This document shows positions 1 through 64,000 of a DNA stretch of 64,000 bases, in pieces. Origin of the DNA: an uncultured Clostridia bacterium. GTDB taxonomy: Bacteria; Bacillota; Clostridia; TANB77; CAG-508. Positions within the stretch are counted from its first letter, which is position 1; each line of letters starts with the position of its first letter. The notes beneath the pieces were generated by a model that was given only the letters and a program-made list of their open reading frames with translations, had not been told where the DNA came from and made no database searches. The translations under genes were made by a program, and so were the position numbers. The stretch lies in assembly GCA_944393385.1 (NCBI GenBank), contig CALYAA010000001.1, positions 48,221 through 112,220 on the forward strand, written 5' to 3'.

Positions 1-1
1 T

Positions 2-1789
2 GCACACGTAGACCACGGAAAAACAACATTAGTAGATGCATTATTAAGACAAAGCCATGTATTTAGAGATAATGAACAAGTTCAAGAAAGAGTTATGGAT
101 TCAAATGACCAAGAAAAAGAAAGAGGAATAACAATATTAGCCAAAAATACAGCTGTAATGTATAATGATATAAAGATAAATATAGTTGACACACCTGGAC
201 ATGCTGATTTTGGAGGAGAAGTAGAAAGAGTATTAAAAACAGTTGACGGAGTACTTTTGCTAGTAGATGCATTTGAAGGTGCAATGCCACAAACAAGAGA
301 AGTTCTAAAAAAATCTTTAGCATTAAATTTAAAACCAATTGTTGTGATAAATAAAATAGATAGACCAGGAGCAGAACCAAAGAAAGTTTTAGATCAAGTA
401 ATGGAATTGTTTATTGAATTAGATGCAAATGATGATCAATTAGATTTCCCTGTTGTATATACTTCTGCAAAAAATGGTGTAGCAAAAATGAATTTATCAG
501 ATCCAGATGGAGATATGTCTTGTTTATTTGAAACAATTATAAAAACAATAAATCCACCAGCATGTGATGAAAATGGAACAATGCAAATGTTAGTATCAAA
601 TATTGATTATGACGATTATGTTGGAAGAATTGCAGTTGGAAGACTTGAAAGAGGAATTATAAAATCTGGAATGCCAGTAAGTATTTGTGAAAAAGATGAT
701 AAAATTTCACAGGGAAGAATCTCAAAAGTATATACACATATGGGATTAAAAAAAGTAGAAGTAAGTGAGGCAAAAGCTGGAGATATTATAGAAATTGCAG
801 GAATTCCTCAAATTCATATAGGAGATACTATTTGTGATTTTGAACACCCAGAAAAAATTCCATTTGTTGATATAGACCAACCAACAATATCAATGACATT
901 TAGTGTTAATAATGGACCATTTGCAGGAAGAGAAGGACAATTTATTACATCAAGACATTTAAGAGATAGATTATTTAAAGAATTAGATAGAAATGTAAGT
1001 TTAAGAGTAGAAGAAACTTCATCACCAGACTCATTTATAGTTTCAGGAAGAGGAGAACTACACCTTTCTGTATTAATTGAAACAATGAGAAGAGAAGGAT
1101 ATGAATTATTAGTATCTAGACCAAAAGTAATTATAAAAGAAATTGATGGAGTAAAATGTGAACCAATTGAAAGACTAGTTGTAAATGTACCAGATGATTG
1201 TGTTGGAAATGTTATTGAAAAATTAGGTAGACGTAAAGCTGAAATGGTTAATATGGAACCAGCAGAAGTAGGACATACAAAAATAGAATTTAAAATTCCA
1301 TCAAGAGGTTTAATAGGATATAGAACTGAATTTTTAACAGATACAAAAGGTGAAGGAACTATGAATAGTATATTTGACTCATATGAACCATACAAAGGTG
1401 ATATAGTTTCTAGAACAAGAGGAACAATAGTTGCATTTGAAAATGGAACATCAATAACATATGGACTATATAATGCACAAGATAAAGGAGAATTATTTAT
1501 AGGACCTGGTGTAGATGTATATGAGGGAATGATAGTTGGTATAAACTCTAGGGGAGAAGATTTAGCAATAAATGTATGTAAAGAAAAACATTTAACAAAT
1601 ACAAGAGCTTCAGGTTCAGATGATGCATTACACTTAGTACCACCAATTCAAATGTCACTTGAAAAAGCATTAGAATTTATTCAAGATGATGAACTTGTTG
1701 AAGTAACACCAAAATCAATTAGATTAAGAAAGAAAATTTTAAATAATAAAGATAGAGAAAGAGCTGCAAGAAATTCAGCAAAAGAATAA
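2..1789 (+). CDS. typA: Translational GTPase TypA/BipA (5' end lies upstream of the window)
   Basis: The frame is open from position 2 and translates AHVDHGKTTLVDALL (G1 P-loop) and DTPGHADFGGEVER (G3); the ORF is 564+ aa with an EF-G-like domain order. Confidence 0.93.
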   Translation, partial: AHVDHGKTTLVDALLRQSHVFRDNEQVQERVMDSNDQEKERGITILAKNTAVMYNDIKINIVDTPGHADFGGEVERVLKTVDGVLLLVDAFEGAMPQTREVLKKSLALNLKPIVVINKIDRPGAEPKKVLDQVMELFIELDANDDQLDFPVVYTSAKNGVAKMNLSDPDGDMSCLFETIIKTINPPACDENGTMQMLVSNIDYDDYVGRIAVGRLERGIIKSGMPVSICEKDDKISQGRISKVYTHMGLKKVEVSEAKAGDIIEIAGIPQIHIGDTICDFEHPEKIPFVDIDQPTISMTFSVNNGPFAGREGQFITSRHLRDRLFKELDRNVSLRVEETSSPDSFIVSGRGELHLSVLIETMRREGYELLVSRPKVIIKEIDGVKCEPIERLVVNVPDDCVGNVIEKLGRRKAEMVNMEPAEVGHTKIEFKIPSRGLIGYRTEFLTDTKGEGTMNSIFDSYEPYKGDIVSRTRGTIVAFENGTSITYGLYNAQDKGELFIGPGVDVYEGMIVGINSRGEDLAINVCKEKHLTNTRASGSDDALHLVPPIQMSLEKALEFIQDDELVEVTPKSIRLRKKILNNKDRERAARNSAKE

Positions 1790-1809
1790 TTAAATAAAAA
1801 TGCAAAATG

Positions 1810-1847
1810 AGGTTGAAAGGCATAATATTTTCAACCTACATTTTTTT
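1810..1847 (+). terminator. Rho-independent terminator after typA
   Basis: Stem AGGTTGAAA...TTTCAACCT followed by a T-run. Confidence 0.7.
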
Positions 1848-1864
1848 ATAAAGGAACAATAAAA

Positions 1865-2455
1865 ATGAATAAAAAAGAACTAAACCAAATAAAACAAAAA
1901 GCATTAGAAGAACATATTCCAATAATTATGGATGATACATTAGAAGTAGTAGACAAAATTTTAAAAGAAATAAAGCCTAAAAAAATACTAGAAATTGGAA
2001 CTGCTGTTGGATATTCTGCAATATGTTTTTCAGAATACTTGCAAACAAACGGAGTTATTGATACAATAGAAAGGGATAATCAAAGAGTAATAGAAGCAAA
2101 AATAAATATAGAAAAAGTTGGAGTATCAAGTAAAATAAACATTTATGAAGGAGACGCAGTAGAAATATTACCAACATTAAATGAAAAATATGATGTAATA
2201 TTTATTGATGCAGCAAAAGGAAAATATCCATTTTTCTTAAAAGAAGCTTTAAGAATGCTAAAACCAAATGGAGTAATTTTAGCAGATAACATATTATATA
2301 AAGGATATGTTATGAGTGATTATAACAAACATAAACAACGTACAGCAGTAAGAAATTTAAGAGAATACATAAAAGAAGTTACAGAAGATCCAAATTTAGA
2401 AACAGAGATTCTAGAAGTTGGAGATGGGCTTGCTGTAAGTAAACACAAAAATTAA
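1865..2455 (+). CDS. Class I SAM-dependent O-methyltransferase (caffeoyl-CoA OMT / YrrM-like)
   Basis: LEIGTAVGYS SAM-binding motif and DVIFIDAAKGKY; 196 aa. Confidence 0.8.
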   Translation: MNKKELNQIKQKALEEHIPIIMDDTLEVVDKILKEIKPKKILEIGTAVGYSAICFSEYLQTNGVIDTIERDNQRVIEAKINIEKVGVSSKINIYEGDAVEILPTLNEKYDVIFIDAAKGKYPFFLKEALRMLKPNGVILADNILYKGYVMSDYNKHKQRTAVRNLREYIKEVTEDPNLETEILEVGDGLAVSKHKN

Positions 2456-2477
2456 AAATAAAAAAAGAGGAGTACTT

Positions 2478-4394
2478 ATGAAAATAAAAAAAATTCTATT
2501 TACAATTTTGTTTGCAATTTTTATTGTATTAATTTCGCAAAATAAAGTAGACGCAACTCTAAAACTAGATAATTTAGATTTTGACGTACAAATAAATTCT
2601 GATGGAAGTATGGATGTAACAGAAACATGGGATATTTATGTAAGTGATACAAATACTTTATTTAAGAGTTTTGAAAAAGACGAATCAAAATATTCAAATA
2701 TAATTGATGTAAACGTCAAAGAAATTACAAATGGAAAAAATAAAGAATTTAAACAAATATATGAAGAAATGTATCATGTAACAAAAGACTGTTATTATGC
2801 ATTAAATAAATCAGACGGAAAATTTGAAATTGCATGGGGAGTTGGACTAGATAACAGCTCAGACAAAAGAGTTTATCAGATTTCATATAAAGTAACAGAT
2901 GCAATTGCAAAATATAATGATTATGCTGAATGTTATTGGCAATTTGTAGGATCAGATTATGAAGTACCAGCCCAAAAAATTACCGGAACAATTTTGTTAC
3001 CAGACAATGCAGAAAGCATGGATGATATATTAGTTTGGGGACATACCGAAGACTTAAATGGAGATATAAATGTTACAGGTCAAAATGAAGTATCATTTGA
3101 AATTTCAAAATATCAAGGAAATTGTTATGTTGAAGTAAGAATATTATTTCCAAGAGAAATGGTTGGAAATGTAAGAAGAACATATAATCAAGATATTTAT
3201 GATGATGTATTACAAGAAGAAACAATCTGGGTAAATGATGCCAATGCAAAAAGAGAAGCTCGTGAAAGTATCCAAAAAAATGCTGCCCGAATATTATTAA
3301 TAATTATAGGCGGTATACTTGGAATAATTCTTATAATATCGATTATTAATTTTATTAAAAATCTGAAAAAAATAAATAATTTAGAGAAAAAATATACTCC
3401 TACAACTGAATATAAATATTATAGAGAATTACCATATAAAGATGCAACTCCATCAGAAGCATTATTTATAGAAAGTGATTATAATCCTGTAAGTTTTGCT
3501 GGCAGTTTTGCAGCAAATATATTAGACTTGTGCTTAGAAAAATATATTTCATTAGAAGTAATAGAAAAAAAATCAATAATATCTGATGGCGTTATAAAAA
3601 TTACTTTATTAAATAAGCCAAAAGATAATTTGAAATTAGATGAAAAATTAACATTAAGCTTTCTTGAAGAAGTTGCAGAAGATGGAAAAGAATTAACAAC
3701 AAAAGATATTACAAAATATTTAAGAAAAAAGCCATATAAACTAGCAAACTATGAAGATGATTTATGTAAAATAATCAAAAACTTTGAAATAGCTACAGGC
3801 AAATTTGATGATAAAAAGAAAAAAGAAAAGGGAGACTTTGAAGGTCAAAAAATATTTAATTACACTACTTTGATTATATTATTAGCAATAGGAATACCAT
3901 TAATTGCATTTACTGATATTGCAAATATAAAAATTATATTATTATTTATATGTACAGTAATTTCTTTAATAGTAAATGGTGTTTTATCAAGTATTATAGC
4001 GAAAAGAATAAATGTTTTGACACAAAAAGGTGTAGATGAAAAAAATAAATGGAAAGCATTTAAAAAGTTTATGGAAGATTTTTCAATGCTAGACCAAAAA
4101 GATATACCGGATGTTGTATTATGGGAAAAATATTTAGTATTTGCAACAGCATTTGGAATATCTGAAAAAGTTCTAAAACAATTAAAAGTTGTTTATCCAC
4201 AAATTGAAGATATAAATTCACCAATATATACTTCATTTGCATATATACCTATTATGAATGCTATAAATATTGAAAACTGTGTAAGTTCAGCAGTATATTC
4301 TGGAACATATTCATCTGCAAGTGGTTCCGGAGGAGGATTCTCTGGCGGAGGAGGCCGGAGGCCGGTGGCCGGAGGTGGCGGAGGAGGTCGCTAA
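2478..4394 (+). CDS. DUF2207-family membrane protein with a Gly-rich C-terminal tail
   Basis: Signal peptide, internal TM helices and a C-terminal GGGFSGGGGRRPVAGGGGGGR tail encoded by a local GC-rich patch, the typical DUF2207 architecture. Confidence 0.7.
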   Translation: MKIKKILFTILFAIFIVLISQNKVDATLKLDNLDFDVQINSDGSMDVTETWDIYVSDTNTLFKSFEKDESKYSNIIDVNVKEITNGKNKEFKQIYEEMYHVTKDCYYALNKSDGKFEIAWGVGLDNSSDKRVYQISYKVTDAIAKYNDYAECYWQFVGSDYEVPAQKITGTILLPDNAESMDDILVWGHTEDLNGDINVTGQNEVSFEISKYQGNCYVEVRILFPREMVGNVRRTYNQDIYDDVLQEETIWVNDANAKREARESIQKNAARILLIIIGGILGIILIISIINFIKNLKKINNLEKKYTPTTEYKYYRELPYKDATPSEALFIESDYNPVSFAGSFAANILDLCLEKYISLEVIEKKSIISDGVIKITLLNKPKDNLKLDEKLTLSFLEEVAEDGKELTTKDITKYLRKKPYKLANYEDDLCKIIKNFEIATGKFDDKKKKEKGDFEGQKIFNYTTLIILLAIGIPLIAFTDIANIKIILLFICTVISLIVNGVLSSIIAKRINVLTQKGVDEKNKWKAFKKFMEDFSMLDQKDIPDVVLWEKYLVFATAFGISEKVLKQLKVVYPQIEDINSPIYTSFAYIPIMNAINIENCVSSAVYSGTYSSASGSGGGFSGGGGRRPVAGGGGGGR

Positions 4395-4433
4395 AAATAA
4401 CCAAAAAAACTCCAAAAAGCATGAAAGCAAAAA

Positions 4434-4492
4434 AACAGGAATTGTCAATAGTTTACTAACTTTGTAGGTACGCTAGTTGACATCCTGTTTTT
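4434..4492. terminator. Bidirectional terminator between convergent genes
   Basis: Imperfect inverted repeat ACAGGAATTGTCAA...TTGACATCCTGT followed by TTTTT. Confidence 0.6.
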
Positions 4493-4498
4493 ATACAT

Positions 4499-5443
4499 TT
4501 ATTCTAATAAATTTTTCATATCTTTATGAAGATTACAAGTAATGTGCAAAGTTTTGCTTGTAATAGGATGAACAAAAGAAATGGAATAACAATGTAATGC
4601 TTGTCTATTAATTAATGTAGATTTTAAGCCATATAAAGAATCTCCAATTAATGGATTACCAATAGCCATAAAATGAACTCTAATTTGATGAGTTCTTCCA
4701 GTTTCTAAAAAACATTTTACAACAGACATTGAAGTTAATTCTTTAACAACCTCATATTTTGTAATTGCATTTTGACCATTTTCTGAAATACACCTTTCTA
4801 TAATGCTATTTTCTTTTCTCGCAATAGGCAAATTAATTGTACCAGTTTTTTCTTTTAAATGACCTGAAACAACAGCAATATATTCCTTTTTAAACATATT
4901 ATTATTCATTTGCCTAATTAAACTCTCTTGAATATACTCATTTTTTGCAAAAACAATAATTCCAGAAGTATCTAAATCAAGCCTTGTAACAGGTCTAATT
5001 TTTTTCTTAAGACCAATAGAATCAAAATAATATCTAATTCCATTTGATAAACTATCTTGAAAGTGTAAAATAGAAGGATGAACAGCAATTCCTGCAGATT
5101 TATTAATGATTAATAAACAATCATCTTCATATAAAATGTTTAAGTCCATTTTTACAGGAACAATATTATCATTTTTTTCTTCAAAATTTAAATCAACTTT
5201 TACGATATCTCCAATATTAATATTTAAGCGTGTATCAACTTGTTTATTATTTAAAAAAACTAATTTGTTAATTATTACTTTATGCATTAATCTGGCAGAC
5301 AATTTAAATTCTTGTTTCAAAATTTGGTTTATATTTTTATAATTATTATTTATAACTTTATATTCTAAAAACACATAAATCACCAAAAATATTCTACAAT
5401 TATTTTTTAGATTAGTCAAATTTGAAATAATCTTTAAAATCAA
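4499..5443 (-). CDS. RluA-family 23S rRNA pseudouridine synthase (RluD-like, S4 domain at the N-terminus)
   Basis: HQIRVHFMAIGNPLIGDSLYG and RLDLDTSG catalytic-Asp motif. Confidence 0.88.
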   Translation of the reverse strand: MILKIISNLTNLKNNCRIFLVIYVFLEYKVINNNYKNINQILKQEFKLSARLMHKVIINKLVFLNNKQVDTRLNINIGDIVKVDLNFEEKNDNIVPVKMDLNILYEDDCLLIINKSAGIAVHPSILHFQDSLSNGIRYYFDSIGLKKKIRPVTRLDLDTSGIIVFAKNEYIQESLIRQMNNNMFKKEYIAVVSGHLKEKTGTINLPIARKENSIIERCISENGQNAITKYEVVKELTSMSVVKCFLETGRTHQIRVHFMAIGNPLIGDSLYGLKSTLINRQALHCYSISFVHPITSKTLHITCNLHKDMKNLLE

Positions 5444-5513
5444 ATCTTGTAATTTTACATTTTATATTGTAAAATATATTTTGGAATAAATAAAGAAGGA
5501 AAGTGAGTTAAAT

Positions 5514-6095
5514 TTGAAAATAATAAATATATTTAAACATATAAAAGTAGTAATGAGACATAAGTGGGTAGTATTTAAGTTATGTTGTAAGATAGGAATT
5601 CCATGGAGAGGATTTTTACATGATTTTTCCAAATTTTCACCAGAAGAATTTTGGGAAAGTGTAAAATATTTTGACGGACACAAAAGTCCTATAATAATTT
5701 GTAAAATGAAAAATGGATACTCAAAAGCATGGCTACACCACAAAGGAAGAAATAAGCATCATCCAGAATATTGGACAGACCTAGCATTGCCAGAAAAAGC
5801 AATAATAATGCCATACAAATATGCAGCAGAAATGGTTTGTGATAAAATGGCAGCAGGAATAGTATATGAAGGAAAAAATTGGACACCTAGTACAGAAATA
5901 AATTATTATATGAAAGAAAGAGAAAATGAGTTAATAAATCCTCAAATAGACAAATTTATGCTAGAAGTATTCACACAAGTTGAAGAAAAAGGATTAGACA
6001 ACACATTTACAAAACAAAACATAAAAAGTTTATATGAAAAATATTGCATTAGAATGGAGAAATTAGATGAGAATAAGATTCAAAAAGTGGGCTAG
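5514..6095 (+). CDS. Conserved hypothetical protein (DUF5662-like)
   Basis: 193-aa ORF with good codon usage; the TTG at 5514 is the longest start and the ATG at 5553 is an alternative; function unknown. Confidence 0.5.
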   Translation: MKIINIFKHIKVVMRHKWVVFKLCCKIGIPWRGFLHDFSKFSPEEFWESVKYFDGHKSPIIICKMKNGYSKAWLHHKGRNKHHPEYWTDLALPEKAIIMPYKYAAEMVCDKMAAGIVYEGKNWTPSTEINYYMKERENELINPQIDKFMLEVFTQVEEKGLDNTFTKQNIKSLYEKYCIRMEKLDENKIQKVG

Positions 6096-6729
6096 ACCAG
6101 AACTTGAAGCAAGCAAATTCTATATAGATAAACCAGAAGATATAAAAGGAAAATGGAAAGAACAATTTAAAAATAAAGAAAATCCAATATATATAGAATT
6201 AGGCTGTGGAAAGGGAAAATTTATATCACAAATAGCTTTGCAAAATCCGCAAATAAATTTTATTGCAATAGACTTAGTAGATGCAATGCTAGGTTTAGCA
6301 AAAAGAGAAATTGAACAAACATATAATCAAGCCAAAAAAGAAATTGATAATGTAATAATAACAAGATTTGACATACAAAGAATAGATTTAATATTATCAA
6401 AAGAAGATAATATCAAAAGGATATACATAAATTTTTGCAATCCATGGCCAAAAGGAAAACATAGAAAGAAAAGACTAACACATCCAAGGCAACTTGAAAA
6501 GTATAAAGAATTTCTTGCTGAAGGAGCCAAAATTTATTTTAAAACAGATGATGATGATTTATTTAAATCAAGTCTAGGATATTTTGAAGAAACAGGATTT
6601 AAAATAATAGCCAAAACATATGACTTGTATGCAGAACCAATATGGGAACAAAATATAGAAACAGAACATGAGAAAATGTTCAGTCAGCAAGGAATAAAAA
6701 TAAAAGCACTAATAGCCAAAAAAATTTAA
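6067..6729 (+). CDS. trmB: tRNA (guanine46-N7)-methyltransferase
   Basis: N-terminus MRIRFKKWARPEL, motifs IELGCGKGKF and NFCNPWPKGKHRKKRL; 220 aa; overlaps the upstream ORF by 29 nt. Confidence 0.88.
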   Translation: MRIRFKKWARPELEASKFYIDKPEDIKGKWKEQFKNKENPIYIELGCGKGKFISQIALQNPQINFIAIDLVDAMLGLAKREIEQTYNQAKKEIDNVIITRFDIQRIDLILSKEDNIKRIYINFCNPWPKGKHRKKRLTHPRQLEKYKEFLAEGAKIYFKTDDDDLFKSSLGYFEETGFKIIAKTYDLYAEPIWEQNIETEHEKMFSQQGIKIKALIAKKI

Positions 6730-6732
6730 GAA

Positions 6733-6800
6733 AATTTAAGAACCGACCCCAGACAATTTGAGAACCGACCCCAGACAAGACAAGACAAGACAAAAAAGAC
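6733..6800. repeat. Short intergenic direct repeats
   Basis: AATTT(A/G)AGAACCGACCCCAGACAA occurs twice, followed by a (GACAA)n run and AGACCGGCACTAAAT. Confidence 0.6.
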
Positions 6801-6833
6801 CGGCACTAAATGGCCTAGAAAGAGGACTTCTTT

Positions 6834-7310
6834 ATGAAAAAAAAGAAAGTATTATTTATTTCAAGTACAGGTGGACATCTTAATGAACTTTTGCAATTAA
6901 AACCTTTATTTGAAAAATATGATTATAATATAATAACAGAAAAAGATGAGTCAACTAAAAGCTTAAAAGATAAGTATGGTGATAAAATAATGTATTTACC
7001 ATATGGAACAAGACAAAAATTATTTAGATATATTTTTGTTTATACATTTTTATGTTTTAAGACAATATATTTATATTGTAAATTAAGACCTAAATATATA
7101 GTAACAACAGGAACACATACGGCAGGACCAATGTGTTATTTGGGAAAATTATTTGGAAGTAAAATAATATATATAGAAACATTTGCGAATAGAAACAGGA
7201 AAACAGCAACAGGTAGATTAATATATCCAATTGCAGATTTATTTATTGTACAATGGGAAGAATTACTTAAATTATATCCCAAAGCTGTATATGGAGGTGC
7301 AATATATTGA
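6834..7310 (+). CDS. Alg14-like glycosyltransferase membrane-anchor subunit (PssD/Cps14F-like)
   Basis: MKKKKVLFISSTGGHLNEL N-terminus; 158 aa, translationally coupled to the next gene. Confidence 0.7.
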   Translation: MKKKKVLFISSTGGHLNELLQLKPLFEKYDYNIITEKDESTKSLKDKYGDKIMYLPYGTRQKLFRYIFVYTFLCFKTIYLYCKLRPKYIVTTGTHTAGPMCYLGKLFGSKIIYIETFANRNRKTATGRLIYPIADLFIVQWEELLKLYPKAVYGGAIY

Positions 7311-7786
7311 TTTTTGTAACACTAGGAACTCAAAATAATAGTTTTCATAGACTGCTAGAAGAAATTCAAAAAAATATTGATAATGGAAAAATAAAGGAAG
7401 AAGTTATTGTTCAGAATGGATATACAAAGTTTGAATCTTCAAAAATGAAACTTATAAAAGAAATTTCACAAGATGAATTTAACAGATTAATTGATCAAGC
7501 AAATTTAGTAATAACTCATGGCGGTGTTGGTTCAATAATTTCAGCAATTACAAAGGGAAAAAAAGTAATTGCTGTACCAAGACTAAAAAAATATAATGAA
7601 CATGTTAATGACCATCAAATAGAAATAATTGATTCTTTTAATGAAAAAGGATTTATTGTAGGAATACATAGTGTTGAAGAATTAGGAGAGGCAATTGATA
7701 AAACAATAAATTTTAATCCACAAAAATATATAAGGAATACAGGAAATATTTTAAAATTGGTAGAAGACTTTATAGAAAAAAACTAG
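7307..7786 (+). CDS. Alg13-like (GT28 C-terminal domain) catalytic subunit (PssE/Cps14G-like)
   Basis: MIFVTLGTQ...ITHGGVGSI; partner of the preceding Alg14-like gene. Confidence 0.7.
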   Translation: MIFVTLGTQNNSFHRLLEEIQKNIDNGKIKEEVIVQNGYTKFESSKMKLIKEISQDEFNRLIDQANLVITHGGVGSIISAITKGKKVIAVPRLKKYNEHVNDHQIEIIDSFNEKGFIVGIHSVEELGEAIDKTINFNPQKYIRNTGNILKLVEDFIEKN

Positions 7787-8002
7787 TTTTTCTGAATTTA
7801 CTTGGAAAAATTTAAGAATGCACATCTACTTTTCTCATTTCCTATAGGCAGTACTATATAATATTTGTTGACTAAATTCAAAACAAGAGAGTATTTTCCT
7901 AAAAATTTTATAACAAAATTAAAAAATTTACAAAAAATTTACAAAACATATAAATTATAAGAAATAAGGGCAAAATTTCACAAAAATTTTGTCTTTTTAC
8001 TA

Positions 8003-8031
8003 TTGCAAAAAAATAATATTATTGGTATGAT
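8003..8031 (+). promoter_or_regulatory. Sigma-A-type promoter for the ftsEX operon
   Basis: TTGCAA-17 nt-TATGAT. Confidence 0.5.
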
Positions 8032-8035
8032 AAAA

Positions 8036-8150
8036 AAGGGAAAAAGGAGAACCGGCACCAAATTATCCAAAATAAAAAGGAAAAAAGAACTAGCACCAAA
8101 TAACCCGTAATAAAAAGGAAAAAAGAACCGGCATCAATTTGCCAAAGGGG
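8036..8150 (+). repeat. Three tandem imperfect repeats of about 38 bp in the ftsE leader
   Basis: AAAAAGG(A)AAAAAGAACCGGCACCAAAT-like units at about 8036, 8074 and 8113. Confidence 0.7.
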
Positions 8151-8152
8151 AA

Positions 8153-8845
8153 ATGAAAATGATAGAATTTAGAAATGTTAGCAAAAAGTATGGAACAGGA
8201 ACAGAAGCTATAAAAAATGCTAATTTTAAAATTGATAAAGGAGAATTTGCATTTCTTGTAGGAAGCTCAGGAAGTGGAAAGTCTACTTTAATTAAATTAA
8301 TATTAAAAGAAGAAGAACCAACAAGTGGAAATATTATTATAAATGGTAAAGATACAACATTTTTAAAACAGAGTAGAGTACCATATTTAAGAAGAAGTAT
8401 GGGAGTAGTATTTCAAGACTTTAGACTATTACCAGACAAAACTGTTTATGAAAATGTTGCATTTGCAATGTATATAGTAAAAGCAACACCAAGGCATATT
8501 CGTAGACAAGTACCAATGGTTTTATCACTTGTTGGATTAAGTAAAAAAGCCAAAATGTATCCAAATGAATTATCTGGTGGTGAACAACAAAGAGTTGCTT
8601 TAGCTAGAGCATTAGTAAATAACCCATCAATGATAATTGCAGATGAGCCTACAGGAAACTTAGATCCAGACACTGCATGGGACATTATGAATTTATTAAA
8701 TGAAATTAATTTAAGAGGAACAACTGTAGTAGTAGCAACACATGCAAAAGACATAGTAGACCAAATGAAGAAAAGAGTAATACACATTAACAAAGGTGTA
8801 ATAGTTAAAGATGATAAAAAAGGTGGGTACGATTGTGAGATTTAA
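8153..8845 (+). CDS. ftsE: Cell-division ABC ATPase FtsE
   Basis: MIEFRNVSKKYG, Walker A GSSGSGKST, LSGGEQQRVALARAL signature; the ATG at 8159 is an alternative start. Confidence 0.9.
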   Translation: MKMIEFRNVSKKYGTGTEAIKNANFKIDKGEFAFLVGSSGSGKSTLIKLILKEEEPTSGNIIINGKDTTFLKQSRVPYLRRSMGVVFQDFRLLPDKTVYENVAFAMYIVKATPRHIRRQVPMVLSLVGLSKKAKMYPNELSGGEQQRVALARALVNNPSMIIADEPTGNLDPDTAWDIMNLLNEINLRGTTVVVATHAKDIVDQMKKRVIHINKGVIVKDDKKGGYDCEI

Positions 8846-9728
8846 TGTTATAAGCTATTTGTTAAAAGAAGGAATACAAAATTTATTTAAAAATAAAAAA
8901 TCAACAATATCATGTTTAATGATTATGATAGCAACAATGCTAATATTTGGACTATTTTTTGTAATAGGAGAAAATATAAATGCATTTGTAAAAAGTGTTG
9001 CTGATGCCCAAGGAATAAGAGTGTTTGTTGTAAACACTGCAACAGAAGAAGAAATAGAACAAGTTGGAAAAGATATATTAGAAATTGATGGGGTTAGAGA
9101 TGTAAAATATATTTCTAAAGAAGAAGGTTTAGAAACAATGCGAGAAAAGCTTGGAGATGAGATGATAGAAGGGTATACAGAAAGGAATATATTACCTGCA
9201 TCTTATGAAGTAACATTAACAGATTTAGAATTAAATGAATCAGTTCAGGAAAGTTTATTACAAATACCAAATGTAGAAGATCTCCGTTCAAGTAATCCAA
9301 CAATTGAACAGATTATAAGATTAGCAAAAGGTGTAAAAATTGTTACATGGGTAATTTTAGTGTTATTAATTATAATTTCAACAGCAATTATTGCAAATAC
9401 AATAAAATTAACAGTACATGCTAGAAGAAAAGAAATATCTATAATGAAATATGTAGGAGCAACAAATAGTTTTATTAGATGGCCATTTTTAGTTGAGGGT
9501 GTAATTATTGGAGTACTTGCAGGATTAATTTCAGTTGGAATTATAGGGTTATCTTATACATATATTGCAGGAAAATTATCAGGAACAACATTTTTAGAAT
9601 TGGCAAATTGGCAATTATTAGATTTCTCAAATATGTTTGAATTAATATTAGTAGTATATTTAAGTTTAGGAGTTGGTATTGGAGCAATAGGTAGTGGAAT
9701 ATCAATGAAAAAATATTTAGATGTATAA
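8835..9728 (+). CDS. ftsX: Cell-division permease-like FtsX
   Basis: GTG start giving VRFNVISYLLKEG, a canonical FtsX N-terminus; 4 TM helices and an extracellular domain; overlaps the ftsE stop; the track's longer ORF starts at 8811. Confidence 0.85.
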   Translation: MRFNVISYLLKEGIQNLFKNKKSTISCLMIMIATMLIFGLFFVIGENINAFVKSVADAQGIRVFVVNTATEEEIEQVGKDILEIDGVRDVKYISKEEGLETMREKLGDEMIEGYTERNILPASYEVTLTDLELNESVQESLLQIPNVEDLRSSNPTIEQIIRLAKGVKIVTWVILVLLIIISTAIIANTIKLTVHARRKEISIMKYVGATNSFIRWPFLVEGVIIGVLAGLISVGIIGLSYTYIAGKLSGTTFLELANWQLLDFSNMFELILVVYLSLGVGIGAIGSGISMKKYLDV

Positions 9729-9746
9729 TGGAAGGGAAGTGTAAAT

Positions 9747-10985
9747 ATGCACAAACGTATATTGGCAATATTCTTAATTTTAATAGTAACAATCCCATGT
9801 ATTTGTGCATATTCTACAGATATAAATGAATTACAAGAACAATCAAATGAAATTACTAAAAATTTAACTGAAACTAATAATAGATTACAAGCAGTACAAG
9901 AACAAGTTTCAGAAAATATGGCAGAACTACAACAATTAAATACAGAACTTGCACAATATGAAGATGAGACAAATAAAATAAAAGATGATTTAGACCAATT
10001 AAATCAAGAAATTTCAGAAAATGAACAAAAGCTAGAAAAAATACAAACAGAATATGATAATATACAAGGTTTAATAGATAGTAGACTTGTAGAGATGTAT
10101 AAATCAACAGATTTGCAATTTTTAGATGTATTGTTAACATCTACTAGTATAAATGATTTTTTAACTACTTATTATGCATTAGTAGAATTAAATAAATATG
10201 ATACAGAACTTTTAGAAAATGCAAAACAGCAAAAAATAGAAATAGAAACAACAAAGAAAATACTTGAAGAAAAAAGAAAACAAGCAATAGAAAATAAACA
10301 AACATATCAAAAGAAATCACAAGTTCTTCAGAATATGAGAAAAAAACAAGAATTTTATTTGTCTAAACTTACAGAAGAAGAACAACAATTACAAGCAAAA
10401 ATAGATGAATACAATACACAAGTTGCAGAAATTGAGGCAGAAATTAAATTTTTAGCTTCAGAAAGTATAAGCGAAAGTTATATAGGAGGAGCATTTATTT
10501 GGCCAGTACCAGGACATACATCATTAACATCTCTTTATGGGATGAGAGTTCATCCAATTACAGGAGCATATAAATTACATACTGGTGTTGATGTTAGTGC
10601 AGGAATAGGAACTCCTTTTGTGGCAGCAGCAAATGGAATAGTTTCAAAAGCAACATTTAATAGAGCATATGGAAATATGGTTATAATAGACCATGGTGGA
10701 GGAGTACAAACATTATATGCACATGGAAGTGAAATTTTAGTTCAAGTTGGAGATGAAGTAAATGCTGGAGATGAAGTTCTAAAAGTAGGTTCAACAGGGT
10801 ATTCAACAGGACCACATGCACATTTTGAAATAAGAATAAATGGACAAACAGTAGATCCACTAGATTATCTAATTTATAAGAAGGGAATTGAAGAAGATGA
10901 AAAAACTGAAGAAAATGAAAGTGAGCCAAACCAAAATGAACAAATTAGCGAACAAACGAATAAAGATGAACAAAATAATTCTTAA
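9747..10985 (+). CDS. Coiled-coil M23 family metallopeptidase (EnvC-like FtsEX-associated hydrolase)
   Basis: Signal peptide, a long Q/E-rich coiled coil and a C-terminal M23 domain with HTGVD...HAHFEI. Confidence 0.8.
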   Translation: MHKRILAIFLILIVTIPCICAYSTDINELQEQSNEITKNLTETNNRLQAVQEQVSENMAELQQLNTELAQYEDETNKIKDDLDQLNQEISENEQKLEKIQTEYDNIQGLIDSRLVEMYKSTDLQFLDVLLTSTSINDFLTTYYALVELNKYDTELLENAKQQKIEIETTKKILEEKRKQAIENKQTYQKKSQVLQNMRKKQEFYLSKLTEEEQQLQAKIDEYNTQVAEIEAEIKFLASESISESYIGGAFIWPVPGHTSLTSLYGMRVHPITGAYKLHTGVDVSAGIGTPFVAAANGIVSKATFNRAYGNMVIIDHGGGVQTLYAHGSEILVQVGDEVNAGDEVLKVGSTGYSTGPHAHFEIRINGQTVDPLDYLIYKKGIEEDEKTEENESEPNQNEQISEQTNKDEQNNS

Positions 10986-12141
10986 TTTGTTGATAATGAG
11001 TATTTCGATGATATTAATAATGCAAAACACAGTTTATTCTGCAAGCACAAAGAGTGATTTACAAAATGAAATGTCAGACACACAAGATAAAATAGAACAA
11101 TTGCAAAAAGAGCAACAAGAAATTGAAGATAATCGCTCTGAAGCAATGAAGACAGTAGAAAATTTGATATATGAAATATCTGATGTAGAAAAAGAAATAG
11201 AAGACTTGGAAACAAAAGTTTCAAATTTACAAGAAAAAATTGAACAAAGTGAAAAAGACATAGAACAAAAAACAGAGGAATATAATAAACAAGAAGATTT
11301 ATTAGATGCAAGACTAATTGCACTATATAAAAGTGGAGATACTTCTTATTTAGAAATATTTTTAACATCTTCTAGCATGACAGACTTCTTATCAAAATAT
11401 TATTTAGCACAAGAACTTGTAGAATGTGATAAAGAGTTTATGCAATCTGTTACAGAGCAAAAGAAACAATTAGAAGCTGATAAAGCTCAGCTAGAAGCAG
11501 ATAAAAAAGAACTAGACACATCTTTAACACAGCAAAAAGCAAAACAAGTATCTTTAACAAGTATGAAAGAAGAAAAAGAAAAATATGCAGAACAATTAAC
11601 AGAGCAAGAAAAGAAAAATCAAGAAGAAATAGAACAATTCGAAAAAGATAAAGCAGAAATAGAAAGAGAATTAAAAAGAATTGCTGAAGAAGAAGCCAAA
11701 AAGAATTCTGTAAATATTTCTGGTACTCCAAGTGCAAGTGGTTATATATTTCCAGTACAAGGTTTAACAAGAGCCAATATTAATAATAAAACATATCCAT
11801 CATATCCAGGACATACTGGTGTAGATGTAAATATAAATGTTACTGGAAAAAATGTTGTAGCTGTTAAAGATGGAACAGTTGTAATTTCTACAGCATTAAG
11901 AAATTCTAATGGTACATATAGAAGTTATGGAGAATATGTTGTTATAAATCACCATGATGGAACAATGACACTTTATGCACATATGTTAGCTGGATCAAGA
12001 AAAGTAGAACCAGATGATAAGGTAGTTCAGGGACAAATTATTGGTACTGTCGGAAGTACAGGAAATTCAACAGGAAATCATTTACATTTTGAAGTAAAAG
12101 TTGGAGGTAGATCAGTAAATCCATTACCATATTTACCTTAA
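10966..12141 (+). CDS. Second coiled-coil M23 family metallopeptidase (paralog)
   Basis: Likely start MNKIILNLLIMS; the track ORF begins earlier and overlaps; coiled coil plus HTGVD...NHLHFEV M23 motifs. Confidence 0.78.
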   Translation: MNKIILNLLIMSISMILIMQNTVYSASTKSDLQNEMSDTQDKIEQLQKEQQEIEDNRSEAMKTVENLIYEISDVEKEIEDLETKVSNLQEKIEQSEKDIEQKTEEYNKQEDLLDARLIALYKSGDTSYLEIFLTSSSMTDFLSKYYLAQELVECDKEFMQSVTEQKKQLEADKAQLEADKKELDTSLTQQKAKQVSLTSMKEEKEKYAEQLTEQEKKNQEEIEQFEKDKAEIERELKRIAEEEAKKNSVNISGTPSASGYIFPVQGLTRANINNKTYPSYPGHTGVDVNINVTGKNVVAVKDGTVVISTALRNSNGTYRSYGEYVVINHHDGTMTLYAHMLAGSRKVEPDDKVVQGQIIGTVGSTGNSTGNHLHFEVKVGGRSVNPLPYLP

Positions 12142-12190
12142 TAAAAATATAAAAGGAGGATTCAGTCTAAAACAAGATTGAAAAATAAAA

Positions 12191-13423
12191 ATGGAAGAAA
12201 ATAGTTATATAAAAAGACAAAGATTATATAAAGGAATAATGCTTGTATTATTAACAGCTTTTATAACATTTATACTTACAAGTATATTCGTAAGCAATCA
12301 ATTAGGAAATAATGCTACATCAAACAATTCTCTTACATCGATTTTTCAAAATATTACAGGAAGCAGTGAGTTACAAAAATCATTAGAAACAATAGAAAAA
12401 TTAGTAAAAGATAAATATTTAAATGAAATTGATGAGAAAAAAGCAATTGAAGGTGCAATAGAAGGATATGTAGCATCATTAGGAGATTCTTATACAGAAT
12501 ATATTCCATCTGATGAAATGGAAGATTATACACAAGCAATTATGGGAAATTATGTTGGAATAGGAATATATATGACAATAAATACAGAAAAAAACTTAAT
12601 ACAAGTAATTGCACCAATTAGAGAAAGTCCTGCAGAAGAAGCTGGAATAAAATCAGGAGACTTTATAACAAAAATAAATGGAGTATCATATACAGGAGAT
12701 GAACTAACACAAGCTTCAAATATAATTAAAGGAGAAGAAGGTACAAAAGTAACTTTAGAAATTTTAAGAGGAGAACAAACATTAACTCTTGAAGTAGAAA
12801 GAAGAAATATTAATACAAATCCAGTATATTCAGATATTGTAGATGGAGATATAGGATATCTAGGAATTTCAAGTTTTGATGAAGGTGTTGCAGAAGACTT
12901 TAAAAATAAATTTTTATCTTTAAAAGAACAAGGAATAAAATCTTTAATTATAGATTTACGTGACAATGGAGGAGGAATTGTTGAAGAAGCAACACAAATT
13001 ATAGATTATATAGTTCCAAAGGGAAAAGAAATATTAATAACAGTTGATAAAGACAAAAATGAAGAAATTACTAAAGCTGAAGAAGATGTATTAATAGATA
13101 TGCCGATTGTTGTTTTAGTAAATGCAAGTTCAGCAAGTGCATCAGAAATAGTAGCAGGAGCATTAAAAGATTTAGATGAAGCAACAATTGTTGGAAGCAA
13201 AACATATGGAAAAGGTGTAATACAAGAATTTCTTTCATTAAGTAATGGAGGAGGACTAAAAATAACAATAGAAGAATATTACACACCAAATAGAACTAAA
13301 ATTAATGGGGTAGGAATTACACCAGATGTAGAAGTAGAACTAGAAACAAGTGTAACAGGTTTACCAACAGATGCAAAAGATACTCAATTAAATAAAGCAA
13401 AAGAAATATTACATCAACAATAA
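12191..13423 (+). CDS. S41 family C-terminal processing peptidase (PDZ domain)
   Basis: N-terminal TM helix, a PDZ region and S41 motifs GGG...SASASEI; 410 aa. Confidence 0.85.
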   Translation: MEENSYIKRQRLYKGIMLVLLTAFITFILTSIFVSNQLGNNATSNNSLTSIFQNITGSSELQKSLETIEKLVKDKYLNEIDEKKAIEGAIEGYVASLGDSYTEYIPSDEMEDYTQAIMGNYVGIGIYMTINTEKNLIQVIAPIRESPAEEAGIKSGDFITKINGVSYTGDELTQASNIIKGEEGTKVTLEILRGEQTLTLEVERRNINTNPVYSDIVDGDIGYLGISSFDEGVAEDFKNKFLSLKEQGIKSLIIDLRDNGGGIVEEATQIIDYIVPKGKEILITVDKDKNEEITKAEEDVLIDMPIVVLVNASSASASEIVAGALKDLDEATIVGSKTYGKGVIQEFLSLSNGGGLKITIEEYYTPNRTKINGVGITPDVEVELETSVTGLPTDAKDTQLNKAKEILHQQ

Positions 13424-13587
13424 TTATTTGTTATAGCTAAAATTCTACGTTTATATAAATACCATGATATATATTTATATCATGGATTTATATAATAGAA
13501 AAATTATATTTTTCTATTATATAATGTAAGAGATTTATAGGTATTCTTTTAATAAACCTAAATTTTATAAGAATAAGGATAATAAAA

Positions 13588-14235
13588 ATGAATTTAGCAA
13601 ATAAATTAACAATATTTAGAATAATATTAGTGCCTATTTTAATGGTTGTTCCAATTATAGATAGTATTTATGGAATATCTGGAGAATTTTTAGGAGTTCC
13701 AACATCTTTTTGGATTATGAATATTATATTTATCATAGCTTCTCTAACAGATAAATTGGATGGATATATTGCAAGAAGTAGAAATCAAGTAACTACATTT
13801 GGAAAATTTTTAGATCCACTTGCAGATAAAATTTTAGTAATTTCTGCATTAATTATTTTAGTTGAATATGGAAAAATTCCATCATGGATACCAATAATTG
13901 TACTAGCAAGAGAATTCATAGTTTCAGGATATAGATTAATTGCTGTAGAAAAAGGTGGAAAAGTAATAGCAGCATCTATTTGGGGAAAAATAAAAACAGT
14001 TACACAAATGTTAGCAATTATTTTAGCATTTTTAGACAAATTTAATTTTGGAGACTTTATATATGGAGTATTCACAGAAGCAGAAGCCAAATTAAGTTCT
14101 TCATTAATTTTAATGACAACAGGTGAATTTATAATTAATATGCTTACAACAGTAATGCTTATTATTGCTGTAATTGCAACAATTTTTTCTGGTATTAATT
14201 ATTTAAAAGGAAGTAAAGAACTTTTTAAAGACTAA
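13588..14235 (+). CDS. pgsA: CDP-diacylglycerol--glycerol-3-phosphate 3-phosphatidyltransferase
   Basis: NKLTIFRIILVPI and DKLDGYIARSRNQVTTFGKFLDPLADK CDP-alcohol phosphatidyltransferase motif. Confidence 0.85.
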   Translation: MNLANKLTIFRIILVPILMVVPIIDSIYGISGEFLGVPTSFWIMNIIFIIASLTDKLDGYIARSRNQVTTFGKFLDPLADKILVISALIILVEYGKIPSWIPIIVLAREFIVSGYRLIAVEKGGKVIAASIWGKIKTVTQMLAIILAFLDKFNFGDFIYGVFTEAEAKLSSSLILMTTGEFIINMLTTVMLIIAVIATIFSGINYLKGSKELFKD

Positions 14236-14292
14236 CAAATTTTGTTTATATAAATATTAGAATTTGTTAGTAAATTTTTTAAAAATATATAT

Positions 14293-14320
14293 TGACAAAA
14301 TTTTAAAATTATTGTAATAT
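14293..14320 (+). promoter_or_regulatory. Sigma-A-type promoter upstream of greA
   Basis: TTGACA-16 nt-TAATAT. Confidence 0.55.
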
Positions 14321-14375
14321 ACTACTTAAATTAAACAAAAAGAAAAACAATAAGTGCACTATAGATTATGTACTT

Positions 14376-14408
14376 TGGTTGGAAAAAATATTTTGTTTTT
14401 TCCAACCA
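14376..14408 (+). promoter_or_regulatory. Perfect 13-bp stem, 7-nt loop hairpin in the greA leader (possible attenuator or leader terminator)
   Basis: TGGTTGGAAAAAA-tattttg-TTTTTTCCAACCA followed by gaTTTgTgcTTT, between the promoter and the greA RBS. Confidence 0.4.
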
Positions 14409-14437
14409 GATTTGTGCTTTAAGAAAGGATGATAAAA

Positions 14438-14914
14438 ATGGAAGAAAAGGAAGTAATCCTAACACAAGAAGGGTTTGACAAATTAGAAAAGGAATTAGAA
14501 TATTTAAGAACAGAAAAAAGAACAGAAATTGCAGAAAGAATAAAAGTTGCTTTAGGATTTGGAGATTTATCAGAAAATTCTGAATATGATGAAGCAAAAA
14601 ATGCTCAAGCAGAAAATGAAAATAAAATTGCAGAATTAGAAAATAAGATAAGACATGCAAAAATAATAGATGAATCAGAAATAGATACTAAAACTGTTCA
14701 AATAGGAAATACAGTTAAATTATATGATATAGAATTTGAAGAAGAAGTTGAATACACAATAGTAGGTTCAACAGAAGTAAATTTAGCAGAAAACAAAATT
14801 TCAAATGAATCACCAATAGGAAAAGCACTAATTGGTGCAAAAAAAGGAACAGTTGTAGAAGTAGAAGCACCTGCAGGAAAAATCCAATATAAAATATTAT
14901 CAATAAAAAAATAA
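14438..14914 (+). CDS. greA: Transcription elongation factor GreA
   Basis: [16 protein letters not shown]...[13 protein letters not shown]; an ATG at 14429 is also possible. Confidence 0.9.
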
Positions 14915-15057
14915 AACTATAGAGAGATTACGAAAGTCTAGCAATTGTAGTTATAAATAAATAGAAAATTATAGAGTTCTTTTAAAAATTAAGTCTTTTT
15001 CACTATGAGTTGTGTAACTTAAAGTGAAAATTGTTTCATATTATATAAAAAATTTAA

Positions 15058-15091
15058 GAAATGTCAAAAATTTGTTTGACATTTCTTTTTT
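15058..15091 (+). terminator. Rho-independent terminator after greA
   Basis: GAAATGTCAAA...TTTGACATTTC followed by TTTTTT. Confidence 0.65.
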
Positions 15092-15155
15092 GATATGATA
15101 ATATATTACAAGATAGAGAATAAATGTTTTCTTAGTAAAATGTAAAAAAGGAGTA

Positions 15156-15812
15156 GTGATAAAAATGGGGACAAGAGCGGAAACAAGCAGAAAAGAGAAG
15201 GCTATATTAAAATTTATAGAAACACAGGTGTTAGAAAATGGATATCCACCATCAGTAAGAGAAATAGGAAAAGCAATAGGATTAAGTTCAACAGCAACAG
15301 TTCATGCTTATCTTGAAAAACTAGAAAAAGAAGGATATATCAAAAAAGAAGACAAAAAAGGCAGGACACTTAAAATAATAAAAGGAAGTAATGGAGAGCC
15401 AGTAACAAATTCTGGTAAAGATTTTTATGTACAAAAAGAATTAGTAAATGTACCAGTCATAGGAAAAATAACAGCTGGACAACCAATATTAGCAGTAGAA
15501 AATGTTACAGATACATTTCCAATTCCAATAGATTTTGTAGGAAATAGTGAAAGTTTCATGCTTACAGTAAGTGGAGAAAGTATGATAGAAGCAGGAATAC
15601 TTGATGGAGACTATATATTGGTAAAAAAACAAGATGATGCAAGAAATGGAGAAATAGTAGTTGCATTAATTGGAGAAGAAGCAACAGTCAAAACATTTTA
15701 CAAAGAAAAAAATTATATACGTTTACAACCAGAAAACCATACAATGGATCCAATTATTGTACCTGATTGTAAAATACTTGGAAAAGTTGCAGGAGTTTTT
15801 AGAAAGTTATAA
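15156..15812 (+). CDS. lexA: SOS repressor LexA
   Basis: N-terminal wHTH (SVREIGKAIGLSSTATVHAYL), an AGQP-like cleavage region and S24 peptidase motifs GESM...K. Confidence 0.9.
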   Translation: MIKMGTRAETSRKEKAILKFIETQVLENGYPPSVREIGKAIGLSSTATVHAYLEKLEKEGYIKKEDKKGRTLKIIKGSNGEPVTNSGKDFYVQKELVNVPVIGKITAGQPILAVENVTDTFPIPIDFVGNSESFMLTVSGESMIEAGILDGDYILVKKQDDARNGEIVVALIGEEATVKTFYKEKNYIRLQPENHTMDPIIVPDCKILGKVAGVFRKL

Positions 15813-15971
15813 TAAAGCAGTAAAATTTACTAATATAATACAAATATAAATAAGACAAATTAAAATTAAAAAAATTAATAAAAAAATAATATAAAATAGC
15901 AAGGAAAAAACTTGCTATTTTATTACTCATATAATATAATTTAGAAAAGTAAATAACAAGGAGACCAACAA

Positions 15972-17714
15972 ATGAAACATAAAAATGATCTAAAATTAAA
16001 TCTAGAAAACAAGCCAAAAAAAGTAAAAAGTAATAACATTTTTAAAAGAATTATAATAGTATTAATTCTATTACTTTTATGTGTATTTATTTTAATTAAA
16101 GCCAAAAACTATATTATAGAAAATACAGCAAATGAAATAAATTTAATAATAAACAATAGGAACATAACAGAAAATTTAAAACATCCAATAATAAATGAAA
16201 ATGGAATAATTTATGTATCTATGGATGATATAGAAAATTATTTTGATAGATACATACATATAGAAGAAGAAATAAATGAAATTGTTACTACATATGACAA
16301 GCAAATAGCAAGTATAGGGTTTGAAACAAATAAGTTAACATTAAATGGTTCAACAAAAAAAATACAAGCACATGCAATAAAAAAGGATGAAGTAATATAT
16401 TTACCTATTTCAGAAATGCAAGAAGTATATAATGTAGAGATGTCTGTAACTGATAAAAATATAACACTAGACTCATTAGATAGAAAACAGGTAAAAGCAT
16501 ATTCAAAGTCAAACTTATCTGTAAAATGGAAAGCTGATTTCTTCTCAAAAACTGTAGACAAAGTAAAAAAAGGAGATGTTCTTATAGCAATAGAAGATCT
16601 TGATAAAGGATGGACAAAAGTAAGAACACAAAATGGAGAAGTTGGCTATGTAAAAACAAATAAGTTAACAAATTATACAACGGTTAGAGATGATTTAATT
16701 GAAGAAAAGCAAATAGATGGAAAAGTAAATATGTTTTGGGACTATTACTCAAAATACGTAAAATGCCCAGATAGAACAGGACAAGTAATAGAAGGAGTAA
16801 ATGTAGTTTCACCATCATTTTTCTATATAGACGATGATGGAGAATTCCAAGACAAAGTAGGAGATGCAGGAAAAGCATATATAGAATGGGCACACTCAAA
16901 CGGATACAAAGTATGGCCAATGTTGCAAAATGACGAAGCAGGAATAAAAGTAACATCAACAATATTAAACAGCTATGCAAAAAGACAAGAACTAATAGAA
17001 AAAATTGTAGAAGTATGTGTAGAATACCAACTAGACGGAATAAACATAGATTTTGAAAACATGTATGAAGCAGACAAAGACAAATTCTCAAGATTTATAA
17101 TAGAACTAGAACCACGAATAAAAGAAATAGGAGGAGTTTTATCTGTAGATGTAACAGCACCAGACGGAGACCCAAACTGGTCATTATGTTATGACAGGAA
17201 TGTAATAGCACATGTAGCAGATTACATAGTATTTATGGCATATGATCAATATGGAAATTCAAGTACAAAACCAGGAACAACAGCTGGATTTAATTGGGTA
17301 GAAACAAATATAATAAAATTTATAGAAAATGAAGATGTAGAACCAAGCAAAATAATCCTAGGAATTCCATTTTACACAAGACAATGGACAATAGATTCAA
17401 ACGGAAAAATAAAAAAAGATGATAGTGGCGTTGTAAGTATGCTAAATATTAAAATACCAAATAATGTAGAAAAACAATGGGATGAGGAACAACAACAATA
17501 TTATATAGAATATAAATCAGGAAATGACACAATAAAAATGTGGATAGAAGATGGAACATCAATAGCAGCAAAAGTTTCACTAGTAACAAAATACGGACTA
17601 GCTGGAACATCAGGATGGAGAAAAGACATGGAAACATCTAATGTTTGGAGTATAATTAACAATGAATTAACAAAAGCAAATGAAACAAACCAAGACTCAA
17701 GTGAAGCAGAATAA
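15972..17714 (+). CDS. Glycoside hydrolase family 18 protein with SH3b-like and stalk domains (peptidoglycan or chitin hydrolase-like)
   Basis: N-terminal TM helix and GH18 catalytic motif DGINIDFE; 580 aa. Confidence 0.78.
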   Translation: MKHKNDLKLNLENKPKKVKSNNIFKRIIIVLILLLLCVFILIKAKNYIIENTANEINLIINNRNITENLKHPIINENGIIYVSMDDIENYFDRYIHIEEEINEIVTTYDKQIASIGFETNKLTLNGSTKKIQAHAIKKDEVIYLPISEMQEVYNVEMSVTDKNITLDSLDRKQVKAYSKSNLSVKWKADFFSKTVDKVKKGDVLIAIEDLDKGWTKVRTQNGEVGYVKTNKLTNYTTVRDDLIEEKQIDGKVNMFWDYYSKYVKCPDRTGQVIEGVNVVSPSFFYIDDDGEFQDKVGDAGKAYIEWAHSNGYKVWPMLQNDEAGIKVTSTILNSYAKRQELIEKIVEVCVEYQLDGINIDFENMYEADKDKFSRFIIELEPRIKEIGGVLSVDVTAPDGDPNWSLCYDRNVIAHVADYIVFMAYDQYGNSSTKPGTTAGFNWVETNIIKFIENEDVEPSKIILGIPFYTRQWTIDSNGKIKKDDSGVVSMLNIKIPNNVEKQWDEEQQQYYIEYKSGNDTIKMWIEDGTSIAAKVSLVTKYGLAGTSGWRKDMETSNVWSIINNELTKANETNQDSSEAE

Positions 17715-17734
17715 AAGAACTTAATAATTTTATA

Positions 17735-17779
17735 AAAAGTAGAAATTAGACTTAAATTATCTAAATTCTACTTTTTTGT
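17735..17779 (+). terminator. Rho-independent terminator
   Basis: AAAAGTAGAAATT...AATTCTACTTTTTT. Confidence 0.7.
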
Positions 17780-17988
17780 CTATTTAAGAGTACAAAAATC
17801 TAAATAAATCGAAAATTGTACAGTGTACTGGACAAAAACATAAAAACATCAAATTTTGTACAGTATAATAAACAAAAACAATGTATATTTAGAAAAATGT
17901 ATAAAAAAGCTTGTAAAAAAGAAAGAAAAAAGATATAATAAATATACAAAAGGTGTCAACAAAATAGAAAAAGAGAGGAGCGATTTTT

Positions 17989-18513
17989 ATGGTAATAAAA
18001 ATTACTGGAAAAGAACTAAAGATAACAGATGCTATAAATGATTATGTAGAAAGGAAAATGGAAAGAATAGAAAAATACTTTGACAATGCAGAAGCAGAAG
18101 TAATAGCCAAAGTAGAAAAAAACACACAAATAGCAGAAATAAAAGTACTAGCAAATGGAGAAACATTCAGAGCAGTAACTGAAGACAAAGACTTATATGC
18201 ATCAATAGACAAAGACATAGACATATTAGAAGGACAAATAAGAAAATCAAAAACAAAAAGAGAAAAAATGCAAAAAGAATCAAGTTTAAAAGAACTAAAC
18301 GCACAAAAAGTAGTACATGAAGTAGAAGATGAAATATTAAAAATAGAATATTATGAAATAAAACCAATGACACCAGAAGATGCAAAATTAAAATTAGAAG
18401 AAAGACCAAATCAAATGTTTTTAACATTTGTAAACCAAGAATCTGGAAAAGTAAATGTTATACATAAACTAAAAGATGGTAAAAACTTTGGTTTAATAGA
18501 ACCAGAAGCATAG
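17989..18513 (+). CDS. hpf: Ribosome hibernation promoting factor (long form)
   Basis: MVIKITGKELKITDAINDYVERK N-terminus plus a C-terminal dimerisation domain; 174 aa. Confidence 0.9.
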   Translation: MVIKITGKELKITDAINDYVERKMERIEKYFDNAEAEVIAKVEKNTQIAEIKVLANGETFRAVTEDKDLYASIDKDIDILEGQIRKSKTKREKMQKESSLKELNAQKVVHEVEDEILKIEYYEIKPMTPEDAKLKLEERPNQMFLTFVNQESGKVNVIHKLKDGKNFGLIEPEA

Positions 18514-18537
18514 GAAGATTAGTGAAAATTAGTGCCG

Positions 18538-18568
18538 GCAATTTGGTGCCGGCTCTTTTTTTACATTT
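18538..18568 (+). terminator. Rho-independent terminator after hpf
   Basis: GCCGGCA-atttgg-TGCCGGC followed by TCTTTTTTT; GC-rich stem. Confidence 0.8.
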
Positions 18569-18592
18569 AATTAAAATGAAAGGAAAGAAAAA

Positions 18593-19075
18593 GTGAAAAA
18601 GCAAATAATCATATTAAGAATTATACTAATAATTTTACTAGTAATAGTATTTATAAACATATTTGGATTTTCAAGTCAAGACTCAGAAGAATCAGGAAAT
18701 TTAAGCAGAACAATAACTGTAAGTATAACAAAAAATATAAAAGAGATACAGGAATTAAAAAGTGATGAAAAAAATGAGATATTGGATACTATAGAAAAGG
18801 TAATTAGAAAATTAGCACATTTTTCAGAATATACATTAGTAGGAATATTGCTTATGTCATTAATAAGTACCTTTAATTTAAAACAAATAAATCGATTTTT
18901 AATTAGTTTAGGAATAGGATTTTTATATGCTTGTTCAGATGAATTTCATCAACTATTTGTTCCAGGAAGAACTGCAAAATTTACAGATGTATTAATTGAT
19001 ACTGCAGGCGTTTGTATGGGGTGCTTTATAATATATTTAATTTTATTAGTAATAAAAAGATATAAAGCAAAATAA
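18593..19075 (+). CDS. VanZ-family membrane protein
   Basis: GTG start; KLAHFSEYTLVGILL and FHQLFVPGRTAKFTDVLIDTAG motifs; 4 TM helices. Confidence 0.72.
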   Translation: MKKQIIILRIILIILLVIVFINIFGFSSQDSEESGNLSRTITVSITKNIKEIQELKSDEKNEILDTIEKVIRKLAHFSEYTLVGILLMSLISTFNLKQINRFLISLGIGFLYACSDEFHQLFVPGRTAKFTDVLIDTAGVCMGCFIIYLILLVIKRYKAK

Positions 19076-19096
19076 AATGTTTTATATCTTTTTTTG
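19057..19096 (+). terminator. Rho-independent terminator overlapping the vanZ stop
   Basis: AAGATATAAA...TTTATATCTT followed by TTTTTT. Confidence 0.65.
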
Positions 19097-19182
19097 AACA
19101 ATAACTGACCATAAATTTTCTTGACATACTTTACCAAAAAGAATATAATAATTTTGTAAAAAAATAAGAAAGGGGTATAAAA

Positions 19183-22100
19183 ATGAAAAAAAGAATTATT
19201 AGTATTTTTACTTTACTAGTACTTTTTACAGCTTCTACTTTTGGAATAACTACAAATATAGCTATAGCCCAAAGTAAGCAAGATGCAAAAAGTTCACAAA
19301 ACGAAACAGCAACAGTTGATGAAGTAAGTAACAAAACATATACTTTAGAAGAGCTCTTAAATGATGAAGAAGAGCAAGAAGAAGTAAAAAAATACATAGA
19401 AAAAGTTTCTAAAACAGAAAAAAAAGAAGAAGATAAAGAAGAAAAAGCAGTTTTAACCATCTCAAGTAATGTAGACTATAATAGACCATCTGCGGGTGGT
19501 TCTACTAGATATATTAGAGGAACGTCAGTTTTTGGAAAAGATTTTTATATGAACACTAGCACTTCGCATAATCCAAATACTGGAGTAACAAAGAGTTATT
19601 TTAGGATATATAAGCATGATGTTATAAATAATACAAATAACTTAGTATATGATGCATCAAGTGAAAATTCTTATAAAGTATCAACATACGTTAATAACAA
19701 TATTTTATATGTATTATATATTAAAGATTATAATACAAATACAAAAGAATATAGTACTTCAAATGTAGTTGGAATAGATTTAAATACAGAACAAGTGGTT
19801 TTAAAACAAACGTATGATTGTATTCTAACAAGCGATTTTTATGCATCTTTTGCAGTTGATAGTGAACAAAGAGTATATTTTGTATATGATTCGGATGGAA
19901 TAAAAGTATTTGACAAAAACGCAAAACTTGTATATCACCAAGAGCCAAGTGGAAAAGATAATGGATATTTTATCTATTTAAAAGGTGTAAGTCCCAATGA
20001 TAAGATATTATTTTTTGAAACAATGTTTAGATCAAGTCCTAATGATAATGCTCCATTAAGCATATATGAAGGTATGCAAAAATTAAATAATGGTACTTTT
20101 GTGGTTAAAGATGGATTTACAGTATATGGTAGAACATTCCCAAATAACTGGTCATATAATCCAATCTGGTATTTCTTAGATAATAACGGAACATATGCTG
20201 CAGATCAATATGGAAGAATTGCAAAATTTGATTATGATGTAGATTCAAACATGGGATGTGACAGAGAAATATTAATAAACTTACAATCTAATTCACAAGA
20301 TATTAGGTATTCACCAAATTATCCAAATGTGTGTAAAAACGGTAACAATGTTTATATTCTAGGATCAAATGGAAATATATATATAGTTAATATAAATACA
20401 TTACAATATAGTCAATATTTAGCAACTGGCATTCAAGAGTATACAGATATAAAAAGCATAACCTATATGGAACAAAGTTTATTTGTTTTAACACAGTCAT
20501 CATTTTATTACATAATGAAACAATTCAAACTAGACAATAGTAACCTAAATACAATACAAAACAAAGTAATAACAGAAAGTAACACAACATCACACACAAT
20601 AGCAGATATAGTTGCAAAATACAAGCAAACATCACCAAAATTTGATTATAATAACTCAATATACAAGACAAACCCAAGGTGGAGCAATCCATATGCAGCA
20701 GGAAGTTTAAAAGACCAAGTTGTAACAGATACAATAAACAGATTAAACTATTACAGATGGCTTGTAGGAGTTAATGAAATAGGAGTAAATTACGACAAAT
20801 TAGACAGAAACCAAAAAGGAGCTGTTATAAGTAAAGCAAATGGTGACATTAGCCATTATCCAGACCAACCAAGTGATATGGATGATGCTTTTTATGAAGA
20901 AGCATATGATGGATGTAATGCAGGATATACAGAAGGAGATATATATTCAGGAAATGTTTCAGTGGGAGATTGGAGACCATATCAAGCAATTGAATCTTTT
21001 GTAAGCGATTTATACAATGTAACAATAGGAAGTGCCACAGGACATAGACAAAGCATGTTAGACCCAAAAGCAACAGCAATAAGTTTTGGACAATGTGAAG
21101 AATATTCAACAGCATCTGTATATTATGACGATTCAAAAGATGTAACTAGTTCAGCATTTTATGCATTTCCATCAGCAGGATATTTTCCAAACACAGAAAT
21201 GGCAGTTAGTGAATACTGGTCAATTTACTTAACAGGAAATGTTTCAGGAACAGCAAGTGTAAACTTTAAATATAATGGAAAAACATATAGAGGAACAGGT
21301 TTATTATTTGAAAGCGGATATCCAGCATTAAGTTTTAGAATGCCAGATGAACTACAAAAACAATTAGGTAATACATATGATAACATACCAGGCGGAACAA
21401 AAATAGAAGTTGAAGTTGTAGGTTTAAAAGATGATAATTTAAACAATGTAACATATAGATATTCAGTAAACTTCTTTGATATGAAATCAGAAATGCCAAG
21501 TTCACAAGATGTGGCAAACTTAATATTTGATTATAAATTTTATGCAGATAAATACCCAGATTTAAAAGCAGCTTTTGGATATGATGAGGGAGCATTAAAA
21601 AATCATTGGCTAACAGATGGAATAAGAGAAGGTAGACAACCATCAGCTGTATTTGATCCTAAATATTATGTTTATAATAATGAAGATATTTGGAAAGCAT
21701 ATGGAAATGATTATGTTTCAGCATACAATCATTTTATAACTACTGGATATTCAGAATTAAGACCTAGTTCAAACGAATATTCTGCAAGATATTACTGTCA
21801 ATATGATGACTTAAAGGATTTTTCTCGATATAAACTTATGTGGCACTATAGATATTATGGAAGACAAGAGGGTAGAAAAGCAACTGATGTAATTGATAGA
21901 ACACCTATAAATATAAGATCATATTTAATAGATACAGCGATATATTCAGGAGCAAATCCAGATATTAAAAAGGCTTTTAATGGTAATACAACAAAATTAA
22001 TAGAACATTGGAATAATTATGGAATAAAAGAAGGAAGAGTTGCATCTTATGTATTTGATGCAAAATATTATTTGGAAAAATACTCAGATTTAAAGAATGC

Positions 22101-22968
22101 ATATGGCAATGATTATGAAAAAGCATATAATCATTTTGTAACTACTGGAATATATGAAGGTAGACAAGGTTCAATATACTTTGATGCAAAATATTATTTA
22201 GATATGAATTCTGATTTGAAAAATGTATATGGAAAAAATTATTCTAAAGCTTTAGAACATTTTGTTAAATATGGAATAAAAGAAGAGAGAACAACAAGTA
22301 GAGATTTTAGTGTAAAACAATATAAAGAAAATTATTTTGACTTAAGAATAACATATGGAAATAATAATTTAGAATATTATAAGCATTATATAATTACAGG
22401 AAAAAAAGAAGGAAGAAATGCAGTAACATCAATAGTTAGAAAACTATCAGAAAACGAAGAATATTTATATAGTGAAAAAATATTTTCAGCTGTTAACTAT
22501 GACATAAAGGAAAAATATAATGGCGACAAAAAATCAATGAAAGATCATTGGATAAATTATGGTATAAAAGAAGGAAGAATTGCTTCATTGGTATTTGATG
22601 CAAAATATTATATTGAGAAGTATCCTGACATAAAATATATATTTGGAAATAATTATGAAAAAGCGTATGAGCACTTTATAAATTATGGAATATATGAAGG
22701 CAGACAAGGGTCAATGTATTTTGATGTAAAATATTACATAAATAACAATATAGATATAAAAGAAGCTTATGGAAATGATTATATGAAAGCTTTAAAACAT
22801 TTTGTAACAACTGGAATAAATGAAGGGAGAACTGCAAGCAGTGAATTTAGTTGTAAAAAATACCAATCAAATTATTCTGATTTAAGATATGCTTATGGAA
22901 ACAATTATATTGAGTATTTTATACATTATATAAATACTGGAATAAAAGAAAATAGAAAACCTATTTAA
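19183..22968 (+). CDS. Large secreted repeat protein: signal peptide, N-terminal beta-rich region, CAP/SCP-like domain and about 13 tandem roughly 38-aa repeats
   Basis: Signal peptide MKKRIISIFTLLVLFTASTFG; CAP-like segment YYRWLVGVNE...GHRQSMLDP; C-terminal repeats with consensus FDAKYY.EKY.DLK.AYGNDYEKAY.HF...GI.EGR. Confidence 0.6.
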   Translation: MKKRIISIFTLLVLFTASTFGITTNIAIAQSKQDAKSSQNETATVDEVSNKTYTLEELLNDEEEQEEVKKYIEKVSKTEKKEEDKEEKAVLTISSNVDYNRPSAGGSTRYIRGTSVFGKDFYMNTSTSHNPNTGVTKSYFRIYKHDVINNTNNLVYDASSENSYKVSTYVNNNILYVLYIKDYNTNTKEYSTSNVVGIDLNTEQVVLKQTYDCILTSDFYASFAVDSEQRVYFVYDSDGIKVFDKNAKLVYHQEPSGKDNGYFIYLKGVSPNDKILFFETMFRSSPNDNAPLSIYEGMQKLNNGTFVVKDGFTVYGRTFPNNWSYNPIWYFLDNNGTYAADQYGRIAKFDYDVDSNMGCDREILINLQSNSQDIRYSPNYPNVCKNGNNVYILGSNGNIYIVNINTLQYSQYLATGIQEYTDIKSITYMEQSLFVLTQSSFYYIMKQFKLDNSNLNTIQNKVITESNTTSHTIADIVAKYKQTSPKFDYNNSIYKTNPRWSNPYAAGSLKDQVVTDTINRLNYYRWLVGVNEIGVNYDKLDRNQKGAVISKANGDISHYPDQPSDMDDAFYEEAYDGCNAGYTEGDIYSGNVSVGDWRPYQAIESFVSDLYNVTIGSATGHRQSMLDPKATAISFGQCEEYSTASVYYDDSKDVTSSAFYAFPSAGYFPNTEMAVSEYWSIYLTGNVSGTASVNFKYNGKTYRGTGLLFESGYPALSFRMPDELQKQLGNTYDNIPGGTKIEVEVVGLKDDNLNNVTYRYSVNFFDMKSEMPSSQDVANLIFDYKFYADKYPDLKAAFGYDEGALKNHWLTDGIREGRQPSAVFDPKYYVYNNEDIWKAYGNDYVSAYNHFITTGYSELRPSSNEYSARYYCQYDDLKDFSRYKLMWHYRYYGRQEGRKATDVIDRTPINIRSYLIDTAIYSGANPDIKKAFNGNTTKLIEHWNNYGIKEGRVASYVFDAKYYLEKYSDLKNAYGNDYEKAYNHFVTTGIYEGRQGSIYFDAKYYLDMNSDLKNVYGKNYSKALEHFVKYGIKEERTTSRDFSVKQYKENYFDLRITYGNNNLEYYKHYIITGKKEGRNAVTSIVRKLSENEEYLYSEKIFSAVNYDIKEKYNGDKKSMKDHWINYGIKEGRIASLVFDAKYYIEKYPDIKYIFGNNYEKAYEHFINYGIYEGRQGSMYFDVKYYINNNIDIKEAYGNDYMKALKHFVTTGINEGRTASSEFSCKKYQSNYSDLRYAYGNNYIEYFIHYINTGIKENRKPI
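21500..22960 (+). repeat. Intragenic tandem repeats of about 114 bp (38 aa) with a higher-order duplication of about 570 bp
   Basis: Near-identical DNA blocks, for example gtatttgatgcaaaatattat... at about 22050 and about 22590. Confidence 0.7.
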
Positions 22969-22982
22969 TCCATAAATACAGG

Positions 22983-23026
22983 AGATAGTATAAATTTAAA
23001 TGTTTATATTATCTCTTTTTATTTTG
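22983..23026 (+). terminator. Rho-independent terminator after the repeat protein
   Basis: GAGATAGTATAAA...TTTATATTATCTC followed by TTTTTATTTT. Confidence 0.7.
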
Positions 23027-23251
23027 TTAAAATACTTTACTAAATGCATAAAATTACCTACAAAAAAGCATTAATGCTAAAAATATTTAAAAAAAGTATT
23101 GAAAAAAAAATTATATAATGATATTATAAATAAGGACTGAAAAAACGACAAGAAATTTTATCATATAAATAAACAACTGTTTTTTCACATTTAAAAATAA
23201 AATATATTTTATAATTTATATTACTTAAGCAAAATTTAGGGGGAAATTATC

Positions 23252-23962
23252 ATGAAAAATAATATAATTCATGAAGATGTTTTAACAAAAAGTCCATTTT
23301 TAGATGTCTCACCAAGAAATTATGATGTAGTTCTTAAACGAGAATATGTATATAGATTTTTTAAAAGAACTTTAGATATTATAGGAAGTATTTTTGGTAT
23401 TATATTACTTATTCCAATTACTTTAATTATATATATACTTACAAAAATAAAAAAAGAAAAAGGATCATTATTTTATACTCAACAAAGGATTGGAAAAAAC
23501 GGAAAAATATTTAAGATGTATAAATTTAGATCTATGATACCTAATGCTGATGAAGCTTTAGAAAAATATTTAAAAGAAAATGAAGAAGCTAGAAAAGAGT
23601 ATAAAATTAATAAAAAGCTAAAAAATGATCCAAGAGTTACTAAAGTTGGAGATTTTATTAGAAAAACAAGTATTGATGAATTCCCACAATTTATTAATGT
23701 ATTAAAAGGAGAAATGAGTTTAGTAGGACCAAGACCATATTTACCAAAAGAAATTGAAGATATGGGAAGTGCATATAAAGAAATTATAAAAGTAAAACCT
23801 GGAATAACTGGATTTTGGCAAGTTAGTGGAAGAAATGATGTTACTTTTAATGATAGAATAAAACTAGATTTAGAATATTGTAATAAGAAAAATTTGAAAT
23901 TAGATATAAAAATATTGTTTGATACAGTAAAAAAAGTTATAAAACGAGAAGGAGCTATTTAA
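23252..23962 (+). CDS. Undecaprenyl-phosphate sugar phosphotransferase (small WbaP/CpsE-type initiating transferase)
   Basis: Bacterial sugar transferase motifs KMYKFRSM and DEFPQFINVLKGEMSLVGPRP. Confidence 0.88.
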   Translation: MKNNIIHEDVLTKSPFLDVSPRNYDVVLKREYVYRFFKRTLDIIGSIFGIILLIPITLIIYILTKIKKEKGSLFYTQQRIGKNGKIFKMYKFRSMIPNADEALEKYLKENEEARKEYKINKKLKNDPRVTKVGDFIRKTSIDEFPQFINVLKGEMSLVGPRPYLPKEIEDMGSAYKEIIKVKPGITGFWQVSGRNDVTFNDRIKLDLEYCNKKNLKLDIKILFDTVKKVIKREGAI

Positions 23963-23963
23963 A

Positions 23964-25130
23964 ATGCATAAAAAAAATATTTTTATAATAGGATCAAAGG
24001 GAATCCCTGCCAAATATGGTGGTTTTGAAACATTTGTTGATAAGTTAACAGAAAAGAAAATTGACAAAAATATAAAATACCATGTTGCATGTATGGCAAA
24101 AGATAATAAAGAATTTGAATATAATAATGCAAGATGTTTTAATATTAAAGTGCCAAATATTGGACCAGCTAAAGCTGTATATTATGATTTAAAAGCTTTA
24201 AAAGATACTGTTAAATATATAAAGGAAAATAATTTAGAAAATTCAATTGTATATATATTAGCATGTAGAATAGGACCTTTTATCAAACATTATAAGAAAA
24301 AATTGCACAAATTAAATTGTAAAATATTTGTTAATCCAGATGGACATGAATGGAAAAGAGCAAAATGGAATAGAATAATAAAAAAATATTGGAAATTATC
24401 AGAAAGACTAATGGTAAAACATGCAGATTTGTTGATTTGTGATTCTATTAATATTGAAAAATATATTAAAGATGAATATAAAAAATGTAATCCTAATACA
24501 ACTTTTATTGCATATGGTGCAGATATAACAAGAAGTAAATTGAATGATGACGATTCTAAACTGGTAGAATGGTATAAAAAAAATGATATAAAACCAAATG
24601 AATATTATTTAGTAGTAGGTAGATTTGTTCCAGAAAATAATTATGAAACAATGATTGTAGAATACATGAAATCTAAAACAAATAAAAATTTTGTTTTAAT
24701 TACAAATGTAGAAAAAAATGAATTTTTTGAATTTTTAAAAGCCAAAACAAATTTTGACAAAGATAATAGAATTAAATTTGTAGGAACAGTATATGATCAG
24801 GAATTATTAAAGAAAATTCGTGAAAATTCATATGGATACATTCATGGACATGAAGTTGGCGGAACCAACCCTTCTTTATTAGAAGCATTAGCTAGTACAA
24901 AATTAAATCTTTTATTAGATGTTGGATTTAATAAAGAGGTAGGGGAAGATGGAGCTTTTTATTGGAATAAAGAAGATGGTAATCTATCAGCTTTAATAAA
25001 TGAGTTAGATAATATCTCACAGGCAGACATAGAAGAAATGTCAAATAAAGCTAAAAAAAGGATTAAAGACAATTATTCTTGGGAGTTGATAATAAATAAA
25101 TATGAAGATAGATTTAAAGAAAAAAATTAA
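23964..25130 (+). CDS. GT4 glycosyltransferase with an N-terminal DUF1972 domain (WchF-like rhamnosyltransferase type)
   Basis: IFIIGSKGIPAKYGGFETFV (DUF1972) plus HGHEVGGTNPSLLEALAS. Confidence 0.7.
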   Translation: MHKKNIFIIGSKGIPAKYGGFETFVDKLTEKKIDKNIKYHVACMAKDNKEFEYNNARCFNIKVPNIGPAKAVYYDLKALKDTVKYIKENNLENSIVYILACRIGPFIKHYKKKLHKLNCKIFVNPDGHEWKRAKWNRIIKKYWKLSERLMVKHADLLICDSINIEKYIKDEYKKCNPNTTFIAYGADITRSKLNDDDSKLVEWYKKNDIKPNEYYLVVGRFVPENNYETMIVEYMKSKTNKNFVLITNVEKNEFFEFLKAKTNFDKDNRIKFVGTVYDQELLKKIRENSYGYIHGHEVGGTNPSLLEALASTKLNLLLDVGFNKEVGEDGAFYWNKEDGNLSALINELDNISQADIEEMSNKAKKRIKDNYSWELIINKYEDRFKEKN

Positions 25131-26340
25131 AAATGCTAAAGAATTCATAATTTCAATAATTTATTTTTTTAGACAATCTGGTAAATTCCTATCAAAAACT
25201 AAATCTACACAATTAGGAGGAAATTTAGATCCGTTTTATTTAGCAGGTGTATTGGAAATTTATGACAGAATTAAAAATAAGAAAATAACAGCCAATTTTC
25301 TTTTGATAACAATACCATTAGTATTTTATGCTATTTTACAATTATTGGTTATAAAAGAAATAGTCATTTCTAAATTGATTATTAATGTTGCAAAAATAAT
25401 AATTTGCATTTTAACTATGTTATATGTAAAAGAACATATTAAAGAAATTGATATATATAAAGTTGCAAAAATTTCGACAGTTTTTATGGGGATTTTTTTA
25501 GTTATCTCATTAATATTAAAAGATAATGATATATTATGGCGATTTAATGACCTAGTTAATAAATATAATACAACTAGATTACAATTTACATATTTAGAGC
25601 CCAGTGAGCTTGGATTTCATGTTTCAATATTATTAATTATATTAATAAGTTATTTGTTTATAGTAAAAAGTAAAAGAGAAATAATTATCAATATAATTTG
25701 TATAGCCACAAATTTATTAGTATTATATTTTGCAAGACCATTTGGTTCAATAGTAATACTTGCTGTGGCGATTGTTGCTATGTTCTTTTGGAATTTGATA
25801 AAAAGATTTAATAAAAAGAAGCTTATTTTATACTTCTTTTTATTAATAATTGGGCTAATGTTGATTGTATTAATGTATTATTTTAAATCACCAATAATAA
25901 TGAGAGCCATAGATACAATAAATGGAAAGGATTCATCAAATAATTATAGAGTAAATTTGAGTTTGGAAATTTTGGCAACAAGCTTTAAAGACTATAACTA
26001 TATGGGATGTGGATTTGGAAATTTAAATACAAATAATTTCAGATTAGCTCATACTGGCTCTGGAATTGCAGAAGTGTTAGCTAACTCATTTATATATTTC
26101 ATTATTGAAGGAGGAATATTTTCAGTAGTCTTTTTACTAGTACTTATATCATATCTGATAAAACATGCATTTAAAGAATATTCACTAGTAAAAGTAGGAT
26201 TATTAGTATTTCTTGTTGCATACCAAATTTTTGGAGGACATTTTACTAGTGGTTTAACTTGGGCTTTATATGGAATAATTATAAGCACATGGACAGAAAA
26301 TAGTACCAGCCTAAATATGAAAGAGGATGAAAAGAAATGA
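25102..26340 (+). CDS. Wzy-type or O-antigen-ligase-like polymerase (about 10 TM helices)
   Basis: Polytopic membrane protein with a large periplasmic loop, located in a glycan cluster; the start is uncertain because it overlaps the upstream gene. Confidence 0.55.
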   Translation: MKIDLKKKIKNAKEFIISIIYFFRQSGKFLSKTKSTQLGGNLDPFYLAGVLEIYDRIKNKKITANFLLITIPLVFYAILQLLVIKEIVISKLIINVAKIIICILTMLYVKEHIKEIDIYKVAKISTVFMGIFLVISLILKDNDILWRFNDLVNKYNTTRLQFTYLEPSELGFHVSILLIILISYLFIVKSKREIIINIICIATNLLVLYFARPFGSIVILAVAIVAMFFWNLIKRFNKKKLILYFFLLIIGLMLIVLMYYFKSPIIMRAIDTINGKDSSNNYRVNLSLEILATSFKDYNYMGCGFGNLNTNNFRLAHTGSGIAEVLANSFIYFIIEGGIFSVVFLLVLISYLIKHAFKEYSLVKVGLLVFLVAYQIFGGHFTSGLTWALYGIIISTWTENSTSLNMKEDEKK

Positions 26341-27479
26341 AAAATATATTGTACATACATGCAGGAGCAGAACTATATGGAGCAGATATTGTATTATTGA
26401 ATTTAATAAAGGGGCTAAATAAAGAAAAGTATAAACCATATGTAATACTTCCATGTAATGGACCCTTAGTAGATAAAATGAAACAAAATAACATAAATGT
26501 TGAAGTAATACCATATCCTATTTTAAGAAGACAATATTTTAACATAAAAGGTATTTTTAAGTATATCACTGGATATTTTAAATATTCGAAAATTTTAGCA
26601 AAAAAAGCTAAAGAATATAATATAGATATTTTACATGTAAATACAATTGCAGTATTAGAAGGTATATATATTAAAAATAAAACAAAAGTAAAATTAATTT
26701 GGCATATACATGAAATTTTAGAGAAACCTAAAATTATTGCTAAATTCTTGTCAAAATTAGTAGCAAAATACGCGGATAAAGTAGTTGTTGTATCAAATGC
26801 AGTAAAAAAACATTTAGAAACTATGGCAAATTTTAAAAAAGAAATAAAAGTTATATATAATGGTGTTGACAATGAAATATTCAATTCAGATAATGATGTT
26901 AATTATCTAAAAGAACAATTTAAAATACCAGAAAATTCTAGAATAATTGGAATGATAGGAAGAATTAACTCATGGAAAGGCCAAAAAGATTTTATTGATG
27001 CAACCAATAAACTATTAAAAAAACACACAGACTTATATGCAATGCTTGTAGGAGGTGTATTTGAAGGACAAGAATGGAGAAAAAAAGAACTTGAAGAATA
27101 CATCTCTAATCAGGAAAATTCAGATAGAATAATTTTAAGTGATTATAGAGTGGATACCAAAAACATACATAATTTGTTTGATATATTTGTTTTACCAAGT
27201 ACTGAACCAGACCCACTTCCAACAGTTGTATTAGAAAGTATGGCTACTGGAAAACCAATTGTTGCATACAAACATGGAGGAGTTTGTGAAATGGTAAAAG
27301 AGAATTTTAATGGTTTGTTTGCAATACCAAGAGATGTGGAAGAATTATCAAATAAGATAGAGCAAATGTTAGAAAGTGATTATAAAAAGTTTGGAAAAAA
27401 CTCATATGAAAGACAAAAAGAATTTTTCTCATTACAAAGTTATATAAAAAACTTTGAACAATTATATGACGAAATTTAA
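26337..27479 (+). CDS. Glycosyltransferase family 4
   Basis: EX7E-type motif FVLPSTEPDPLPTVVLESMATGKPIV. Confidence 0.8.
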   Translation: MKNILYIHAGAELYGADIVLLNLIKGLNKEKYKPYVILPCNGPLVDKMKQNNINVEVIPYPILRRQYFNIKGIFKYITGYFKYSKILAKKAKEYNIDILHVNTIAVLEGIYIKNKTKVKLIWHIHEILEKPKIIAKFLSKLVAKYADKVVVVSNAVKKHLETMANFKKEIKVIYNGVDNEIFNSDNDVNYLKEQFKIPENSRIIGMIGRINSWKGQKDFIDATNKLLKKHTDLYAMLVGGVFEGQEWRKKELEEYISNQENSDRIILSDYRVDTKNIHNLFDIFVLPSTEPDPLPTVVLESMATGKPIVAYKHGGVCEMVKENFNGLFAIPRDVEELSNKIEQMLESDYKKFGKNSYERQKEFFSLQSYIKNFEQLYDEI

Positions 27480-27491
27480 GGAAGGTAGTAT

Positions 27492-28355
27492 ATGGATATA
27501 TCAATTATTACACCAGTGTATCATGGAAACAAATATATTAATTCATATTTGAAATCTATATTAAAAGCAAGTGATAAAATCTTAAATAATGTAGAAGTTA
27601 TTTTAGTAAATGATAGTCCAGAAGTAAAAATTGAATATGATGAAAATTTAGCATCAAAAATTAAATTTAGAATTATTGAAAATAAAAACAACATGGGAAT
27701 ACATAAATCAAGAGTAGCAGGGGTTAGAGAAGCTAAAGGTAAATACATTTTATTTTTAGATCAAGATGATGAGATAACAGAGAATGCTTTAGTTACTCAA
27801 TTAGATATTATACAAAATGGTGCAGATATTGTATTAGGTAATGGTATATATGAAGACGGAAAAAAATTAAATAAAATATTTGCAAATAAATTTTCACAAA
27901 ACTTTTCTGTAAAAAAACTACCATATTTATTAGCAAGGAATTTTATAATTTCTCCAGGTCAATGTCTAATAAAAAAAGAAAGTATTCCAGAATACTGGTT
28001 AAATAATATTATGCAAGTTAATGGGGCAGATGATTATTTATTATGGTTACTAATGTTTAATAATAACGCAAAAATAGAGTGCAACTATAATGTTATATAT
28101 ATTCATAAATATACTGGAGAAAATGTTTCACTAAATAATGAAAAAATGTACAAATCTCAATTGGATTTGATACAAGTTTTAGAAAAAAATGAAGAATATA
28201 AAAAAAGAGACTTAAAAAAATTAAAAAGAGCAATTAATTATAAACATGATTATAAAAATCATTTTTTTGTTGAAACATTAAAAAATCTTGATATTTTTAT
28301 ATATAATGTATGTTATAAAATTTTATGGAATGGGTATACAATAAAATCAAAATAA
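27492..28355 (+). CDS. Glycosyltransferase family 2
   Basis: ISIITPVYHG...ILVNDSPE...FLDQDDE (DXD). Confidence 0.8.
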   Translation: MDISIITPVYHGNKYINSYLKSILKASDKILNNVEVILVNDSPEVKIEYDENLASKIKFRIIENKNNMGIHKSRVAGVREAKGKYILFLDQDDEITENALVTQLDIIQNGADIVLGNGIYEDGKKLNKIFANKFSQNFSVKKLPYLLARNFIISPGQCLIKKESIPEYWLNNIMQVNGADDYLLWLLMFNNNAKIECNYNVIYIHKYTGENVSLNNEKMYKSQLDLIQVLEKNEEYKKRDLKKLKRAINYKHDYKNHFFVETLKNLDIFIYNVCYKILWNGYTIKSK

Positions 28356-28395
28356 TAAACATTTATAATAATTTTAATAAGAAGGAAGGAAAATA

Positions 28396-29529
28396 GTGAA
28401 AATATTATTTGTTTCAAATGATTCGACTTTATTAGGCTCAAGTAAGTCAATGATTAATTTGGCTAAAGAACTTAAAAAGAAAAATCATGACATATATATT
28501 ATTATTCCTAAAAAAGGAGTTATAGAAGATGAATTATCTAAATTAGGTATAAAATATAAAATATTTAGGTATTATAGTTGGATTAGACCAATTGGCGAAA
28601 AGAGATATATAAAATATATTGCTAAAGTAATTTTAACATTAATTTCAAGCTTTAAAATTGCTAAATGGGTAAAAAAGAATAATATAGATATTATTCATTC
28701 TAATAATTCTGCTACATATGTTGGAAGTATTGTATCAAAAATAACTAAAAAGAAGCATATATGGCATATAAGAGAACTAATGCAAGAAGATCACAATTTG
28801 GATTTTTACAATAACAAAATTACATATAAACTATTTAATAAAGCTGATTACTTAATTTATATATCAAAGGCAGTTGAAAATAAGTATGAAAAAATATTAA
28901 ACAATCCAAACGCACAGCTTATATATAATGGAATTCCAGTTGATAAGTATATAGATGTTAAAACACCAGAATTTAGTAAAAATAAAATTAAATTTTTAAT
29001 TGCTGGTAATGTATGTAAAACAAAAGGACAAGAAGAAGCAATAAAGGCTATAGAATATTTAAAAGATAAAGGTATAAAAAATTTAGAATTACAAATAGCT
29101 GGTGATGGTATAATGAAAGATGAATTAGAAGAATATGTTAAAAAGAATCAGCTAAATGATACAATAAAATTTTTAGGATTTAGAAATGATTTAGATGAAA
29201 TAAGAAAAAATATAAACATTTATTTAATGTGTTCACAAAATGAGGCATTTGGTAGAGTTACAATTGAAGCAATGATGGCAAAAAATTTAGTTATAGGAGC
29301 AAATACTGGAGGAACAATTGAACTTATTTCTAATGGTTTTAATGGTTTTTTATATCACCAAGGTGATTATAAAGACTTAGCTAATCAAATTGAATATGTA
29401 ATAACACATTGGGAAAATTGTGAAAAAATTATTGAAAATGCATATACAGATGCAATGAATAAGTTTTCAATACAACGTTGTGCAAATCAAGTTATACAAG
29501 TATATGAAAAAGTATTAGGAGATGAATAA
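28396..29529 (+). CDS. Glycosyltransferase family 4
   Basis: GTG start; EAFGRVTIEAMMAKNLVIGANTGGTIELI. Confidence 0.8.
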   Translation: MKILFVSNDSTLLGSSKSMINLAKELKKKNHDIYIIIPKKGVIEDELSKLGIKYKIFRYYSWIRPIGEKRYIKYIAKVILTLISSFKIAKWVKKNNIDIIHSNNSATYVGSIVSKITKKKHIWHIRELMQEDHNLDFYNNKITYKLFNKADYLIYISKAVENKYEKILNNPNAQLIYNGIPVDKYIDVKTPEFSKNKIKFLIAGNVCKTKGQEEAIKAIEYLKDKGIKNLELQIAGDGIMKDELEEYVKKNQLNDTIKFLGFRNDLDEIRKNINIYLMCSQNEAFGRVTIEAMMAKNLVIGANTGGTIELISNGFNGFLYHQGDYKDLANQIEYVITHWENCEKIIENAYTDAMNKFSIQRCANQVIQVYEKVLGDE

Positions 29530-30820
29530 TATGTATAAAGTAGCAGTAGCAGGAACAGGATATGTTGGACTAGTTGCAGGCGTTTGCTTTGCAGAAAAAG
29601 GACAAAATGTAATATGTGTAGATATTGATGAAAATAAAGTTAATATAATGAAAAGTGGTGTTTCACCAATTTATGAACAAGATTTAGAAGAATTAATGCA
29701 AAAAAATTATAAAGCAGGAAGATTAGATTATACAACAGATTATAAAAAAGCATATAAAGATGCAGATTTTATATTTATAGGGGTAGGAACACCAGAAAGA
29801 AAAGATGGATCAGCAAATTTAGACTATGTATTTAATGTAGCAAAACAAATTGCTGAATCAGTGGAAAAAGATTGTATTATTGTTCTAAAATCTACTGTTC
29901 CAATAGGAACAAATGATGAAATTGAAAAATATATAAAAGAAAATTTAACACATAATGTAAAAATAGAGGTAGCAAGTAATCCAGAATTTTTAGCTCAAGG
30001 AACAGCAGTAAGAGATACATTACATGCTTCAAGAATTGTAATTGGAACAGAAAGTAAATTTGCAGAAGAAAAAATGTTAGATTTATATAAAAATTTTGAA
30101 TTACCAATTGTATCTACTAATAGAAGAAGTGCAGAGATGATAAAATATGCATCAAATGACTTTCTTGCTTTAAAGATTAGTTATATGAATGATATAGCTA
30201 ATCTTTGTGAGGTAGTAGGAGCAAATGTTGAAGATGTTGCAAAAGGTATGAGCTATGATAAGAGAATTGGAGACAAGTTCTTAAGAGCAGGATGTGGCTA
30301 TGGAGGAAGTTGTTTTCCAAAAGATACAAAAGCTTTACACTATCTTGCACAACAAGGTGGATATGAATTAAAAACTGTAAAAGCTGCAATAGAAGTTAAT
30401 AAAAATCAAAAACTTATACTATTAAAAAAAGCAAGAAAGATTTTTAAGAGTTTTAAAAATGTTAATATTGCAGTTCTTGGATTGACATTTAAACCTGGAA
30501 CAGACGATTTAAGAGAAGCTCCATCATTAGATAATATAGCAATATTATTAGAAGAAGGTGCAAATATTAAAGCATATGATCCAGTTGGAGAAGAAAATTA
30601 CAAAAAAATCTATCCAACAGAAATAGAATATGTAAAAACACCTGAAATAGCATTAAAAGATGCAGATGTTTGCTTTATATTTACAGAATGGAACGAAATA
30701 AAAAATGTGAAACCAGATGAATATAAAAAATTAATGAAAAGACCTTTAATATTTGATGGAAGAAACATATATGAATTAGAAGAAATGAAAGATTTAGAAT
30801 ATTATTCAATAGGAAGATAG
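29522..30820 (+). CDS. ugd: UDP-glucose 6-dehydrogenase
   Basis: N-terminal Rossmann VAVAGTGYVGLV, catalytic GGSCFPKD; probable true start MYKVAV at 29531. Confidence 0.88.
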   Translation: MNNMYKVAVAGTGYVGLVAGVCFAEKGQNVICVDIDENKVNIMKSGVSPIYEQDLEELMQKNYKAGRLDYTTDYKKAYKDADFIFIGVGTPERKDGSANLDYVFNVAKQIAESVEKDCIIVLKSTVPIGTNDEIEKYIKENLTHNVKIEVASNPEFLAQGTAVRDTLHASRIVIGTESKFAEEKMLDLYKNFELPIVSTNRRSAEMIKYASNDFLALKISYMNDIANLCEVVGANVEDVAKGMSYDKRIGDKFLRAGCGYGGSCFPKDTKALHYLAQQGGYELKTVKAAIEVNKNQKLILLKKARKIFKSFKNVNIAVLGLTFKPGTDDLREAPSLDNIAILLEEGANIKAYDPVGEENYKKIYPTEIEYVKTPEIALKDADVCFIFTEWNEIKNVKPDEYKKLMKRPLIFDGRNIYELEEMKDLEYYSIGR

Positions 30821-30828
30821 GAGTAAAT

Positions 30829-31764
30829 ATGAATATAGTAGCAGTAGTTGTAACTTACAATAGAAAAGTATTATTAAAAGAATGTATAGATGCAATTTTA
30901 AAGCAAACTAGGCCTATTACAAAGCTTATTATAATAGATAATAACAGTACAGATGGAACATATGAGATGCTAGAAAATGAAAATTATTTAAATAATAGCA
31001 AAGTCTTTTGTAAAAGATTAGAAAAAAATACAGGTGGAGCTGGAGGATTTCATGAAGGAATAAAAGAAGCTATAAAAGATCAGGCTGATTGGGTATGGAT
31101 TATGGATGATGATACAATTCCAAACAGTGACTGTTTGGAAAAAATCCTTTTAGCTAAAGAAAAAACAAACAATAAAAATGTAAGCTTTTTTGCTAGTTCA
31201 ATTTATGGAGTTAATAAAGAATTTATGAATGTTCCTAATGTAGATACTAGTGTTGAAGAAAATGGTTATCAAAATTGGTATGAATTTTTGGCTGATAAAA
31301 TGGTAAAAATAAATACTGCTACATTTGTTTCATTATTAATAAATGGAGATGCAATCAGAAAGTTTGGATTGCCATGTAAGCAATATTTTATTTGGGGCGA
31401 TGACACAGAATATACAATGAGATTAACAAAATATTATGGTCCAGCATATATGGTGGGAGATAGTATAGCAATACATAAAAGAAAACTAACTAAAGCCCTA
31501 AATATAGTAGATGAGGAAGATAAAAACAGAATCAAAATGTATTATTACATGGTTAGAAATAATCTTATTAATACCAAAAATTATAAAGGAACTAAAGCAA
31601 CTATTGCTTTATTAATACAATATATTAAATCAATAATTTTTGTTACCTTTAAAGGTAAACTAAAAATGAAAAAAATTGGTGTTATATTAAAAGGAATATT
31701 TGCTTTTATATTTAAAAGGTATGATGCAAAAGCATTCAAAAACAGATTTTCAATAGAGTTTTAA
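30829..31764 (+). CDS. Glycosyltransferase family 2 (rhamnosyltransferase-like)
   Basis: VAVVVTYNR...IIDNNSTDGT...WIMDDD. Confidence 0.78.
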   Translation: MNIVAVVVTYNRKVLLKECIDAILKQTRPITKLIIIDNNSTDGTYEMLENENYLNNSKVFCKRLEKNTGGAGGFHEGIKEAIKDQADWVWIMDDDTIPNSDCLEKILLAKEKTNNKNVSFFASSIYGVNKEFMNVPNVDTSVEENGYQNWYEFLADKMVKINTATFVSLLINGDAIRKFGLPCKQYFIWGDDTEYTMRLTKYYGPAYMVGDSIAIHKRKLTKALNIVDEEDKNRIKMYYYMVRNNLINTKNYKGTKATIALLIQYIKSIIFVTFKGKLKMKKIGVILKGIFAFIFKRYDAKAFKNRFSIEF

Positions 31765-31774
31765 GGTGTGAAAG

Positions 31775-33220
31775 ATGAAAAATAGTATATTAAAAAATTA
31801 TATATATAATCTAATATATCAGATTGTTGTAATTATATTACCATTAATAACAACTCCTTATTTATCAAGAGTGTTAGGGGCTGAAAATATTGGAATATAT
31901 AGTTATACATTATCTATAGTGACATATTTCATTCTTATTGGTTCATTAGGTGTTGCTATGTATGGGCAAAGAGAAATAGCATATTTGCAAAATGACAAAA
32001 AAGGAAGAAGTAAAAAATTTTGGGAAATTGTAATTTTTAGAATGATTACATTAATGATTTCTATGGTTATTTTTTACTTCACATATGCTGCTAGTGGTGA
32101 ATATAAGGTATATTATCAAATATTCTTATTAGAAATATTTGCAAATATTTTTGATATAAGTTGGTTTTTTCAAGGAATGGAAGACTTTAAAAAAACTGTA
32201 GGTAGAAATTTAATTATTAGAATTTTAAGTGTAATATTAATTTTTATTTTAGTTAAAGATCAAGATGATTTAGCAAAGTATATAATTATTTATGTTTTAA
32301 CAACTTTTATAGGAAATATTTCACTTTGGTTTTATTTACCAAAATATATACAAAAGGTATCATTAAAACATCTAAATATAATACAACATATAAAACCTAC
32401 TATTTCCTTATTTATTCCACAAGTTGCAACACAAATTTATACTGTTTTAGATAAAACTATGATAGGAAGTATTTTGGGTGATATGTCTGAAGTAGGATAT
32501 TATGAACAAGGACAAAAAATAACTAAATTAACTTTAGCAATTATAACAGCTTTAGGAACTGTTGTTGCACCTAGAATAGCAAATACATTCAAGGATGGAA
32601 ATAAAGAAGAAATAAATCAGTATTTAAATCGTTCTTTTAAATTTGTTTGGCTATTAGCATGCCCAATGATTGCAGGTTTAATTGTAGTTTCCTCAAATTT
32701 CGTTCCAATATTTTATGGGGATGGATATGATAAAGTAGCTACAATATTATGTGTTATAAGTCCTTTAATATTGGCAATAGGATTAAACAATGTAACTGGT
32801 GTACAATATTTGATTCAAGTAAAAAAACAAAGAATATATACAATAACAGTAGTTATTGGAGCTATAGTAAATATAGTATTAAATTTTATTCTTATAAATA
32901 TATTTAAATCTGTTGGAGCAGCAATTGCATCAGTATTAGCTGAGACTGCAATTTTAATTGCACAATTAATTTTTGTAAGAAAAGATATTAATATTAAAAA
33001 TGTATATAAGGGAGCTTGGAAATATATTCTTAGTAGTATAATTATGTTTATATTTACAATATTATTAAAAGATATAACAAATAATCAATTCTATAATTTA
33101 ATAATACAAATTGTAACAGGTTCATGTATTTATTTTGTAATACTTTTCATTTTGAAAGATGAATTTTTAAAAGATGTTATACAAAGAGTACTTAATAAGT
33201 TTAAACCAAAAAGAGCGTAG
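31775..33220 (+). CDS. Wzx-type oligosaccharide flippase (MOP superfamily)
   Basis: 481 aa, about 12-14 TM helices, LSRVLGAENIGIYSY N-terminal motif. Confidence 0.8.
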   Translation: MKNSILKNYIYNLIYQIVVIILPLITTPYLSRVLGAENIGIYSYTLSIVTYFILIGSLGVAMYGQREIAYLQNDKKGRSKKFWEIVIFRMITLMISMVIFYFTYAASGEYKVYYQIFLLEIFANIFDISWFFQGMEDFKKTVGRNLIIRILSVILIFILVKDQDDLAKYIIIYVLTTFIGNISLWFYLPKYIQKVSLKHLNIIQHIKPTISLFIPQVATQIYTVLDKTMIGSILGDMSEVGYYEQGQKITKLTLAIITALGTVVAPRIANTFKDGNKEEINQYLNRSFKFVWLLACPMIAGLIVVSSNFVPIFYGDGYDKVATILCVISPLILAIGLNNVTGVQYLIQVKKQRIYTITVVIGAIVNIVLNFILINIFKSVGAAIASVLAETAILIAQLIFVRKDINIKNVYKGAWKYILSSIIMFIFTILLKDITNNQFYNLIIQIVTGSCIYFVILFILKDEFLKDVIQRVLNKFKPKRA

Positions 33221-33229
33221 GTGATTTGA

Positions 33230-35230
33230 TTGAAAAAATTTATAAAAAAGATGCTAAAAAAAATAATTAAAGAAAATTTTTTGGTGAAACATATTGAATT
33301 GATAAAAATTAATTATAATAAACATAAACGTGTAACCAATTCAAAAAACGAAAATATTAAATATTTTATTAAAGAATGTTTAAAAATGAAATCATATCCT
33401 AGCAAAAAAACATATAAACTAATCAAAAGTATAGATGTGGAAATTGATTCAGAGAATCATTTTATCTACTTTATTGATACAATGAAGCAAATTAGAAAAA
33501 TTGACAGAATTATTGGAAATATTACAATAGATTATAATAGACTATTAACCAATAGCTTAAAAGATTTAGAAAATACCAATAACCAAAAAATTATTGAAGC
33601 AATAAAATATTTAGTTGGTAAAACAGAAAAAGAAATAGATAAAACCAAAAATAAATATGCTGAGCAAATTAAACAAAATTTAGAAGAAATAAAAACAACA
33701 AAATCTACTACATTTTATTCTGCACTACAACGTATTTTATTTTATAATCAATTATTATGGCAAACTGGTCATAGACTAAATGGATTAGGCAGATTAGATA
33801 AAATTTTGGAACCTTTTTATGAAGAAGATTTAAAAAATGGAAAAATAACAAAAGAAACAGCAAAAGAGCTGATAAAAGATTTCTGTGCAATATTACACAA
33901 ATATTATTGGTTTAAAAGTAATGTATTGATGGGAGATACTGGACAAATAATTATATTAGGCGGAAAAGAGGAAAATAATTTATATTTTTGTAATGATTTA
34001 ACATATCTTTTTATAGAAGTTATGAAAGAATTGCAAATTCCAGACCCAAAAGTATTATTACGAGTGAGTAATAATATGCCAAAAGATTTGATGGAACTTT
34101 CAATAAAATGTGTTCAAACAGGAATAGGTTGTCCATTATTTTCAAATGATGATGTAGTAATACCTAAATTAATTGAATTCGGATATCCTGAAGAAAGTGT
34201 CTATGATTATGTAACTGCTGCTTGTTGGGAACCAATTATGCCAGAAAAAACATTAGATCAAACCAACATAACTACAATAAATTTTCTAAATCCTTTTCAT
34301 GAAATGCTGGAAAAAGAAGAATTAAATAAAATAAAAACTACAGAAGAAATTTTGGAAATATATACTAAATATTTGAAAAATTATTGTGATGACATTGTTA
34401 AAGTTTTAGATAAAGTAAAATGGCAATATGACCCACTATTATCTTTTATGACAGAAGGATGTGAAAAAGAAGATATTTCATGTGGTACTGCAAAATATAA
34501 TCATTATGGAGTTAATTCAGTAGGGCTTGCTAGTACTGTAAATTCTATTTTAAACATTGAGAGTTTAGTTTTTAATAAAAAAGAATTTACTTTGGAAGAG
34601 CTAAATAATGCTAGAAAAAATAATTATTATGATAAAGACATTAATTTTGTTAAAATGTTAAAGAACCAAGATAAAAAATATGGAAAAGACGATGAACAAG
34701 TAATTGAACTTACTAATTATATTACAAATGTTGCTAATGAACAATTTTCTAAATATAAAAATAAGTTTGGAGGAAAAATAAAATTTGGATTAAGTTCACC
34801 TGGTTATATATCAGAGGCAGAGAAAACTGATGCATCACTAGATGGAAGAAAAGCCAAGGAACCTTTTGCTGTTCATATTTCATCTGATGATAGTCAAGCT
34901 TATACAGAGTTAGTTCAATTTGCAAGTAAATTAGATTATACGGGGAATCGTTTTAATGGAAATGTTGTTGATTTTATGGTTTCACCAGATTTTATAGAAA
35001 ACAATTTTAGAAAATTTGTAGATTTTATGATGGCAAGTATCAAAGTCGGATTTTTTCAAATGCAGATGAATGTTGTAAGTAGTAAAATGCTGATAGAAGC
35101 AAGAAAGAATCCAGATAAATTTCCAAATTTGATTGTTAGAGTATGGGGATTCAGTGCTTATTTTAATGATTTACCGGAAGAATATAAAGATGTATTAATT
35201 GAAAGGGCATTGAAAAATGAAGGAAAATGA
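33230..35230 (+). CDS. Glycyl radical enzyme, Cys-X-Glu (eliminase/dehydratase-like) class, unusually short (666 aa)
   Basis: C-terminal glycyl-radical fingerprint IVRVWGFSAYF (Gly codon 35147-35149); putative thiyl loop TAACWEP (Cys 34223-34225); TTG start with AGGTGA RBS. Confidence 0.75.
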   Translation: MKKFIKKMLKKIIKENFLVKHIELIKINYNKHKRVTNSKNENIKYFIKECLKMKSYPSKKTYKLIKSIDVEIDSENHFIYFIDTMKQIRKIDRIIGNITIDYNRLLTNSLKDLENTNNQKIIEAIKYLVGKTEKEIDKTKNKYAEQIKQNLEEIKTTKSTTFYSALQRILFYNQLLWQTGHRLNGLGRLDKILEPFYEEDLKNGKITKETAKELIKDFCAILHKYYWFKSNVLMGDTGQIIILGGKEENNLYFCNDLTYLFIEVMKELQIPDPKVLLRVSNNMPKDLMELSIKCVQTGIGCPLFSNDDVVIPKLIEFGYPEESVYDYVTAACWEPIMPEKTLDQTNITTINFLNPFHEMLEKEELNKIKTTEEILEIYTKYLKNYCDDIVKVLDKVKWQYDPLLSFMTEGCEKEDISCGTAKYNHYGVNSVGLASTVNSILNIESLVFNKKEFTLEELNNARKNNYYDKDINFVKMLKNQDKKYGKDDEQVIELTNYITNVANEQFSKYKNKFGGKIKFGLSSPGYISEAEKTDASLDGRKAKEPFAVHISSDDSQAYTELVQFASKLDYTGNRFNGNVVDFMVSPDFIENNFRKFVDFMMASIKVGFFQMQMNVVSSKMLIEARKNPDKFPNLIVRVWGFSAYFNDLPEEYKDVLIERALKNEGK

Positions 35231-36386
35231 GAAAGGTAGAATTCTTTTATATGATACTTTGAAATTATTAGCAATTCTTTTAGTAATTATAGGACATACA
35301 ACATATATAAACATAAAAGTAAAATATGGATTTGGAGCTTATTTTGAACCAGAATATTATTCGGATTTTTATAAAATGATGCTAAAAATTGTCCAATTTA
35401 TTTATCAATTCCATATGCCATTATTTATATTTATCTCAGGAGCTTTATTTTATAAGGAAATTAATAAAGAAAATTTTTCATTTGAAAACCTTCTAAATAA
35501 AAAAATTAAATCTTTATTAATACCTTATTTGGCATATGGAATTTTATATACAATTATGGTAAAATTAATAGCAGGATATTATAGTTTTGATAATTTGCCA
35601 TACGTAGTTATATATGAAGTTTTATTGGGACAAAATACTACACAACATATTTGGTTTTTGCCTACTCTATTTTTCATTACAATAATGTTTTATGTAGTAT
35701 ATATTACATTAAAAAAGGATAAAAAGTTACTTACAATATTCTTTATAATAATGTCATTATTTATGTTGCAAATAAATGTAACTTTTCCAGGAGTGAAATA
35801 TTTCACTAAATTATTTCTATTTTTTGGTTTAGGTTGCTTTTTTGAAGATATAAGAGTTAAATTTGAAAAGTTTAGCTACAAAAGAGAAATTGTACTTTTT
35901 ATAATATGTTCTGCTTTATCTTTGATATTATATAAAATACTAATAAATATAAAAAGTATATTTGTTAAGGACATAATAGACATATTATTTATTATAATAG
36001 CAATTTTTGTATGTATAATTATTTCTATTATGATTACCAAAATAAAAAGAATTAGAAATTGTAATTTATACAAAAAGATTCTAGATTATTCATTTGAGAT
36101 TTATGTTTTAGGAGATCCTATAAATTATATTATTTTACAATTGATTACAATTTTTAATTTGGGATATTTATACCAAACAAATATTGGAAGTTTTGTAATT
36201 ATTGCTATAAGAAGTATAGGTGTACTAATTATATCAATTCTTATAGCACAAGTAATTAGAAAACTAAAAAAATATGAAAAGTTTAATAAGATTGTAAAAA
36301 TAGCATTATTTTTTATAATAGTAATTTCAATAATAATTGTAATTTGTAATTCATTATTAGGAATTATACCAATTACATATAAATAA
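35217..36386 (+). CDS. Acyltransferase family 3 membrane O-acyltransferase
   Basis: LKLLAILLVIIGHTTY motif, about 10 TM helices; overlaps the GRE stop by 14 nt. Confidence 0.75.
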   Translation: MKENEKGRILLYDTLKLLAILLVIIGHTTYINIKVKYGFGAYFEPEYYSDFYKMMLKIVQFIYQFHMPLFIFISGALFYKEINKENFSFENLLNKKIKSLLIPYLAYGILYTIMVKLIAGYYSFDNLPYVVIYEVLLGQNTTQHIWFLPTLFFITIMFYVVYITLKKDKKLLTIFFIIMSLFMLQINVTFPGVKYFTKLFLFFGLGCFFEDIRVKFEKFSYKREIVLFIICSALSLILYKILINIKSIFVKDIIDILFIIIAIFVCIIISIMITKIKRIRNCNLYKKILDYSFEIYVLGDPINYIILQLITIFNLGYLYQTNIGSFVIIAIRSIGVLIISILIAQVIRKLKKYEKFNKIVKIALFFIIVISIIIVICNSLLGIIPITYK

Positions 36387-36399
36387 ATAGGAGAAAAAA

Positions 36400-37158
36400 A
36401 TGTTAATAACTAATATACAACGATTTTCTTTACATGATGGACCGGGGATTAGAACTACAGTATTTCTTAAAGGTTGTAATTTGAGATGCCCATGGTGTGC
36501 TAATCCAGAAAACCTATCATTTCAAAAGGAAGAATATGTTAAAGATGGTATTAAAGGCATTTATGGTTACGAAATAAGTGGAGAAGAACTAGAAAAGGAA
36601 ATTCTAAAAGATAAAATTTATTATGAAGATGGTGGAGGAGTTACTTTTTCTGGAGGAGAAGCATTGCTAGCATTCAAAGAATTGGAACCATTGCTAAAAA
36701 AATTAAAGGAAGATAAAATTAACATATGTGTGGAAACAGCTTTAATGGTAAAAAATGAATTATTAGAAATAGCATTAAATTATGTAGATTTATTTATTAT
36801 TGATATTAAAATATTAGATGACTCATATAGCAAAGAAATAATTGGAGGAAAAGTTCAACTATATAAAGATAATATTGACAGAGTATTTAAAGCAAATAAG
36901 AAATTTATATTTCGAATACCACTAATTAAACCATATACTTGTAATGAAGCAAATTTAAATGAAATATATTCTTTAATACAACAATATCCACCAGAAAAAT
37001 TAGAAATTTTTAAGGTTCATAGATTAGCTGAAAATAAATATAAATCTTTAAATAAGAAAATGATTGAAATACAAGAAGAAGTTACAGAACAAGATATGAA
37101 GAAAATAAAAAAGGATATTGAGAAATTTGCTATTAATGTTGATATTTGTAAATTATAG
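36400..37158 (+). CDS. Glycyl-radical enzyme activating enzyme (radical SAM)
   Basis: QRFSLHDGPGIRTTVFLKGCNLRCPWCANPE, a canonical GRE-activase N-terminus with CX3CX2C. Confidence 0.85.
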   Translation: MLITNIQRFSLHDGPGIRTTVFLKGCNLRCPWCANPENLSFQKEEYVKDGIKGIYGYEISGEELEKEILKDKIYYEDGGGVTFSGGEALLAFKELEPLLKKLKEDKINICVETALMVKNELLEIALNYVDLFIIDIKILDDSYSKEIIGGKVQLYKDNIDRVFKANKKFIFRIPLIKPYTCNEANLNEIYSLIQQYPPEKLEIFKVHRLAENKYKSLNKKMIEIQEEVTEQDMKKIKKDIEKFAINVDICKL

Positions 37159-37169
37159 AAAGGAAAAGA

Positions 37170-38306
37170 TTGATAATGGAAAAATATGATTATTTAATTG
37201 CAGGCTCTGGTCTATTTGGAGCAATATTTGCATATGAAGCAAATAAAAAAGGAAAAAAATGCTTGGTAATAGACAAGCGTTCACATATTGGAGGAAACAT
37301 TTATACAGAAAATATAGATGGAATAAATGTACACAAATATGGAGCACACATATTTCATACAAGCAATAAAGAAGTATGGGAATATATTAATCAATTTGCA
37401 GAATTTAATAGATATACAAATTCACCAGTAGCAAGATATAAAGACGAATTATATAATATGCCATTTAACATGAATACATTTAATAAGTTATGGGGAGTAA
37501 TTACACCTGCAGAAGCAAAAGCTAAAATAGAAGAAGAAAAGAAAGAAGCAGGAATAACAGAACCAAAAAATTTAGAAGAACAAGCTATAAGTTTAGTTGG
37601 AAAAACAATATATGAAAAATTAGTAAAAGGCTATACAGAAAAGCAATGGGGGCAAAGGGCAACAGAACTTCCAAGCTTTATAATAAAAAGACTACCAGTA
37701 AGATTTATTTATGATAATAATTATTTTAATGATATTTATCAAGGAATACCAATTGGAGGATATACACCAATTATAGAAAAAATGCTAGATGGTATAGAAG
37801 TAAAATTAAATTGTGATTTCTTTGAAAATAAAGAAGAGCTAGAAAATATTGCAGAAAAAATTGTATTTACAGGACAAATTGATAAATATTATGATTATAA
37901 ATTTGGAGAACTAGAATATAGAAGCTTAAGATTTGAAACCGAAACTCTAAACGAAGAAAATCACCAAGGAAATGCAGTTGTAAATTATACAGAATATGAA
38001 GTACCTTATACAAGAATTATAGAACATAAACATTTTGAATATGGAGCAAGTCTTGGAAAATTAGCAGAAGGACAAGCAGCAACTAAAACAATTATTACAA
38101 AAGAATATCCAGATAAATGGAGCAAAGAAAAAGAACCATATTATCCAATTAACAATGATAGAAACAATGCATTATATGAAAAATATAAAGAATTAGCAGA
38201 TAATGACAATAAAGTAATATTTGGTGGAAGATTAGGACAATATAAATATTATGATATGGATAAAGTTATTGCAGAAGCATTAAAACTTTCAAAAAATGAG
38301 TTATAA
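37170..38306 (+). CDS. glf: UDP-galactopyranose mutase
   Basis: YDYLIAGSGLFGAIFA FAD motif, HKYGAHIFHT, C-terminal GRLGQYKYYDMD. Confidence 0.9.
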   Translation: MIMEKYDYLIAGSGLFGAIFAYEANKKGKKCLVIDKRSHIGGNIYTENIDGINVHKYGAHIFHTSNKEVWEYINQFAEFNRYTNSPVARYKDELYNMPFNMNTFNKLWGVITPAEAKAKIEEEKKEAGITEPKNLEEQAISLVGKTIYEKLVKGYTEKQWGQRATELPSFIIKRLPVRFIYDNNYFNDIYQGIPIGGYTPIIEKMLDGIEVKLNCDFFENKEELENIAEKIVFTGQIDKYYDYKFGELEYRSLRFETETLNEENHQGNAVVNYTEYEVPYTRIIEHKHFEYGASLGKLAEGQAATKTIITKEYPDKWSKEKEPYYPINNDRNNALYEKYKELADNDNKVIFGGRLGQYKYYDMDKVIAEALKLSKNEL

Positions 38307-38320
38307 GAAAGAGGTATATT

Positions 38321-39373
38321 ATGGGAAAACATAACGAAGAAAAGAAAAAAAGCAAAGGACTAAAAATATTTTTAAGAGTATTATTAATATTATTAATCAT
38401 AATAGTAATAATAGCAGGAATAGCAGTTGGGTATGTAACAAACAAACTTGGAAAAATAACAGTAGAAGAAATAGATGAAACAGCCATAGGAATTGATGAA
38501 GAAACCCAAGAAAGGCTTTCTGGATACAGAAACATAGCATTACTAGGAATAGACAGCAGAGAAGATGACTACGGAGTTGGAAATAGAAGTGACTGTATAA
38601 TAATAGCAAGTTTAGATGAAAAAACAAAACAAATAAAACTAATTTCAGTATATAGAGACACATATATGCAAATTGAAGAAAAAGGAAAACAAGTTCTAGA
38701 TAAAGTAACACATGCTTATGCATATGGAGGAGCTCAAAATACATTAAAAGCTTTAAATACAAATTTAGACTTAAATATTACAGAATATGTTACAGTTAAC
38801 TTTGATGCAGTTATATCAGCAGTTGATGCAATGGGTGGAGTAACAATAAATATAGATAGTTCGGAAATAGAATATATAAATGATTATATTAAATCTACAT
38901 CACAAAGCTCAGGAATAAGTTCAAATGCTATAACAAAGGCAGGTTCACAAACATTAGATGGTGTACAAGCAGTTGCATACTCAAGAATAAGATATACATC
39001 TGGTGGAGACTATAAGAGAACTGAAAGAATGAGAACTGTAATAGAAGCTATGCTAAATAAAGCAAAAACCTTAAGTATTAGTCAATTAAATAAACTAATT
39101 GATACAGTATTACCTAGAGTAAGTACAAATATATCTGGTGCAGAAATATTAGGATTAGTACCAAGTATTACTTCATATTCAATATCAGATAGTATAGGAT
39201 GGCCATATAAAACAGAAGGTATAACATTAGATAGATGGTATGGAGTTCCAGTAACACTTGAAAGTAATGTTTTACAATTGCATCAAGAAGTATTTGGACA
39301 AACAGATTATGTTGTAAATGATACTATTAAAAATATAAGTCAACAAATAATAAATAAAACAGGAAAGAAATAA
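38321..39373 (+). CDS. LytR-CpsA-Psr (LCP) family glycopolymer-to-peptidoglycan ligase
   Basis: N-terminal TM helix, then LLGIDSRED...SDCIIIASLD...ISVYRDTY. Confidence 0.85.
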   Translation: MGKHNEEKKKSKGLKIFLRVLLILLIIIVIIAGIAVGYVTNKLGKITVEEIDETAIGIDEETQERLSGYRNIALLGIDSREDDYGVGNRSDCIIIASLDEKTKQIKLISVYRDTYMQIEEKGKQVLDKVTHAYAYGGAQNTLKALNTNLDLNITEYVTVNFDAVISAVDAMGGVTINIDSSEIEYINDYIKSTSQSSGISSNAITKAGSQTLDGVQAVAYSRIRYTSGGDYKRTERMRTVIEAMLNKAKTLSISQLNKLIDTVLPRVSTNISGAEILGLVPSITSYSISDSIGWPYKTEGITLDRWYGVPVTLESNVLQLHQEVFGQTDYVVNDTIKNISQQIINKTGKK

Positions 39374-39381
39374 TAATTAAA

Positions 39382-39410
39382 GGCGGAAAATTTTTCCGCC
39401 TAAGTTTTTA
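39382..39410. terminator. Terminator closing the polysaccharide cluster (bidirectional)
   Basis: AGGCGGAAAATTTTTCCGCCT followed by AAGTTTTTA. Confidence 0.8.
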
Positions 39411-39438
39411 TAAAAAGACTAAAAAACAGTAAAAAAAT

Positions 39439-40152
39439 CTACTCAACCACCTCAAACAAACCAAACCCCTGAGAATTCCTATTACCCAAGCCACAGTCAT
39501 ACAAAAAAGACAAATAATCAGGAGAGCCACCCAATATAAAATTACCCTTCCAAGCAGTAATATAAACATTTTTCAAAGAAGTCACAACCTTATCAGAAGA
39601 AGAAACACAAGTAGTAATAATTTCAACATCAGAAAAAGGAGCAGTATTATAATAAGACAAAAACTTTTTACAAAAATTATTATTTATATATTGCTCAAAA
39701 TCTTTATCCTGAGGAGAAAGATAAACAGTTTTATTATCCTCAACTCTTTTAGACAAACAAATAGGAGAATTCATTTTAATATCAATACTATTTTCTCTAA
39801 TAACCCTATTTTCCAATTTCAAACTTACAGGAAAATTTTCAGTTCCAAAAGTAATTCCATTACATTTCAAATATTCATAAACAAGAAAAATAAAATAGCT
39901 ATCAACACTCCTTATTTCCAAAAAAACATTTCCAGTAAAAGTAATCCTTTTATTACTAATTGAATGTTTTCCACATAATGAACTAAAAGTAAAAAGCTTA
40001 AAATTTGATTCATTTTGTCCAACATCATGCAATAATTTTTGATAATGAATATCATTAGACAAAGCAGTATAAATTACGCCTTGTAAAATATGAGAATAAT
40101 TAATAGGTAAAGTCAAATTTCTATTTAAATTTATATAAACTTTTAATTGCAT
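39439..40152 (-). CDS. cas6: CRISPR-associated endoribonuclease Cas6
   Basis: Start MQLKVYINLNRNLTLPINYSHILQGVIY with a GGAGGAG RBS; C-terminal Gly-rich loop GLGNRNSQGFGLFEV; the track's longer ORF starts at a TTG at 40170. Confidence 0.85.
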   Translation of the reverse strand: MQLKVYINLNRNLTLPINYSHILQGVIYTALSNDIHYQKLLHDVGQNESNFKLFTFSSLCGKHSISNKRITFTGNVFLEIRSVDSYFIFLVYEYLKCNGITFGTENFPVSLKLENRVIRENSIDIKMNSPICLSKRVEDNKTVYLSPQDKDFEQYINNNFCKKFLSYYNTAPFSDVEIITTCVSSSDKVVTSLKNVYITAWKGNFILGGSPDYLSFLYDCGLGNRNSQGFGLFEVVE

Positions 40153-40239
40153 AATAATAATCTCCTCCAAAATATTAGTTCAATTATATCACATAAAAAT
40201 AAAAAAACAACAAAAACTATTTAATATTTAAATACATTA

Positions 40240-40248
40240 TGGTATAAT
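40240..40248 (+). promoter_or_regulatory. Extended -10 element (TGgTATAAT) in the divergent cas6 / NTPase intergenic region
   Basis: TGGTATAAT 39 nt upstream of the 40287 start. Confidence 0.4.
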
Positions 40249-40286
40249 TAAACAGACTTAATATAAAAATAAAAGAGGAAAATAAA

Positions 40287-42923
40287 ATGGAAAAATTAAA
40301 TCAAGAAACATATTCAAAACAATTCACAGACAGAGTAGAAGCAAGAGAGCTATTTTGGAAAGAATACCAAAAATTAAGCACTGAAATAAATGAGGGAAAA
40401 ACAGGAACCGACCCCACACAAACCAACCCCAAATTAATTAACTATTATGGAATTGGAGGAATGGGAAAAACCACATTAATAAACCAATTAATAAAAGAAC
40501 TTTCAAAAAATGACAAAGAAAATTTGTCAATATTTATTGATGCCGAAGATTTCAATAATACACTAGATGTTTTATATTCAATCAGAAATATTTTAAATGA
40601 AAACTACAAAATAAAATTCAACAAATTTGATCTAGCACTAATTATCTATTTAAAAAAAGTAGGAAAAAGTCAAGAATCTCCAGAAATAAAAGACATATTA
40701 AATAGTAATCCTATAGCAAAATTAATAGGAGACACAATTTCAAATGTATCTATTCCAATGTTATTAATAAAAAATGGATTAGACAAACTAATAAGTATAG
40801 GCATGAGTCAAAGGTACAAAAAATTTGTTCAAAGTATAGAAATAGAACAATTACCAAATAACATATTAGAAAACTTGCCACAATATCTTGCAGATGACAT
40901 AAATGAATATTTAAAAGGAAAAAACAAAAAAATAATATTCTTCTTCGATACATTCGAAAAATTAGATGAAAGCACAATAGGAAGTACAGCAACATTAAAT
41001 AAAACAAAATGGTTATATAATATTCGTAATACAGGAATAATAAACGAAATAAAAAACAGCATATTTGTAATAGGAAGTAGAGAAAAAATAAATGAAATTC
41101 CGGGAATTAAATATTTTAAACTAGATAAGTTTGATGAAAAATATTCATATGAATATTTAAATAATGCTGGTATTAAAGATATTAATTTATGTAAAGAAAT
41201 ATTTAATAAATATACAAATGGAATGCCATTAATGCTTAGTACATGTGTAGACAGTTATAATATAGAATCACATGAATTATTTGTACAAAATATATCTGAT
41301 AGCAGTCAAGGAATAATAGAAAGACTAATAGGAAGTTTAGACTTAGATAGTCAAGCACTAGTATATTTCTTAAGTTGTGTAAAAAAGTGGAATGATAAAT
41401 TCATTATAAAAAACGCTCCAAAATGTCTAGAAAACTTTTCAAGCTATAGATATGAAAGTATAAAAAAATTATCATTTATAACCAAAGACTTACAAGGAAA
41501 CTACACATTTGACAAAACAATTCGTATGATACTACATAGTGAAAATAATGAATTTGTAAATAATATGAAATACATAATTCAAAAAACAAATAAATTTCTA
41601 ATAGATTACTATAAAGAAATATTAGAAAACAGTAATTCAACAATAACAGAAAAAAATACAGCATTAAACCAATATATAAAAAGAAAAATTTTATTAGAAA
41701 ATAACCCAAAAGAACTAATAAATGACTATAAATTTATCAAAATACATTTAAAAGAACTAGAAGAACTGTTTTTATTTGACGATTTATCAAAACATCTAAA
41801 CAGATTACTTGAAAAATATAATAATATTATAGAAGTTAAAAATTCAATAATAGAAGAACAAATTAATATATTATATTTATCAGGTCAATATAAAGAAGAA
41901 GAATCAAAATCAAAACAATATTTTGACTTAGATCCAAAAAACACAAGAGCAATTGAAAAACTAGCAATTGCATATATGCATAACAGCAAATACAAATTAG
42001 CTAATGAAAAAATTAATGAAGTTTTAAACCAAACAGAAAAAACAGACCTAAAAAATTATATAAGAGTATTAATGGAAGCATCAGAAATCAAATCTCGAAT
42101 GGGTGAATATAATACAGTATTAGAAAATTACATATGGATAAAGAAAAAACTAAATACAATATATGAAAAAAATGATTTATCTAAAAAAGAACTTGAAATA
42201 GAAAGACTTATAGCCAAAACATATTCATATATGGGAGATTATAAAAAAGCAATAGAAAATTATAAAAAAATATTAAATATAAATGGAGATGAAGTTATAC
42301 AATTAGAACAAAATAAAGAAATTTTAACAATTGATGAATTAAATTTTTACAATGATTTAAGTAATACATATTCAAACAATAATGAATTTGAAAAGGCACT
42401 AAAAATAAAAGAAAAACTTTTAGAAATATATACAGAAATATTAGGAGAAAACCACCCTTGGACACTAAATGTAAAAAATGATATAGGAATGATTAAGTCA
42501 CATCAAAAAAACTATGAAGAAGCAATTAAAATCTTAAAAGAAACATATGAAGCAAGAAAACAAGTTTTAGGAGAAGAGCACTTATCTGCAATTGCAACAT
42601 TAAATAATTTAGCAATTGTTAAAGTATTTTATGCAGATGGCTTAACAGATGAGCTTAAGAAAAAAGAAATATATACAGATTCTTTGTTACAACTTGAAAC
42701 TGTATACAAAATAAGAAAAAATAATTTAGGTGAAAACCATCCAAGTACATTAAGAACATTATTTAATATTTCAAAAAATTTAAAAGAACTTGGAAGAAAG
42801 CAAGAAGCATTACAAATAGCACAAAAACTTTACGAAACCAGAAAAAGTACTTTGGGAGAAGAAAATCAAGAAATAGTAAAAACAAAACAATTAATTGACG
42901 AAATTAATTCTTTAAATGCCTAA
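40287..42923 (+). CDS. STAND/NB-ARC-like P-loop NTPase with a C-terminal TPR array
   Basis: Walker A GIGGMGKTT (40450-40476), Walker B-like IIFFFDTFEKLDE, and a C-terminal about 350 aa of TPR-like repeats (NHPWTLNVKNDIGMI, EEHLSAIATLNNLAIV, ENHPSTLRTLFNISK). Confidence 0.75.
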   Translation: MEKLNQETYSKQFTDRVEARELFWKEYQKLSTEINEGKTGTDPTQTNPKLINYYGIGGMGKTTLINQLIKELSKNDKENLSIFIDAEDFNNTLDVLYSIRNILNENYKIKFNKFDLALIIYLKKVGKSQESPEIKDILNSNPIAKLIGDTISNVSIPMLLIKNGLDKLISIGMSQRYKKFVQSIEIEQLPNNILENLPQYLADDINEYLKGKNKKIIFFFDTFEKLDESTIGSTATLNKTKWLYNIRNTGIINEIKNSIFVIGSREKINEIPGIKYFKLDKFDEKYSYEYLNNAGIKDINLCKEIFNKYTNGMPLMLSTCVDSYNIESHELFVQNISDSSQGIIERLIGSLDLDSQALVYFLSCVKKWNDKFIIKNAPKCLENFSSYRYESIKKLSFITKDLQGNYTFDKTIRMILHSENNEFVNNMKYIIQKTNKFLIDYYKEILENSNSTITEKNTALNQYIKRKILLENNPKELINDYKFIKIHLKELEELFLFDDLSKHLNRLLEKYNNIIEVKNSIIEEQINILYLSGQYKEEESKSKQYFDLDPKNTRAIEKLAIAYMHNSKYKLANEKINEVLNQTEKTDLKNYIRVLMEASEIKSRMGEYNTVLENYIWIKKKLNTIYEKNDLSKKELEIERLIAKTYSYMGDYKKAIENYKKILNINGDEVIQLEQNKEILTIDELNFYNDLSNTYSNNNEFEKALKIKEKLLEIYTEILGENHPWTLNVKNDIGMIKSHQKNYEEAIKILKETYEARKQVLGEEHLSAIATLNNLAIVKVFYADGLTDELKKKEIYTDSLLQLETVYKIRKNNLGENHPSTLRTLFNISKNLKELGRKQEALQIAQKLYETRKSTLGEENQEIVKTKQLIDEINSLNA

Positions 42924-42950
42924 AATCTGGTATAAGAAAGGAAACAAAAT

Positions 42951-43907
42951 ATGACAGAAATAGAACAAAAAATTCTTAACACAAAAGAAAGTAAAATAGT
43001 ATTAACAGAAAATATAGAAGAAGCAGATTTAATAACACATAATGGAACATTTCATTCTGATGAAGTTTTTAGTACAGTATTACTTTCCAATGTTCTGAAA
43101 AAAGATATATTAAAACTATGTAGAACTTCAAATATAAAAGAAGGTATAACTGGATTTGTATATGATGTAGGCTATGGAAAATATGATCACCATCAACCAG
43201 GGGGAAATGGAGAAAGAAAAAACGGAATAAAATATTCTTCATTTGGATTAGTATGGAGGGATTTTGGAAAAGACTACTTAAAACAACTAAATTGCTTACA
43301 AATTGAAGAAGTATGGTCTATGGTAGACAAAAAATTAGTACAAAATATAGATGCAATAGATAATGGTCAACTTGGGAAATTGACACAATTTGATTTTGAA
43401 GTAGTAACACTACCAAATTTAATTTCAATGTATAATTCTAATTGGGATGATGAACAAGCAAATCAAAATGAAATGTTTTTAAAAGCTGTGCAATTTGCAC
43501 AAACAGTTTTTGATAGATTTATAATAAGTGTAGTATCAAAAATTAGAGCAAAATCTAGAGTAGAAGATGCAATAGAAAATTCTAAAAATCAAATTTTAAT
43601 ATTAGAAAAATTTATGCCATGGAAAGAATTTCTATTAGATTCTGAAAATGAAAAGGCAAAAAATATTTTATTTGTAGTGTTCCCGTCAAATAGAGGTGGA
43701 TATAATGTATATGCTGTTCCAAAAGAAAATGGAAGTTTTGAATCTAGAAAATTATTTCCAGCAAAATGGGCAGGTTTAAAAGATGAAGAACTTTCAAAAA
43801 TTTCCGGGGTTGCAACAGCAACATTTTGCCATACAGGAAGATTTATATGTGCAACCAGAACAAAAGAAGATGCAATTAAAATTGCAAGAATAGCAGTAGA
43901 AGCATGA
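42951..43907 (+). CDS. MYG1/UPF0160-family metal-dependent hydrolase (predicted 3'-5' exonuclease or phosphodiesterase)
   Basis: Signature ITHNGTFHSDEVFS (43038-43064) and DHHQ; 318 aa. Confidence 0.7.
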   Translation: MTEIEQKILNTKESKIVLTENIEEADLITHNGTFHSDEVFSTVLLSNVLKKDILKLCRTSNIKEGITGFVYDVGYGKYDHHQPGGNGERKNGIKYSSFGLVWRDFGKDYLKQLNCLQIEEVWSMVDKKLVQNIDAIDNGQLGKLTQFDFEVVTLPNLISMYNSNWDDEQANQNEMFLKAVQFAQTVFDRFIISVVSKIRAKSRVEDAIENSKNQILILEKFMPWKEFLLDSENEKAKNILFVVFPSNRGGYNVYAVPKENGSFESRKLFPAKWAGLKDEELSKISGVATATFCHTGRFICATRTKEDAIKIARIAVEA

Positions 43908-43921
43908 AAGGAAAAATAAAA

Positions 43922-45700
43922 ATGAATAAAAGATATCTAATAACTGGAGTAAGCGGGGTAGATCCATATACAAATATATATTTAGTACCACAAATAATTA
44001 CAGAAAAAATAATAGATGATGGAAGTAAAATAGAAATAAAGTACAAAAATAATAAAGATACTAAAATTCCACAAGAAGTAAAATTAGATGAAATTTTTAT
44101 AGATGGTTCAATGCTTAACATATTAAGAAAATATATAAAAAATGGTAATCCAATTACAGATATATATATTTATTTAACACAAGAAATGAAAAAAAGAACA
44201 CAAATTTATGAAACATCAATAAAAAATCTATATGAAAGTAATGGTATTAATAATTTTAATATAGTATTTTACCCAAATGATTTTTATGAAGAGTGTGAAG
44301 AAAGATTTAGAGCAGATGATGTGCAAAAATTTGCATCATATTACAAGGAAATTTATGAAATATATTCTAAAATTATAAAACAAGGTAATTCAGATGAGAT
44401 AATACTTAATATTTCATCTGGAACACCAGCATTTAAAGCAGATATGATGATTATGGCAGTTACAAACAATTTGAAAATTGAGCAAACAGCAAATTCTATT
44501 GAAAGTAAAGATTTAAAAAATTATGTTATGCAAAAAGAAAAAGTACTATATGATGATATTAAGCAAAAATTAGAAGATGCTAAATTAAATTATAAAGATG
44601 CAAAAACAAAAATACAAATTGAATCAAGACAGATAAAAGATTTTCAATTAGACAAAATTAATGAACAATTAGATTTTTTAAATGAAACAGAAAATTCCTT
44701 AGAAACAAGAACTTCAAGAGAAAGTATAGATGAAATAAAAAAGATAATATTGCTTGAAAGCATTGAAGATAGTATACAGAAAAAGGATTATTGTGGTATT
44801 TACTACAATTTAATAAGCAATGAACAATATTTAAAAAATAATAAACAAGAATTATTAGAAATAGCAGGAAATTTATATTATAGATATATTGGTAATGACG
44901 AAAAAGCAAAAAAAAGTATTCAAAATAATGAACAAAATAATTTAGAAAATTATTATCCAATTTATAAAGCAAATTCAATAAAAAATTGTACTGATGATGT
45001 TAAAGAAGATATAAATGCTATTATAGAAAAAAGTAATATTATGAAAATAAAATCTCAAAGAGAAGAAATAAATGATTGGTTACTTATTAGTACACCATTA
45101 ATAGAAGCAATTTCAAGTTTAATAGTAACTCAAAAAACTAAATTTGATTTTGAAAATATAATAAGTAAATCTAATAATAAAACAACAATTTCATTAAACT
45201 TATTTAATAAAACAGCACCAAAAGAAATAAAAGAAAGGTATGAAAAAGTTGTAAAAGAGAGTGATAATAATTTCTTAAATGCGTATTTCTATAAAAATAT
45301 AATTTTTCAAATGTTAAAAACAACTGATAAACAAGAAGAAAAAGACAATATAAACAAAATACTTGATTATATTTATATAGTAGATTTAGCAAGAACAGAA
45401 AGAGTATCTGCAGCACATAGTATTCAAAATATTAGCAAAAATGAATTTGAAAGATTATATAAAGATAAACTATTAAAACACAGTAGATATTATAGCTTAA
45501 AAAACATCACTCAAAATTATATAAACAAACAAGCAAACCAAAGCATAAAATGTGTTGAAAGAGCTGTAAAAGAATTAATTGCTAATATTTTACCAGATAA
45601 TAGTGAAGAAACAATCAAATGTTTTGAAGAAAGTATAAATATATATAATACACTAGAACAAAAAATTATTAAACTTTTAAAAGATGAAATATATAATTAA
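43922..45700 (+). CDS. CARF-HEPN protein (Csm6/Csx1-like)
   Basis: N-terminal CARF-like motifs RYLITGVSGVDP and LNISSGTPAFKADMMIMA; C-terminal HEPN-like R-X4-H (RVSAAH at 45401-45418); the track ORF begins 18 nt earlier. Confidence 0.65.
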   Translation: MNKRYLITGVSGVDPYTNIYLVPQIITEKIIDDGSKIEIKYKNNKDTKIPQEVKLDEIFIDGSMLNILRKYIKNGNPITDIYIYLTQEMKKRTQIYETSIKNLYESNGINNFNIVFYPNDFYEECEERFRADDVQKFASYYKEIYEIYSKIIKQGNSDEIILNISSGTPAFKADMMIMAVTNNLKIEQTANSIESKDLKNYVMQKEKVLYDDIKQKLEDAKLNYKDAKTKIQIESRQIKDFQLDKINEQLDFLNETENSLETRTSRESIDEIKKIILLESIEDSIQKKDYCGIYYNLISNEQYLKNNKQELLEIAGNLYYRYIGNDEKAKKSIQNNEQNNLENYYPIYKANSIKNCTDDVKEDINAIIEKSNIMKIKSQREEINDWLLISTPLIEAISSLIVTQKTKFDFENIISKSNNKTTISLNLFNKTAPKEIKERYEKVVKESDNNFLNAYFYKNIIFQMLKTTDKQEEKDNINKILDYIYIVDLARTERVSAAHSIQNISKNEFERLYKDKLLKHSRYYSLKNITQNYINKQANQSIKCVERAVKELIANILPDNSEETIKCFEESINIYNTLEQKIIKLLKDEIYN

Positions 45701-45719
45701 AAGAAAGAGAGGATTATAA

Positions 45720-47255
45720 ATGGAAGATAATAAACCATATATTGCAATTTATGATGTAAGAGGAATTCAAAATTACATATTCAGGACAAATGCTGTAAAA
45801 GAGATAATTGGTGCTTCTAAAATAGTTGACAAACTTATTATAAATGAATTTGCATATGCTACAAATAAAATTAAAACTGAGAAAGAAATTAAAGAAGATG
45901 AAATTGTATTAGATTGGGATAAACAAAAAGAGTATCTATTTGATACAAACTCAAATATAAAAATTGAAGTTTTATATTATGGAGGAGGAAATTTAGTAGT
46001 ATTATTTAGAAATGAGGAATTGTGCAAAACTATAAGTATAGAAATGGCAAAAAACATTATAAAAAATGCATATGGACTATCTTTGGTATATGCATATACA
46101 GAAAAAACACAAGATTATAATGATGATTGGGTAAAATTAAAGCAAAAATTGTCAGAAATAAAGGCTGTAACCTCACTAAATAAACCTGCTGGAATACTTC
46201 CAATAGTTAGATATGATGGTGTAACAGGAAAACCTTTATCAAAAAAATATGATGGTAAAATGGTTATTTATGAGGCATATCAAAAACTAAAAAAAGCAGA
46301 AGAAGTGGCTACAGAAAAAAGTGAATATATAAAAGAATTTGACAAAATGAGAACATCTAATGAAGAAGGTTTAATTGCAATTGTACATATTGATGGTAAT
46401 AGCATGGGTGCAAATATAAGAGAAATAATGAAAGATACAAATACATATCAAGAGGCAGTATGCAAAATGAGAGAAATCTCAAGAAATATTCATGAAGTTT
46501 TTGAAGTAAAAGCTATAAATAGTGTAAAAGAAAAAATAAATTATATATGTAAAAAACATGATATAGAAATAAAAAATAATGAATTACCATTTAGACCAAT
46601 TATACAGGCTGGTGATGATATTACATTTGTATGTAATGAGAGAATTGCATTAGATATTGTAAAAGAATATATAAATTCAATAAAAAAAGGTTTTATGTAT
46701 GAGCAAAAATATGAATTTAGTGCTTGTGCTGGAATTGCTATTGTACATAGTCATTTCCCATTTTATAAAGGATATCAAATTGCAGAACAATGTTGTGCAA
46801 TTGCAAAAATAAGAGCCAAAAATGAGGGAATGGTAAATGGTAAAATTGGCAACTTTGTGGATTTTGAATATTGCTATTCTGGTAATACAGTGGAATTAGA
46901 GGATTCTAGAAAAAGAAATTATTGCAATATAGAGGGAATTAATTTATTAAAAAGACCTTATGGAATTTATAATGAAGATGAAGTTTTAAATGAGACTCAA
47001 AAAAATTTTGATTTAAAAGTTTTTGAAGAAGATATGCAAATGTTAAAAGGTATTTCTAGAGGAACGGCAAAAGCTTTTAGAGATGTTTATTATAAAGAAA
47101 TTGCAATAGTTAATACATTATTTAAAAGACAAGAAATAAAAAATGGAATATCTTATAAAAATCCTTTTAAAGAGGTTAATGGCAAAAAATATGCAGAATA
47201 TTTTGATTGCTTAGAAATGTTAGATATATTTGGTGTAAAGGAGGAAGAAAAATAG
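45720..47255 (+). CDS. Minimal Cas10-like cyclase/polymerase palm-domain protein (no HD domain)
   Basis: IAIYDVRGIQNYIF and YYGGGNLVVLF (Cas10 palm-1-like); VHIDGNSMGANI and QAGDDITFV (palm-2 with GGDD-like AGDD at 46621-46629); 511 aa. Confidence 0.65.
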   Translation: MEDNKPYIAIYDVRGIQNYIFRTNAVKEIIGASKIVDKLIINEFAYATNKIKTEKEIKEDEIVLDWDKQKEYLFDTNSNIKIEVLYYGGGNLVVLFRNEELCKTISIEMAKNIIKNAYGLSLVYAYTEKTQDYNDDWVKLKQKLSEIKAVTSLNKPAGILPIVRYDGVTGKPLSKKYDGKMVIYEAYQKLKKAEEVATEKSEYIKEFDKMRTSNEEGLIAIVHIDGNSMGANIREIMKDTNTYQEAVCKMREISRNIHEVFEVKAINSVKEKINYICKKHDIEIKNNELPFRPIIQAGDDITFVCNERIALDIVKEYINSIKKGFMYEQKYEFSACAGIAIVHSHFPFYKGYQIAEQCCAIAKIRAKNEGMVNGKIGNFVDFEYCYSGNTVELEDSRKRNYCNIEGINLLKRPYGIYNEDEVLNETQKNFDLKVFEEDMQMLKGISRGTAKAFRDVYYKEIAIVNTLFKRQEIKNGISYKNPFKEVNGKKYAEYFDCLEMLDIFGVKEEEK

Positions 47256-49375
47256 TGAAAAAGAAATTACAAATAAAATTAAAAAGTGATTTATGTGCTG
47301 GATCAGGTGAAAGCTTAGGGAGTTTAATTGATACTGATATTTGTTATGATTGTTTTGGACTAGCATATATTCCTTCTAAAAGACTAAAAGGTTTATTAAA
47401 AGAAGCATTTATAGAATATTCTGATTGGGCAAAAAATGAAAATAATACAGAACTTTTTGATAAAATTAATAAAAACTTATTTGGAGTTGAAAATTCAAAT
47501 AATTCTAGTAATTTAAAAATAGATAATGCATATTTGGAAAATACAGATTTAATTGAAAATGAAATTCAAAATGTTGAAAATAGATATAAAAAATATTTAA
47601 CCAAACAAAGAATAATAAATTTAAATACAGATATAAGATATCAAACAGCTGTTGTAATTGAAAGTGGTGTTGCAAAAGAAAATTCTTTAAGAAATATAAG
47701 AATTATAGAAGCAGGAAATATTTTTGAGGCTATTCTAGAATGTGATACTGAAGAAGAATCACAAATATTAGAAAAATGTGTTAAATTAGTAACACATATG
47801 GGAAATAATAGAACAAGAGGATTTGGTGAAATAGAATGTAAGCTTTTGGATATGGAAGAGGAAAATCAGGAATATGTAACACATAAATTCGAACCAGAAA
47901 AAGAATATGAGATTAAATTAATTCTAAAAGCTGAATCAAATATAATGGTATCAAAACAGTTTTCTGAAATTACTGAAAATTATATTCCTGGAAGTAATAT
48001 AATGGGTAGTTTTGCATCTAAATACATAAAAGATAATGATATAAATGATTTTGAAAATTTAACAGATGAATATATTAATTTATTTTTAAATGGAAATGTA
48101 AAATATTCAAATGCATATATTACAGAAAAAGATGGATATGTTCAATATTATCCTGCTCCATTAAGCTATTCAAAAGTTAAAAATAAAAGCAAAGTTTATC
48201 ATAATAAAATGTTTGACGTTAATGAAACTGATATACAACTTTCTAATTTTGGAGATAAATTTGTTACATTAGATGAAAACAATTATGTTAAAGAGGTAGA
48301 TACAATAGAACATTATCATCATCAAAGAGCAAAAGATTTATCAATAGGACATGTTTCAACAGGAAATGATGGAGGAACATTTTATCAATTTTTAAGTATA
48401 GAAAAAGGTCAATATTTTATGACCAGTATTAATGGAAAAGGTAAATATTTAGATAAATTAAGTAAATATTTAAAAGAAAATGAAATCTTAAGAGTTGGCA
48501 AATCTAAAACAGCTGAATATGGAAAACTAAAAATAACAAATATAAAAATTTCTGAAGATATAGAAAAAAGAAAAAAATATAATAAATTTGCAGTTATTTT
48601 AACTTCAGCTCTAATTTTATTAGATGAAGAAAATGTTCAAATTGCAAAAGATAAAGAAACACTTATAAAAACATTAAAAAATTTATTTAAAAACGAAAAT
48701 TTAAAAGATGTTAAATCATTTATAGGTTACACAGAAGAATCAGGATTTAATGCTATTTGGAATTTACCAAAAGAGCAAGTGGTTTCGTATTCGGCAGGGA
48801 CAACTATAGTTTTTGAATCATCAGAATCAATTGAATTAAAAGAAAAGTATATAATTGGAGAAAGAACAAATGAAGGATATGGACAACTAATTGTTTATTC
48901 TTTAGATGAAAAAAATGATTCTACATTAAAATTAAATGAATATAAACAAAACGAAAAAGAAATAGAATATAGTAAATTAAACAAAGAAACAAGAAAATTA
49001 CTTAATAAATCCATAAAAAAGGTAATTAATGAAGAAATATTAGAAAATGCTTTTAATACAGTTACATCAAATTATAATAAAGTAAATATAAATAATACAA
49101 CAATAGGAAGAATTTTATTAATGTTAAAAGAATCAAAAAATTATGCTGACTTTGATGAAAATGTAAATGGAATAAAAGATGTAAAAAAATTAGATAATGT
49201 TATAAAAATAATAGAAAATAAAGATAGAATATATTCTTTACAAGCATATAAAGATTATGAAGACGGATTAAAAAGTATTACAGGAGTAATACAAGAATCA
49301 GAAAAAGAAAAATTTATATTAGAATATATAAAACAATTTTTTACAATTTTAAAGATAATGGGAGGTAAAGAATAA
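47255..49375 (+). CDS. Large RAMP protein (Cas5/Csx10- or Cas7-like) with a C-terminal helical extension
   Basis: GTG start after an AAGGAGG RBS (the track ORF starts 48 nt earlier); N-terminal LCAGSG...YIPSKRLKGLLKEAF RAMP G-motif; Gly-rich loop NEGYGQL; the last about 150 aa are helical. Confidence 0.65.
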   Translation: MKKKLQIKLKSDLCAGSGESLGSLIDTDICYDCFGLAYIPSKRLKGLLKEAFIEYSDWAKNENNTELFDKINKNLFGVENSNNSSNLKIDNAYLENTDLIENEIQNVENRYKKYLTKQRIINLNTDIRYQTAVVIESGVAKENSLRNIRIIEAGNIFEAILECDTEEESQILEKCVKLVTHMGNNRTRGFGEIECKLLDMEEENQEYVTHKFEPEKEYEIKLILKAESNIMVSKQFSEITENYIPGSNIMGSFASKYIKDNDINDFENLTDEYINLFLNGNVKYSNAYITEKDGYVQYYPAPLSYSKVKNKSKVYHNKMFDVNETDIQLSNFGDKFVTLDENNYVKEVDTIEHYHHQRAKDLSIGHVSTGNDGGTFYQFLSIEKGQYFMTSINGKGKYLDKLSKYLKENEILRVGKSKTAEYGKLKITNIKISEDIEKRKKYNKFAVILTSALILLDEENVQIAKDKETLIKTLKNLFKNENLKDVKSFIGYTEESGFNAIWNLPKEQVVSYSAGTTIVFESSESIELKEKYIIGERTNEGYGQLIVYSLDEKNDSTLKLNEYKQNEKEIEYSKLNKETRKLLNKSIKKVINEEILENAFNTVTSNYNKVNINNTTIGRILLMLKESKNYADFDENVNGIKDVKKLDNVIKIIENKDRIYSLQAYKDYEDGLKSITGVIQESEKEKFILEYIKQFFTILKIMGGKE

Positions 49376-50634
49376 TGATTAAATCAAGAATTTATTTTTA
49401 TATTAGAATGGAATTATTATCTCCTATATCTATTGGTAGTGGTGATGATTTTATTACAGATCATGATTGTTTAAAAAATAGTAAAGGAGAGCCATTTATA
49501 CCAGGTACATCATTTGCAGGAGTGTTTTCTCATTATTTAAATAATGAACAAAGAGAAATATATACTCCAATGTTAAAAAATGATTATAAACAAAGCCCAT
49601 ATTACATATCAGATGCTAAAATATATTTTGATAATTCTGAAGAGAAAGTTCATACAAATATTAGAGACGGAGTAAAACTTGATAAATACAAAACAGCTGA
49701 AAAAGGTGCAAAATTTGATTTTGAAGTAGTAGAAACTGGAACAAAATTTGATTTTAGAATAGAAGTTATTGTAAGAGATAATGATGAAATTTCTAAAATG
49801 AAAGAAATAGTTGATATTATATTAAATGGTCTAAATAAAGGAGAAATCTTATTAGGATTTAAATCTAAAAGAGGATATGGTAAGGTTAAAATACTAGAAA
49901 CAAAAATAAAAGAATTTGAAAAAGGTCAAATAGAAGAATTACTTCAATTTAATAAATATGATATTAATAATTATAGTAATTACCAAATAAGTAATATAGA
50001 AAGTCAAAATAGATTTGATTATATAAAAGTTGATTTAAAACAATTAGGTGGAATAAGTATAAGAAAATACAGTGCAAAAGCTGGGAATGTTGATTTTGAA
50101 CATGTTACATCAAATGGTAAACCAGTTATTCCAGGTACTAGTTGGAATGGTTTAATAAGAAGACAATTATTAGAATATTTAAATAGTGATTTATTATCCA
50201 AATCTGGAGTTATATTATCAGATTGGTTTGGAAAAGAAAAAAATGGAGAACAAGAAGCTTCAGCTTCAAATATTATAATAGAAGAATCTAAAATTGATAA
50301 TTCTAAAAAAATTGATTTAACTAGAAATAAAATTGATAGATTTTCTGGTGGTGCAGCAAATAAAGCATTATTTTCTGAAACAGCATATTTTAATGGTACA
50401 ACAAGTCTTGGAATTAAAGTAAAAAAACATATAAAACAAGATGAAGATAATTCTAAAATAATTGGTTTAATAGCATTAGTTATAAAAGATATTGATAATG
50501 GTTTAGTAGCACTTGGAGGACAAACTTCAATTGGTAGAGGTTTATTTAAAGTAGAAAATGTTACTATAAATGGACAAGATATGGATTTAAATGATGCAAT
50601 AAACAATATTCTTGGAGGTGTTACAGGTGAATAA
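49375..50634 (+). CDS. Tandem Cas7-Cas7 RAMP fusion
   Basis: Two complete units: ISIGSGDDF...FIPGTSFAGVF...KRGYGKV and KPVIPGTSWNGLIRR...GGQTSIGRGLFKV. Confidence 0.7.
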   Translation: MIKSRIYFYIRMELLSPISIGSGDDFITDHDCLKNSKGEPFIPGTSFAGVFSHYLNNEQREIYTPMLKNDYKQSPYYISDAKIYFDNSEEKVHTNIRDGVKLDKYKTAEKGAKFDFEVVETGTKFDFRIEVIVRDNDEISKMKEIVDIILNGLNKGEILLGFKSKRGYGKVKILETKIKEFEKGQIEELLQFNKYDINNYSNYQISNIESQNRFDYIKVDLKQLGGISIRKYSAKAGNVDFEHVTSNGKPVIPGTSWNGLIRRQLLEYLNSDLLSKSGVILSDWFGKEKNGEQEASASNIIIEESKIDNSKKIDLTRNKIDRFSGGAANKALFSETAYFNGTTSLGIKVKKHIKQDEDNSKIIGLIALVIKDIDNGLVALGGQTSIGRGLFKVENVTINGQDMDLNDAINNILGGVTGE

Positions 50635-51004
50635 AGATGAAATAATTAATTTAATAAAAACTCAAAATATAGAAAATGCAAATGTTTTAGGAATTTTTTA
50701 TAATAAAGTTTGCATTGGCGAATTTAATAATAATGAAATTATTTTTAATGAAGAAGTTAATTATTCATTATGTAATCAAATTAGAGTTTTTAATAAAAAT
50801 CTGGAATTAAGAATAATAGAAAAAGATGGTAAAATTTTAAACAAAAAAATTGATGATAATTTTGGTATAGATTATTTTGATGAATCTATGTTTTTAAGAG
50901 ATAATTTTGATAAAAGATTAGTTGTAAGAAATTATTTGAATACAGATAAAAATAATCAAGTAATTATTAAAGATTCTAGACTAGTAGAATTTGTTTCAAA
51001 TTGA
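50627..51004 (+). CDS. Small protein in the effector operon (candidate small subunit or unknown)
   Basis: 125-130 aa ORF with a GGAGGTG RBS, between Cas7 genes; the track ORF begins at a TTG at 50612, and the GTG at 50627 used here is my inferred start; no recognisable motif. Confidence 0.4.
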   Translation: MNKDEIINLIKTQNIENANVLGIFYNKVCIGEFNNNEIIFNEEVNYSLCNQIRVFNKNLELRIIEKDGKILNKKIDDNFGIDYFDESMFLRDNFDKRLVVRNYLNTDKNNQVIIKDSRLVEFVSN

Positions 51005-51033
51005 TTTACAATTATTAATATAAATAGCCTTAA

Positions 51034-53115
51034 ATGAAGGAGAAAGTGAAAAATATGCAAAATTTATATAATAAAAATAATTATAGACAAAATAACAATA
51101 AAAATAATAACAATAAAACTAGTAATAACTTAAAAGTTGACGAATCTGTAAAATATATAAATCCATATAATTTTATAAGTTTACCACAAAAATGTGAAAG
51201 AAAGCCAGAAAACGAGAGAAGAGGAGATTTAACAGGATATATTGAATGTGTTTTAACAACAAAAACTCTAACAATGGTTCCAGATACTAACAGTATAGAA
51301 GAAGTAAACATTGGAGATAATAAGAAATTAAAAAAATACAAATTTTTTAATTATGGAGAAATAAATAAAAAAGGTAATTTTACTATTCCAGTAATATCTG
51401 GTAGTGAAATAAGAGGAATGCTTAGAACAGATTATGAAATTTTTACAGATTCTTGTATGTCAACATTAGATGATGATGTAAAATTTATATCTAGAACTAA
51501 AAATGCAAAAAATCCAGGAATTTTAGAAAAAGATGATTCAGGAAAATGGCATTTATACAAAGCTGTAAGACATTCTTTACATACTTGTAGAAAAGGAAAA
51601 GGTGTACCTAGAAATTTAAATGGTAAAAATGAAGCAATTTATTTTGTAGATGAAAAAAATCAAATAAAAATAGGGGATAAAATATATAAAACAGGAGATA
51701 AAGTTAAATTTTCTTATAAAGAAACAACTTCAGCACAAATAGTTTTATCTATTGGTAGTGGAAATACTGAAGGAATATTATTTATAGGTGAATTAGGTGG
51801 TTCAAAAGATATAGATAAAAAAGGAAATAATAATATACATGATAGTATTTTTGTTAAACAAGATACAGAAGTTAAAATTTCTAATATATCAGAAAGTATT
51901 AATGAATTAAAAGAAATTTTGGATATGTATAATGATAAAGCATTTAATCAAAAAATAAGAGGTAAAAATAAAATTTGGTATGCAGGTTATGATATAGAAA
52001 ATTCTAAATATCTTCCTGTTTGGTATAGTAATCCAGATGATAAAAACAGAAGTTATTTATCTTTAGCAGCAATAGGAAAAGAAGCATATCATAGAAAATT
52101 ACATGAATTAGTTGGAGAATTTATGCCTTGTATTGATAAAAATAATATATGTAATGCATGTAATATGTTTGGCTTTGTATCAGAAAATGATGCAATATCT
52201 TCAAAATTACGTATATCTGATGCAATTTATGAAGAAGATGAAAATCCATATTATAAAACAATAGTAACAAAAGAATTAGCAAGTCCACATATTGCAAATG
52301 CAGCATTTTATGCATTATACGCTCCAAATACACAAACAGATAATCAACCACAAAATTTTGATTTTAATTATGACTTTGTAAATATATCATCTAAAAATGC
52401 AAAAGAAATTAAAAAGGAGCAAATTACAATAAGAGGAAGAAAAATATATTGGCATCATGATGATATACAAAGAAATATTATAACAAATGCAAAAGAAATA
52501 ACAGAAAGAAATTGTGAAATAACACCAGTAAAATCTAATATTAATTTTAAATTTAAAATATTTTTTAATAATATTAATCAACAAAATTTAAAAGAACTAA
52601 TAGCAGTATTAAATTTAAAATATAAAAATTTGGACTTATATCATAAAATAGGAAAAGCAAAACCATTAGGATTTGGAAGTTGTAAAATAGAAGTACAAAA
52701 TGTTTATATAAGAAATATAGAAAAAGTAAATGGAAAATTAGAATATTCTATGGTAAATTATGAAAAATATTTTAATACAACTTCTGTAAAAGATATAGCT
52801 TTAGATGTGTTTGATATGACAACTATACCAATGCAAGAAGCTTTAAAAATATTTGATTTTAATTATATAAAAAATAATTATAATGATGCAGTTGTACAAT
52901 ATCCAATAGGAGTAAAAAAAGGAAAAGAAGCAAGTATGTATTGGTTTATGCTAAATAAAGTAGTTGATCAAGGAAAAAATTATATTTTAATGGTATTACC
53001 ACGAATTATAGATGGAAAAAATGAAAAAGGAGAAGAAAAACAAAGAGATTTAGAAATTAATACAAAAAAATTAGGTTCAACAAAAGGCTTAATTTTACCT
53101 AAATATATTAATTAA
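51034..53115 (+). CDS. Cas7-family RAMP with a Zn-finger insertion and an N/K-rich N-terminus (Csm5/Cmr6-like)
   Basis: INPYNFISLP; G-motif IPVISGSEIRGMLR; CX2C...CX2C (CIDKNNICNACNMFG); terminal Gly-rich loop GKAKPLGFGSCKIEV. Confidence 0.7.
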   Translation: MKEKVKNMQNLYNKNNYRQNNNKNNNNKTSNNLKVDESVKYINPYNFISLPQKCERKPENERRGDLTGYIECVLTTKTLTMVPDTNSIEEVNIGDNKKLKKYKFFNYGEINKKGNFTIPVISGSEIRGMLRTDYEIFTDSCMSTLDDDVKFISRTKNAKNPGILEKDDSGKWHLYKAVRHSLHTCRKGKGVPRNLNGKNEAIYFVDEKNQIKIGDKIYKTGDKVKFSYKETTSAQIVLSIGSGNTEGILFIGELGGSKDIDKKGNNNIHDSIFVKQDTEVKISNISESINELKEILDMYNDKAFNQKIRGKNKIWYAGYDIENSKYLPVWYSNPDDKNRSYLSLAAIGKEAYHRKLHELVGEFMPCIDKNNICNACNMFGFVSENDAISSKLRISDAIYEEDENPYYKTIVTKELASPHIANAAFYALYAPNTQTDNQPQNFDFNYDFVNISSKNAKEIKKEQITIRGRKIYWHHDDIQRNIITNAKEITERNCEITPVKSNINFKFKIFFNNINQQNLKELIAVLNLKYKNLDLYHKIGKAKPLGFGSCKIEVQNVYIRNIEKVNGKLEYSMVNYEKYFNTTSVKDIALDVFDMTTIPMQEALKIFDFNYIKNNYNDAVVQYPIGVKKGKEASMYWFMLNKVVDQGKNYILMVLPRIIDGKNEKGEEKQRDLEINTKKLGSTKGLILPKYIN

Positions 53116-53135
53116 ATCATAAAAGAAACTGGCCA

Positions 53136-53176
53136 CATACATAAAGGCAGGAGCACAACTCCTGCCTTTATGTATG
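53136..53176. terminator. Strong bidirectional terminator closing the cas island and the convergent SASP gene
   Basis: Perfect 16-bp stem CATACATAAAGGCAGG...CCTGCCTTTATGTATG. Confidence 0.8.
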
Positions 53177-53388
53177 CTTAAACTTAAAACATATATAAAA
53201 CCAAGAATAATGCCTCTGCCAATGAAGTTAATAAAATCTAAATAAATTTAAATAATATAAATTATTAAAATTTATTAAATAAAATTTTTTAATAATATAA
53301 TAAAAAAATAGATTTATTATATTTTATTATATTATATTCTAACATTTTTAGAAAAATTCATAATTTTATTAAAATTTATAAAATATAA

Positions 53389-53589
53389 CTACTTCATGTT
53401 GTTTTCAACTTGTTGAATCATTTTTCTAACCATGTTTCCACCTATTTTACCAGCATCTTTAGCTGATATATCTCCATTGTAACCATCTTTTAATGTTACA
53501 CCAATTTCTGAAGCAACTTCATATTTGAATTTATCTAAAGCACTCATAGCTTCTGGTACTAATTTTTTGTTACTGTTTGAATTTGCCAT
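53389..53589 (-). CDS. Small acid-soluble spore protein, alpha/beta type
   Basis: KLVPEAMSALDKFKYEVASEIGV...GYNGDISAKDAGKIGGNMVRKMI; strong GGAGGTG RBS. Confidence 0.9.
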   Translation of the reverse strand: MANSNSNKKLVPEAMSALDKFKYEVASEIGVTLKDGYNGDISAKDAGKIGGNMVRKMIQQVENNMK

Positions 53590-53964
53590 CTGTTATTCAC
53601 CTCCGTTATATATAACTACCTATATTTCTATATAATTTAAAAAACTACATTTTTTATATAGAATTCAGACTTGTAGAAAAACTACATTTCTGTTTTTATG
53701 AAAAAGTAAAAACTTTTTCTAGAAATAGAATATGCAAATTTAAATTATTTAAACAAGAATATTTTTCCAAGATAAAAAATTGTATAAAAAATGTAGAAAA
53801 AATTTGTAGAAATATATTGCATTTTTTTTTTATATTTATTAAAATTTATATGTTAAATAAAATTATTTTATTAATAAGATTATGTATTTAAAAAATAAAG
53901 ATTATAAAAAATATTCATAGGAAATCTATGAAAAACTAAATAATAAAAGATAAGGAAGAGGACA

Positions 53965-54852
53965 ATGTATAAATTAGTTGCAATTGATTTAGATGGGACA
54001 ATGTTAAATAAATATGGCATAATTACACAAAACACAAAAGATGTAATAAAAAAAGTTCAAGAAAAAGGAATAGAAGTTGTAATTGCTTCTGGAAGAACAA
54101 TAAATTCAGTTAAAAATTTTTCGAAAGAAATTAATAGTCAAAATTATTTTATATCAGGGAATGGAGCTATTACTTATGATATAAAAAAAGATGAAATTTT
54201 ATTTGAAAATGTTTTAACTAAAAATAAAGTTTTACAAGTAATTAAAATATGTGATGAAAATAGTATTTATTATAGTGTGTACACAGAAAATGGAATTATA
54301 ACAAAAAATTTAAATTATAATACATTATATTATTACAAAGAAAATTTAAATAAAGAAGAAAAGGAAAAAACACACATAAATATTGTACAAGATATATATA
54401 GTTATATAGAAAATAGAGATGAAAAAATTCTTAAAATAATGATATGTGATTCAAATCAAACAGTTTTTAAAGCTATAGTTAAGAAACTAGGAGAAATAAA
54501 AGATATAGAAATTTTGGATGTTTCACATATGTCCAGAAAACTTATAAAACAAGGAACAGAAGAAATTGCTTTAGAATATTTTTATACAGAAATTACTTCA
54601 AAAGATGTTGATAAATGGAATGCTATAGAAAGATTAATTGGTTTACTAGGTATAAAAAACGAAGAGGTCATAACAATAGGAGATAATGCAAATGACATTA
54701 AAATGATAAAAAATGCAGGTATAGGTATTGCAATGGGAGAAAGTGCACCATATATAAAAGAACAAGCAAATATTGTGGCTGAAAGCAATGATAATGATGG
54801 TGTTGCTGAAATTCTAAAAAAAGTTTTTTTGGATAATGATGATAAATTATAA
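53965..54852 (+). CDS. Cof-type HAD-IIB phosphatase
   Basis: LVAIDLDGTML ... GDNANDIKMIKNAGIGIAMG. Confidence 0.85.
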   Translation: MYKLVAIDLDGTMLNKYGIITQNTKDVIKKVQEKGIEVVIASGRTINSVKNFSKEINSQNYFISGNGAITYDIKKDEILFENVLTKNKVLQVIKICDENSIYYSVYTENGIITKNLNYNTLYYYKENLNKEEKEKTHINIVQDIYSYIENRDEKILKIMICDSNQTVFKAIVKKLGEIKDIEILDVSHMSRKLIKQGTEEIALEYFYTEITSKDVDKWNAIERLIGLLGIKNEEVITIGDNANDIKMIKNAGIGIAMGESAPYIKEQANIVAESNDNDGVAEILKKVFLDNDDKL

Positions 54853-54988
54853 GGCAAAAATTGAATATTACAGAAATATTACAACAGTATTAATTTTGTA
54901 TTACAATAGACTAATTTTGTTGATTTTTAAATAAAAATATTGTAAAATTAAATAAGAAAAAGAACGAAGGGAAGGAATGTGATAAAAT

Positions 54989-56095
54989 ATGGCAATGAAT
55001 CCAATGCAAAAAAAAGCAAGAACATCATTTTTAACAGGAGTATTAATAACTTTATTAATAACAGGAATAATAATAGCAATACTATTATTACTTTTGAAAA
55101 ATATGAAAGATGAGCAAGACGCAACTCAAGCAGCTCTTGCTAGAGTATATGTTTTAAACCAGGATGTACAATCTGGTCAAGTACTTACAGAAGATATGTT
55201 TACATTAATGTCAGTAGACAGAAATACAATACCATCAAATGCTACATCAGTAGTAGAAGTTATAAGTGGATGGTATTTACAAACAGTTGAGGGAACAATG
55301 TTAAATACAGATGAAGATGGACTTTATTATGTAGATTCTGAAGGACAAACTGTTAGAGTTTACACAGAAGAGTCAACAGGAAATTTCTATACAGAAGATA
55401 GAAATGGAAATAGAGAATTTATTCAATTAAATAATGTACCAGTTTTAGCGAAAGTAGATATGAATGCTAATACTGTTATAACACCAGAGCTTGTGGTACA
55501 ATCTGATGCCGTTGTTACAGATGATGTAAGAACACAAGAATACAACATGATTGTTTTACCAGTAAATTTAGAAACTGGGGATTATGTAGATATTAGATTA
55601 ATGGCACCAAATGGTCAAGATTTTATAGTAGTATCAAAAAAACAAGTTGAAATTCCATTAAATAGTGATGGAACATATATAGCAGATACAATAAGATTAG
55701 ACCTAAGAGAAGATGAAATATTAACAATGTCTAGTGCTATAGTAGAAGCATATGGAATACAAGGAGCTAAATTGTATGCATCTAAATACAAAGAAGCAGG
55801 AATGCAAGATGCGGCAGTTCCTACATATAGACCAAATTCAGCAGTTACAACATTACTTGGAATTGACTCTAGTGGAAATATTACAAATCCAAATGTTGTA
55901 GAAGAAGCTAAAAATGAATTAAGAAGAAGATATCAAGCACCTGCAACAACTGCAAGAAATGAATATTTACAATCTGCAATAAATAGTGATCCATCATATA
56001 ATGCAAATGTTCAAACAGGATTAGATGAAAGTTCAACAAATGCTCAATCAGCAAGAAGAAATTATATTGAATCACTTGATGCAGTGGCAGAGTAG
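54989..56095 (+). CDS. CpaB/RcpC-like Flp-pilus assembly protein (N-terminal TM helix plus SAF-like domain)
   Basis: TM helix, then ARVYVLNQDVQSGQVLTEDMF, an architecture typical of CpaB. Confidence 0.6.
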   Translation: MAMNPMQKKARTSFLTGVLITLLITGIIIAILLLLLKNMKDEQDATQAALARVYVLNQDVQSGQVLTEDMFTLMSVDRNTIPSNATSVVEVISGWYLQTVEGTMLNTDEDGLYYVDSEGQTVRVYTEESTGNFYTEDRNGNREFIQLNNVPVLAKVDMNANTVITPELVVQSDAVVTDDVRTQEYNMIVLPVNLETGDYVDIRLMAPNGQDFIVVSKKQVEIPLNSDGTYIADTIRLDLREDEILTMSSAIVEAYGIQGAKLYASKYKEAGMQDAAVPTYRPNSAVTTLLGIDSSGNITNPNVVEEAKNELRRRYQAPATTARNEYLQSAINSDPSYNANVQTGLDESSTNAQSARRNYIESLDAVAE

Positions 56096-56172
56096 TAAAA
56101 AATGTGGGGGCATAGATAATATGCCCTTACTATGTGATAAATTTATAAACAATATACTGAAAGGATAATTAT

Positions 56173-56859
56173 ATGAGAAAAATTGGATTTGTAGGAGTTT
56201 TTGATAAAACAGATTTAATACTTTGTATTTCTAAGATTCTAATAAAATCACAACAAAGGGTATTATTTATTGATGGTACATCAGTTCAAAAAACAGAATA
56301 TGTTGTGCCATCTATAATACCAACAAGGTCATATATAACAACTTATCAAGATATAGATATTGCTGTTGGATTTGAAAATTATGATAAAGTTATACAATAT
56401 ATAGGGGTTGAAGAAGAAGCAAATCTAGATTATGATTTTATTTTTGTTGATGTGGATGATTATGAAGGCTTTGAAGATTTTGATTTATATAGTTTTGATT
56501 TGTTATATTATATTACATCATTTGATGCTTACTCATTAAATAAAGGAATTGAAATACTACGCTTTTTAGAAACACCTGTGAGAATGGAAAAATTATTTTT
56601 TTCTAAAGAAATGTTTAAAGAAGAAGAGGAATATTTTAATTATTTAGCATTAGGAGTAAAAGTAGAGTGGGATGATAATAGACTATATTTCCCATTAGAA
56701 AACGGAGATCAAGCAGCTTTGATTGAAAATCAAAGATTAGAAAATATAAAACTTAAAAATTTAAGCAATATATTTAAAGAAAATGTTTCTTTTATGGTAA
56801 ATGAGATAGATCCATCTTTAGGATCAAAAAATATAAAAAATATAATGAAAGATTTATAA
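56173..56859 (+). CDS. Degenerate MinD/ParA-like protein (TadZ-like, Walker A lost)
   Basis: IGFVGVFDKTDLILCISKIL...VLFIDGT aligns with the MinD N-terminus but has no GKT. Confidence 0.5.
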   Translation: MRKIGFVGVFDKTDLILCISKILIKSQQRVLFIDGTSVQKTEYVVPSIIPTRSYITTYQDIDIAVGFENYDKVIQYIGVEEEANLDYDFIFVDVDDYEGFEDFDLYSFDLLYYITSFDAYSLNKGIEILRFLETPVRMEKLFFSKEMFKEEEEYFNYLALGVKVEWDDNRLYFPLENGDQAALIENQRLENIKLKNLSNIFKENVSFMVNEIDPSLGSKNIKNIMKDL

Positions 56860-56871
56860 AGGAGAAAAAAT

Positions 56872-57729
56872 ATGTCAATTGTAACTTTATGGAGTTGTGA
56901 TAAAAAAACAAATGGACAAACATTATCAGCTGTAGCAATAGCAACTAAAATGGCTATAGAACGTAATTTAAAAATTTTATTAGTTTCAACTAGTGTAAAT
57001 GATTTGACAATAAAAAGATGCTTTTGGAAAACAAATACAAAAGGGAAAATGATGAAAACAAATGGTGGACTAGAAGTTGAAACAGGTATTGAAGGACTTA
57101 TTAGACTAGTATATAGTAATAAACTAGAACCAAGTATAATAACAGATTATTCTCAGGCAATATTAAAAGGAAGATTTGAAGTATTATTTGGCTTTAGTGG
57201 AGCTTCTGATAATTTTTCAAATCCAAATATGGAATTATATACAGATGTTTACCAAAATTATTGTAAGATATTACAAGCTGCTAATCAATATTATGATATG
57301 ATTATTGTGGATTTAGATGGGCGTTTAAATTTGGAGATGAAAAATAAGATTTTAGAAATTTCAGATATGAATATATATATTACAACTCAAAAAGTTTCAG
57401 ATATTGAAAGATATATCGATTTAAAAGCAAATAATAAGAATTTAAATACATATAAAAGCACAGTTGCAATAGCTAAATATGATGATGACTCTAAGTATAA
57501 TAAAAAGAATCTTGCAAAATATTTAGAAGAAAAGGGAGAGGTTTTAGTAATTCCATATAATACACTATTTTTTGAAGCAGCTGAAGAAGCAGACATTATG
57601 GATTTATTTTTAAAACTTAGCAATATAAAAGATACCACAGATAAAAACTATATATTTATGAAAGAAGTACAAAGATTAGTTAACTTTATAATAAATAGAT
57701 TACAAGAATTGCAAATGAGAATGGGGTGA
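56872..57729 (+). CDS. Second degenerate MinD/ParA-like protein (deviant Walker A CDKKTNGQT)
   Basis: IVTLWSCDKKTNGQTLSAVAIATKMAIERNLKILLVST parallels MinD IIVVTSGKGGVGKTTSSAAIATGLA. Confidence 0.55.
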   Translation: MSIVTLWSCDKKTNGQTLSAVAIATKMAIERNLKILLVSTSVNDLTIKRCFWKTNTKGKMMKTNGGLEVETGIEGLIRLVYSNKLEPSIITDYSQAILKGRFEVLFGFSGASDNFSNPNMELYTDVYQNYCKILQAANQYYDMIIVDLDGRLNLEMKNKILEISDMNIYITTQKVSDIERYIDLKANNKNLNTYKSTVAIAKYDDDSKYNKKNLAKYLEEKGEVLVIPYNTLFFEAAEEADIMDLFLKLSNIKDTTDKNYIFMKEVQRLVNFIINRLQELQMRMG

Positions 57730-57735
57730 TGATAA

Positions 57736-59637
57736 TTGATTAACATACTTTTAATATTTTTAGTTTTTATAATTGGTGCATTATTGATACTATATTATAT
57801 AAATAAAAATAAAAATGCAGAAGTTGAAAAAGAAGTAGACCAAGATGATCAGACATACACTCTTGATAAAATGAGAGAATATGTAAAAAAGAGATTAGAT
57901 GAAATCACAAAAGTTAACCTTTATGATATAGGTTTATCAGAAGAAGAATTAAAAAGAAGAAAGAATAAAAAATATGCTTTGAAAAAAGCATTAAAAGGTT
58001 GTACATATGGTGATATCAATGATAAAAAATATGTTAAAGAATTAATTTTAGATATTCTTGAAAAAGAATATGGAATAGACGAAACCAATATCTCTAGAGC
58101 AATTCCTTTTGATATGCCATCATTATTAACAGCCCAAGATAAATTTGATATATTATTATATATGTATAAAAAAGAATTTGGATATGAAGCTTTAACAGAG
58201 CTTATCAAAAGATACAATTTAGCTACATTAAAATATTTACAAGGAGAAACAAAACCATCTTATGTAATTACTGCTGAGGAGATTTCAGAGATATTCGAAA
58301 AAGAGAGAATAATGCTAAATTTTAGAGATAAACTTGAAATAGTTGTACAAAGAATTTATCAACATTACAAAGGTTATAGTTCAATTGATGAAATTAGAGA
58401 TATGAATATAGATGGTGTATCTGGAGGTGTATCTGGTTTACCAGAAAGTTTCTTAAATCAGGTTGCACAAACAGGAACAACAGATTATATGGCACAGGTT
58501 TCTGAACACAAAGTTCCTCGTGCATGTGATAGTATTTGGATATTTTTCCAAGGTAAATCAATTCGTTTAGCTTTTCTATCATTTGGCTCAGAATCAGAAT
58601 TAAAAAGAGTTTGCCAAAACATTTATAAATATAATAACCCTGGACAGTTATCAGATACTAATGGTTACAAAATTAATGAAATGAAAGATGGATCTCGTGT
58701 TGTTGTAGTAAGACCTAGTATGTCAGAAACATGGGCATTTTTCGTAAGAAAATTTGACGTTAAACGTGCTACTGTTGAGCAATGGACAGGTGAAATGCAA
58801 GGTAAAGAAAAAGCAATTGAATTATTAAAATATCTTGTAAAAGGGGCAAGAATTATTTCTGTTACTGGTGAGCAAGGTTGTGGTAAAACAACATTACTTA
58901 TGGGTTTAATTGAAAATATATATGAAACAATGAACTTACGTATTACAGAAACTGCATTTGAGTTACACTTAAGAAAAGTTTATCCAACAAGAAATATTTT
59001 ATCAATGCGTGAAACAGATACTATTTCTGGACAAGAGTGTTTGGACGTTCAGAAAAAAACAGATGGTTCTGTAAATATTATAGGTGAGGTTGCAACAGAC
59101 CCTGTAGCATCTTGGATGATTCAATCAGCACAGGTTGCTTCTAAATTTACATTATTTACTCACCATGCTAAAACATTCCCAGACTTAGTTACAGCATTAA
59201 GAAACTCAATGTTAAGAGCAGGAGTATTTAAAAACGAAAAAACTGCTGAAGAGCAAGTAGTACAAGTATTAAATTTTGATATACATTTAAAGAAAGACTT
59301 TAGAGGTAGAAGATACATAGAAAGAGTAACAGAATGTATTCCAATTAAAGATACATCTGAATATAATTATGATTATAGAACAGAAAAAAATATGGATGAT
59401 AAATGGGTTAAATTTTTTGATAATGCAACAACATATTTTTCTAAAGTTACAGAACAAAAATTATATGTTTATCAAAATGTATTAGAATATATTGATGGAG
59501 AATATCAATTAACAAATAAAATATCAGATCATAATATTAATGATATGAGAGCAAATATGGATGAAACTGATGCTGTAGAATTTGATAAATTTATTGAAGA
59601 AAACTGGGGAAAGACTGTTAAATCAAAAAGAAAATAA
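57736..59637 (+). CDS. CpaF/TadA-like secretion ATPase (VirB11 superfamily) with a long N-terminal extension
   Basis: Walker A GEQGCGKTT (58867-58893), IIGEVATDP, His-box-like FTLFTHHAKT; TTG start at 57736 gives an N-terminal hydrophobic helix, and an ATG at 57871 is an alternative. Confidence 0.7.
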   Translation: MINILLIFLVFIIGALLILYYINKNKNAEVEKEVDQDDQTYTLDKMREYVKKRLDEITKVNLYDIGLSEEELKRRKNKKYALKKALKGCTYGDINDKKYVKELILDILEKEYGIDETNISRAIPFDMPSLLTAQDKFDILLYMYKKEFGYEALTELIKRYNLATLKYLQGETKPSYVITAEEISEIFEKERIMLNFRDKLEIVVQRIYQHYKGYSSIDEIRDMNIDGVSGGVSGLPESFLNQVAQTGTTDYMAQVSEHKVPRACDSIWIFFQGKSIRLAFLSFGSESELKRVCQNIYKYNNPGQLSDTNGYKINEMKDGSRVVVVRPSMSETWAFFVRKFDVKRATVEQWTGEMQGKEKAIELLKYLVKGARIISVTGEQGCGKTTLLMGLIENIYETMNLRITETAFELHLRKVYPTRNILSMRETDTISGQECLDVQKKTDGSVNIIGEVATDPVASWMIQSAQVASKFTLFTHHAKTFPDLVTALRNSMLRAGVFKNEKTAEEQVVQVLNFDIHLKKDFRGRRYIERVTECIPIKDTSEYNYDYRTEKNMDDKWVKFFDNATTYFSKVTEQKLYVYQNVLEYIDGEYQLTNKISDHNINDMRANMDETDAVEFDKFIEENWGKTVKSKRK

Positions 59638-59664
59638 TTTTAAATTTTTTTAACAGAAAGAGAG

Positions 59665-64000: not shown

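Follow-up and report, generated by a model that had tools for sequence, protein, structure and literature searches.

What does a glycyl radical enzyme (GRE) do inside an operon for surface-glycan assembly? The question is raised by a stretch of 64,000 nt from an uncultured Clostridia bacterium (GCA_944393385.1, CALYAA010000001.1:48221-112220; hereafter the window), in which the genes for a GRE and its radical-SAM activase are part of a Wzx/Wzy glycan operon with closely spaced genes (23252-39373, Table 1).

Operon layout

The layout showed co-transcription of the GRE/activase pair with the other genes of a Wzx/Wzy/LCP glycan operon: intergenic gaps were at most 41 nt throughout, a single strong terminator followed the last gene, and a gap of 284 nt lay upstream of the first. 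An initiating transferase (PGT), glycosyltransferases, a weakly assigned Wzy, Wzx and an LCP ligase were found in this one operon, which is the make-up of a Gram-positive-type Wzx/Wzy locus, and PGT, WchF/Cps2T-like rhamnosyltransferase, Wzy, Wzx, Glf, AT3 and LCP are shared with streptococcal-type CPS loci. The initial annotation had placed the enzyme in a glycan cluster between wzx and glf, which was borne out by the gaps, the terminator and the recurrence of the pair in 80 other loci (see below). ORFs, HMM matches and motif coordinates likewise confirmed its description of a GRE with RVWGFSAYF and a CxE loop, an acyltransferase-3 (AT3) gene overlapping it by 14 nt, and a CNLRCPWC activase.

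The initiating transferase scored below cutoff (TIGR03022, 294.8 bits; NF052601, 249 bits), and the top NCBIfam match of the candidate galactofuranosyltransferase was gal_furan_GlfT1 at a sub-threshold 87.8 bits. Glf aligned to E. coli UDP-galactopyranose mutase (UGM; 1i8t) with an E-value of about 1e-153, and is ~65-70% identical to solved UGMs as estimated by eye from the alignment.

Table 1. Features of the glycan operon and of its glycyl radical enzyme, in window coordinates.
Position	Strand	Feature	Basis
23252..23962	+	Initiating polyprenyl-phosphate hexose-1-phosphate transferase, short WbaP/CpsE-type; operon gene 1	PF02397
23964..25130	+	Cps2T/WchF-like beta-1,4-rhamnosyltransferase (DUF1972 + GT4)	NF046071 666.7 bits (cutoff 500); PF09314 1.2e-85
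25102..26340	+	Wzy-like repeat-unit polymerase, multi-pass membrane protein (weak assignment)	PF04932 Wzy_C 3.1e-06, below cutoff
26337..29529	+	Three glycosyltransferases: GT4 (26337-27479), GT2 (27492-28355), GT4 (28396-29529)	Pfam and NCBIfam matches
29522..30820	+	UDP-glucose 6-dehydrogenase (Ugd/TuaD-like)	TIGR03026 458 bits (cutoff 189.8)
30829..31764	+	GT2 glycosyltransferase, GlfT1/WbbL-like, candidate galactofuranosyltransferase	PF00535 5.5e-26
31775..33220	+	Wzx flippase, sole one in operon	PF01943 2e-31
33230..35230	+	GRE, putative new short family, 666 aa	PF02901, PF01228, motifs, AlphaFold2 fold
33230..33439	+	Lys/Arg-rich amphipathic N-terminal extension of GRE, ~70 aa	Charge count
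34223..34231	+	Cys loop C332-W333-E334 (putative thiyl-radical Cys and general-base Glu)	
35138..35164	+	Glycyl-radical loop R637-V-W-G640-F-S-A-Y-F	
35217..36386	+	AT3 membrane O-acyltransferase	PF01757 3.9e-31
36400..37158	+	GRE-activating radical-SAM enzyme, radical-SAM domain only	TIGR02494 225.9 bits (cutoff 174.35)
36475..36498	+	CNLRCPWC (CX3CX2C) of activase	
37170..38306	+	UDP-galactopyranose mutase (Glf)	TIGR00031 423.7 bits (cutoff 303.75)
38321..39373	+	LCP-family glycopolymer-to-peptidoglycan ligase; last gene of operon	PF03816 1.5e-37; TIGR00350 100 bits (cutoff 62)
39381..39401	both	Bidirectional intrinsic-terminator-like hairpin at operon end	9-bp stem, 5 GC pairs

A short family of glycyl radical enzymes

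The GRE gene has a TTG start with an AGGTGA ribosome-binding site ~6 nt upstream, and its product matched PF02901 (PFL-like, 1.4e-67, the alignment beginning only at profile position 224) and PF01228 (Gly_radical, 1.2e-12). The sequence hallmarks of the superfamily, namely a C-terminal RVxG[FWY] motif, a mid-sequence Cys and a nearby CX3CX2C activase, were all present. The AlphaFold2 model (pLDDT 87.9, pTM 0.89) and Foldseek gave the expected 10-stranded beta/alpha barrel with Cys and Gly finger loops, and all 50 PDB matches listed were GREs (TM 0.67-0.82). The C332-W333-E334 loop has the C-x-E form that a June 2026 review of GREs describes as characteristic of eliminases and isomerases.

Among family members, ACWEP occurred in 78/80, and C332 (78/80), E334 (80/80) and G640 (80/80) were conserved; C332 aligned with C433 of glycerol dehydratase (GD), C431 of PflD and the catalytic Cys of CutC. 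The residues on either side of the glycyl-radical Gly are Trp and Phe, in place of the Ala and Tyr of solved GREs. At 666 aa the enzyme is ~100-180 aa shorter than its solved relatives (765-850 aa), much as the initial annotation had noticed, and no solved GRE is more than 29% identical to the family. The protein appears to belong to a previously uncharacterised, deep-branching family of short GREs.

Several established types were tried and rejected. A B12-independent glycerol/propanediol dehydratase did not fit on account of N97, N346 and S522 at key positions and a TIGR01774 score of 261 bits (cutoff 678). Scores also fell short for the CutC (191.9 vs 1050), HypD (186.1 vs 1100) and HpfG/HpsG (HpfG, 201.1 vs 1000) equivalogs and for the PflD-type equivalog PRK09983 (217.4 vs 1109). 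Pyruvate formate-lyase (PFL) was excluded by a TIGR01255 score of 59.2 bits (cutoff 994.2) and by the ACWEP loop, which has no Cys-Cys pair, as expected from the earlier claim of an eliminase-type CxE in place of the CC of PFL.

The activase (252 aa) contains six Cys and no CX2CX2CX3C, a motif that was found in none of the family activases searched (0/73), and it is without the ferredoxin-like insert with eight extra Cys that is typical of non-PFL GRE activases. According to the 2026 review, the vast majority of GRE-activating enzymes (AEs) carry this insert, and an activase consisting of the radical-SAM domain only is otherwise seen solely for PFL-AE and RNR-AE. The label 'PflA-type', which had been given to the activase, thus holds for the architecture but not for the sequence, which is nearest to the PFL2-type activase subfamily.

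Recurrence and conserved partners

Homologues of the GRE with 36-80% identity were found at 80 other species-level loci, drawn from 221 matching species genomes (counts of 81 include the window), and their hosts were gut and rumen Firmicutes, Coriobacteriia, Bacteroidota, Mollicutes and Methanobrevibacter. Where at least 6 kb of flank was available on both sides (39 loci), glycan genes were present without exception (39/39) and 557 of the 614 neighbouring genes shared the GRE strand; among these loci, the family is confined to glycan clusters across bacteria and Methanobrevibacter. The GRE/activase pair was carried by orthologous as well as non-orthologous glycan clusters at the 80 other loci, and because it recurred in so many independent species the arrangement is far beyond chance. 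The pair is not a chance insertion, and the outcome that the initial annotation had named as contrary to its reading, a stray metabolic operon absent from orthologous glycan clusters, did not materialise.

The conserved partners of the GRE are the activase, a co-inherited Wzx, and galactofuranose machinery (Glf, DUF4422/WbbM-like proteins and GlfT1-like GT2). The activase adjoined the GRE in 73/81 loci (Mantel r = 0.85), and the Wzx family was present in 57/81 at a median distance of 88 nt (Mantel r = 0.61); both of these co-inheritance statistics ignore species phylogeny. At most bacterial loci the Wzx homologue directly adjoined the GRE and was 42-60% identical to the window Wzx, and the Methanobrevibacter copies were ~23-26% identical to it. 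Glf and/or DUF4422 occurred in 33/39 well-flanked loci. Galactofuranose may nevertheless not be the universal substrate, because the other 6/39 had no Glf/DUF4422 within 10 kb and one Lachnospiraceae clade had neither Wzx nor Glf near the GRE. One Coriobacteriales locus with an ABC-transporter pathway had a WbbM homologue (6u4b, E 7.7e-65) directly upstream of the GRE, an arrangement that resembles WbbM-type galactan loci. Ugd had no conserved link to the GRE (present in only 4 of the loci), and nothing pointed to the UDP-GlcA, polyol or choline-like substrates that had been suggested for the GRE. Neither Wzx nor the galactofuranose machinery had been singled out as conserved partners in the initial annotation.

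To my knowledge, no described galactofuranose capsule or WbbM-type galactan locus contains a GRE-activase pair, and none was found for such Wzx/Wzy or WbbM-type loci in the literature searched. A glycan-biosynthetic GRE was not described in that literature either, the June 2026 review included, in keeping with the novelty claimed at the outset. The recurrence of the pair beside flippase and galactofuranose genes in ~80 related gut and rumen microbes points to a radical step that has so far not been described for the biosynthesis of glycans.

N-terminal extension and natural fusions

A Pfam search of the N-terminal extension returned no match. The first 40 aa of the window protein have a net charge of +11, and in the family the net charge of the ~70-aa N-terminal segment was +7 to +22 with an adjacent Wzx vs -4 to +5 without a nearby Wzx. 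Natural fusions of Wzx to GRE (P0183, P0211) and of GT2 to GRE (P0134, P0135, P0153) were also found. P0183, P0211, P0134 and P0153 were each confirmed as a single uninterrupted ORF, with an activase encoded on the same contig, and each fusion protein is known from a single contig, which leaves room for a sequencing or assembly artefact. The Wzx half of P0183 is 41% identical to the window Wzx, and the GT2 half of P0134 is 38% identical to the candidate galactofuranosyltransferase.

Comparison with known systems

The closest solved relatives were the PflD/YbiW isomerases (phmmer 3.5e-58, profile 6e-80; PDB 8ID0, 8YJO and 8ID7 against the model, Foldseek E 7e-36, TM 0.78-0.82), which have the CXE Cys loop in common with the window GRE. 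Their substrates are 1,5-anhydromannitol-6-P and 1,5-anhydroglucitol-6-P, and in the reaction H is abstracted from a carbinol carbon before a C-O bond of the sugar derivative breaks. However, the window GRE is only 22-29% identical to them, it has ~110 aa fewer and a basic N-terminus unlike theirs, Asn97 takes the place of their His aligned with GD His164, and its activase is without their ferredoxin domain. Moreover, PflD/YbiW serve a catabolic 'anhydroglycolysis', whereas the window GRE belongs to a glycan-biosynthesis operon. The use of a sugar phosphate by PflD, the fusions, and the N-terminal charge that tracks Wzx adjacency were counted in favour of a glycan role.

B12-independent glycerol/1,2-propanediol dehydratases (PDB 1R8W, 5I2G) likewise share the fold and CXE with the window GRE. 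GD His281 corresponds to the conserved H181 (profile alignment; MAFFT shifts by one) and GD Q340 to the conserved Q239, and their vicinal-diol dehydration serves as a model for the reaction proposed below. In contrast, identity is 23-28%, the catabolic operon context is absent, Tyr339 of GD is deleted, Tyr640 is replaced by Ser522, and the general acid/substrate-contact positions His164 and Asp447 are invariant Asn97 and Asn346 in the family; the two Asn argue against a simple GD-like diol dehydratase. PFL and PFL-AE resemble the window pair in the glycyl radical domain and in an activase that is a radical-SAM domain alone, but the window GRE aligns to PFL over the C-terminal 130 aa only.

Class III ribonucleotide reductase is a biosynthetic GRE whose substrate, a furanose sugar, loses one hydroxyl of its vicinal diol; the enzyme is a member of the RNR-like branch of the superfamily and depends on a reductant (formate or thioredoxin), and no sequence match of the window GRE to it was seen. 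AprD4/AprD3, a radical-SAM sugar vicinal-diol dehydratase and its partner reductase, perform tailoring in aminoglycoside biosynthesis, but AprD4 is a radical-SAM enzyme used stoichiometrically and not a GRE, and no partner reductase is conserved with the window GRE. No conserved reductase accompanied the GRE in the compared loci, and a net deoxygenation pathway is therefore not evident.

Proposed role and alternatives

With a probability of roughly 0.6, I consider the pair to be an active radical enzyme and its dedicated activase in surface-glycan assembly of strict anaerobes, with galactofuranose as the likeliest target. As to substrate, product and reaction class, my best guess is that a precursor containing galactofuranose undergoes radical elimination or isomerisation before it is exported. 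The activase would install the radical on Gly640, after which Cys332 would form a thiyl radical and abstract H from a carbinol carbon of the sugar residue. Glu334 would deprotonate the hydroxyl on the radical carbon, and the ketyl radical would then expel a beta leaving group, in a 1,2-elimination or isomerisation of the kind known from glycerol dehydratase or PflD. The basic amphipathic extension may anchor the GRE at the cytoplasmic membrane face beside glycosyltransferase and flippase, and from this position it would act pre-export, on a nucleotide-activated or undecaprenyl-PP-linked repeat unit. The most likely target would be a galactofuranose residue, whose exocyclic C5-C6 diol is comparable to that of glycerol or 1,2-propanediol; a deoxy-keto or deoxy-aldehydo furanose would result.

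It is rather unlikely that the substrate of the GRE is a soluble nucleotide sugar (UDP-Galf, UDP-Galp or another UDP-hexose), from which it makes a new activated donor for an adjacent or fused GT2, with membrane proximity serving channelling only. GT2-GRE fusions fit a synthase-transferase channel of this kind, and the family-specific invariant basic residues R168, K229, K274, H181 and H549 could bind a diphosphate. UDP-Galf would be at hand because Glf is a canonical UGM, and since the equilibrium of UGM lies on the pyranose side, flux would be pulled by a radical step that is irreversible. The Wzx-GRE fusions and the Wzx-correlated basic N-terminus, on the other hand, indicate a membrane, lipid-linked stage. 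That a non-carbohydrate substituent or its precursor (for example a pyruvyl ketal, a lactyl group, or a glycerol- or polyol-phosphate) is processed instead of the sugar ring appears improbable, given that the partner genes named below are absent from the window operon and most loci and that Wzx, Glf and glycosyltransferases are what accompanies the GRE consistently. Nevertheless, polysaccharide pyruvyl transferases adjoin the GRE in 8 of ~85 loci (several without Glf, and some of the transferases fused to Fer4/FrhB-like domains), cytidylyltransferase-like genes are present in the Wzx-less Lachnospiraceae clade, and known GREs include decarboxylases and small-molecule eliminases.

A mainly regulatory GRE, in which an O2-labile radical state gates flippase or transferase so that export proceeds only under anoxia with little or no glycan chemistry, is very doubtful. 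Glycyl radicals are destroyed by O2 and the GRE is physically fused to Wzx or GT2 in some proteins, but without catalysis it is difficult to account for an invariant Cys-x-Glu and a conserved polar pocket, and I know of no precedent. The comparative data effectively refute an ordinary catabolic GRE (glycerol/propanediol dehydratase, choline lyase or PFL-like acetyl-CoA supplier for AT3) that entered the cluster by chance. This reading could draw on generic family matches only, such as the TIGR01774 score and the source annotation 'formate C-acetyltransferase', whereas every equivalog cutoff was missed ~4-fold or more, the CC motif is absent and GD substrate-contact residues are replaced. Furthermore, no microcompartment, aldehyde dehydrogenase or transporter genes were found, the glycan context is repeated in 80 loci, and AT3 is not conserved.

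The AT3 gene

The initial annotation had treated GRE, AT3 and activase as a trio, which did not hold up. AT3 lies between GRE and activase in the window lineage only, and its family is found in 5/81 loci. Three near-identical strains carry AT3 with a 267-bp internal deletion (window 36068-36334), and it is absent from a 79%-identical relative. AT3 thus appears to be an independent, lineage-specific accessory O-acyltransferase outside the conserved module.

The GRE gene lies within a single glycan operon

The initial annotation had placed a glycyl radical enzyme (GRE) gene, an overlapping acyltransferase-3 (AT3) gene and a radical-SAM activase gene inside a Wzx/Wzy polysaccharide cluster, and ORF calls together with Pfam and NCBIfam searches recovered all of these genes and their motifs as claimed (see table). 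They belong to an operon of co-oriented genes that are never more than 41 nt apart, in the order short WbaP-type phosphoglycosyl transferase, Cps2T/WchF-like rhamnosyltransferase (NF046071, 667 bits against a cutoff of 500), Wzy-like polymerase, GT4, GT2, GT4, UDP-glucose 6-dehydrogenase (Ugd), GlfT1/WbbL-like GT2, Wzx, GRE, AT3, activase, UDP-galactopyranose mutase (Glf, or UGM) and an LCP ligase joining glycopolymer to peptidoglycan. A 284-nt gap precedes the first gene. The possibility raised at the outset, that the GRE genes were inserted under regulation of their own, found no sign in these short gaps or in the single convincing terminator; a promoter scan of 22.5-40.5 kb was uninformative at 25% GC (148 sites against 155 expected).

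Coordinates of the main features in the window and of the GRE fusion proteins in retrieved loci (L numbers)
Feature	Position	Strand	Remarks
1261-aa ORF	19183-22968		no Pfam match; immediately 5' of the operon
Glycan operon	23252-39373	+	
GlfT1/WbbL-like GT2	30829-31764	+	
GRE	33230-35230	+	666 aa; TTG start, preceded by AGGTGA; PF02901 (PFL-like) 1.4e-67, PF01228 (Gly_radical) 1.2e-12
GRE Cys loop, A-C332-W-E334-P	34223-34231	+	motif read from sequence
GRE glycyl loop, R-V-W-G640-F-S-A-Y-F	35138-35164	+	motif read from sequence
AT3	35217-36386	+	PF01757; 14-nt overlap with GRE gene
Deletion in AT3 of L001-L003	36068-36334		267 bp
Activase	36400-37158	+	252-aa radical-SAM protein; TIGR02494 (GRE-activase subfamily), 225.9 bits against curated cutoff of 174.35; CNLRCPWC
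Glf	37170-38306	+	
Terminator hairpin	39381-39401		directly after LCP gene; sole convincing terminator
Type III CRISPR-Cas-like module	39439-53115		adjoins the operon
P0183	L087:1139-4516		1125 aa; Wzx-GRE fusion
P0211	L089:620-3781		1053 aa; Wzx-GRE fusion
P0134	L088:8001-10967		~990 aa; GT2-GRE fusion
P0153	L090:8001-10979		~990 aa; GT2-GRE fusion
P0135			~990 aa; GT2-GRE fusion
P0159			815 aa; GRE with 180-aa N-terminal extension

The AT3 gene carries an internal deletion in the metagenomic contigs L001-L003, which are otherwise 99.8% identical, and is absent from a 79%-identical relative (L007) in which the activase lies directly 3' of the GRE. Comparison of 81 neighbourhoods found AT3 between GRE and activase in no locus beyond the lineage of the window, and judging from these loci it is an accessory gene. 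An intact O-acyltransferase is thereby a presence/absence polymorphism between close strains.

The Glf of the window is a canonical UDP-galactopyranose mutase, both by NCBIfam and by comparison with solved UGMs, and has a 10-residue insertion (SLGKLAEGQA, ~aa 291-300) that is not in the E. coli or C. jejuni enzymes. Cell-division and wall genes lie upstream of the operon. The CRISPR-Cas-like module downstream encodes Cas6 (- strand), an 878-aa STAND NTPase/TPR protein, a MYG1-family exonuclease, a CARF-domain protein, a short (511-aa) Cas10-like protein and three RAMP proteins; a search for a CRISPR array at 39-64 kb of the window with Tandem Repeats Finder was negative.

The GRE and its activase are inherited with glycan assembly genes

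The database matches of the query form a coherent family of 640-700-aa proteins with 50-60% identity to it, alongside near-identical copies. When one genome per species was scanned, 221 genomes contained relatives, and the best 80 loci were retrieved. Their hosts are gut and rumen organisms, uncultured or little studied: Clostridia, Bacilli, Lachnospiraceae, Oscillospiraceae, Selenomonas, Erysipelotrichaceae, Anaeroplasmataceae, Coriobacteriia, Muribaculaceae, Aeromonadales and many Methanobrevibacter. One carrier, L052, is a cultured Lachnospiraceae isolate (MGYG-HGUT-00136). All ORFs within 8 kb were clustered over 81 non-redundant loci, which enabled a ranking of neighbours: GRE (81 loci), activase (73), GT2 (58), one Wzx family (57), Glf (44) and DUF4422 (19), with every other family in at most 18. 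Where Wzx was present, its median distance to the GRE was 88 nt. Glycan genes occurred in every one of the 39 loci flanked by 6 kb or more on each side, and 557 of the 614 neighbouring genes shared the GRE strand. The usual layouts are Wzx-GRE-activase-(GT)-Glf and GRE-Wzx-activase; in Methanobrevibacter a divergently oriented Wzx lies beside GRE-activase, and DUF4422, GT2 and Glf are close by.

As a rule flippases diverge strongly in sequence. Identity to the window Wzx ranged from 42-60% for the bacterial proteins to ~23-26% for those of Methanobrevibacter, with a lowest pairwise value of 17% across the family. Pairwise identities correlated with those of the GRE for the activase (r = 0.85), Wzx (r = 0.61) and Glf (r = 0.57), with Mantel p <= 0.001 and species kinship not corrected for. 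The comparison establishes the GRE and its activase, catalytically intact as judged by sequence, as conserved and co-inherited components of glycan assembly lines that are coupled physically and genetically to a flippase, a GT2 and galactofuranose genes. I put the probability that this is a genuine glycan-pathway GRE at roughly 90%.

Two further gene types were observed in these neighbourhoods. A family of ~320-aa proteins, termed c322, occurs within the Wzx-GRE-activase-Glf module of 17 loci (L004, L008, L012, L013, L016, L017, L019, L025, L030, L052 and others); it had no PDB, Pfam or NCBIfam match apart from a sub-threshold Galactosyl_T hit, and probably represents an undescribed glycosyltransferase family, putatively of the GT-A type. 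Extra radical-SAM genes were seen directly after the activase in L087 (5252-6160, with a Radical_SAM_C domain) and two genes upstream of the GRE in L060 (5908-7284, 458 aa).

Fusion proteins and the GRE N-terminus

A profile search covered 1.84 billion representative proteins, and among the 150 best matches about 100 scored above 440 bits, below which scores fell gradually to ~280 bits among other, mostly longer GREs. Six of the matches listed were longer than the remainder and are natural fusions, five of them to Wzx or GT2. In P0183 the Wzx portion shares 41% identity with the window Wzx, and in P0134 the GT2 portion shares 38% with the window GT2 at 30829-31764. The extension of P0159 has no Pfam match and by eye resembles a small Rossmann-like ORF of a clade that lacks Wzx. 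P0183, P0211, P0134 and P0153 are each one continuous ORF with an activase encoded on the same contig, and the GT2-GRE fusions adjoin ABC-2 transporter genes. Each of the four looked up is known from one contig only; with five independent cases, however, a fusion artefact is unlikely.

The N-terminal ~70 residues of the window GRE are Lys/Arg-rich and amphipathic, with a net charge of +11 in the first 40 residues. Across the family this segment carries net charges of +7 to +22 with an adjacent Wzx and -4 to +5 without Wzx nearby, and a charged amphipathic N-terminus accords with the Wzx and GT2 fusions.

A deep-branching GRE with an eliminase-type motif

All PDB matches listed for an AlphaFold2 model built with 26 family sequences (pLDDT 87.9, pTM 0.89) are GRE structures. 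Top-ranking in both sequence and fold were the PflD sugar-phosphate isomerases (8ID0, 8YJO; PflD is the anhydrohexitol-phosphate isomerase), followed by B12-independent glycerol dehydratase (GD), the choline lyase CutC and propanediol dehydratase. Since identity to GD, PflD and CutC is 22-29%, while these three share 35-42% with one another, the family is a separate, deeper branch; no curated family fits, all NCBIfam equivalog cutoffs being missed about four-fold or more. The PF02901 alignment begins only at profile position 224, and compared with other GREs, whose N-terminal helical region makes up the dimer interface, ~65 residues of this region are missing.

The active site was read from alignments to GD, PflD and CutC. 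The CXE motif of GD and PflD is kept; it is characteristic of 1,2-eliminases and isomerases, whose Glu hydrogen-bonds and deprotonates the substrate hydroxyl (Imrich et al., June 2026, PMC13450708). In contrast, contacts of GD with its substrate are altered: the general acid His164 (also His in PflD) is replaced by an invariant Asn97, GD Tyr640 by an invariant Ser522, and GD Tyr339 is deleted. GD Asp447 corresponds to an invariant Asn346 in the MAFFT alignment or to D343 in the HMM alignment, which disagree; GD His281 corresponds to an invariant H181 in the profile alignment (MAFFT being off by one residue) and GD Gln340 to Q239. Family-specific invariant residues include R168, W177-Q178, K229, G235-D236-T-G-Q239, K274, Y526, H549, N578 and D581, and the radical Gly is flanked by Trp and Phe. 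All activases are short (median 256 aa) and none in the family has a ferredoxin-type Cys motif, an architecture otherwise confined to the activases of pyruvate formate-lyase and class III RNR (PMC13450708).

Two members, L079:4956-7061 (Anaeroplasmataceae MAG) and L082:121-2136 (Methanobrevibacter MAG), have Ser for the Cys-loop Cys (DSWEP), Cys for the Trp preceding the radical Gly (VRVCGFS) and Gly for Asn97, which looks like a coordinated move of the thiol onto the Gly loop.

Novelty of the family

Characterised PFL-like GREs are all bacterial and catabolic or central-metabolic, and archaeal ones have no assigned functions (PMC13450708). Full-text literature searches found nothing that ties a GRE to capsule, exopolysaccharide, flippase, galactofuranose or UGM, and the words polysaccharide, glycan and UDP are absent from this 2026 review; the initial proposal that a GRE in glycopolymer biosynthesis would be new thus holds against the literature searched. 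By its sequences this GRE family appears to be new, as does its biological role, and its architecture is unusual: short, with a basic N-terminus, a minimal activase and Wzx or GT2 fusions. A GRE family in surface-glycan assembly would bring radical, strictly anaerobic chemistry into polysaccharide biosynthesis, and since Methanobrevibacter carries it, a function of archaeal PFL-like GREs would be hinted at for the first time. Such a family predicts that commensals abundant in gut and rumen bear unknown sugar modifications on their surfaces, which would matter for immune recognition, phage receptors and glycan serotyping. Physical coupling between tailoring enzyme and flippase is rarely as accessible as in the Wzx-GRE and GT2-GRE fusions, and the pairing of an eliminase-type GRE with a minimal activase may ease reconstitution.

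Galactofuranose and candidate chemistry

Using tblastn, Glf and/or a DUF4422 protein was found in 33 of the 39 well-flanked loci; DUF4422 is the galactofuranosyltransferase domain of WbbM. Immediately 5' of the GRE, two Coriobacteriia loci carry a DUF4422-GT8 fusion gene. The one in L064 is homologous over its full length to the galactan polymerase WbbM (PDB 6u4b, E 7.7e-65), and downstream of the GRE-activase pair of this locus come an ABC-2 transporter pair and Glf, a layout that also places the GRE in ABC-transporter-dependent, galactan-type pathways. The remaining six loci have neither Glf nor DUF4422 within reach; one belongs to the Wzx-less Lachnospiraceae clade, which carries the small Rossmann-like ORF, GT2s, and cytidylyltransferase-like and sugar-isomerase-like genes. 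The link between the GRE and galactofuranose (Galf) thus appears strong but not absolute.

It is reasonably probable that the enzyme is a radical eliminase or isomerase working on a precursor sugar. The Gly640 radical would generate a Cys332 thiyl that abstracts hydrogen from a carbinol carbon; Glu334 would assist ketyl formation, and a beta substituent would be lost to give a carbonyl product. A proton may come from D236, H181 or H549, or the leaving group may need none. With Asn in place of His and no reductase conserved nearby, this would not be a copy of GD chemistry. Galactofuranose as the specific target is a tentative choice. In glycobiology, nothing resembles glycerol or propanediol more closely than its exocyclic 5,6-diol; UDP-Galf or a Galf residue of the lipid-linked unit would be dehydrated at the cytoplasmic membrane face, before export, to a 6-deoxy-5-ulose or 5-deoxy-6-aldehyde. 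The fullest version, which I regard as less likely than not, is a membrane-proximal GRE, sometimes fused to Wzx or a GT, that carries out radical dehydration or rearrangement of Galf (e.g., at the exocyclic 5,6-diol) while the repeat unit is activated or lipid-linked. This would yield a not-yet-described deoxy-keto or deoxy-aldehydo furanose in the surface glycans that gut and rumen Firmicutes, Coriobacteriia and Methanobrevibacter make, export by a co-evolved Wzx would be restricted to modified units, and the enzyme would be the first glycan-dedicated GRE.

Other roles were weighed against action on a precursor sugar. Supply of acetyl-CoA to AT3, next to which the GRE lies in the window, was ruled out, as the GRE has no CC motif and AT3 is not conserved. 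UDP-GlcA, suggested initially as a substrate, was likewise dropped: Ugd is part of the window operon and occurs in only 4 loci. A functional link to pyruvyl transferases, found in only 8 of ~85 loci, is retained as a minor rival.

Polysaccharide pyruvyl transferases adjoin the GRE-activase pair at L088:11809-14421, L090:6576-7871 and 11826-12956, and L060:7297-9975. Fusion partners of some are 4Fe-4S ferredoxin and FrhB-like domains, or a GT2, and the loci that carry them beside the GRE include ABC-transporter-type and Glf-less ones.

Follow-up and report, generated by a model that had tools for sequence, protein, structure and literature searches.

A probable type III-Dv CRISPR-Cas module with MYG1-type and STAND-TPR accessory genes in an uncultured Clostridia bacterium

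A type III CRISPR-Cas effector island with partly fused backbone subunits, a short Cas10 and neither array nor adaptation genes raises the question of whether it represents a new subtype, a decaying remnant or a known system in an unusual setting. Our analysis of the window (the whole stretch of 64 kb of DNA) supports with high confidence a III-D variant (III-Dv) interference and signalling module, encoded chromosomally by an uncultured Clostridia bacterium that is low in GC and forms spores. The module seems to be a complete, apparently functional copy of this already described variant in a gut Clostridia bacterium. The III-Dv type is thus known; the accessory MYG1-type phosphoesterase and STAND-TPR ATPase, in contrast, are without a described role in CRISPR defence.

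Gene content and type assignment

Positions 39439-53176 comprise one tightly packed plus-strand operon and a minus-strand cas6 (Table 1). All ORFs named in the original prediction were found at the same coordinates. Two genes between cas6 and csm6 were absent from it, encoding a STAND NTPase-TPR and a MYG1/UPF0160 protein.

Table 1. Features of the island and its borders (window positions)
Feature	Position	Strand	Remarks
Bidirectional terminator-like hairpin	39381..39401	.	stem of 9 bp including 5 GC pairs; called on each strand
cas6	39439..40152	-	237 aa from ATG; ORF reaches TTG at 40170
Promoter-like site TTAATA-16-TATAAT, extended TG	40221..40248	+	consensus match only; 39 nt upstream of STAND gene
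STAND (NB-ARC-like) P-loop NTPase, C-terminal TPR repeats	40287..42923	+	878 aa; lineage-specific accessory gene
MYG1/UPF0160 family (DHH-superfamily) phosphoesterase	42951..43907	+	318 aa
csm6-family CARF-HEPN ancillary RNase	43904..45700	+	598 aa; ~100-aa insertion behind CARF domain
cas10 (III-D type, HD-less, palm-2 AGDD)	45720..47255	+	511 aa
cas7-cas5-cas11 fusion, Csx10-type Cas5	47255..49375	+	706 aa
cas7-2x, two fused Cas7 domains	49375..50634	+	419 aa
csx19	50627..51004	+	125 aa; possible TTG start at 50612 gives 130 aa
cas7-insertion (TIGR03986 family RAMP, large insertion and Cys cluster)	51034..53115	+	693 aa
Perfect 18-bp hairpin, 5-nt loop	53136..53176 (stem 53136-53153/53159-53176)	.	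read from sequence; right island border

The gene order cas10, cas7-cas5-cas11, cas7-2x, csx19, cas7-insertion, with csm6 upstream, is that of the Synechocystis III-Dv operon (PDB 8S9T). This layout has been described and its structure was solved in 2024 (PMC11026444; PDB 8S9T-8S9X), and the published operon likewise carries csm6/csx1 upstream (PMC11026444). PADLOC 2023 models matched every subunit, four of the five near full length. Chains of 8S9T were matched by sequence for four subunits, and two AlphaFold models aligned to 8S9T chains with TM-scores of 0.73 and 0.79-0.80. Homology and structure prediction identify the five single-copy-type subunits as predicted orthologues of those building the 1:1:1:1:1 Synechocystis complex. 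The proposed type III effector island was confirmed by these profile, PADLOC and structural comparisons, and the proteins encoded at 45720 and 47255-53115 proved to be Cas10 and RAMP homologues in profile or structure searches.

Cas10 carries DVRGIQNYIF, YYGGGNLVVLF and, at residues 297-300, AGDD. Its phmmer alignment to the Cas10 chain 8s9t_C begins at residue 7 (1.2e-19), PADLOC Cas10d was matched over 7-505 (4.3e-115), and the AlphaFold model (pLDDT 88.6) retrieved 8s9t_C/8s9x_C with Foldseek (E 3e-27, TM 0.79-0.80). The HD-less protein with AGDD postulated before is therefore real. D12, D225 and AGDD were kept in 95 of 95 loci, and AGDD was invariant in all 120 Cas10 homologues among the matches listed. 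In a by-eye residue comparison, palm 1 (D12-x-x-G-I-Q) resembles that of cOA-making Csm1.

The 706-aa fusion matched PADLOC Cas5_IIId over 2-703 of 709 (2.6e-171). Its tail, for which a fused Cas11 had been considered, forms six helices at residues 577-702 in the AlphaFold model and matched no Cas11 significantly by sequence; the full-length structural match supports its reading as a predicted Cas11-like helical domain. The tandem fusion of two Cas7 domains was likewise recovered in Cas7-2x, by matches to 8s9t_D Cas7-2x (1.2e-18), to RAMPs PF03787 in two stretches (1.1e-32) and to PADLOC Cas7_IIId (1.9e-116). Its D29, which aligns to Synechocystis D33, was kept in 75 of 78 loci and D240 in 76 of 76. 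Csx19 matched TIGR03984 (1.1e-14, 54.5 bits, cutoff 35) and PADLOC Csx19 (2.7e-14), and in identical contigs its product carries PF27799. Cas7-insertion matched TIGR03986 (7.5e-68, 230 bits, cutoff 161), PADLOC Cas7_IIId (1.5e-137) and, in the PDB, Cas7-11 (1.5e-18) and 8s9t_E (9e-7); its cluster C-x6-C-x2-C corresponds to C366/C373/C376. Cas6, with the C-terminus GLGNRNSQGFGLFEV, matched TIGR01877 (4.9e-34, 118.5 bits, cutoff 58.65), PF01881 (7.3e-31) and PADLOC Cas6b (7.9e-57), and its length of 237 aa is also what gene callers report for identical contigs. Homology and structure prediction make it the putative crRNA-processing nuclease.

The mixture of fused and unfused backbone subunits, the short Cas10 with AGDD and the absence of array and adaptation genes had led to the view of an intermediate layout outside III-D. 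A new or intermediate type III subtype outside III-A, -B, -D and -E is exceedingly unlikely, however, because each subunit and the gene order match III-Dv (PMC11026444). Moreover, Cas10 without HD is the rule in III-D, with the domain in just 3%, and AGDD is a listed cyclase-motif variant of the active type, found in loci with effectors (PMC11229360). The comparison of gene order in relatives, which the original prediction had called for, recovered the same core operon in all of the 90-odd related loci examined. At the level of architecture the new subtype is refuted; the layout is that of III-Dv, gene for gene. A relationship to recently reported rare variants had also been suggested. It pointed in the right direction, but the clade is not rare, since at least 651 Cas10 homologue clusters were found at E<=1e-5, mostly from gut metagenomes. 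An identical Cas10 is present on 9 contigs.

Two strong hairpin terminators had been proposed as borders. The left one, called on both strands between a lytR-family gene and cas6, stood. The right hairpin exists 21 nt past the cas7-insertion stop but, lacking a T-tract behind it on the plus strand, escaped the terminator scan; possibly it serves the SASP gene on the minus strand (53389-53589), which is convergent. The promoter-like site upstream of the STAND gene is suggested as candidate operon promoter and no more, since the total of such sites did not exceed shuffled expectation.

Missing array and integrity of the module

As predicted, neither array nor cas1 or cas2 was detected in the 64 kb. 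TRF, a direct-repeat search, Rfam and a k-mer spacing scan found no CRISPR array, and the repeats of three relatives had no match in the window at up to 3 mismatches. Pfam revealed neither Cas1 nor Cas2 in the plus-strand ORFs from 100 aa upwards, in 4499-5443 or in the minus-strand SASP gene. A tblastn search of the window with Cas1, Cas2 and RT-Cas1 of relatives, which alone covered ORFs below 100 aa, was negative as well. In relatives at 59-79% Cas10 identity, arrays adjoin the operon, and RT-Cas1 occurs in two relatives (L018 and L091). Hence, the missing array is a derived trait, and its disappearance from beside the operon is particular to this lineage. It follows that crRNAs must come from an array elsewhere in the genome and are presumably supplied in trans, which is common for type III loci (PMC12669027). 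It also follows that activity of the module cannot be assumed.

The same loss, in a window where no repeat remnant was found, would fit an inactive, decaying remnant drifting since array and RT-Cas1 disappeared. We consider this quite unlikely. All nine reading frames are intact, cas6 is retained, and every catalytic residue is kept, with equivalents to the Synechocystis sites conserved in 75-95 related loci. In comparison with relative L001, which likewise lacks an array within 10 kb of the operon, eight of the nine genes in the island gave dN/dS values of 0.11-0.32 (dS up to 0.66), and cas6, which has few substitutions, gave 0.57. On these values, and judged from its sequence, the island is not a remnant; the pseudogenisation that would have spoken against the original prediction was not observed. 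Effector and accessory blocks have been exchanged between strains, which suggests ongoing selection.

Effector, accessory genes and proposed signalling

The Csm6-family protein matched PF22208 (6.3e-9), PADLOC CARF_HEPN (6.7e-22) and TIGR02672 (4e-28), in the last case with 98.6 bits, under the NCBIfam equivalog cutoff of 150. The single sequence had no PDB match. A profile of 10 orthologues retrieved E. italicus 6tug_A nearly full length (1.2e-20) and StCsm6' 8pcw_A (5.9e-20), and these cA6-type structures were the only Csm6 structures matched. The NxSSGTP motif and R500-x4-H505 are invariant. Since the upstream effector groups with cA6-activated Csm6 proteins, the signal is most likely cA6.

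Signalling with SAM-AMP or another non-cOA nucleotide, degraded by MYG1 as by NrN in CorA systems, was also considered. One III-D2 Cas10 yields SAM-AMP and SAM-AMP2 (PMC13294483), DHH-family NrN phosphodiesterases of CorA loci degrade SAM-AMP (PMC13294483; bioRxiv 10.1101/270033), and the invariant G-to-A change in the palm is without explanation. Nevertheless, this appears very unlikely for a locus that lacks CorA, whose sole sensor-effector is of the CARF-HEPN, cA6-type Csm6 family and whose palm 1, compared by eye, resembles that of Csm1; the III-Dv prototype, too, produces cOA.

With cA6 as the probable signal, the module might act as follows. The crRNA would be held along the fused Cas7 backbone, by inference from the Synechocystis complex, which cleaves RNA at three Asp sites and whose cOA activates Csx1 (PMC11026444). 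D26 of the Cas7 in the fusion and D29 and D240 of Cas7-2x would cleave complementary RNA, with up to three cuts at a spacing of 6 nt. Binding of a non-self target would switch on the Cas10 palm (D225, AGDD) to form cyclic oligoadenylate, most likely cA6, which would activate the HEPN RNase, so that RNA would be degraded without specificity and growth arrested. More speculatively, the MYG1/DHH phosphoesterase could clear the signal or linear products as an off switch, and the STAND NTPase-TPR could be a regulator or partner.

MYG1 matched PF03690 over 2-317 of its 318 residues (4.6e-73) and the MYG1 exonuclease 24ah_A in the PDB (1.6e-27), with H30, D37 and D79-H80-H81 kept in 21 of 21 sequences. 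Its stop and the csm6 start share 4 nt, so that the two genes are translationally coupled. It adjoins csm6-cas10, with differing flanking genes, in lineages at 100, 80, 66-68, 63, 61, 60, 54, 48 and 35% identity. In L011 and L017 it is split or truncated and hence dispensable, and its linkage may be no more than loose. By analogy, MYG1 is a candidate signal-clearing enzyme. The STAND-TPR protein matched TPR_12 (5.7e-34) and NB-ARC (2.4e-5, 24.2 bits, cutoff 23.5), has the Walker A motif GIGGMGKTT and showed no N-terminal effector domain. Full-length homologues are found in the III-Dv loci L093 (73%) and L101 (56%) and a partial one in L010 (50%); TPR proteins also flank cas6 in L006 and L007.

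Both genes thus recur in related III-Dv loci, although STAND-TPR, and possibly MYG1, could also lie outside the CRISPR system, as defence-island neighbours or a separate STAND-based (Avs-like) gene. PADLOC had no match for either, STAND-TPR is without a recognisable cOA sensor and shifts between positions upstream of MYG1 and downstream beside cas6, and MYG1 homologues at 57% and 50% identity stand alone in housekeeping contexts. We regard such independence as possible but rather doubtful. Both genes accompany the module in differing chromosomal contexts and share a strand with csm6; 27 nt separate STAND from MYG1, and the spacing between MYG1 and csm6 is -4 nt. Of the 11 identity groups listed for MYG1, 9 show linkage to CRISPR, STAND-TPR is syntenic with III-Dv in five lineages, and an association of STAND-TPR proteins with minimal I-E loci has been reported (bioRxiv 10.1101/270033).

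Relation to known systems

Compared with the III-Dv system of Synechocystis sp. PCC 6803 (PDB 8S9T/U/V/X; Schwartz et al. 2024, PMC11026444), identity in structural alignments is just ~16-20%. The palm reads AGDD where Synechocystis has GGDD, protein lengths are slightly reduced (511 vs 575 aa and 706 vs 791 aa), and cas6, which lies downstream there, is divergent and located upstream here. Array and adaptation genes are not nearby, MYG1 and STAND-TPR are additional, and the effector is a putative cA6-type Csm6, whereas Csx1 was the effector tested there.

Like III-D2 (Cas7x3, Cas7-5, Cas10, CorA; SAM-AMP/SAM-AMP2; PMC13294483), the module has an HD-less Cas10, fused Cas7 and Cas5 and an insertion-bearing Cas7, and both belong to one evolutionary series that runs from III-D1 to III-E. 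In contrast to III-D2, the module encodes Cas7-2x and Cas7-insertion as separate proteins, possesses Csx19, has its Cas11 joined to Cas7-Cas5 and lacks CorA as well as a toxin-antitoxin module, and its CARF-HEPN effector points to cOA, not SAM-AMP. Cas7-insertion matches the C-terminal part of the III-E Cas7-11/gRAMP (Craspase) protein (E 1.5e-18) and Cas7-2x its middle. However, III-E consists of one protein, lacks Cas10 and Cas5 and signals via the Csx29 protease, whereas Cas10, Cas5, Cas6 and a cOA effector are retained here.

The effector resembles cA6-activated Csm6 of E. italicus (6TUG) and S. thermophilus Csm6' (8PCW) in its CARF-HEPN organization, CARF SSGTP and HEPN R-x4-H; its insertion sets it apart, and the ligand is inferred only. 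MYG1 is comparable to NrN and the ring nucleases Crn1-3, Csx16 and Csx20 by analogy only, as a small phosphoesterase beside a signal-activated effector. Its family differs from NrN (DHH-family, CorA-type III-B loci) and from all known ring nucleases, which act on cA4 and of which none is known alongside a cA6-type Csm6 (PMC12409355); in eukaryotes, MYG1 acts as a 3'-5' RNA exonuclease (PMC6582341). The STAND NTPase-TPR proteins of minimal adaptation-less I-E loci (Shmakov et al. 2018, bioRxiv 10.1101/270033) likewise combine a P-loop STAND domain with TPR in a CRISPR-Cas locus without adaptation genes. The CRISPR type differs, being III-Dv here, and the two STAND clades are likened by architecture and locus context.

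Effector genes of the island

The locus is a type III-Dv module. It is located in an AT-rich (GC about 25%) chromosomal window that also encodes bipA, ftsEX, greA, lexA, hpf, a SASP gene and a long polysaccharide-synthesis cluster. Hairpins at 39381-39401 and 53136-53176, the second with a perfect 18-bp stem, border the island, and its plus-strand genes follow one another closely, at spacings of -8 to 29 nt. All genes listed in the original prediction were present, but the STAND-TPR and MYG1 genes had been left out.

Genes of the island (positions in the window)
Gene	Position	Strand	Product length
cas6	39439-40152	-	
STAND NTPase-TPR	40287-42923	+	
MYG1/UPF0160	42951-43907	+	
CARF-HEPN (csm6 family)	43904-45700	+	598 aa
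cas10	45720-47255	+	511 aa
RAMP fusion (cas7-cas5-cas11)	47255-49375	+	706 aa
double Cas7 (cas7-2x)	49375-50634	+	
csx19	50627-51004	+	125 aa
RAMP (cas7-insertion)	51034-53115	+	693 aa

Every effector subunit was matched by PADLOC models. Cas5_IIId matched the fusion protein (2.6e-171, positions 2-703 of 709), and Cas7_IIId matched Cas7-2x (1.9e-116) and Cas7-insertion (1.5e-137). Among NCBIfam models, the fusion protein matched Csx10, the III-D Cas5; the 125-aa protein was identified as Csx19 (TIGR03984, 54.5 bits versus a cutoff of 35; also called by PADLOC), and TIGR03986 was matched by Cas7-insertion (230 bits versus a cutoff of 161). In the PDB, chains C, A, D and E of 8S9T, the III-Dv complex of Synechocystis sp. 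PCC 6803, were matched by Cas10, the fusion protein, Cas7-2x and Cas7-insertion. Cas7-2x, with two RAMP stretches, matched 8s9t_D at 1.2e-18, and Cas7-insertion matched 8s9t_E at 9e-7 and Cas7-11 at 1.5e-18. The Csx19 sequence found no match in the PDB. With their PADLOC matches, the four proteins matching 8S9T chains, encoded at 45720 and within 47255-53115, proved to be the Cas10 and RAMP homologues they had been taken for.

The published III-Dv operon comprises cas10, cas7-cas5-cas11, cas7-2x, csx19 and cas7-insertion, with csm6 and csx1 upstream (PMC11026444). The effector genes of the window follow this order in one operon, in which the first three junctions overlap by 1, 1 and 8 nt and the last is a 29-nt gap, and the cas7-cas5(csx10)-cas11 fusion gene of the III-Dv definition is present. 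The same core operon order is common to about 90 related loci fetched in this study. The helical tail of the fusion protein (residues 577-702) is predicted to occupy the Cas11 position. A profile of the C-terminal 170 residues built from 23 orthologues found no Cas11 and nothing significant in the PDB; hence, the Cas11 assignment rests on structure.

Family models, 8S9T matches and gene order all point to III-Dv and contradict the original prediction of an unclassifiable or intermediate subtype. The underlying observation was confirmed; its interpretation was only partly supported. The locus is a new member of the already known type III-Dv. By analogy with the Synechocystis complex, the five subunits would form a 1:1:1:1:1 complex on a crRNA of fixed length that would cleave RNA in 6-nt steps and synthesize cyclic oligoadenylate (cOA) in a target-dependent manner. 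The effector architecture itself adds little, since this layout has already been solved by cryo-EM and is included in annotation models.

Further features were recorded around the island. Just upstream, the polysaccharide cluster ends with a glycyl-radical enzyme (PFL-like plus Gly_radical, 33230-35230), accompanied by an acyltransferase and a radical-SAM activase-like gene (36400-37158; whole group 33230-37158). Just upstream of this cluster, a 1261-aa ORF (19183-22968) without Pfam match, which contains 2.3 copies of a 126-nt tandem repeat (22000-22285), may encode a surface protein. Downstream of the island, seven of the eight genes at 54989-63611 had no or only weak Pfam matches. One gene of this cluster encodes a SAF-domain protein (54989-56095), and another encodes a 633-aa protein that weakly matched T2SSE/P-loop ATPase (57736-59637); together the genes possibly specify a Tad/Flp-like system for pili or secretion. 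An intergenic region at 6729-6793 carries 2.3 tandem copies of a 22-nt unit ending in GAACCGACCCC, followed by (AGACA)4, and 1.9 copies of a similar unit, CAATTTTGGAACCGACCCCAAA, are located downstream of the island in the closely related locus L001 (17471-17512). The unit TTNNGAACCGACCCC was found twice in the window, allowing up to 1 mismatch, versus 0 in 100 shuffles.

Cas10, catalytic residues and mosaicism

Cas10 consists of two palm domains without an HD domain. The alignment to 8s9t_C begins at residue 7 and the PADLOC Cas10d match (4.3e-115) spans residues 7-505 of 511, which leaves no space for a further domain at the N-terminus. Foldseek comparison with III-Dv Cas10 gave TM scores of 0.79-0.80. 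An HD domain occurs in only 3% of III-D Cas10 proteins, and AGDD is listed among the palm-motif variants of loci with effectors (PMC11229360). AGDD was found in all 120 Cas10 homologues listed, down to 34% identity, and together with the metal-binding D225 it was retained in 95 of 95 related loci. Hence, the missing HD domain and the AGDD motif, which had been regarded as atypical, are real, but they are normal for the III-D group. At least 651 homologue clusters were obtained at E<=1e-5, mostly from gut metagenomes. The III-Dv layout with invariant AGDD is thus abundant in gut Clostridia and not a cyanobacterial curiosity. K148 of Cas10 was considered as the triphosphate-binding lysine that separates cOA makers from SAM-AMP makers, and was dropped after pairwise alignment with the Synechocystis Cas10.

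Catalytic residues of the RAMP subunits are likewise conserved. D26 of the fusion protein aligned to Synechocystis D26 and is conserved across relatives. D29 of Cas7-2x aligned to Synechocystis D33 (conserved in 75 of 78), and D240 in its second Cas7 domain (76 of 76) corresponds to Synechocystis D246 by motif position rather than by a tool alignment.

All nine island genes are full length compared with L001, a MAG contig labelled uncultured Clostridia. The dN/dS values against this locus were 0.11-0.32 for eight of the nine genes and 0.57 for cas6, in which substitutions were few. An identical Cas10, with flanks that are also the same, was found on 9 contigs that come from different samples. 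Judged from these sequences, the island does not look like a remnant; full-length frames, low dN/dS and catalytic residues kept across relatives speak against the pseudogenisation that had been considered.

Divergence is distributed unevenly along the island. Compared with L001, identity is 93-99% in the accessory block (cas6, STAND, MYG1 and csm6) and 67-87% in the effector block, which runs from cas10 to cas7-insertion; within csm6/cas10, dS rises abruptly from about 0.05 to about 0.6. The pattern is reversed in comparison with another related locus, L093, with 95-97% identity in the effector block and 73-82% in the accessory block. These comparisons indicate that both blocks recombine independently at one chromosomal site; the array-less lineage thus appears to swap accessory and effector blocks between strains.

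Csm6, MYG1 and the STAND-TPR protein

The Csm6-family protein has an N-terminal CARF domain (PF22208) and a C-terminal HEPN domain with an R-x4-H motif, and Cas_Csm6_HEPN matches were obtained for its orthologues. Both the CARF motif SSGTP and the HEPN residues R500/H505 are invariant among its relatives. It missed the equivalog cutoff of TIGR02672 (98.6 bits versus 150) and is therefore considered a Csm6-family relative, not a strict equivalog. A single-sequence search of the PDB with Csm6 gave no match. With a profile of 10 orthologues, two structures were matched and no others: Csm6 of E. italicus (6TUG, 1.2e-20, over nearly its full length) and Csm6' of S. thermophilus (8PCW, 5.9e-20), both of which we take to be cA6-activated enzymes. 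The Synechocystis III-Dv complex makes cOA, which activates Csx1. Since a cOA-making complex is thus known for this type and the only profile matches are cA6-type Csm6 proteins, cA6 is most likely the signal of the window module. In a III-D2 relative, the molecule made is SAM-AMP, which serves a CorA effector (PMC13294483).

MYG1 is a full-length member of PF03690 (4.6e-73, 247 bits versus a cutoff of 22.1, residues 2-317 of 318). Its DHH-type motifs HNGTFHSDE and YDHHQ align with those of the solved MYG1 exonuclease and were conserved in 21 of 21 sequences, and its stop codon overlaps the csm6 start. Homologues with 80, 66-68, 63, 61, 60, 54, 48 and 35% identity adjoin csm6-cas10 operons in neighborhoods that otherwise differ. 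Two of the CRISPR-linked copies are split or truncated, and homologues with 57% and 50% identity stand alone among housekeeping genes. No PADLOC model matched MYG1, and no publication connecting MYG1 to CRISPR or type III systems came up in a literature search.

According to a survey, no known ring nuclease accompanies effectors of the cA6-type Csm6 group (PMC12409355). This gap and the linkage to csm6 make MYG1 a candidate enzyme for clearing the signal or products, in analogy to NrN, a DHH-family enzyme of CorA loci. It seems unlikely, though conceivable, that MYG1, whose gene is translationally coupled to csm6, is a so far unrecognised ancillary enzyme of type III systems, a dedicated extrinsic off switch that degrades cA6 or else the A3>P and linear oligoadenylates produced by Csm6. 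In this reading STAND-TPR would be a second new accessory, for example one that regulates the array-less complex or works as its partner. If true, this off switch would fill the lack of a ring nuclease for cA6-signalling systems. The recurrence of a MYG1/DHH phosphoesterase beside cA6-type Csm6 offers a concrete and cheap biochemical test.

Two observations concern MYG1 neighborhoods in related loci. In L099 (298-1942), a MobC/NikA-like gene and a relaxase are located about 4 kb upstream of MYG1-csm6-cas10 (MYG1 60%, Cas10 70% identity), which suggests that a III-Dv module can sit on a mobilisable element. A conserved 111-aa ORF without Pfam match is found directly upstream of MYG1 in two lineages, in L009 (6608-6943; the same locus as L095) and in L101 (2858-3193), where the gene for the TPR protein precedes it. 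The window lacks this ORF and has a gap of 27 nt at the corresponding place.

The STAND NTPase carries the Walker A motif GIGGMGKTT and matched NB-ARC at a borderline 24.2 bits (cutoff 23.5) and TPR_12 at 116.6 bits (cutoff 30.1); neither an effector domain nor a PADLOC match was found. Five lineages have homologues with 50-73% identity, placed either next to cas6 or ahead of MYG1, with full-length versions in L093 and L101. Minimal I-E loci have been reported to encode STAND-TPR proteins (bioRxiv 10.1101/270033).

The missing array and comparison with other type III systems

No CRISPR array was detected in the 64 kb by TRF, direct-repeat search, Rfam or a k-mer spacing scan, the latter being used because TRF fails to detect CRISPR arrays here. 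Pfam searches found no Cas1 or Cas2 among the plus-strand ORFs of at least 100 aa, nor in two minus-strand ORFs, 4499-5443 and the SASP gene. Searching the window by tblastn with Cas1, Cas2 and RT-Cas1 from relatives yielded nothing beyond chance matches, and no remnant of the repeats of three related loci (L007, L009 and L010) was found with up to 3 mismatches. As originally noted, the window is thus devoid of array, cas1 and cas2 by repeat scans, Pfam and tblastn.

Within 10 kb, no array was found in the closest relatives L001-L003 or, by k-mer spacing scan, in the clade at >=87% identity. Among loci outside this clade that span 20 kb or more, 24 of 30 have an array within 10 kb. At 59-79% Cas10 identity, arrays are located directly after cas7-insertion or beside cas6 (L006/7, L009, L010, L015, L017 and L018). 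Absence of the array is a derived trait of the window's lineage and leaves the class of the effector module unaffected. RT-Cas1 fusions (RVT_1 plus Cas_Cas1) and arrays occur downstream of the effector operon in two related loci (L018:17292-19178 and L091:15042-16469). The ancestor of the module therefore probably acquired spacers from RNA, and RT-Cas1 and array were lost in the window's lineage. In [Clostridium] polysaccharolyticum (L012:2885-5393; Cas10 37% identical), cas1-cas2 are followed by 2449 N in the stored record, a stretch in which the array of this locus probably sits.

Recruitment of crRNAs in trans is well documented for type III loci (PMC12669027). A complete interference and signalling module under purifying selection without an adjacent array is a natural case in which to study such a supply. 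Arrays that would fit it are those whose repeat resembles GTTTCAAATCTCTA(A/T)TGAGTAA..TAAAAC and those of type I-B. The derived array-less state and the association with MYG1 and STAND-TPR give the locus modest interest.

In contrast to the window, which has neither within 64 kb, the III-Dv prototype of Synechocystis has an associated array and adaptation genes. Three other type III layouts with fused subunits were considered and rejected. Type III-E is a single fused effector (Cas7-11) without Cas10 or Cas5, whereas the window has separate cas10 and Cas5-containing genes, and NF041225 reached 42-111 bits versus a cutoff of 700. Type III-I (Cas7-11i) combines three fused Cas7 domains and Cas11 with an extremely diverged Cas10; NF049957 reached 27-29 bits versus a cutoff of 800, and the Cas10 of the window is readily recognisable. 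Type III-D2 has Cas7x3 and Cas7-5 fusions, usually with CorA, which was not found among the locus genes. In contrast, the window encodes Cas7-2x, a separate Cas7-insertion, Csx19 and a Cas11 fused to Cas7-Cas5.

Follow-up and report, generated by a model that had tools for sequence, protein, structure and literature searches.

Gene organization of the locus

The window analyzed here, a 64,000-nucleotide stretch of contig CALYAA010000001.1 from an uncultured Clostridia bacterium (assembly GCA_944393385.1), carries on its plus strand a gene (40287..42923) that begins with ATG and encodes an 878-amino-acid protein in which an NB-ARC-like STAND module is followed by tetratricopeptide repeats (TPRs). 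Divergent from it, across an intergenic region of 116 bp, lies cas6 (39439..40170, minus strand), which matched Pfam Cas_Cas6_C (7.3e-31), TIGR01877 (4.9e-34), and PADLOC Cas6b (7.9e-57). On the other side, the gene for a MYG1/UPF0160 hydrolase of the DHH superfamily (42951..43907, plus strand; Pfam MYG1_exonuc, 4.6e-73) starts 27 nt past the STAND stop codon, with a ribosome-binding site in the gap, and overlaps the start of a gene for a Csm6-like CARF-HEPN effector (43904..45700, plus strand; TIGR02672, 4e-28; PADLOC CARF_HEPN, 6.7e-22; Pfam Cas_Csm6_CARF, 6.3e-09), the translation of which contains an R-x4-H motif (RVSAAH). Next comes a 511-amino-acid Cas10d (45720..47255, plus strand; PADLOC Cas10d, 4.3e-115; Pfam Cas10 palm2, 2e-10) with an AGDD cyclase motif (in the sequence IIQAGDDITF) and no detected HD domain. 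Further type III-D effector subunits form a plus-strand block at 47207..53115, which consists of a Cas7-Cas5(Csx10) fusion (47207-49375; PADLOC Cas5_IIId, 2.9e-171), a double Cas7 (49375-50634; PADLOC Cas7_IIId, 1.9e-116), Csx19 (50612-51004; PADLOC Csx19, 2.7e-14), and a large Cas7 (TIGR03986; 51034-53115; PADLOC Cas7_IIId, 1.5e-137); the type III-D subunits were also matched by NCBIfam TIGR03984 and TIGR03986. Since Cas10d, a Csx10-type Cas5, Csx19, and multiple Cas7 proteins were all found, the locus is of type III-D. A sequence-only reading of this DNA had placed the STAND gene between cas6 and a type III effector operon and had taken the following gene for a MYG1-like hydrolase, and both placements were correct.

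A promoter-like site on the plus strand (40221..40248), consisting of TTAATA, a 16-nt spacer, and a TG-extended TATAAT, was located within the cas6/STAND intergenic region, 39 nt upstream of the STAND start codon. With 10 of 12 positions matched, it is the joint-best plus-strand consensus match between positions 39300 and 46000 and the sole 10/12 site there with a TG extension; it is a consensus match only, and the region as a whole holds no more such sites than expected from shuffling. Plus-strand terminator-like sites were absent from the gaps between the operon genes, the single match lying within the MYG1 coding sequence. Judged from gene spacing and these motif scans, STAND appears to be the first gene of a cotranscribed STAND-MYG1-Csm6-Cas10d-Cas7/Cas5 operon.

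No CRISPR array was detected in the window with TRF, a repeat finder, a k-mer script, or a search for the repeat of related loci allowing 3 mismatches. Related loci do carry arrays, with the repeat GTTTCAAATCTCTAATGAGTAAGGTAAAAC.

Domain architecture of the STAND-TPR protein

The N-terminal NOD module (amino acids 1-460; 40287..41666, plus strand) comprises a nucleotide-binding domain (NBD), a helical domain (HD), and a winged-helix domain (WHD). Its Walker A motif, GIGGMGKTT (amino acids 55-63; 40449..40475), has G55, G57, G58, G60, and K61 invariant among 12 homologues, and G55, G58, G60, and K61 were kept in all 41 members of the broader family that were compared. In the Walker B region, IFFFDTFEKLD (amino acids 217-227; 40935..40967), D221 was found in 41/41 and E224 in 40/41 of these relatives. 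The same 41 also kept R265, the arginine of the sensor-1 or RNBS-B-like S-R-E motif (amino acids 264-266; 41076..41084), as well as G312 and P314 of the GLPL-like GxP motif of the helical domain (G-M-P, amino acids 312-314; 41220..41228). The winged-helix MHD-like position, F-D-K (amino acids 408-410; 41508..41516), is the point of departure: His occupies it in 35 of the 41 broad-family members, whereas Asp (D409) replaces it in 12/12 members of the narrow subfamily to which the window protein belongs, the equivalence of D409 to the NB-ARC MHD histidine being judged by where it falls in the structural model, following the WHD beta-hairpin.

The Pfam NB-ARC match (amino acids 46-257) scored 24.2 bits against a gathering cutoff of 23.5 (E = 2.4e-05), and only 18 of the 41 relatives reached an E value of 0.001 or below with this model. 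A search of the PDB with the NOD sequence profile gave P-loop-level matches only, the best being a plant NB-ARC (E = 0.001, P-loop only). The AlphaFold2 model of amino acids 1 to 470 (pLDDT, 78; pTM, 0.79), in turn, had the three-domain NBD-HD-WHD fold and carried additional helices, about 130 amino acids in all, after strand 2 and ahead of the Walker B strand. In Foldseek searches, the top match of this model was the archaeal STAND-TPR protein 6mfv (5.9e-06), and further matches at 6e-06 to 5e-04 included NLRP2, CED-4, NRC2, Apaf-1, ZAR1, and Avs3 (8dgc). With the Walker A and B motifs, the sensor-1 arginine, the GxP motif, and the NBD-HD-WHD fold all present, the protein is a STAND NTPase with an NB-ARC-like NOD. 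The sequence-only reading would have been refuted by strong profile matches to a non-defense ATPase family with conserved housekeeping synteny, and no such match was obtained; matches to Bac_DnaA, AAA_22, and FtsY were marginal and covered the P-loop only.

The C terminus consists entirely of TPRs, an array of kinesin-light-chain-type 42-residue repeats (about amino acids 535-878; 41889..42920, plus strand) that was modeled with a pLDDT of about 90. Pfam TPR_12 (5.7e-34) and TPR_10 (2.1e-26) matched over about amino acids 540 to 870, and profile matches included the TPRs of KLC1/KLC2 at 2e-41. At the other end, the protein has only some 45 residues ahead of the P-loop strand; these form a single helix (FTDRxEAR..F) of the kind usual before a STAND P-loop, and therefore the protein lacks an effector domain. 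Pfam found no CHAT domain, and Pfam and NCBIfam found no HTH, LuxR, or SARP domain in the protein. The layout expected from the letters alone, i.e., an N-terminal P-loop module, a helical region, and a C-terminal TPR array with almost no N-terminal effector, was thereby borne out by Pfam, the motifs, and the model.

The best structural match was the PH0952-type archaeal STAND protein with a TPR sensor (PDB 6mfv; Lisa et al. 2019, PMC6468293), at 1.4e-10 with the full-length model and with a TMq of 0.45 for the NOD alone. Like the window protein, PH0952 has a NOD followed by a TPR arm and no enzymatic effector domain. However, the two are only 14 to 15% identical, PH0952 has no reported CRISPR context, and it is the window protein that has the extra helices ahead of Walker B and the Asp in place of the MHD-like His.

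Purifying selection on the STAND gene

Comparison with three orthologues gave a dN/dS of 0.15 to 0.24 for the STAND gene, which indicates purifying selection and is comparable to the value for the cas genes (0.11 to 0.32). Since full-length homologues in 17 clusters were found as well, the STAND open reading frame is not a chance reading frame. Within the gene, dN/dS was 0.08 for the NOD and 0.25 for the TPR array, such that the TPR arm evolves about three times faster. The STAND gene of two related loci (L007 and L008) is broken by a frameshift, which indicates that some loci, at least, can do without STAND, barring an error in the assembly.

Relatives of the STAND-TPR protein and their linkage to type III-D genes

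The protein belongs to a wider, uncharacterized family of effector-less STAND-TPR proteins with at least 779 clusters at 50% identity, within which a narrow CRISPR-linked subfamily comprises 17 clusters (42 to 98% identity). No cas neighbors were seen in the approximately 60 metagenomic loci of the wider family that were inspected, and hence the CRISPR linkage is confined to the narrow subfamily and is not general. Neighbors in the wider family were mostly ordinary metabolic genes, with a few members next to TIR (3), type I restriction-modification (2), or PIN (2) genes. A weak CARF_HEPN match found among the 41 relatives (1.6e-4) proved spurious by BLAST against the window Csm6. Among GTDB species representatives, a single close match was obtained (the same or a sister metagenome-assembled genome), plus one 29% match in Saccharibacteria; searching viral contigs with the NOD alignment turned up no relatives.

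Three clades were distinguished in the narrow subfamily. In clade A (the window and loci L001-3, L009/10, L013, L017, and L018), the order is cas6 (minus strand), STAND, MYG1, Csm6, and Cas10d. In clade B (L007, L008, L011, and L012), the STAND protein is 43% identical to that of the window and the order is Cas10 to Cas7, a CRISPR array, cas6 (minus strand), STAND, X, X, Y, a sigma-like gene, and a rhomboid gene, X and Y being unnamed families; cas6 thus adjoins STAND in both clades, and a stable cas6/type III-D neighborhood is kept across this divergence. In clade C (53 to 57% identity), STAND occurs with X, Y, a third unnamed family (Z), and SpaA, and no cas gene lies within 4 to 10 kb. A MazG-like gene of clade C is 77% identical to one in an outgroup locus on a mobile element with serine recombinases; this, together with the lack of cas genes, indicated that the module can exist without CRISPR. 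In a neighbor-joining tree of the NOD, clades A and C grouped with support of 198/200 and all three clades with 200/200, with non-CRISPR clade C nested such that the CRISPR-linked clades A and B bracket it. The evidence for linkage amounts to effectively two linked arrangements and one unlinked arrangement, and the independent events are few.

Identity to the window STAND protein fell from 81% (L001) through 72% (L017) and 64% (L010) to 43% in clade B. The corresponding values for Cas10 were 87, 85, 82, and 63%, and those for the Cas7-Cas5 fusion were 79 to 80% in the three clade A loci and 58% in clade B. By this measure of protein identity, STAND diverges in step with the cas genes. Moreover, between near-identical strains the cas6-STAND-MYG1-Csm6 block was 93 to 100% identical while Cas10 was 87% and the fusion 79% identical, indicating that STAND moves with the signaling/accessory block.

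The recurrent partners of STAND are X, Y, Z, and a SpaA-like protein, to which one clade adds the rhomboid and sigma-like proteins. Neither Pfam (at E values up to 1) gave a credible match for X, Y, or Z nor did PHROGs match these three or STAND. The clade B sigma-like protein (104 amino acids) matched Sigma70_r3 marginally, at 26.3 bits against a cutoff of 25.3 and over 41 residues. In three loci that have no STAND gene (L097-L099), Y and Z lie directly upstream of MYG1-Csm6-Cas10d, which ties the whole companion set to this type III-D lineage. By tblastn, none of X, Y, Z, the sigma-like, the rhomboid, or the SpaA-like gene was present anywhere in the whole window, and we propose that the window locus is a reduced version from which these six were lost.

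A candidate accessory switch of type III-D

The explanation that we favor, with a probability of roughly 45%, is that the STAND-TPR protein is an effector-less nucleotide switch that serves as a lineage-specific accessory to type III-D in uncultured gut Clostridia. The linkage to and codivergence with cas genes, the operon position, the purifying selection, and the invariant NOD motifs described above make this the better-supported direction, in agreement with the alternative role, tied to the CRISPR effector, that the sequence-only reading had put second; the mechanism is a proposal, modeled on the STAND superfamily and on 6mfv as the closest solved structure. Counting against the explanation are clade C, the wider family with no cas neighbors in the loci inspected, the small number of independent events, the lack of companion genes in the window, and the frameshift in L007 and L008. 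At rest, the protein would be a closed nucleotide-bound monomer with the NOD held shut by the TPR arm. Binding of a protein ligand, either a phage protein or a Cas or accessory protein, to the TPR superhelix would open the NOD and lead to nucleotide exchange and oligomerization, and the oligomer would then serve as a hub, recruiting or activating partners encoded by other genes. In the fuller relatives, these partners may be X, Y, Z, and the SpaA-like membrane protein, joined in one clade by the rhomboid protease and the sigma-70-region-3-like protein; in the window locus, the sole candidate partners predicted to be cotranscribed are Csm6, MYG1, and the effector complex.

A precedent is the linkage of STAND-TPR NTPases to derived type I-E loci in Streptomyces (Shmakov et al. 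2018, bioRxiv 10.1101/270033; PMC8730458; PMC13581612), where a monophyletic branch is stably linked to a CRISPR effector module and a signaling role has been predicted (bioRxiv 10.1101/270033; PMC8730458). Those proteins resemble the window protein in combining a P-loop STAND NTPase with TPRs and in their link to a CRISPR effector module, and small membrane proteins often adjoin them, as in the loci studied here. However, the I-E-linked loci, which we compared by description, are type I-E derivatives without Cas3, adaptation genes, or arrays, whereas the module next to STAND in the window comprises Csm6 and a type III-D effector that appears complete, and arrays occur in related loci. To our knowledge, the only CRISPR-linked STAND NTPases described to date adjoin degenerate type I-E modules, and no mechanism is known for any of them. 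No description of an association between type III-D and STAND was found in the literature; the text of the 2025 classification paper describes no type III STAND variant, and Fig. 2 of that paper lists "STAND" and "TPR" (PMC12669027). The STAND-TPR gene appears to be an accessory part of this type III-D lineage that has not been described before. As a switch coinherited with an apparently functional type III-D system that signals through cyclic oligoadenylate (cOA), it would represent a type III accessory gene of a new kind, notable above all for an unnamed partner set of its own (X, Y, Z, and the SpaA-like, rhomboid, and sigma-like proteins) and a tractable place to study how NLR-like switches are wired to RNA-guided immunity. 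Even if the link is mere colocation, the analysis delimits a large family of STAND-TPR proteins without effectors (at least 779 clusters) that is missed by current defense-finder profiles.

Alternative explanations

As the main rival, it is possible, though on balance doubtful, that the protein is instead an autonomous, CRISPR-independent NLR- or Avs-like sensor of phage proteins that came to lie beside cas6 merely through the clustering of defense genes, and that it acts through separate partners (X/Y/Z or membrane proteins) or, in the window, persists as a partner-less remnant. A STAND NOD with a C-terminal TPR-like sensor is indeed the architecture of Avs1-5 (AVAST), and the fold matches included Avs3 along with plant resistosomes, CED-4, and Apaf-1. 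The fast-evolving TPR arm is what would be expected of a sensor; clade C and the outgroup (P0018) are found without cas genes in mobile-element cargo, among MazG-like, AAA_14/DUF4143, and recombinase genes; and the few wider-family members near TIR, restriction-modification, and PIN genes point the same way. Avs membership as such, which the sequence-only reading had raised as a possibility, was not supported: PADLOC, run on all nine proteins of the locus and on the 41 relatives, assigned 0 families to the STAND protein and no Avs model to the relatives, and there is no N-terminal effector domain. Nor would a chance neighbor be expected to head the operon and to codiverge with cas genes over 43 to 98% identity. 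Purifying selection despite the lack of both an effector domain and partner genes in the window, the retention of Y and Z with type III-D even where STAND has been lost, and the lack of relatives on viral contigs likewise count against an autonomous sensor.

A more specific form of CRISPR involvement strikes us as unlikely. Here the TPR arm would dock on the effector complex or on a component of the cOA pathway, and recognition of target RNA would release an ATP-driven oligomeric hub with a second, nucleotide-independent output delivered by X/Y/Z together with the rhomboid and sigma-like proteins; the replacement of His by Asp at the MHD-like position might tune the switch to a Cas partner rather than to a free ligand. 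Such a system would be the NLR-type equivalent of the Craspase (Csx29-Csx30-RpoE) and CalpL-CalpT-CalpS branches. The likeness to the Csx29 (TPR-CHAT)/Csx30/Csx31/RpoE and CalpL systems lies in a TPR-bearing accessory protein in a locus of the III-D/III-E lineage and in the clade B operon, where a protease (rhomboid) and a sigma-like protein are likewise encoded. It is a resemblance of gene content, not homology, since the STAND protein has a P-loop NOD and lacks CHAT, Lon protease, and SAVED/CARF domains, and neither a protease nor a sigma gene occurs in the window locus.

Somewhat less probable again is a MalT/AfsR-like regulator, or an assembly or scaffold factor, that controls how the cas operon is expressed or how the effector complex matures, for instance by way of the clade B sigma-like protein or Cas6. 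STAND-TPR regulators are known in MalT and AfsR (PMC10427625, PMC10936776), which share with the STAND protein a NOD and a helical-repeat sensor and act, as proposed here for the STAND protein, as inducer-controlled oligomerization switches, and the clade B Sigma70_r3 match and rhomboid recall CalpL-CalpT-CalpS and type III-E Csx29-Csx30-RpoE (PMC11229360). Unlike those regulators, however, the STAND protein has no detected DNA-binding domain, and the sigma match is short and marginal and has no counterpart in the window. The position of STAND at the head of the operon, with a divergent promoter region in common with cas6, would also suit a regulator, but four genes lie between cas6 and STAND in L017, and thus this arrangement is not conserved.

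That the gene encodes a non-defense signaling protein or is a decaying passenger with no role in immunity seems very improbable; the metabolic neighbors of the wider family and the frameshift in clade B fit such a view, but purifying selection, the invariant catalytic motifs, the operon position, and the repeated linkage to cas genes do not. Finally, a two-gene defense cassette with STAND-TPR as the sensor and MYG1 as the effector, inserted into the type III locus as the sequence-only reading had suggested, agrees with the adjacency of the two genes and with an order kept in most clade A loci but is already largely refuted by comparative context, since STAND and MYG1 are separated by gene X in L017 (72% identity), no MYG1 adjoins STAND in clades B and C, STAND genes of the wider family never had MYG1 as a neighbor, the closest MYG1 without such linkage (56% identity) has a housekeeping context, and L097-L099 have a 63%-identical MYG1 directly upstream of Csm6-Cas10d with no STAND gene. 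Taken together, these contexts indicated that MYG1 travels with Csm6-Cas10 and not with STAND. No relevant report on MYG1/UPF0160 in connection with CRISPR was found in the literature. As a side finding that may matter as much as the accessory switch itself, this DHH-type hydrolase, conserved directly upstream of Csm6-Cas10d, is a candidate for a new enzyme that turns over cyclic or linear oligoadenylates.

Domain structure of the STAND-TPR protein

The open reading frame at 40287-42923 (+) picked out by the sequence-only reading was confirmed as real: it starts with ATG, immediately 3' of an AG-rich ribosome-binding site, and encodes 878 aa, with GIGGMGKTT at residues 55-63. A promoter-like site at 40221-40248 (TTAATA, a 16-nt spacer, and a TG-extended TATAAT) was joint best on the plus strand of the region. 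Pfam gave an NB-ARC match slightly over the cut-off at aa 46-257 (24.2 versus 23.5 bits) and strong TPR_12 and TPR_10 matches at about aa 540-870; NCBIfam matches were confined to this TPR part. An alignment of 12 homologues showed no variation in Walker A, in Walker B (FFFD followed by E224), in the sensor-1 arginine (S-R-E, aa 264-266), or in the GxP motif (G312 and P314); these were still invariant across 41 more distant relatives, except that E224 was present in 40 of them. An AlphaFold model of aa 1-470 (pLDDT, 78; pTM, 0.79) comprised NBD, helical, and winged-helix domains, and its top PDB match was 6mfv, the archaeal STAND-TPR protein PH0952, followed by NLRP2, CED-4, NRC2, Apaf-1, Avs3, and ZAR1. 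The full-length model again matched 6mfv first, and its C-terminal half was confidently modeled as a kinesin-light-chain-type TPR superhelix. Extra helices (~130 residues, partly of low model confidence) separate strand 2 from the Walker B strand. Judging from the model, the Asp of F-D-K (aa 408-410) probably occupies the position of the NB-ARC "MHD" histidine; this MHD-like position was Asp in 12 of 12 narrow-subfamily members and His in 35 of the 41 relatives from the wider family.

The interpretation originally attached to this gene was upheld only in part, with Avs membership and a pairing with MYG1 not supported. Because the ~45 residues N-terminal to the P-loop strand are just the FTDRxEAR helix usual before a STAND P-loop, the protein has no effector domain; nor does it match an Avs profile, so that two defining Avs features are missing. 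The CHAT domain of Csx29 is likewise absent. PH0952-type proteins are closest by fold, and closest by concept are the STAND-TPR NTPases that accompany derived type I-E loci of Streptomyces (bioRxiv 10.1101/270033; PMC8730458; mention in PMC13581612), compared here by description rather than by sequence, from which the window protein differs in CRISPR type, host, and companion genes. Among CRISPR-linked STAND NTPases, the one in the window accompanies type III-D and belongs with a partner set of its own.

Organization of the type III-D locus

PADLOC, Pfam, and NCBIfam profiles indicated that the genes around STAND make up a type III-D locus. Next to cas6 (39439-40170, minus strand), the STAND gene is followed on the plus strand by genes for MYG1/UPF0160 (42951-43907), a Csm6-like CARF-HEPN protein (43904-45700), and Cas10d with no detectable HD domain (45720-47255). 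Further genes, which extend to 53115, encode a Cas7-Cas5(Csx10) fusion, a double Cas7, Csx19, and a large TIGR03986 Cas7. The gap between STAND and MYG1, which has its own ribosome-binding site, is 27 nt, and the MYG1 and Csm6 genes overlap. A terminator scan found no terminator-like site in the intergenic gaps of the operon, the sole plus-strand match inside it falling within the MYG1 coding sequence. Given this spacing and the terminator-free gaps, STAND appears to head the effector operon.

The Cas10d cyclase motif (46600-46640, aa ~295-305) reads AGDD, not GGDD, as does that of the homologue in related locus L097; a Csm6-like effector is present despite this motif and the undetected HD domain. 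No CRISPR array was found in the 64-kb window, nor any match there to the repeat of the cas6-adjacent arrays in related loci, GTTTCAAATCTCTAATGAGTAAGGTAAAAC (L007 6766-8837; L017 1-256). The CRISPR island lies directly downstream of a surface-polysaccharide gene cluster (29522-39373; UDP-galactopyranose mutase-like, LytR-CpsA-Psr, acyltransferase, and radical-SAM activase genes), with a strong bidirectional terminator (39381-39401) between them.

Extent of the family and genomic contexts

A word-indexed search returned just 17 clusters of full-length homologues, 42-98% identical, and a single further cluster at 29%, and an exhaustive phmmer search with the nucleotide-switch module (NOD) alone returned 779 cluster representatives at E<=1e-3, 116 of them reaching 1e-30. 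Among the 150 phmmer matches listed, nearly all start less than ~50 residues from the N terminus, and sizes range from partial sequences up to 1,724 aa. Forty-one wider-family members were scanned in full; TPR_12 repeats occurred in 36, and none matched a PADLOC model for Avs or other STAND defense proteins. Seventy-nine metagenomic loci were fetched, and the flanks of ~60 contained neither relatives of the window's Cas proteins nor a recurrent partner gene. CRISPR linkage is therefore confined to the narrow subfamily. The commonest families among 141 flanking proteins were miscellaneous; neighbors with TIR (n = 3), type I restriction-modification (n = 2), and PIN (n = 2) functions lend the wider family a faint defense-island flavor. 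A scan of viral contigs returned no relatives.

Clade A of the narrow subfamily (window, L001-3, L009/10, L013, and L018; 64-98% identity) has the order cas6(-), STAND, MYG1, Csm6, Cas10d. Its member L017 (72%) is a fuller locus: CRISPR array, cas6(-), 149 aa, SpaA-like, Y, 121 aa, STAND, X, MYG1, 60 aa, Csm6, Cas10d. In the L017 array every 64-nt unit is identical, so that one spacer recurs throughout. The families X, Y, and Z matched no Pfam or PHROG family, and tblastn found none encoded in the window; X has a ~105-residue C-terminal domain ending ...LLRCLID...G.YIYYP.

Clade B (L007, L008, L011, L012, and L016; 42-46%) runs from Cas10 to the large Cas7, then CRISPR array, cas6(-), STAND, X, X, Y, a 104-aa Sigma70_r3-matching protein (26.3 bits; cut-off, 25.3), and a rhomboid protease. 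These genes are reminiscent of the protease/sigma outputs seen in other accessory pathways of type III systems, the likeness to Craspase and CalpL/T/S being one of gene content only. In the part of this operon that follows STAND (L012 3799-7056; L007 12349-15627), one of the two X paralogues has an N-terminal TM helix. A frameshift seen in two independent samples divides STAND into parts of 68 and 777 aa in L007 (9777-12334) and L008 (2831-5388), and cas6 is also split (195 and 53 aa; L007 8888-9608). The L007 array is interrupted by 1,066 bp carrying a Y-family gene (291 aa) and a 45-aa ORF (7109-8219), with some spacers duplicated on either side; a similar interruption occurs in L008 (135-1231).

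Clade C (L004-6 and L015; 53-57%) has the order AAA_14/DUF4143, MazG-like, Y, X(-), STAND, Z, SpaA-like, and no cas gene in 4-10 kb of flanks. Its MazG-like gene (L004 2072-2419) is 77% identical to one beside P0018, the nearest outgroup STAND (1193 aa; 29% identity), which lies in an element with serine recombinases (L103 156-15798) among genes for thymidylate kinase, MazG-like, nucleoside deoxyribosyltransferase, UDG-like, and Sigma70_r2 proteins and a PCRF-domain fragment.

Linkage to type III-D and proposed mechanism

A neighbor-joining tree of the NOD grouped A with C (198/200) inside A+B+C (200/200); the CRISPR-linked clades A and B therefore bracket the unlinked C. STAND and Cas10 lost identity to the window in similar order through L001, L017, L010, and clade B (81, 72, 64, and 43% for STAND; 87, 85, 82, and 63% for Cas10), and the Cas7-Cas5 fusion was 79-80% identical in the first three and 58% in B. 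Loci L097-99, whose III-D system falls between those of A and B (Cas10, 79%), have neither STAND nor upstream cas6 and retain Y and Z immediately 5' of MYG1-Csm6-Cas10d. STAND dN/dS was 0.15-0.24 (NOD, 0.08; TPR, 0.25) and thus fell inside the span of the cas genes, 0.11 to 0.32. In the near-identical strains L013 and L018, cas6-STAND-MYG1-Csm6 was 93-100% identical to the window, versus just 87% for Cas10 and 79% for the fusion, which points to a putative recombination breakpoint separating csm6 from cas10, with a replaced effector module and STAND on the accessory side.

The bracketing tree, the co-falling identities, Y and Z in L097-99, the dN/dS values, and the shared block are arguments for a real III-D link. 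Against it, clade C shows the module existing apart from cas genes, independent evolutionary events are few, and STAND is split in L007/L008. We assign a probability of roughly 45% to the STAND protein having an accessory role in this III-D lineage. The main rival, an autonomous NLR-like sensor that is only co-located with CRISPR, appears less likely. In the accessory reading the protein would be a switch under ATP/ADP control, a logic drawn from published work on STAND proteins and on 6mfv (PMC6468293); its TPR arm would bind a protein ligand, and the oligomer would signal through partners encoded by separate genes. That the protein is instead a regulator or assembly factor, in an operon that it seems to head, is improbable; Pfam and NCBIfam detected no DNA-binding domain in it, and that of MalT/AfsR is missing. 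A non-defense or decaying gene, against which the invariant NOD motifs speak, is more doubtful still. The clade B STAND and cas6 splits come either from decay or from assembly errors at homopolymers in this AT-rich DNA.

MYG1 and the Csm6-Cas10d module

The proposal that STAND and MYG1 form a sensor-effector cassette is very improbable, since MYG1 adjoins STAND in part of clade A only. Evidence against MYG1 as the effector of STAND comes from the gene order of L017, in which X intervenes, from clades B and C, which have no MYG1 at the STAND-adjacent position, and from the STAND-less L097-99, in which a MYG1 63% identical to the window's precedes Csm6-Cas10d (L097 7001-11258). The neighbors of a 56% identical homologue, none of them a cas gene, are genes for fatty-acid synthesis, an FtsK-gamma gene, and a NUDIX gene. 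From these contexts, MYG1 appears to be a housekeeping-type DHH-superfamily hydrolase recruited to the Csm6-Cas10d module. A search of the accessible literature found no paper connecting MYG1/UPF0160 to CRISPR; the protein is a candidate for a ring nuclease or for a nuclease that clears oligoadenylates. With or without STAND, MYG1/UPF0160 is kept directly upstream of the Csm6-like and Cas10d genes (42951-47255 in the window).

Follow-up and report, generated by a model that had tools for sequence, protein, structure and literature searches.

A MYG1 (UPF0160) paralog as a candidate accessory enzyme of type III-D CRISPR loci in uncultured gut Clostridia

Introduction

Type III CRISPR systems rely on accessory enzymes for defence, and the fate of an infected cell, recovery or death, depends on how their signal is shut off. 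In cA6 signalling, to our knowledge, the off-switches described comprise only Csm6 enzymes that limit themselves and Crn4, a recent addition. We likewise know of no enzymatically characterised bacterial member of the MYG1 (UPF0160) family, 3'-5' exoribonuclease activity being known to us for human MYG1 only, nor of any link between eukaryotic MYG1 and nucleotide second messengers or guide-RNA systems.

Several described enzymes come close to the one considered here. Among type III accessories, the DHH-family protein NrN and phosphodiesterases of the DEDD nanoRNase-like type break down SAM-AMP (PMC10600005), and a membrane-associated DHH-DHHA1 protein of Sulfolobus islandicus degrades cyclic oligoadenylate (cOA; PMC7841402). 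Type III-D systems are reported to be mainly reliant on cOA signalling (PMC11229360); in their loci genes for ring nucleases (crn4, for instance) adjoin, or are fused with, that of Csm6-2 (PMC12830947), and cA6-dependent Csm6 enzymes limit themselves via their own CARF domains (PMC7101355). As for the MYG1 family itself, the eukaryotic protein is a 3'-5' exonuclease that depends on Mg2+ and acts preferentially on RNA, this preference being conferred by a C-terminal histidine; human MYG1 is reportedly devoid of endonuclease activity (PMC6582341).

In this work we analyzed a 64-kb stretch of clostridial DNA (hereinafter the window), in which a previous sequence-only reading had noticed a MYG1-family gene embedded in a CRISPR operon and had been aware of no earlier description of such an association. 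A full-text literature search is in agreement with this, since it returned no relevant published link of MYG1, UPF0160, COG4286 or PF03690 to CRISPR.

Results and Discussion

The features of the locus are collected in Table 1. A single operon embeds, in this order, the STAND-TPR gene, MYG1, the Csm6-like CARF-HEPN gene and the gene for an HD-less Cas10d, followed by type III-Dv-like Cas7/Cas5/Csx19 genes; according to PADLOC and NCBIfam, the region from 45720 to 53115 has the gene composition of a type III-D (III-Dv-like) cassette. The proposed embedding of MYG1 in a type III CRISPR operon was therefore confirmed, with STAND upstream, CARF-HEPN downstream and the III-D cassette after it. As to its exact position, the sequence-only reading was right in placing the gene between those for STAND and CARF-HEPN, but not in placing it directly upstream of cas10, given that the CARF-HEPN gene intervenes and MYG1 lies one gene further away. 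The sigma-70-like promoter located 5' of the STAND gene, judged from its sequence, is likely to drive the operon. The STAND protein, whose NB-ARC P-loop domain spans residues ~46-257, has no recognisable effector domain and no match in PADLOC or PHROGs, and its gene, a variable accessory of the locus, adjoins MYG1 at a distance of 27 nt. At the left edge of the locus, the hairpin separates cas6, at its 3' end, from a LytR-family gene. No CRISPR array was found in the 64-kb window by Tandem Repeats Finder, by a direct-repeat search or by a search with the repeat of L014 (loci of relatives are designated by L numbers), where an array with 30-nt repeats adjoins cas6; an array may be located elsewhere in the genome. 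Neither cas1 nor cas2 was found in any of the relative loci examined.

Table 1. Features of the CRISPR-linked MYG1 locus (positions refer to the window).
Feature	Position	Strand	Evidence
Bidirectional terminator-like hairpin	39381..39401		9-bp stem, 5 GC pairs, seen on both strands
cas6, crRNA-processing endoribonuclease, divergent	39439..40170	-	Cas_Cas6_C 7e-31; TIGR01877 5e-34; PADLOC Cas6b 8e-57
Sigma-70-like promoter, the best of the region	40221..40248	+	TTAATA, 16 nt, TG-TATAAT
STAND NTPase with C-terminal TPR repeats	40287..42923	+	Pfam NB-ARC, TPR_12, TPR_10
MYG1/UPF0160-family DHH-superfamily phosphoesterase, CRISPR-linked paralog	42951..43907	+	PF03690 match
Csm6-class CARF-HEPN ribonuclease	43904..45700	+	Cas_Csm6_CARF; TIGR02672 csm6; PADLOC CARF_HEPN
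Cas10d, 511 aa, HD-less	45720..47255	+	PADLOC Cas10d 4e-115; Pfam Cas10 palm2
Cas7-Cas5 (Csx10) fusion	47207..49375	+	PADLOC Cas5_IIId 3e-171, N-terminal Cas7_IIId match; TIGR02674
Cas7x2, two fused Cas7/RAMP domains	49375..50634	+	Pfam RAMPs x2; PADLOC Cas7_IIId 2e-116
Csx19 small subunit	50612..51004	+	TIGR03984 E 1e-14; PADLOC Csx19
Cas7 with large insertion (TIGR03986 family), final cassette gene	51034..53115	+	TIGR03986 7.5e-68; PADLOC Cas7_IIId 1.5e-137

The MYG1 reading frame codes for 318 aa, starts with ATG and is preceded, 8 nt upstream, by the RBS-like AAAGGAAA; the opposite strand carries stop codons throughout. The protein matches Pfam PF03690 (MYG1_exonuc) over profile positions 2-317 of 318 with an E value of 4.6e-73 and 247 bits (curated cut-off, 22.1 bits), and THNGTFHSDE occupies residues 29-38 of the translation of 42951..43907, so that the family assignment that the sequence-only reading had based on the HNGTFHSDE motif proved correct. 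The profile of the bacterial MYG1 clade matches the solved human "MYG1 exonuclease" chains (E 8e-39), and both this homology to solved structures and a DHH-type two-lobed fold place the protein in the family. PF03690 was the sole Pfam match, no DHH or DHHA1 Pfam model being hit, and a Foldseek comparison of the MYG1 model with a PDB library devoid of the ligand-bound human MYG1 returned weak DHH/DHHA1-like matches. All the motifs for metal binding and catalysis are present (H-x4-H-x-D, D-x6-DHH, D-x2-DNG and the C-terminal F-C-H histidine), and ten active-site residues (H30, H35, D37, D72, D79, H80, H81, D134, D137 and H294) do not vary among 16-18 aligned homologs, nor among the non-redundant copies, of which 9 are CRISPR-linked and 97 are not. 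On the evidence of its sequence, then, the gene encodes a genuine MYG1-family enzyme with intact catalytic residues. The CRISPR-linked copies are set apart at seven positions (D26, K128, a one-residue insertion at 146, E150, Y161, S163 and Q172). Searches of PADLOC (ring nuclease and CARF families included), NCBIfam and PHROGs gave no match, and by sequence and fold the protein falls outside the described families Crn1-4, Csx15/16/20, NrN, DEDD and SAM-AMP lyase. At 50% identity, bacterial UPF0160 proteins fall into ~5,000 clusters. No fusion to CARF or other domains was seen in the 150 best representatives from 1.84 billion clusters, and those of greater length have no additional Pfam domain.

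The partner of MYG1 is the product of the CARF-HEPN gene, whose true start is probably the ATG at 43922, following the RBS AAAGGAAAA; with the alternative ATG at 43904, the start codon would overlap the stop codon of MYG1. Although its match to TIGR02672 falls below the cut-off of that model, the protein fits the Csm6 class in its CARF S/T-G-T signature, its HEPN R-x4-6-H motif and its fold similarity, and N169, S172, G173, T174 and R500-x4-H505 are invariant. Foldseek aligned its AF2 model (pLDDT 88) best with the cA6-analogue complex of E. italicus Csm6 (E 7.5e-13) and next with StCsm6' bound to cA6; the top two structures, 6tug and 8pe3, are both cA6 complexes, and cA4-type enzymes matched far more weakly. 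The modelled structure thus points to a Csm6-class RNase whose signal is probably cA6. In Cas10d, VHIDGNSMG and AGDD, the motifs of the Palm domain, are invariant in 13 of 13 lineages, and the HD domain is absent, which implies that the system depends on oligoadenylate signalling.

In about 11 lineages (the window, L001-10, L014-16, L096-98, L100, L102, L175, L180, L181 and L183), MYG1 immediately precedes the gene for CARF-HEPN, which cas10d follows; the association is limited to this narrow group of uncultured gut Clostridia. This adjacency is kept in 11/11 linked lineages, with an operon-like gap of 3-93 nt between MYG1 and CARF-HEPN. Identity to the window ranges from 54 to 98% for MYG1 and from 62 to 97% for Cas10d, and adjacency and orientation persist while that of CARF-HEPN falls to ~27-31%. 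The 5' contexts vary, including LytR/cas6/STAND, ligA with small ORFs, a TED-domain gene and an AIM24/sigma-factor region. The neighbourhood analysis that the sequence-only reading had suggested hence speaks in its favour, the linkage being conserved over many lineages and chromosomal contexts. Moreover, in the manner of the type III signal-degrading class, MYG1 stands in these ~11 lineages beside a signal-activated effector and a Cas10 with conserved Palm motifs. Since this extra, dedicated copy accompanies a Csm6-type RNase and a III-D cassette in at least 11 lineages, we consider it a previously undescribed candidate CRISPR accessory enzyme. It is dispensable for this type of cassette; indeed, L182 harbors a related cassette without MYG1, and in L175 and L183 the MYG1 reading frame is interrupted. 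A programmed +1 frameshift at "UUU CGG C" in L175 was considered and discarded, as L183 does not fit it and would require a -1/+2 shift.

The best reading of this scenario is that the gene is a specialised paralog of the bacterial MYG1 phosphoesterase, recruited as an accessory of a type III-Dv-like CRISPR system. It could well act as a phosphodiesterase that depends on metal and, by removing the oligoadenylate signal, returns Csm6 to its resting state, a proposal that we advance tentatively; we infer both the oligoadenylate substrate and the off-switch role. According to this model, the binding of target RNA would activate the Palm domain of Cas10d (AGDD variant) to produce a cyclic oligoadenylate, probably cA6, which would turn on the adjoining Csm6-class CARF-HEPN RNase; MYG1, carried by the same transcript just ahead of Csm6, would then hydrolyse the signal, so that the RNase response might be limited and reset. 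The enzyme might open the cOA ring itself or, more conservatively, it might convert the linear oligoadenylates released by the ring-nuclease activity of Csm6 itself into mononucleotides. Membership of the family does not imply that a cyclic substrate is opened directly, because human MYG1 reportedly lacks endonuclease activity, and an extrinsic off-switch is not strictly required, because cA6-dependent Csm6 limits itself via CARF (PMC7101355). The broader proposal that bacterial MYG1 represents a new family of metal-dependent oligoadenylate-signal phosphodiesterases, acting as an extrinsic off-switch for cA6/Csm6 signalling, appears to us possible but somewhat unlikely.

A different role, which we regard as possible but somewhat unlikely, is that of a 3'-5' RNA exonuclease that trims the 3' ends of Cas6-cut crRNA intermediates down to the mature length, or that acts as a co-effector clearing the RNA fragments left by Csm6 and Cas7. 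This would be in agreement with the activity of the eukaryotic enzyme (PMC6582341), with the antiviral action against the L-A dsRNA virus of yeast MYG1, whose loss is complemented by human MYG1 (PMC10089162), and with the precedent of a locus-encoded CRISPR-associated NYN RNase for which a role in crRNA trimming has been proposed (PMC11346440). In addition, cas6, MYG1 and Csm6 recombine jointly as one left-hand module, and in L014 cas6 is the immediate divergent neighbour of MYG1, beside the CRISPR array; because of this joint recombination, the left-hand module does not separate a signalling role from one in crRNA processing. However, the constant neighbour of MYG1 is CARF-HEPN rather than cas6. 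In L183 cas6 lies at the opposite end of the cassette, 9.5 kb away, and MYG1 still adjoins the CARF gene, and in L008 there is no cas6 within 10 kb upstream of MYG1; the adjacency of MYG1 tracks the CARF gene, not cas6. Besides, the products of HEPN and Cas7 cleavage bear 2',3'-cyclic phosphate ends, the usual block to 3'-5' exonucleases, and the cassettes without MYG1 or with an interrupted copy would be odd if the enzyme performed an obligatory maturation step.

The phylogeny of MYG1 bears on the question of whether its linkage reflects function at all. In the NJ tree, nine of the linked lineages form a single clade with moderate bootstrap (64/100), and the copies of L175 and L183 group with non-CRISPR ones; cas genes are missing from ~117 other MYG1 loci, counted among those that extend 2.5 kb or more on the downstream side. 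A conserved "110-aa ORF + MYG1" pair (the ORF having no PHROGs match) also occurs outside CRISPR loci, and therefore cOA has no part in the original job of this MYG1 branch; in the sister branch, the MYG1 of L099 lies within a recombinase-bearing element. At the same chromosomal site as the intact cassettes, L017 harbors MYG1 and the operon promoter after the loss of every cas gene. It is 98% identical to the intact L181 locus, it retains the last 49 STAND codons, and at its junction 274 bp from the region 5' of STAND (ending 96 bp before the STAND start of L181) are fused to the STAND 3' end and MYG1; this structure indicates a recent deletion derivative of an intact cassette. One might read the tree, the extra-CRISPR pair, L099, L017 and the interrupted or missing copies as signs that MYG1 is a passenger, i.e., a mobile or fast-evolving module (with or without the 110-aa ORF) co-inherited through linkage with an ancestral III-D cassette beside it. 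We judge this improbable; adjacency and orientation have been kept in spite of the divergence of Cas10d (down to 62%) and CARF-HEPN and of a shifting upstream context, the active-site residues are invariant, and the gap to the CARF gene is operon-like. The genome already holds another MYG1 copy, 48% identical and placed in a distant, non-cas context of the same MAG (BRZ_D__bin85; locus L066, on contigs of similar coverage), and neutral passengers in defence operons are usually soon lost.

The sequence-only reading had named, as the finding that would speak against it, a MYG1 at the same site in relatives without cas genes, as expected of a housekeeping ortholog. L017 seemed to be such a relative, but it is the only same-site case without cas genes; the housekeeping interpretation fails because L017 is a deletion derivative and the MAG holds a separate, distant MYG1, and the chromosomal contexts of the linked copies vary. 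Copies of MYG1 in phages and plasmids were sought as a parallel to anti-CRISPR proteins, and this parallel is unsupported; the phage search returned one unannotated 4-kb "phage" contig (33% identity), and the plasmid search only megaplasmid or chromid copies (34-38% identity).

Finally, it is highly improbable that MYG1 is the enzymatic effector of the STAND-TPR sensor, the two genes making up a defence module of their own inside the CRISPR locus; a partnership with STAND had also been envisaged by the sequence-only reading. Even though the STAND protein lacks an effector domain, lies immediately 5' of MYG1 here and in the L001, L005, L180, L181 and L096 lineages, and has a gene that recombines together with MYG1, we reject this reading because STAND is absent from six of the 11 linked lineages (L014/15, L008-10, L098, L102, L175 and L183), all of which keep MYG1 by CARF-HEPN and Cas10d, and, in addition, L017 lost the STAND gene and kept MYG1, and neither protein matches PADLOC defence models.

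If MYG1 does clear the signal of Csm6, as we favour, then the type III off-switches would gain a new enzyme family, and a conserved MYG1 paralog tied to a Csm6-class RNase would repeat the pattern of NrN and DEDD, in which nanoRNase-like phosphodiesterases have been repurposed for signal turnover. It would also offer a first functional handle on bacterial UPF0160, the CRISPR context providing the first concrete substrate hypothesis for the family, and would connect these proteins with eukaryotic MYG1 and its unexplained antiviral role in yeast. MYG1 would thereby be one more immune component shared between prokaryotic defence loci and eukaryotes, because its direct eukaryotic homologs restrict a dsRNA virus in yeast.

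Comparison with described systems

The composition of the cassette is identical to that of type III-Dv/III-D effectors, namely Cas10, Cas7-Cas5 fusion, Cas7-2x, Csx19 and Cas7-insertion (PMC13294483). The accessories described for III-D systems include Csm6-2, CorA, Crn4, NucC, TIR-SAVED and similar proteins, and neither MYG1 nor STAND-TPR is among those reported. The NYN ribonuclease, the precedent for the main alternative, is a locus-encoded metal-dependent RNase with a proposed role in crRNA 3' maturation (PMC11346440); it differs from MYG1 in its PIN/NYN endonuclease fold and in belonging to CorA/SAM-AMP loci. Exonucleases of the host also serve in the 3' trimming of type III crRNA (PMC11346440).

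The ring nucleases (Crn1, Crn2, Crn3/Csx3, Crn4 and Csx15/16/20) share with MYG1 the arrangement, in cyclase-positive type III loci, of a small enzyme gene beside, or fused to, that of a cOA-activated effector; Crn4 in particular goes with type III-D and Csm6-2. Their folds, however, are unrelated to that of MYG1, and they are mostly metal-independent and yield 2',3'-cyclic phosphates, Crn3 being the metal-dependent exception.

In fold, MYG1 belongs to the DHH superfamily, like NrN, GdpP and PggH. NrN, the DHH/DHHA1 phosphodiesterase of the CorA-type type III system of Bacteroides fragilis (PMC10600005), represents another sequence family, and its partner is CorA, whereas that of MYG1 is a CARF-HEPN RNase; furthermore, NrN is specific for SAM-AMP and spares cA2-6 and pApA (PMC10600005), whereas the signal expected for the MYG1 locus is a cOA, probably cA6. 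The cOA-degrading enzyme of Sulfolobus is also a DHH-superfamily protein, and in its case activity on a type III messenger has been shown; unlike MYG1, it is archaeal, membrane-associated, of the canonical DHH-DHHA1 type and encoded away from the CRISPR locus.

Eukaryotic MYG1 (human C12orf10, yeast YER156C) falls in the same Pfam family and shares the DHH and C-terminal His motifs, and it acts as a nucleolar and mitochondrial 3'-5' RNA exonuclease in rRNA and mRNA processing. Since yeast MYG1 limits a dsRNA virus, the eukaryotic and the CRISPR-linked members of the family are both found in antiviral settings.

Results

Identity of the MYG1 gene and of its neighbours

The open reading frame under study is genuine, and the strand opposite it, interrupted by many stop codons, is closed. 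On all criteria open to testing, its product is a member of the MYG1/UPF0160 family: the Pfam model PF03690 (MYG1_exonuc/UPF0160) matches it end to end (E 4.6e-73, 247 bits for a cut-off of 22.1), the motif THNGTFHSDE occupies residues 29-38, and a profile built from MYG1 relatives matched the solved chains of the human "MYG1 exonuclease" at E 8e-39. The family and the HNGTFHSDE motif assigned by the sequence-only reading are thus upheld, and so are the neighbours it had named, that is, a STAND-TPR gene upstream and a CARF-HEPN gene followed by cas10 downstream, all of them recognised by Pfam, NCBIfam or PADLOC models. According to PADLOC and NCBIfam, the remaining genes of the cassette encode a type III-D effector (a Cas7-Cas5/Csx10 fusion, Cas7x2, Csx19 and an insertion-containing Cas7 of the TIGR03986 family), and the same gene composition corresponds to the III-Dv form (PMC13294483).

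Features of the CRISPR locus and of the gene cluster preceding it (window positions)
Feature	Position	Strand	Remarks
Glycyl-radical enzyme	33230-35230		homology to annotated L001, L002, L005
Radical-SAM activase of glycyl-radical enzyme	36400-37158		homology to annotated L001, L002, L005
UDP-galactopyranose mutase	37170-38306		homology to annotated L001, L002, L005
LytR-CpsA-Psr gene	38321-39373		homology to annotated L001, L002, L005
cas6	39439-40170	divergent	PADLOC and NCBIfam models
Promoter-like site	40221-40248	+	TTAATA, 16 nt, TG-TATAAT; precedes STAND gene
STAND NTPase (NB-ARC/TPR)	40287-42923		upstream of MYG1
MYG1 ORF	42951-43907	+	318 codons, ATG start, RBS AAAGGAAA before start
Weak terminator-like hairpin	43487-43501		6-bp stem, inside MYG1 coding region
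CARF-HEPN protein	43904-45700		downstream of MYG1
Cas10 (Cas10d)	45720-47255		after CARF-HEPN gene

The promoter-like site preceding the STAND gene is the strongest on the + strand, and from there to the end of the cassette the same strand holds no terminator-like hairpin besides the weak one within MYG1. Given these signals and the short gene gaps (27 nt from STAND to MYG1, -4 or +15 nt from MYG1 to CARF-HEPN depending on the choice of start codon, and 19 nt from CARF-HEPN to cas10), the genes from STAND to the end of the cassette have the layout of a single operon. No CRISPR array, cas1 or cas2 was found in the 64-kb window; at a related locus, an array (L014:235-613) with the 30-nt repeat GTTTCGAGACTCTAAAGAGTAAGGTAAAAC and spacers of about 35-44 nt adjoins cas6. 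In the STAND NTPase the P-loop is preceded by no more than about 45 residues, and the protein has no recognisable effector or DNA-binding domain and no match to a PADLOC model.

The region upstream of the CRISPR locus (about 23000-39400) is a surface-polysaccharide gene cluster, whose gene content varies between strains. A 1261-aa ORF (19183-22968) contains 126-nt tandem repeats (22000-22285; 2.3 copies, 72% matches), and intergenic tandem repeats of 36-38 nt with the motif AAAAAGG..ACC..CC lie at 8034-8137 and 6729-6778; a repeat resembling the latter adjoins cas6 at L181:138-252.

Conservation of the gene linkage

Exact-protein look-ups, together with scans of metagenomes and of a single genome for each GTDB species, traced MYG1 homologs to a total of 183 loci (L001-L183). 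The chromosomal site and the cassette of the window recur in L001-7, L016 and L180 (MYG1 identity 98%, 82% and 80%), and the order MYG1, CARF-HEPN, Cas10d is retained in more distant copies with altered surroundings. These include L014/15 (MYG1 71%), where array, cas6, MYG1, a Csm6-like gene and Cas10d occur without STAND; L181 (69%) and L096 (68%), which possess STAND-TPR; L008-10 (63%), located 3' of ligA and three small ORFs, without STAND and with no cas6 nearby; L098 and L102 (61%), the former 3' of a thioester-domain surface protein gene; and L175 and L183 (about 54%), the latter with cas6 located at the other end of its cassette. STAND is a recurrent, non-obligatory accessory of these III-D loci. 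Across the CRISPR-linked lineages the identity of Cas10d falls from 97% to 62% and that of the CARF-HEPN protein down to 27-31%, and the gap between MYG1 and CARF-HEPN is 3-93 nt throughout. At 117 MYG1 loci whose downstream sequence extends over 2.5 kb or more, no cas gene was detectable. Since a related III-D cassette (L182, Cas10d 61%) lacks any MYG1, the gene is an accessory of a sub-branch and not a core gene. On the whole, the association between MYG1 and III-D systems is well supported, but taxonomically narrow and functionally unproven.

An ORF of about 110 aa (MDVSLFFVVNGKFLIHSC...DYFPRGRVVY...CHKCNKNY), with no Pfam or PHROGs match, is conserved directly 5' of MYG1 in L008:9608-9943, L096:2858-3193, L011:~9258-9590 and 16 other loci. 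It occurs in the CRISPR-linked L008-10 and L096-97 as well as in a non-CRISPR locus group, and it is absent from the window; its product is a possible partner protein of MYG1.

A cas-less copy at the same chromosomal site

According to the sequence-only reading, a housekeeping MYG1 at the same locus in relatives devoid of cas genes would refute the finding. Superficially, this is the situation of L017, from a sister species, where MYG1 occupies exactly the chromosomal site of the window, with no cas genes and with matching flanks (GLF and LytR genes upstream, seven genes downstream; proteins 77-98% identical). However, the last 49 codons of STAND persist directly 5' of this MYG1 (61% identity, E 6e-13), and L017:9566-11163 shares 98% DNA identity with the intact cassette L181:1676-5769, relative to which the STAND body and the stretch running from CARF-HEPN through the last cas7 are cleanly deleted, cas6 being lost as well. 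These two features overturn the housekeeping interpretation and show that L017 is a recently decayed locus nested in the CRISPR-linked clade. Curiously, two or three separate deletions all spared MYG1 and the sequence directly 5' of STAND, which is the expected position of the operon promoter; the 274 bp retained there end 96 bp before the STAND start of L181.

Module exchange, paralogy and phylogeny

The comparison with two close loci revealed reversed identity patterns. Relative to L001, cas6 (100%), STAND (98%), MYG1 (98%) and CARF-HEPN (95%) are nearly identical, whereas the values for Cas10d through Cas7-insertion lie between 87 and 66%. Against L005, the same left-hand genes reach 80, 73, 80 and 82%, and Cas10d through Cas7-insertion 97 to 91%. 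A clear recombination breakpoint falls at the CARF-HEPN/cas10d boundary (window 43904-45720). On this basis MYG1 lies in a left-hand accessory module, also containing cas6, that is exchanged apart from the effector-complex genes, and the two modules are shuffled between strains.

The MAG of the window ("uncultured Clostridia bacterium BRZ_D__bin85", represented by L016 at 99% identity) harbors a second, 48% identical MYG1 (L066) in a non-cas context on another contig of similar coverage, and a metagenome with a 100% MYG1 copy (L100) also has an L066-type copy (L148). A neighbour-joining tree built from some 120 non-redundant MYG1 sequences unites nine CRISPR-linked lineages in a single clade, which also includes three sequences whose context is unknown or lost (bootstrap 64/100, a moderate value); L099 is the sister branch of this clade. 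The MYG1 of L099 lies in an apparent mobile element (4595-10273) with the gene order serine recombinase, MYG1, a DUF2779/Cas4-like nuclease 3 nt 3' of MYG1, a HerA/DUF87 ATPase (opposite strand), NUDIX and thymidine kinase. L175 and L183 are placed outside the clade, closer to non-CRISPR copies, which reflects either a second recruitment or unresolved deep branching.

Two distant CRISPR-linked lineages, L175:10001-10892 and L183:8058-8965, which share 73% DNA identity, each have a MYG1 frame broken at one and the same position, close to window residue 105: "TTT C GGC" in L175 requires a +1 shift and "TAC CG GCG" in L183 a +2 or -1 shift. Both halves are stop-free with intact motifs, except that L183 has lost the GGNG motif that follows DHHQ. 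The interruption could stem from recoding, from a split gene or from repeated decay.

Discussion

What is new here is the enzyme family found as an accessory in a type III-D locus. The sequence-only reading was not aware of MYG1 as a CRISPR component; in agreement with this, the full-text literature, whose coverage was incomplete so that a prior mention is possible, gave nothing relevant for MYG1, UPF0160, COG4286 or PF03690 together with CRISPR, and MYG1 goes unmentioned in the main texts of a survey of type III accessory genes from 2018 and of a bioinformatic study of type III loci from 2024. The association is easily testable and carries a bacteria-to-eukaryote angle.

Cas10d has no HD domain and carries AGDD in place of the canonical GGDD cyclase motif; AGDD, VHIDGNSMG and the Palm1 motif YYGGGNLVVLF are invariant in 13 lineages, which fits the reported reliance of III-D systems on nucleotide signalling (PMC11229360). 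Throughout the CARF-HEPN family (54 clusters), the CARF S-G-T signature and the HEPN R-x4-H motif are kept. For the AF2 model of the CARF-HEPN protein (pLDDT 88), the best matches are Enterococcus italicus Csm6 with cA6 bound (E 7.5e-13, target TM 0.77) and Streptococcus thermophilus Csm6', whereas cA4-dependent Csm6 and Csx1 are far weaker; for this reason, the messenger is likely to be cA6.

The best explanation for MYG1, which we put forward tentatively, is that of a signal-turnover enzyme: MYG1 would hydrolyse either the oligoadenylate messenger itself or the linear products of the A3>P type into which cA6 is converted by the CARF domains of Csm6 (PMC7101355), and would in this way limit and reset the CARF-HEPN RNase. 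Such a role is favoured by the constant position of MYG1 beside CARF-HEPN, whatever happens to cas6 or STAND, and by the reliance on signalling of a system that has no HD domain. Against it stand the strict exonuclease activity of human MYG1 (PMC6582341), the self-limitation of cA6-class Csm6 enzymes (PMC7101355) and the lineages in which MYG1 is missing or interrupted. The main rival, to which we give a somewhat lower probability, is a 3'-5' RNA exonuclease that would trim crRNA 3' ends or clear cleaved RNA; a CRISPR-associated NYN RNase provides a precedent for the trimming (PMC11346440), and this reading gains further attraction from the antiviral phenotype reported for yeast MYG1 (PMC10089162). 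Less likely than either are a pure passenger, which we regard as improbable, and a two-gene module of STAND and MYG1, for which we see very little chance.

The signal-turnover role is also favoured by precedents. Indeed, beside CorA, recruited nanoRNase-like phosphodiesterases of the DHH and DEDD types degrade the SAM-AMP signal (PMC10600005), a DHH-DHHA1 enzyme degrades cOA in Sulfolobus (PMC7841402), and crn4 adjoins, or is fused with, Csm6-2 in III-D loci (PMC12830947). MYG1 has no PADLOC or NCBIfam match and resembles NrN, the phosphodiesterase of CorA-type systems, at the superfamily level only, which places it outside all described ring-nuclease and CRISPR phosphodiesterase families; despite this different family, it may work like them.
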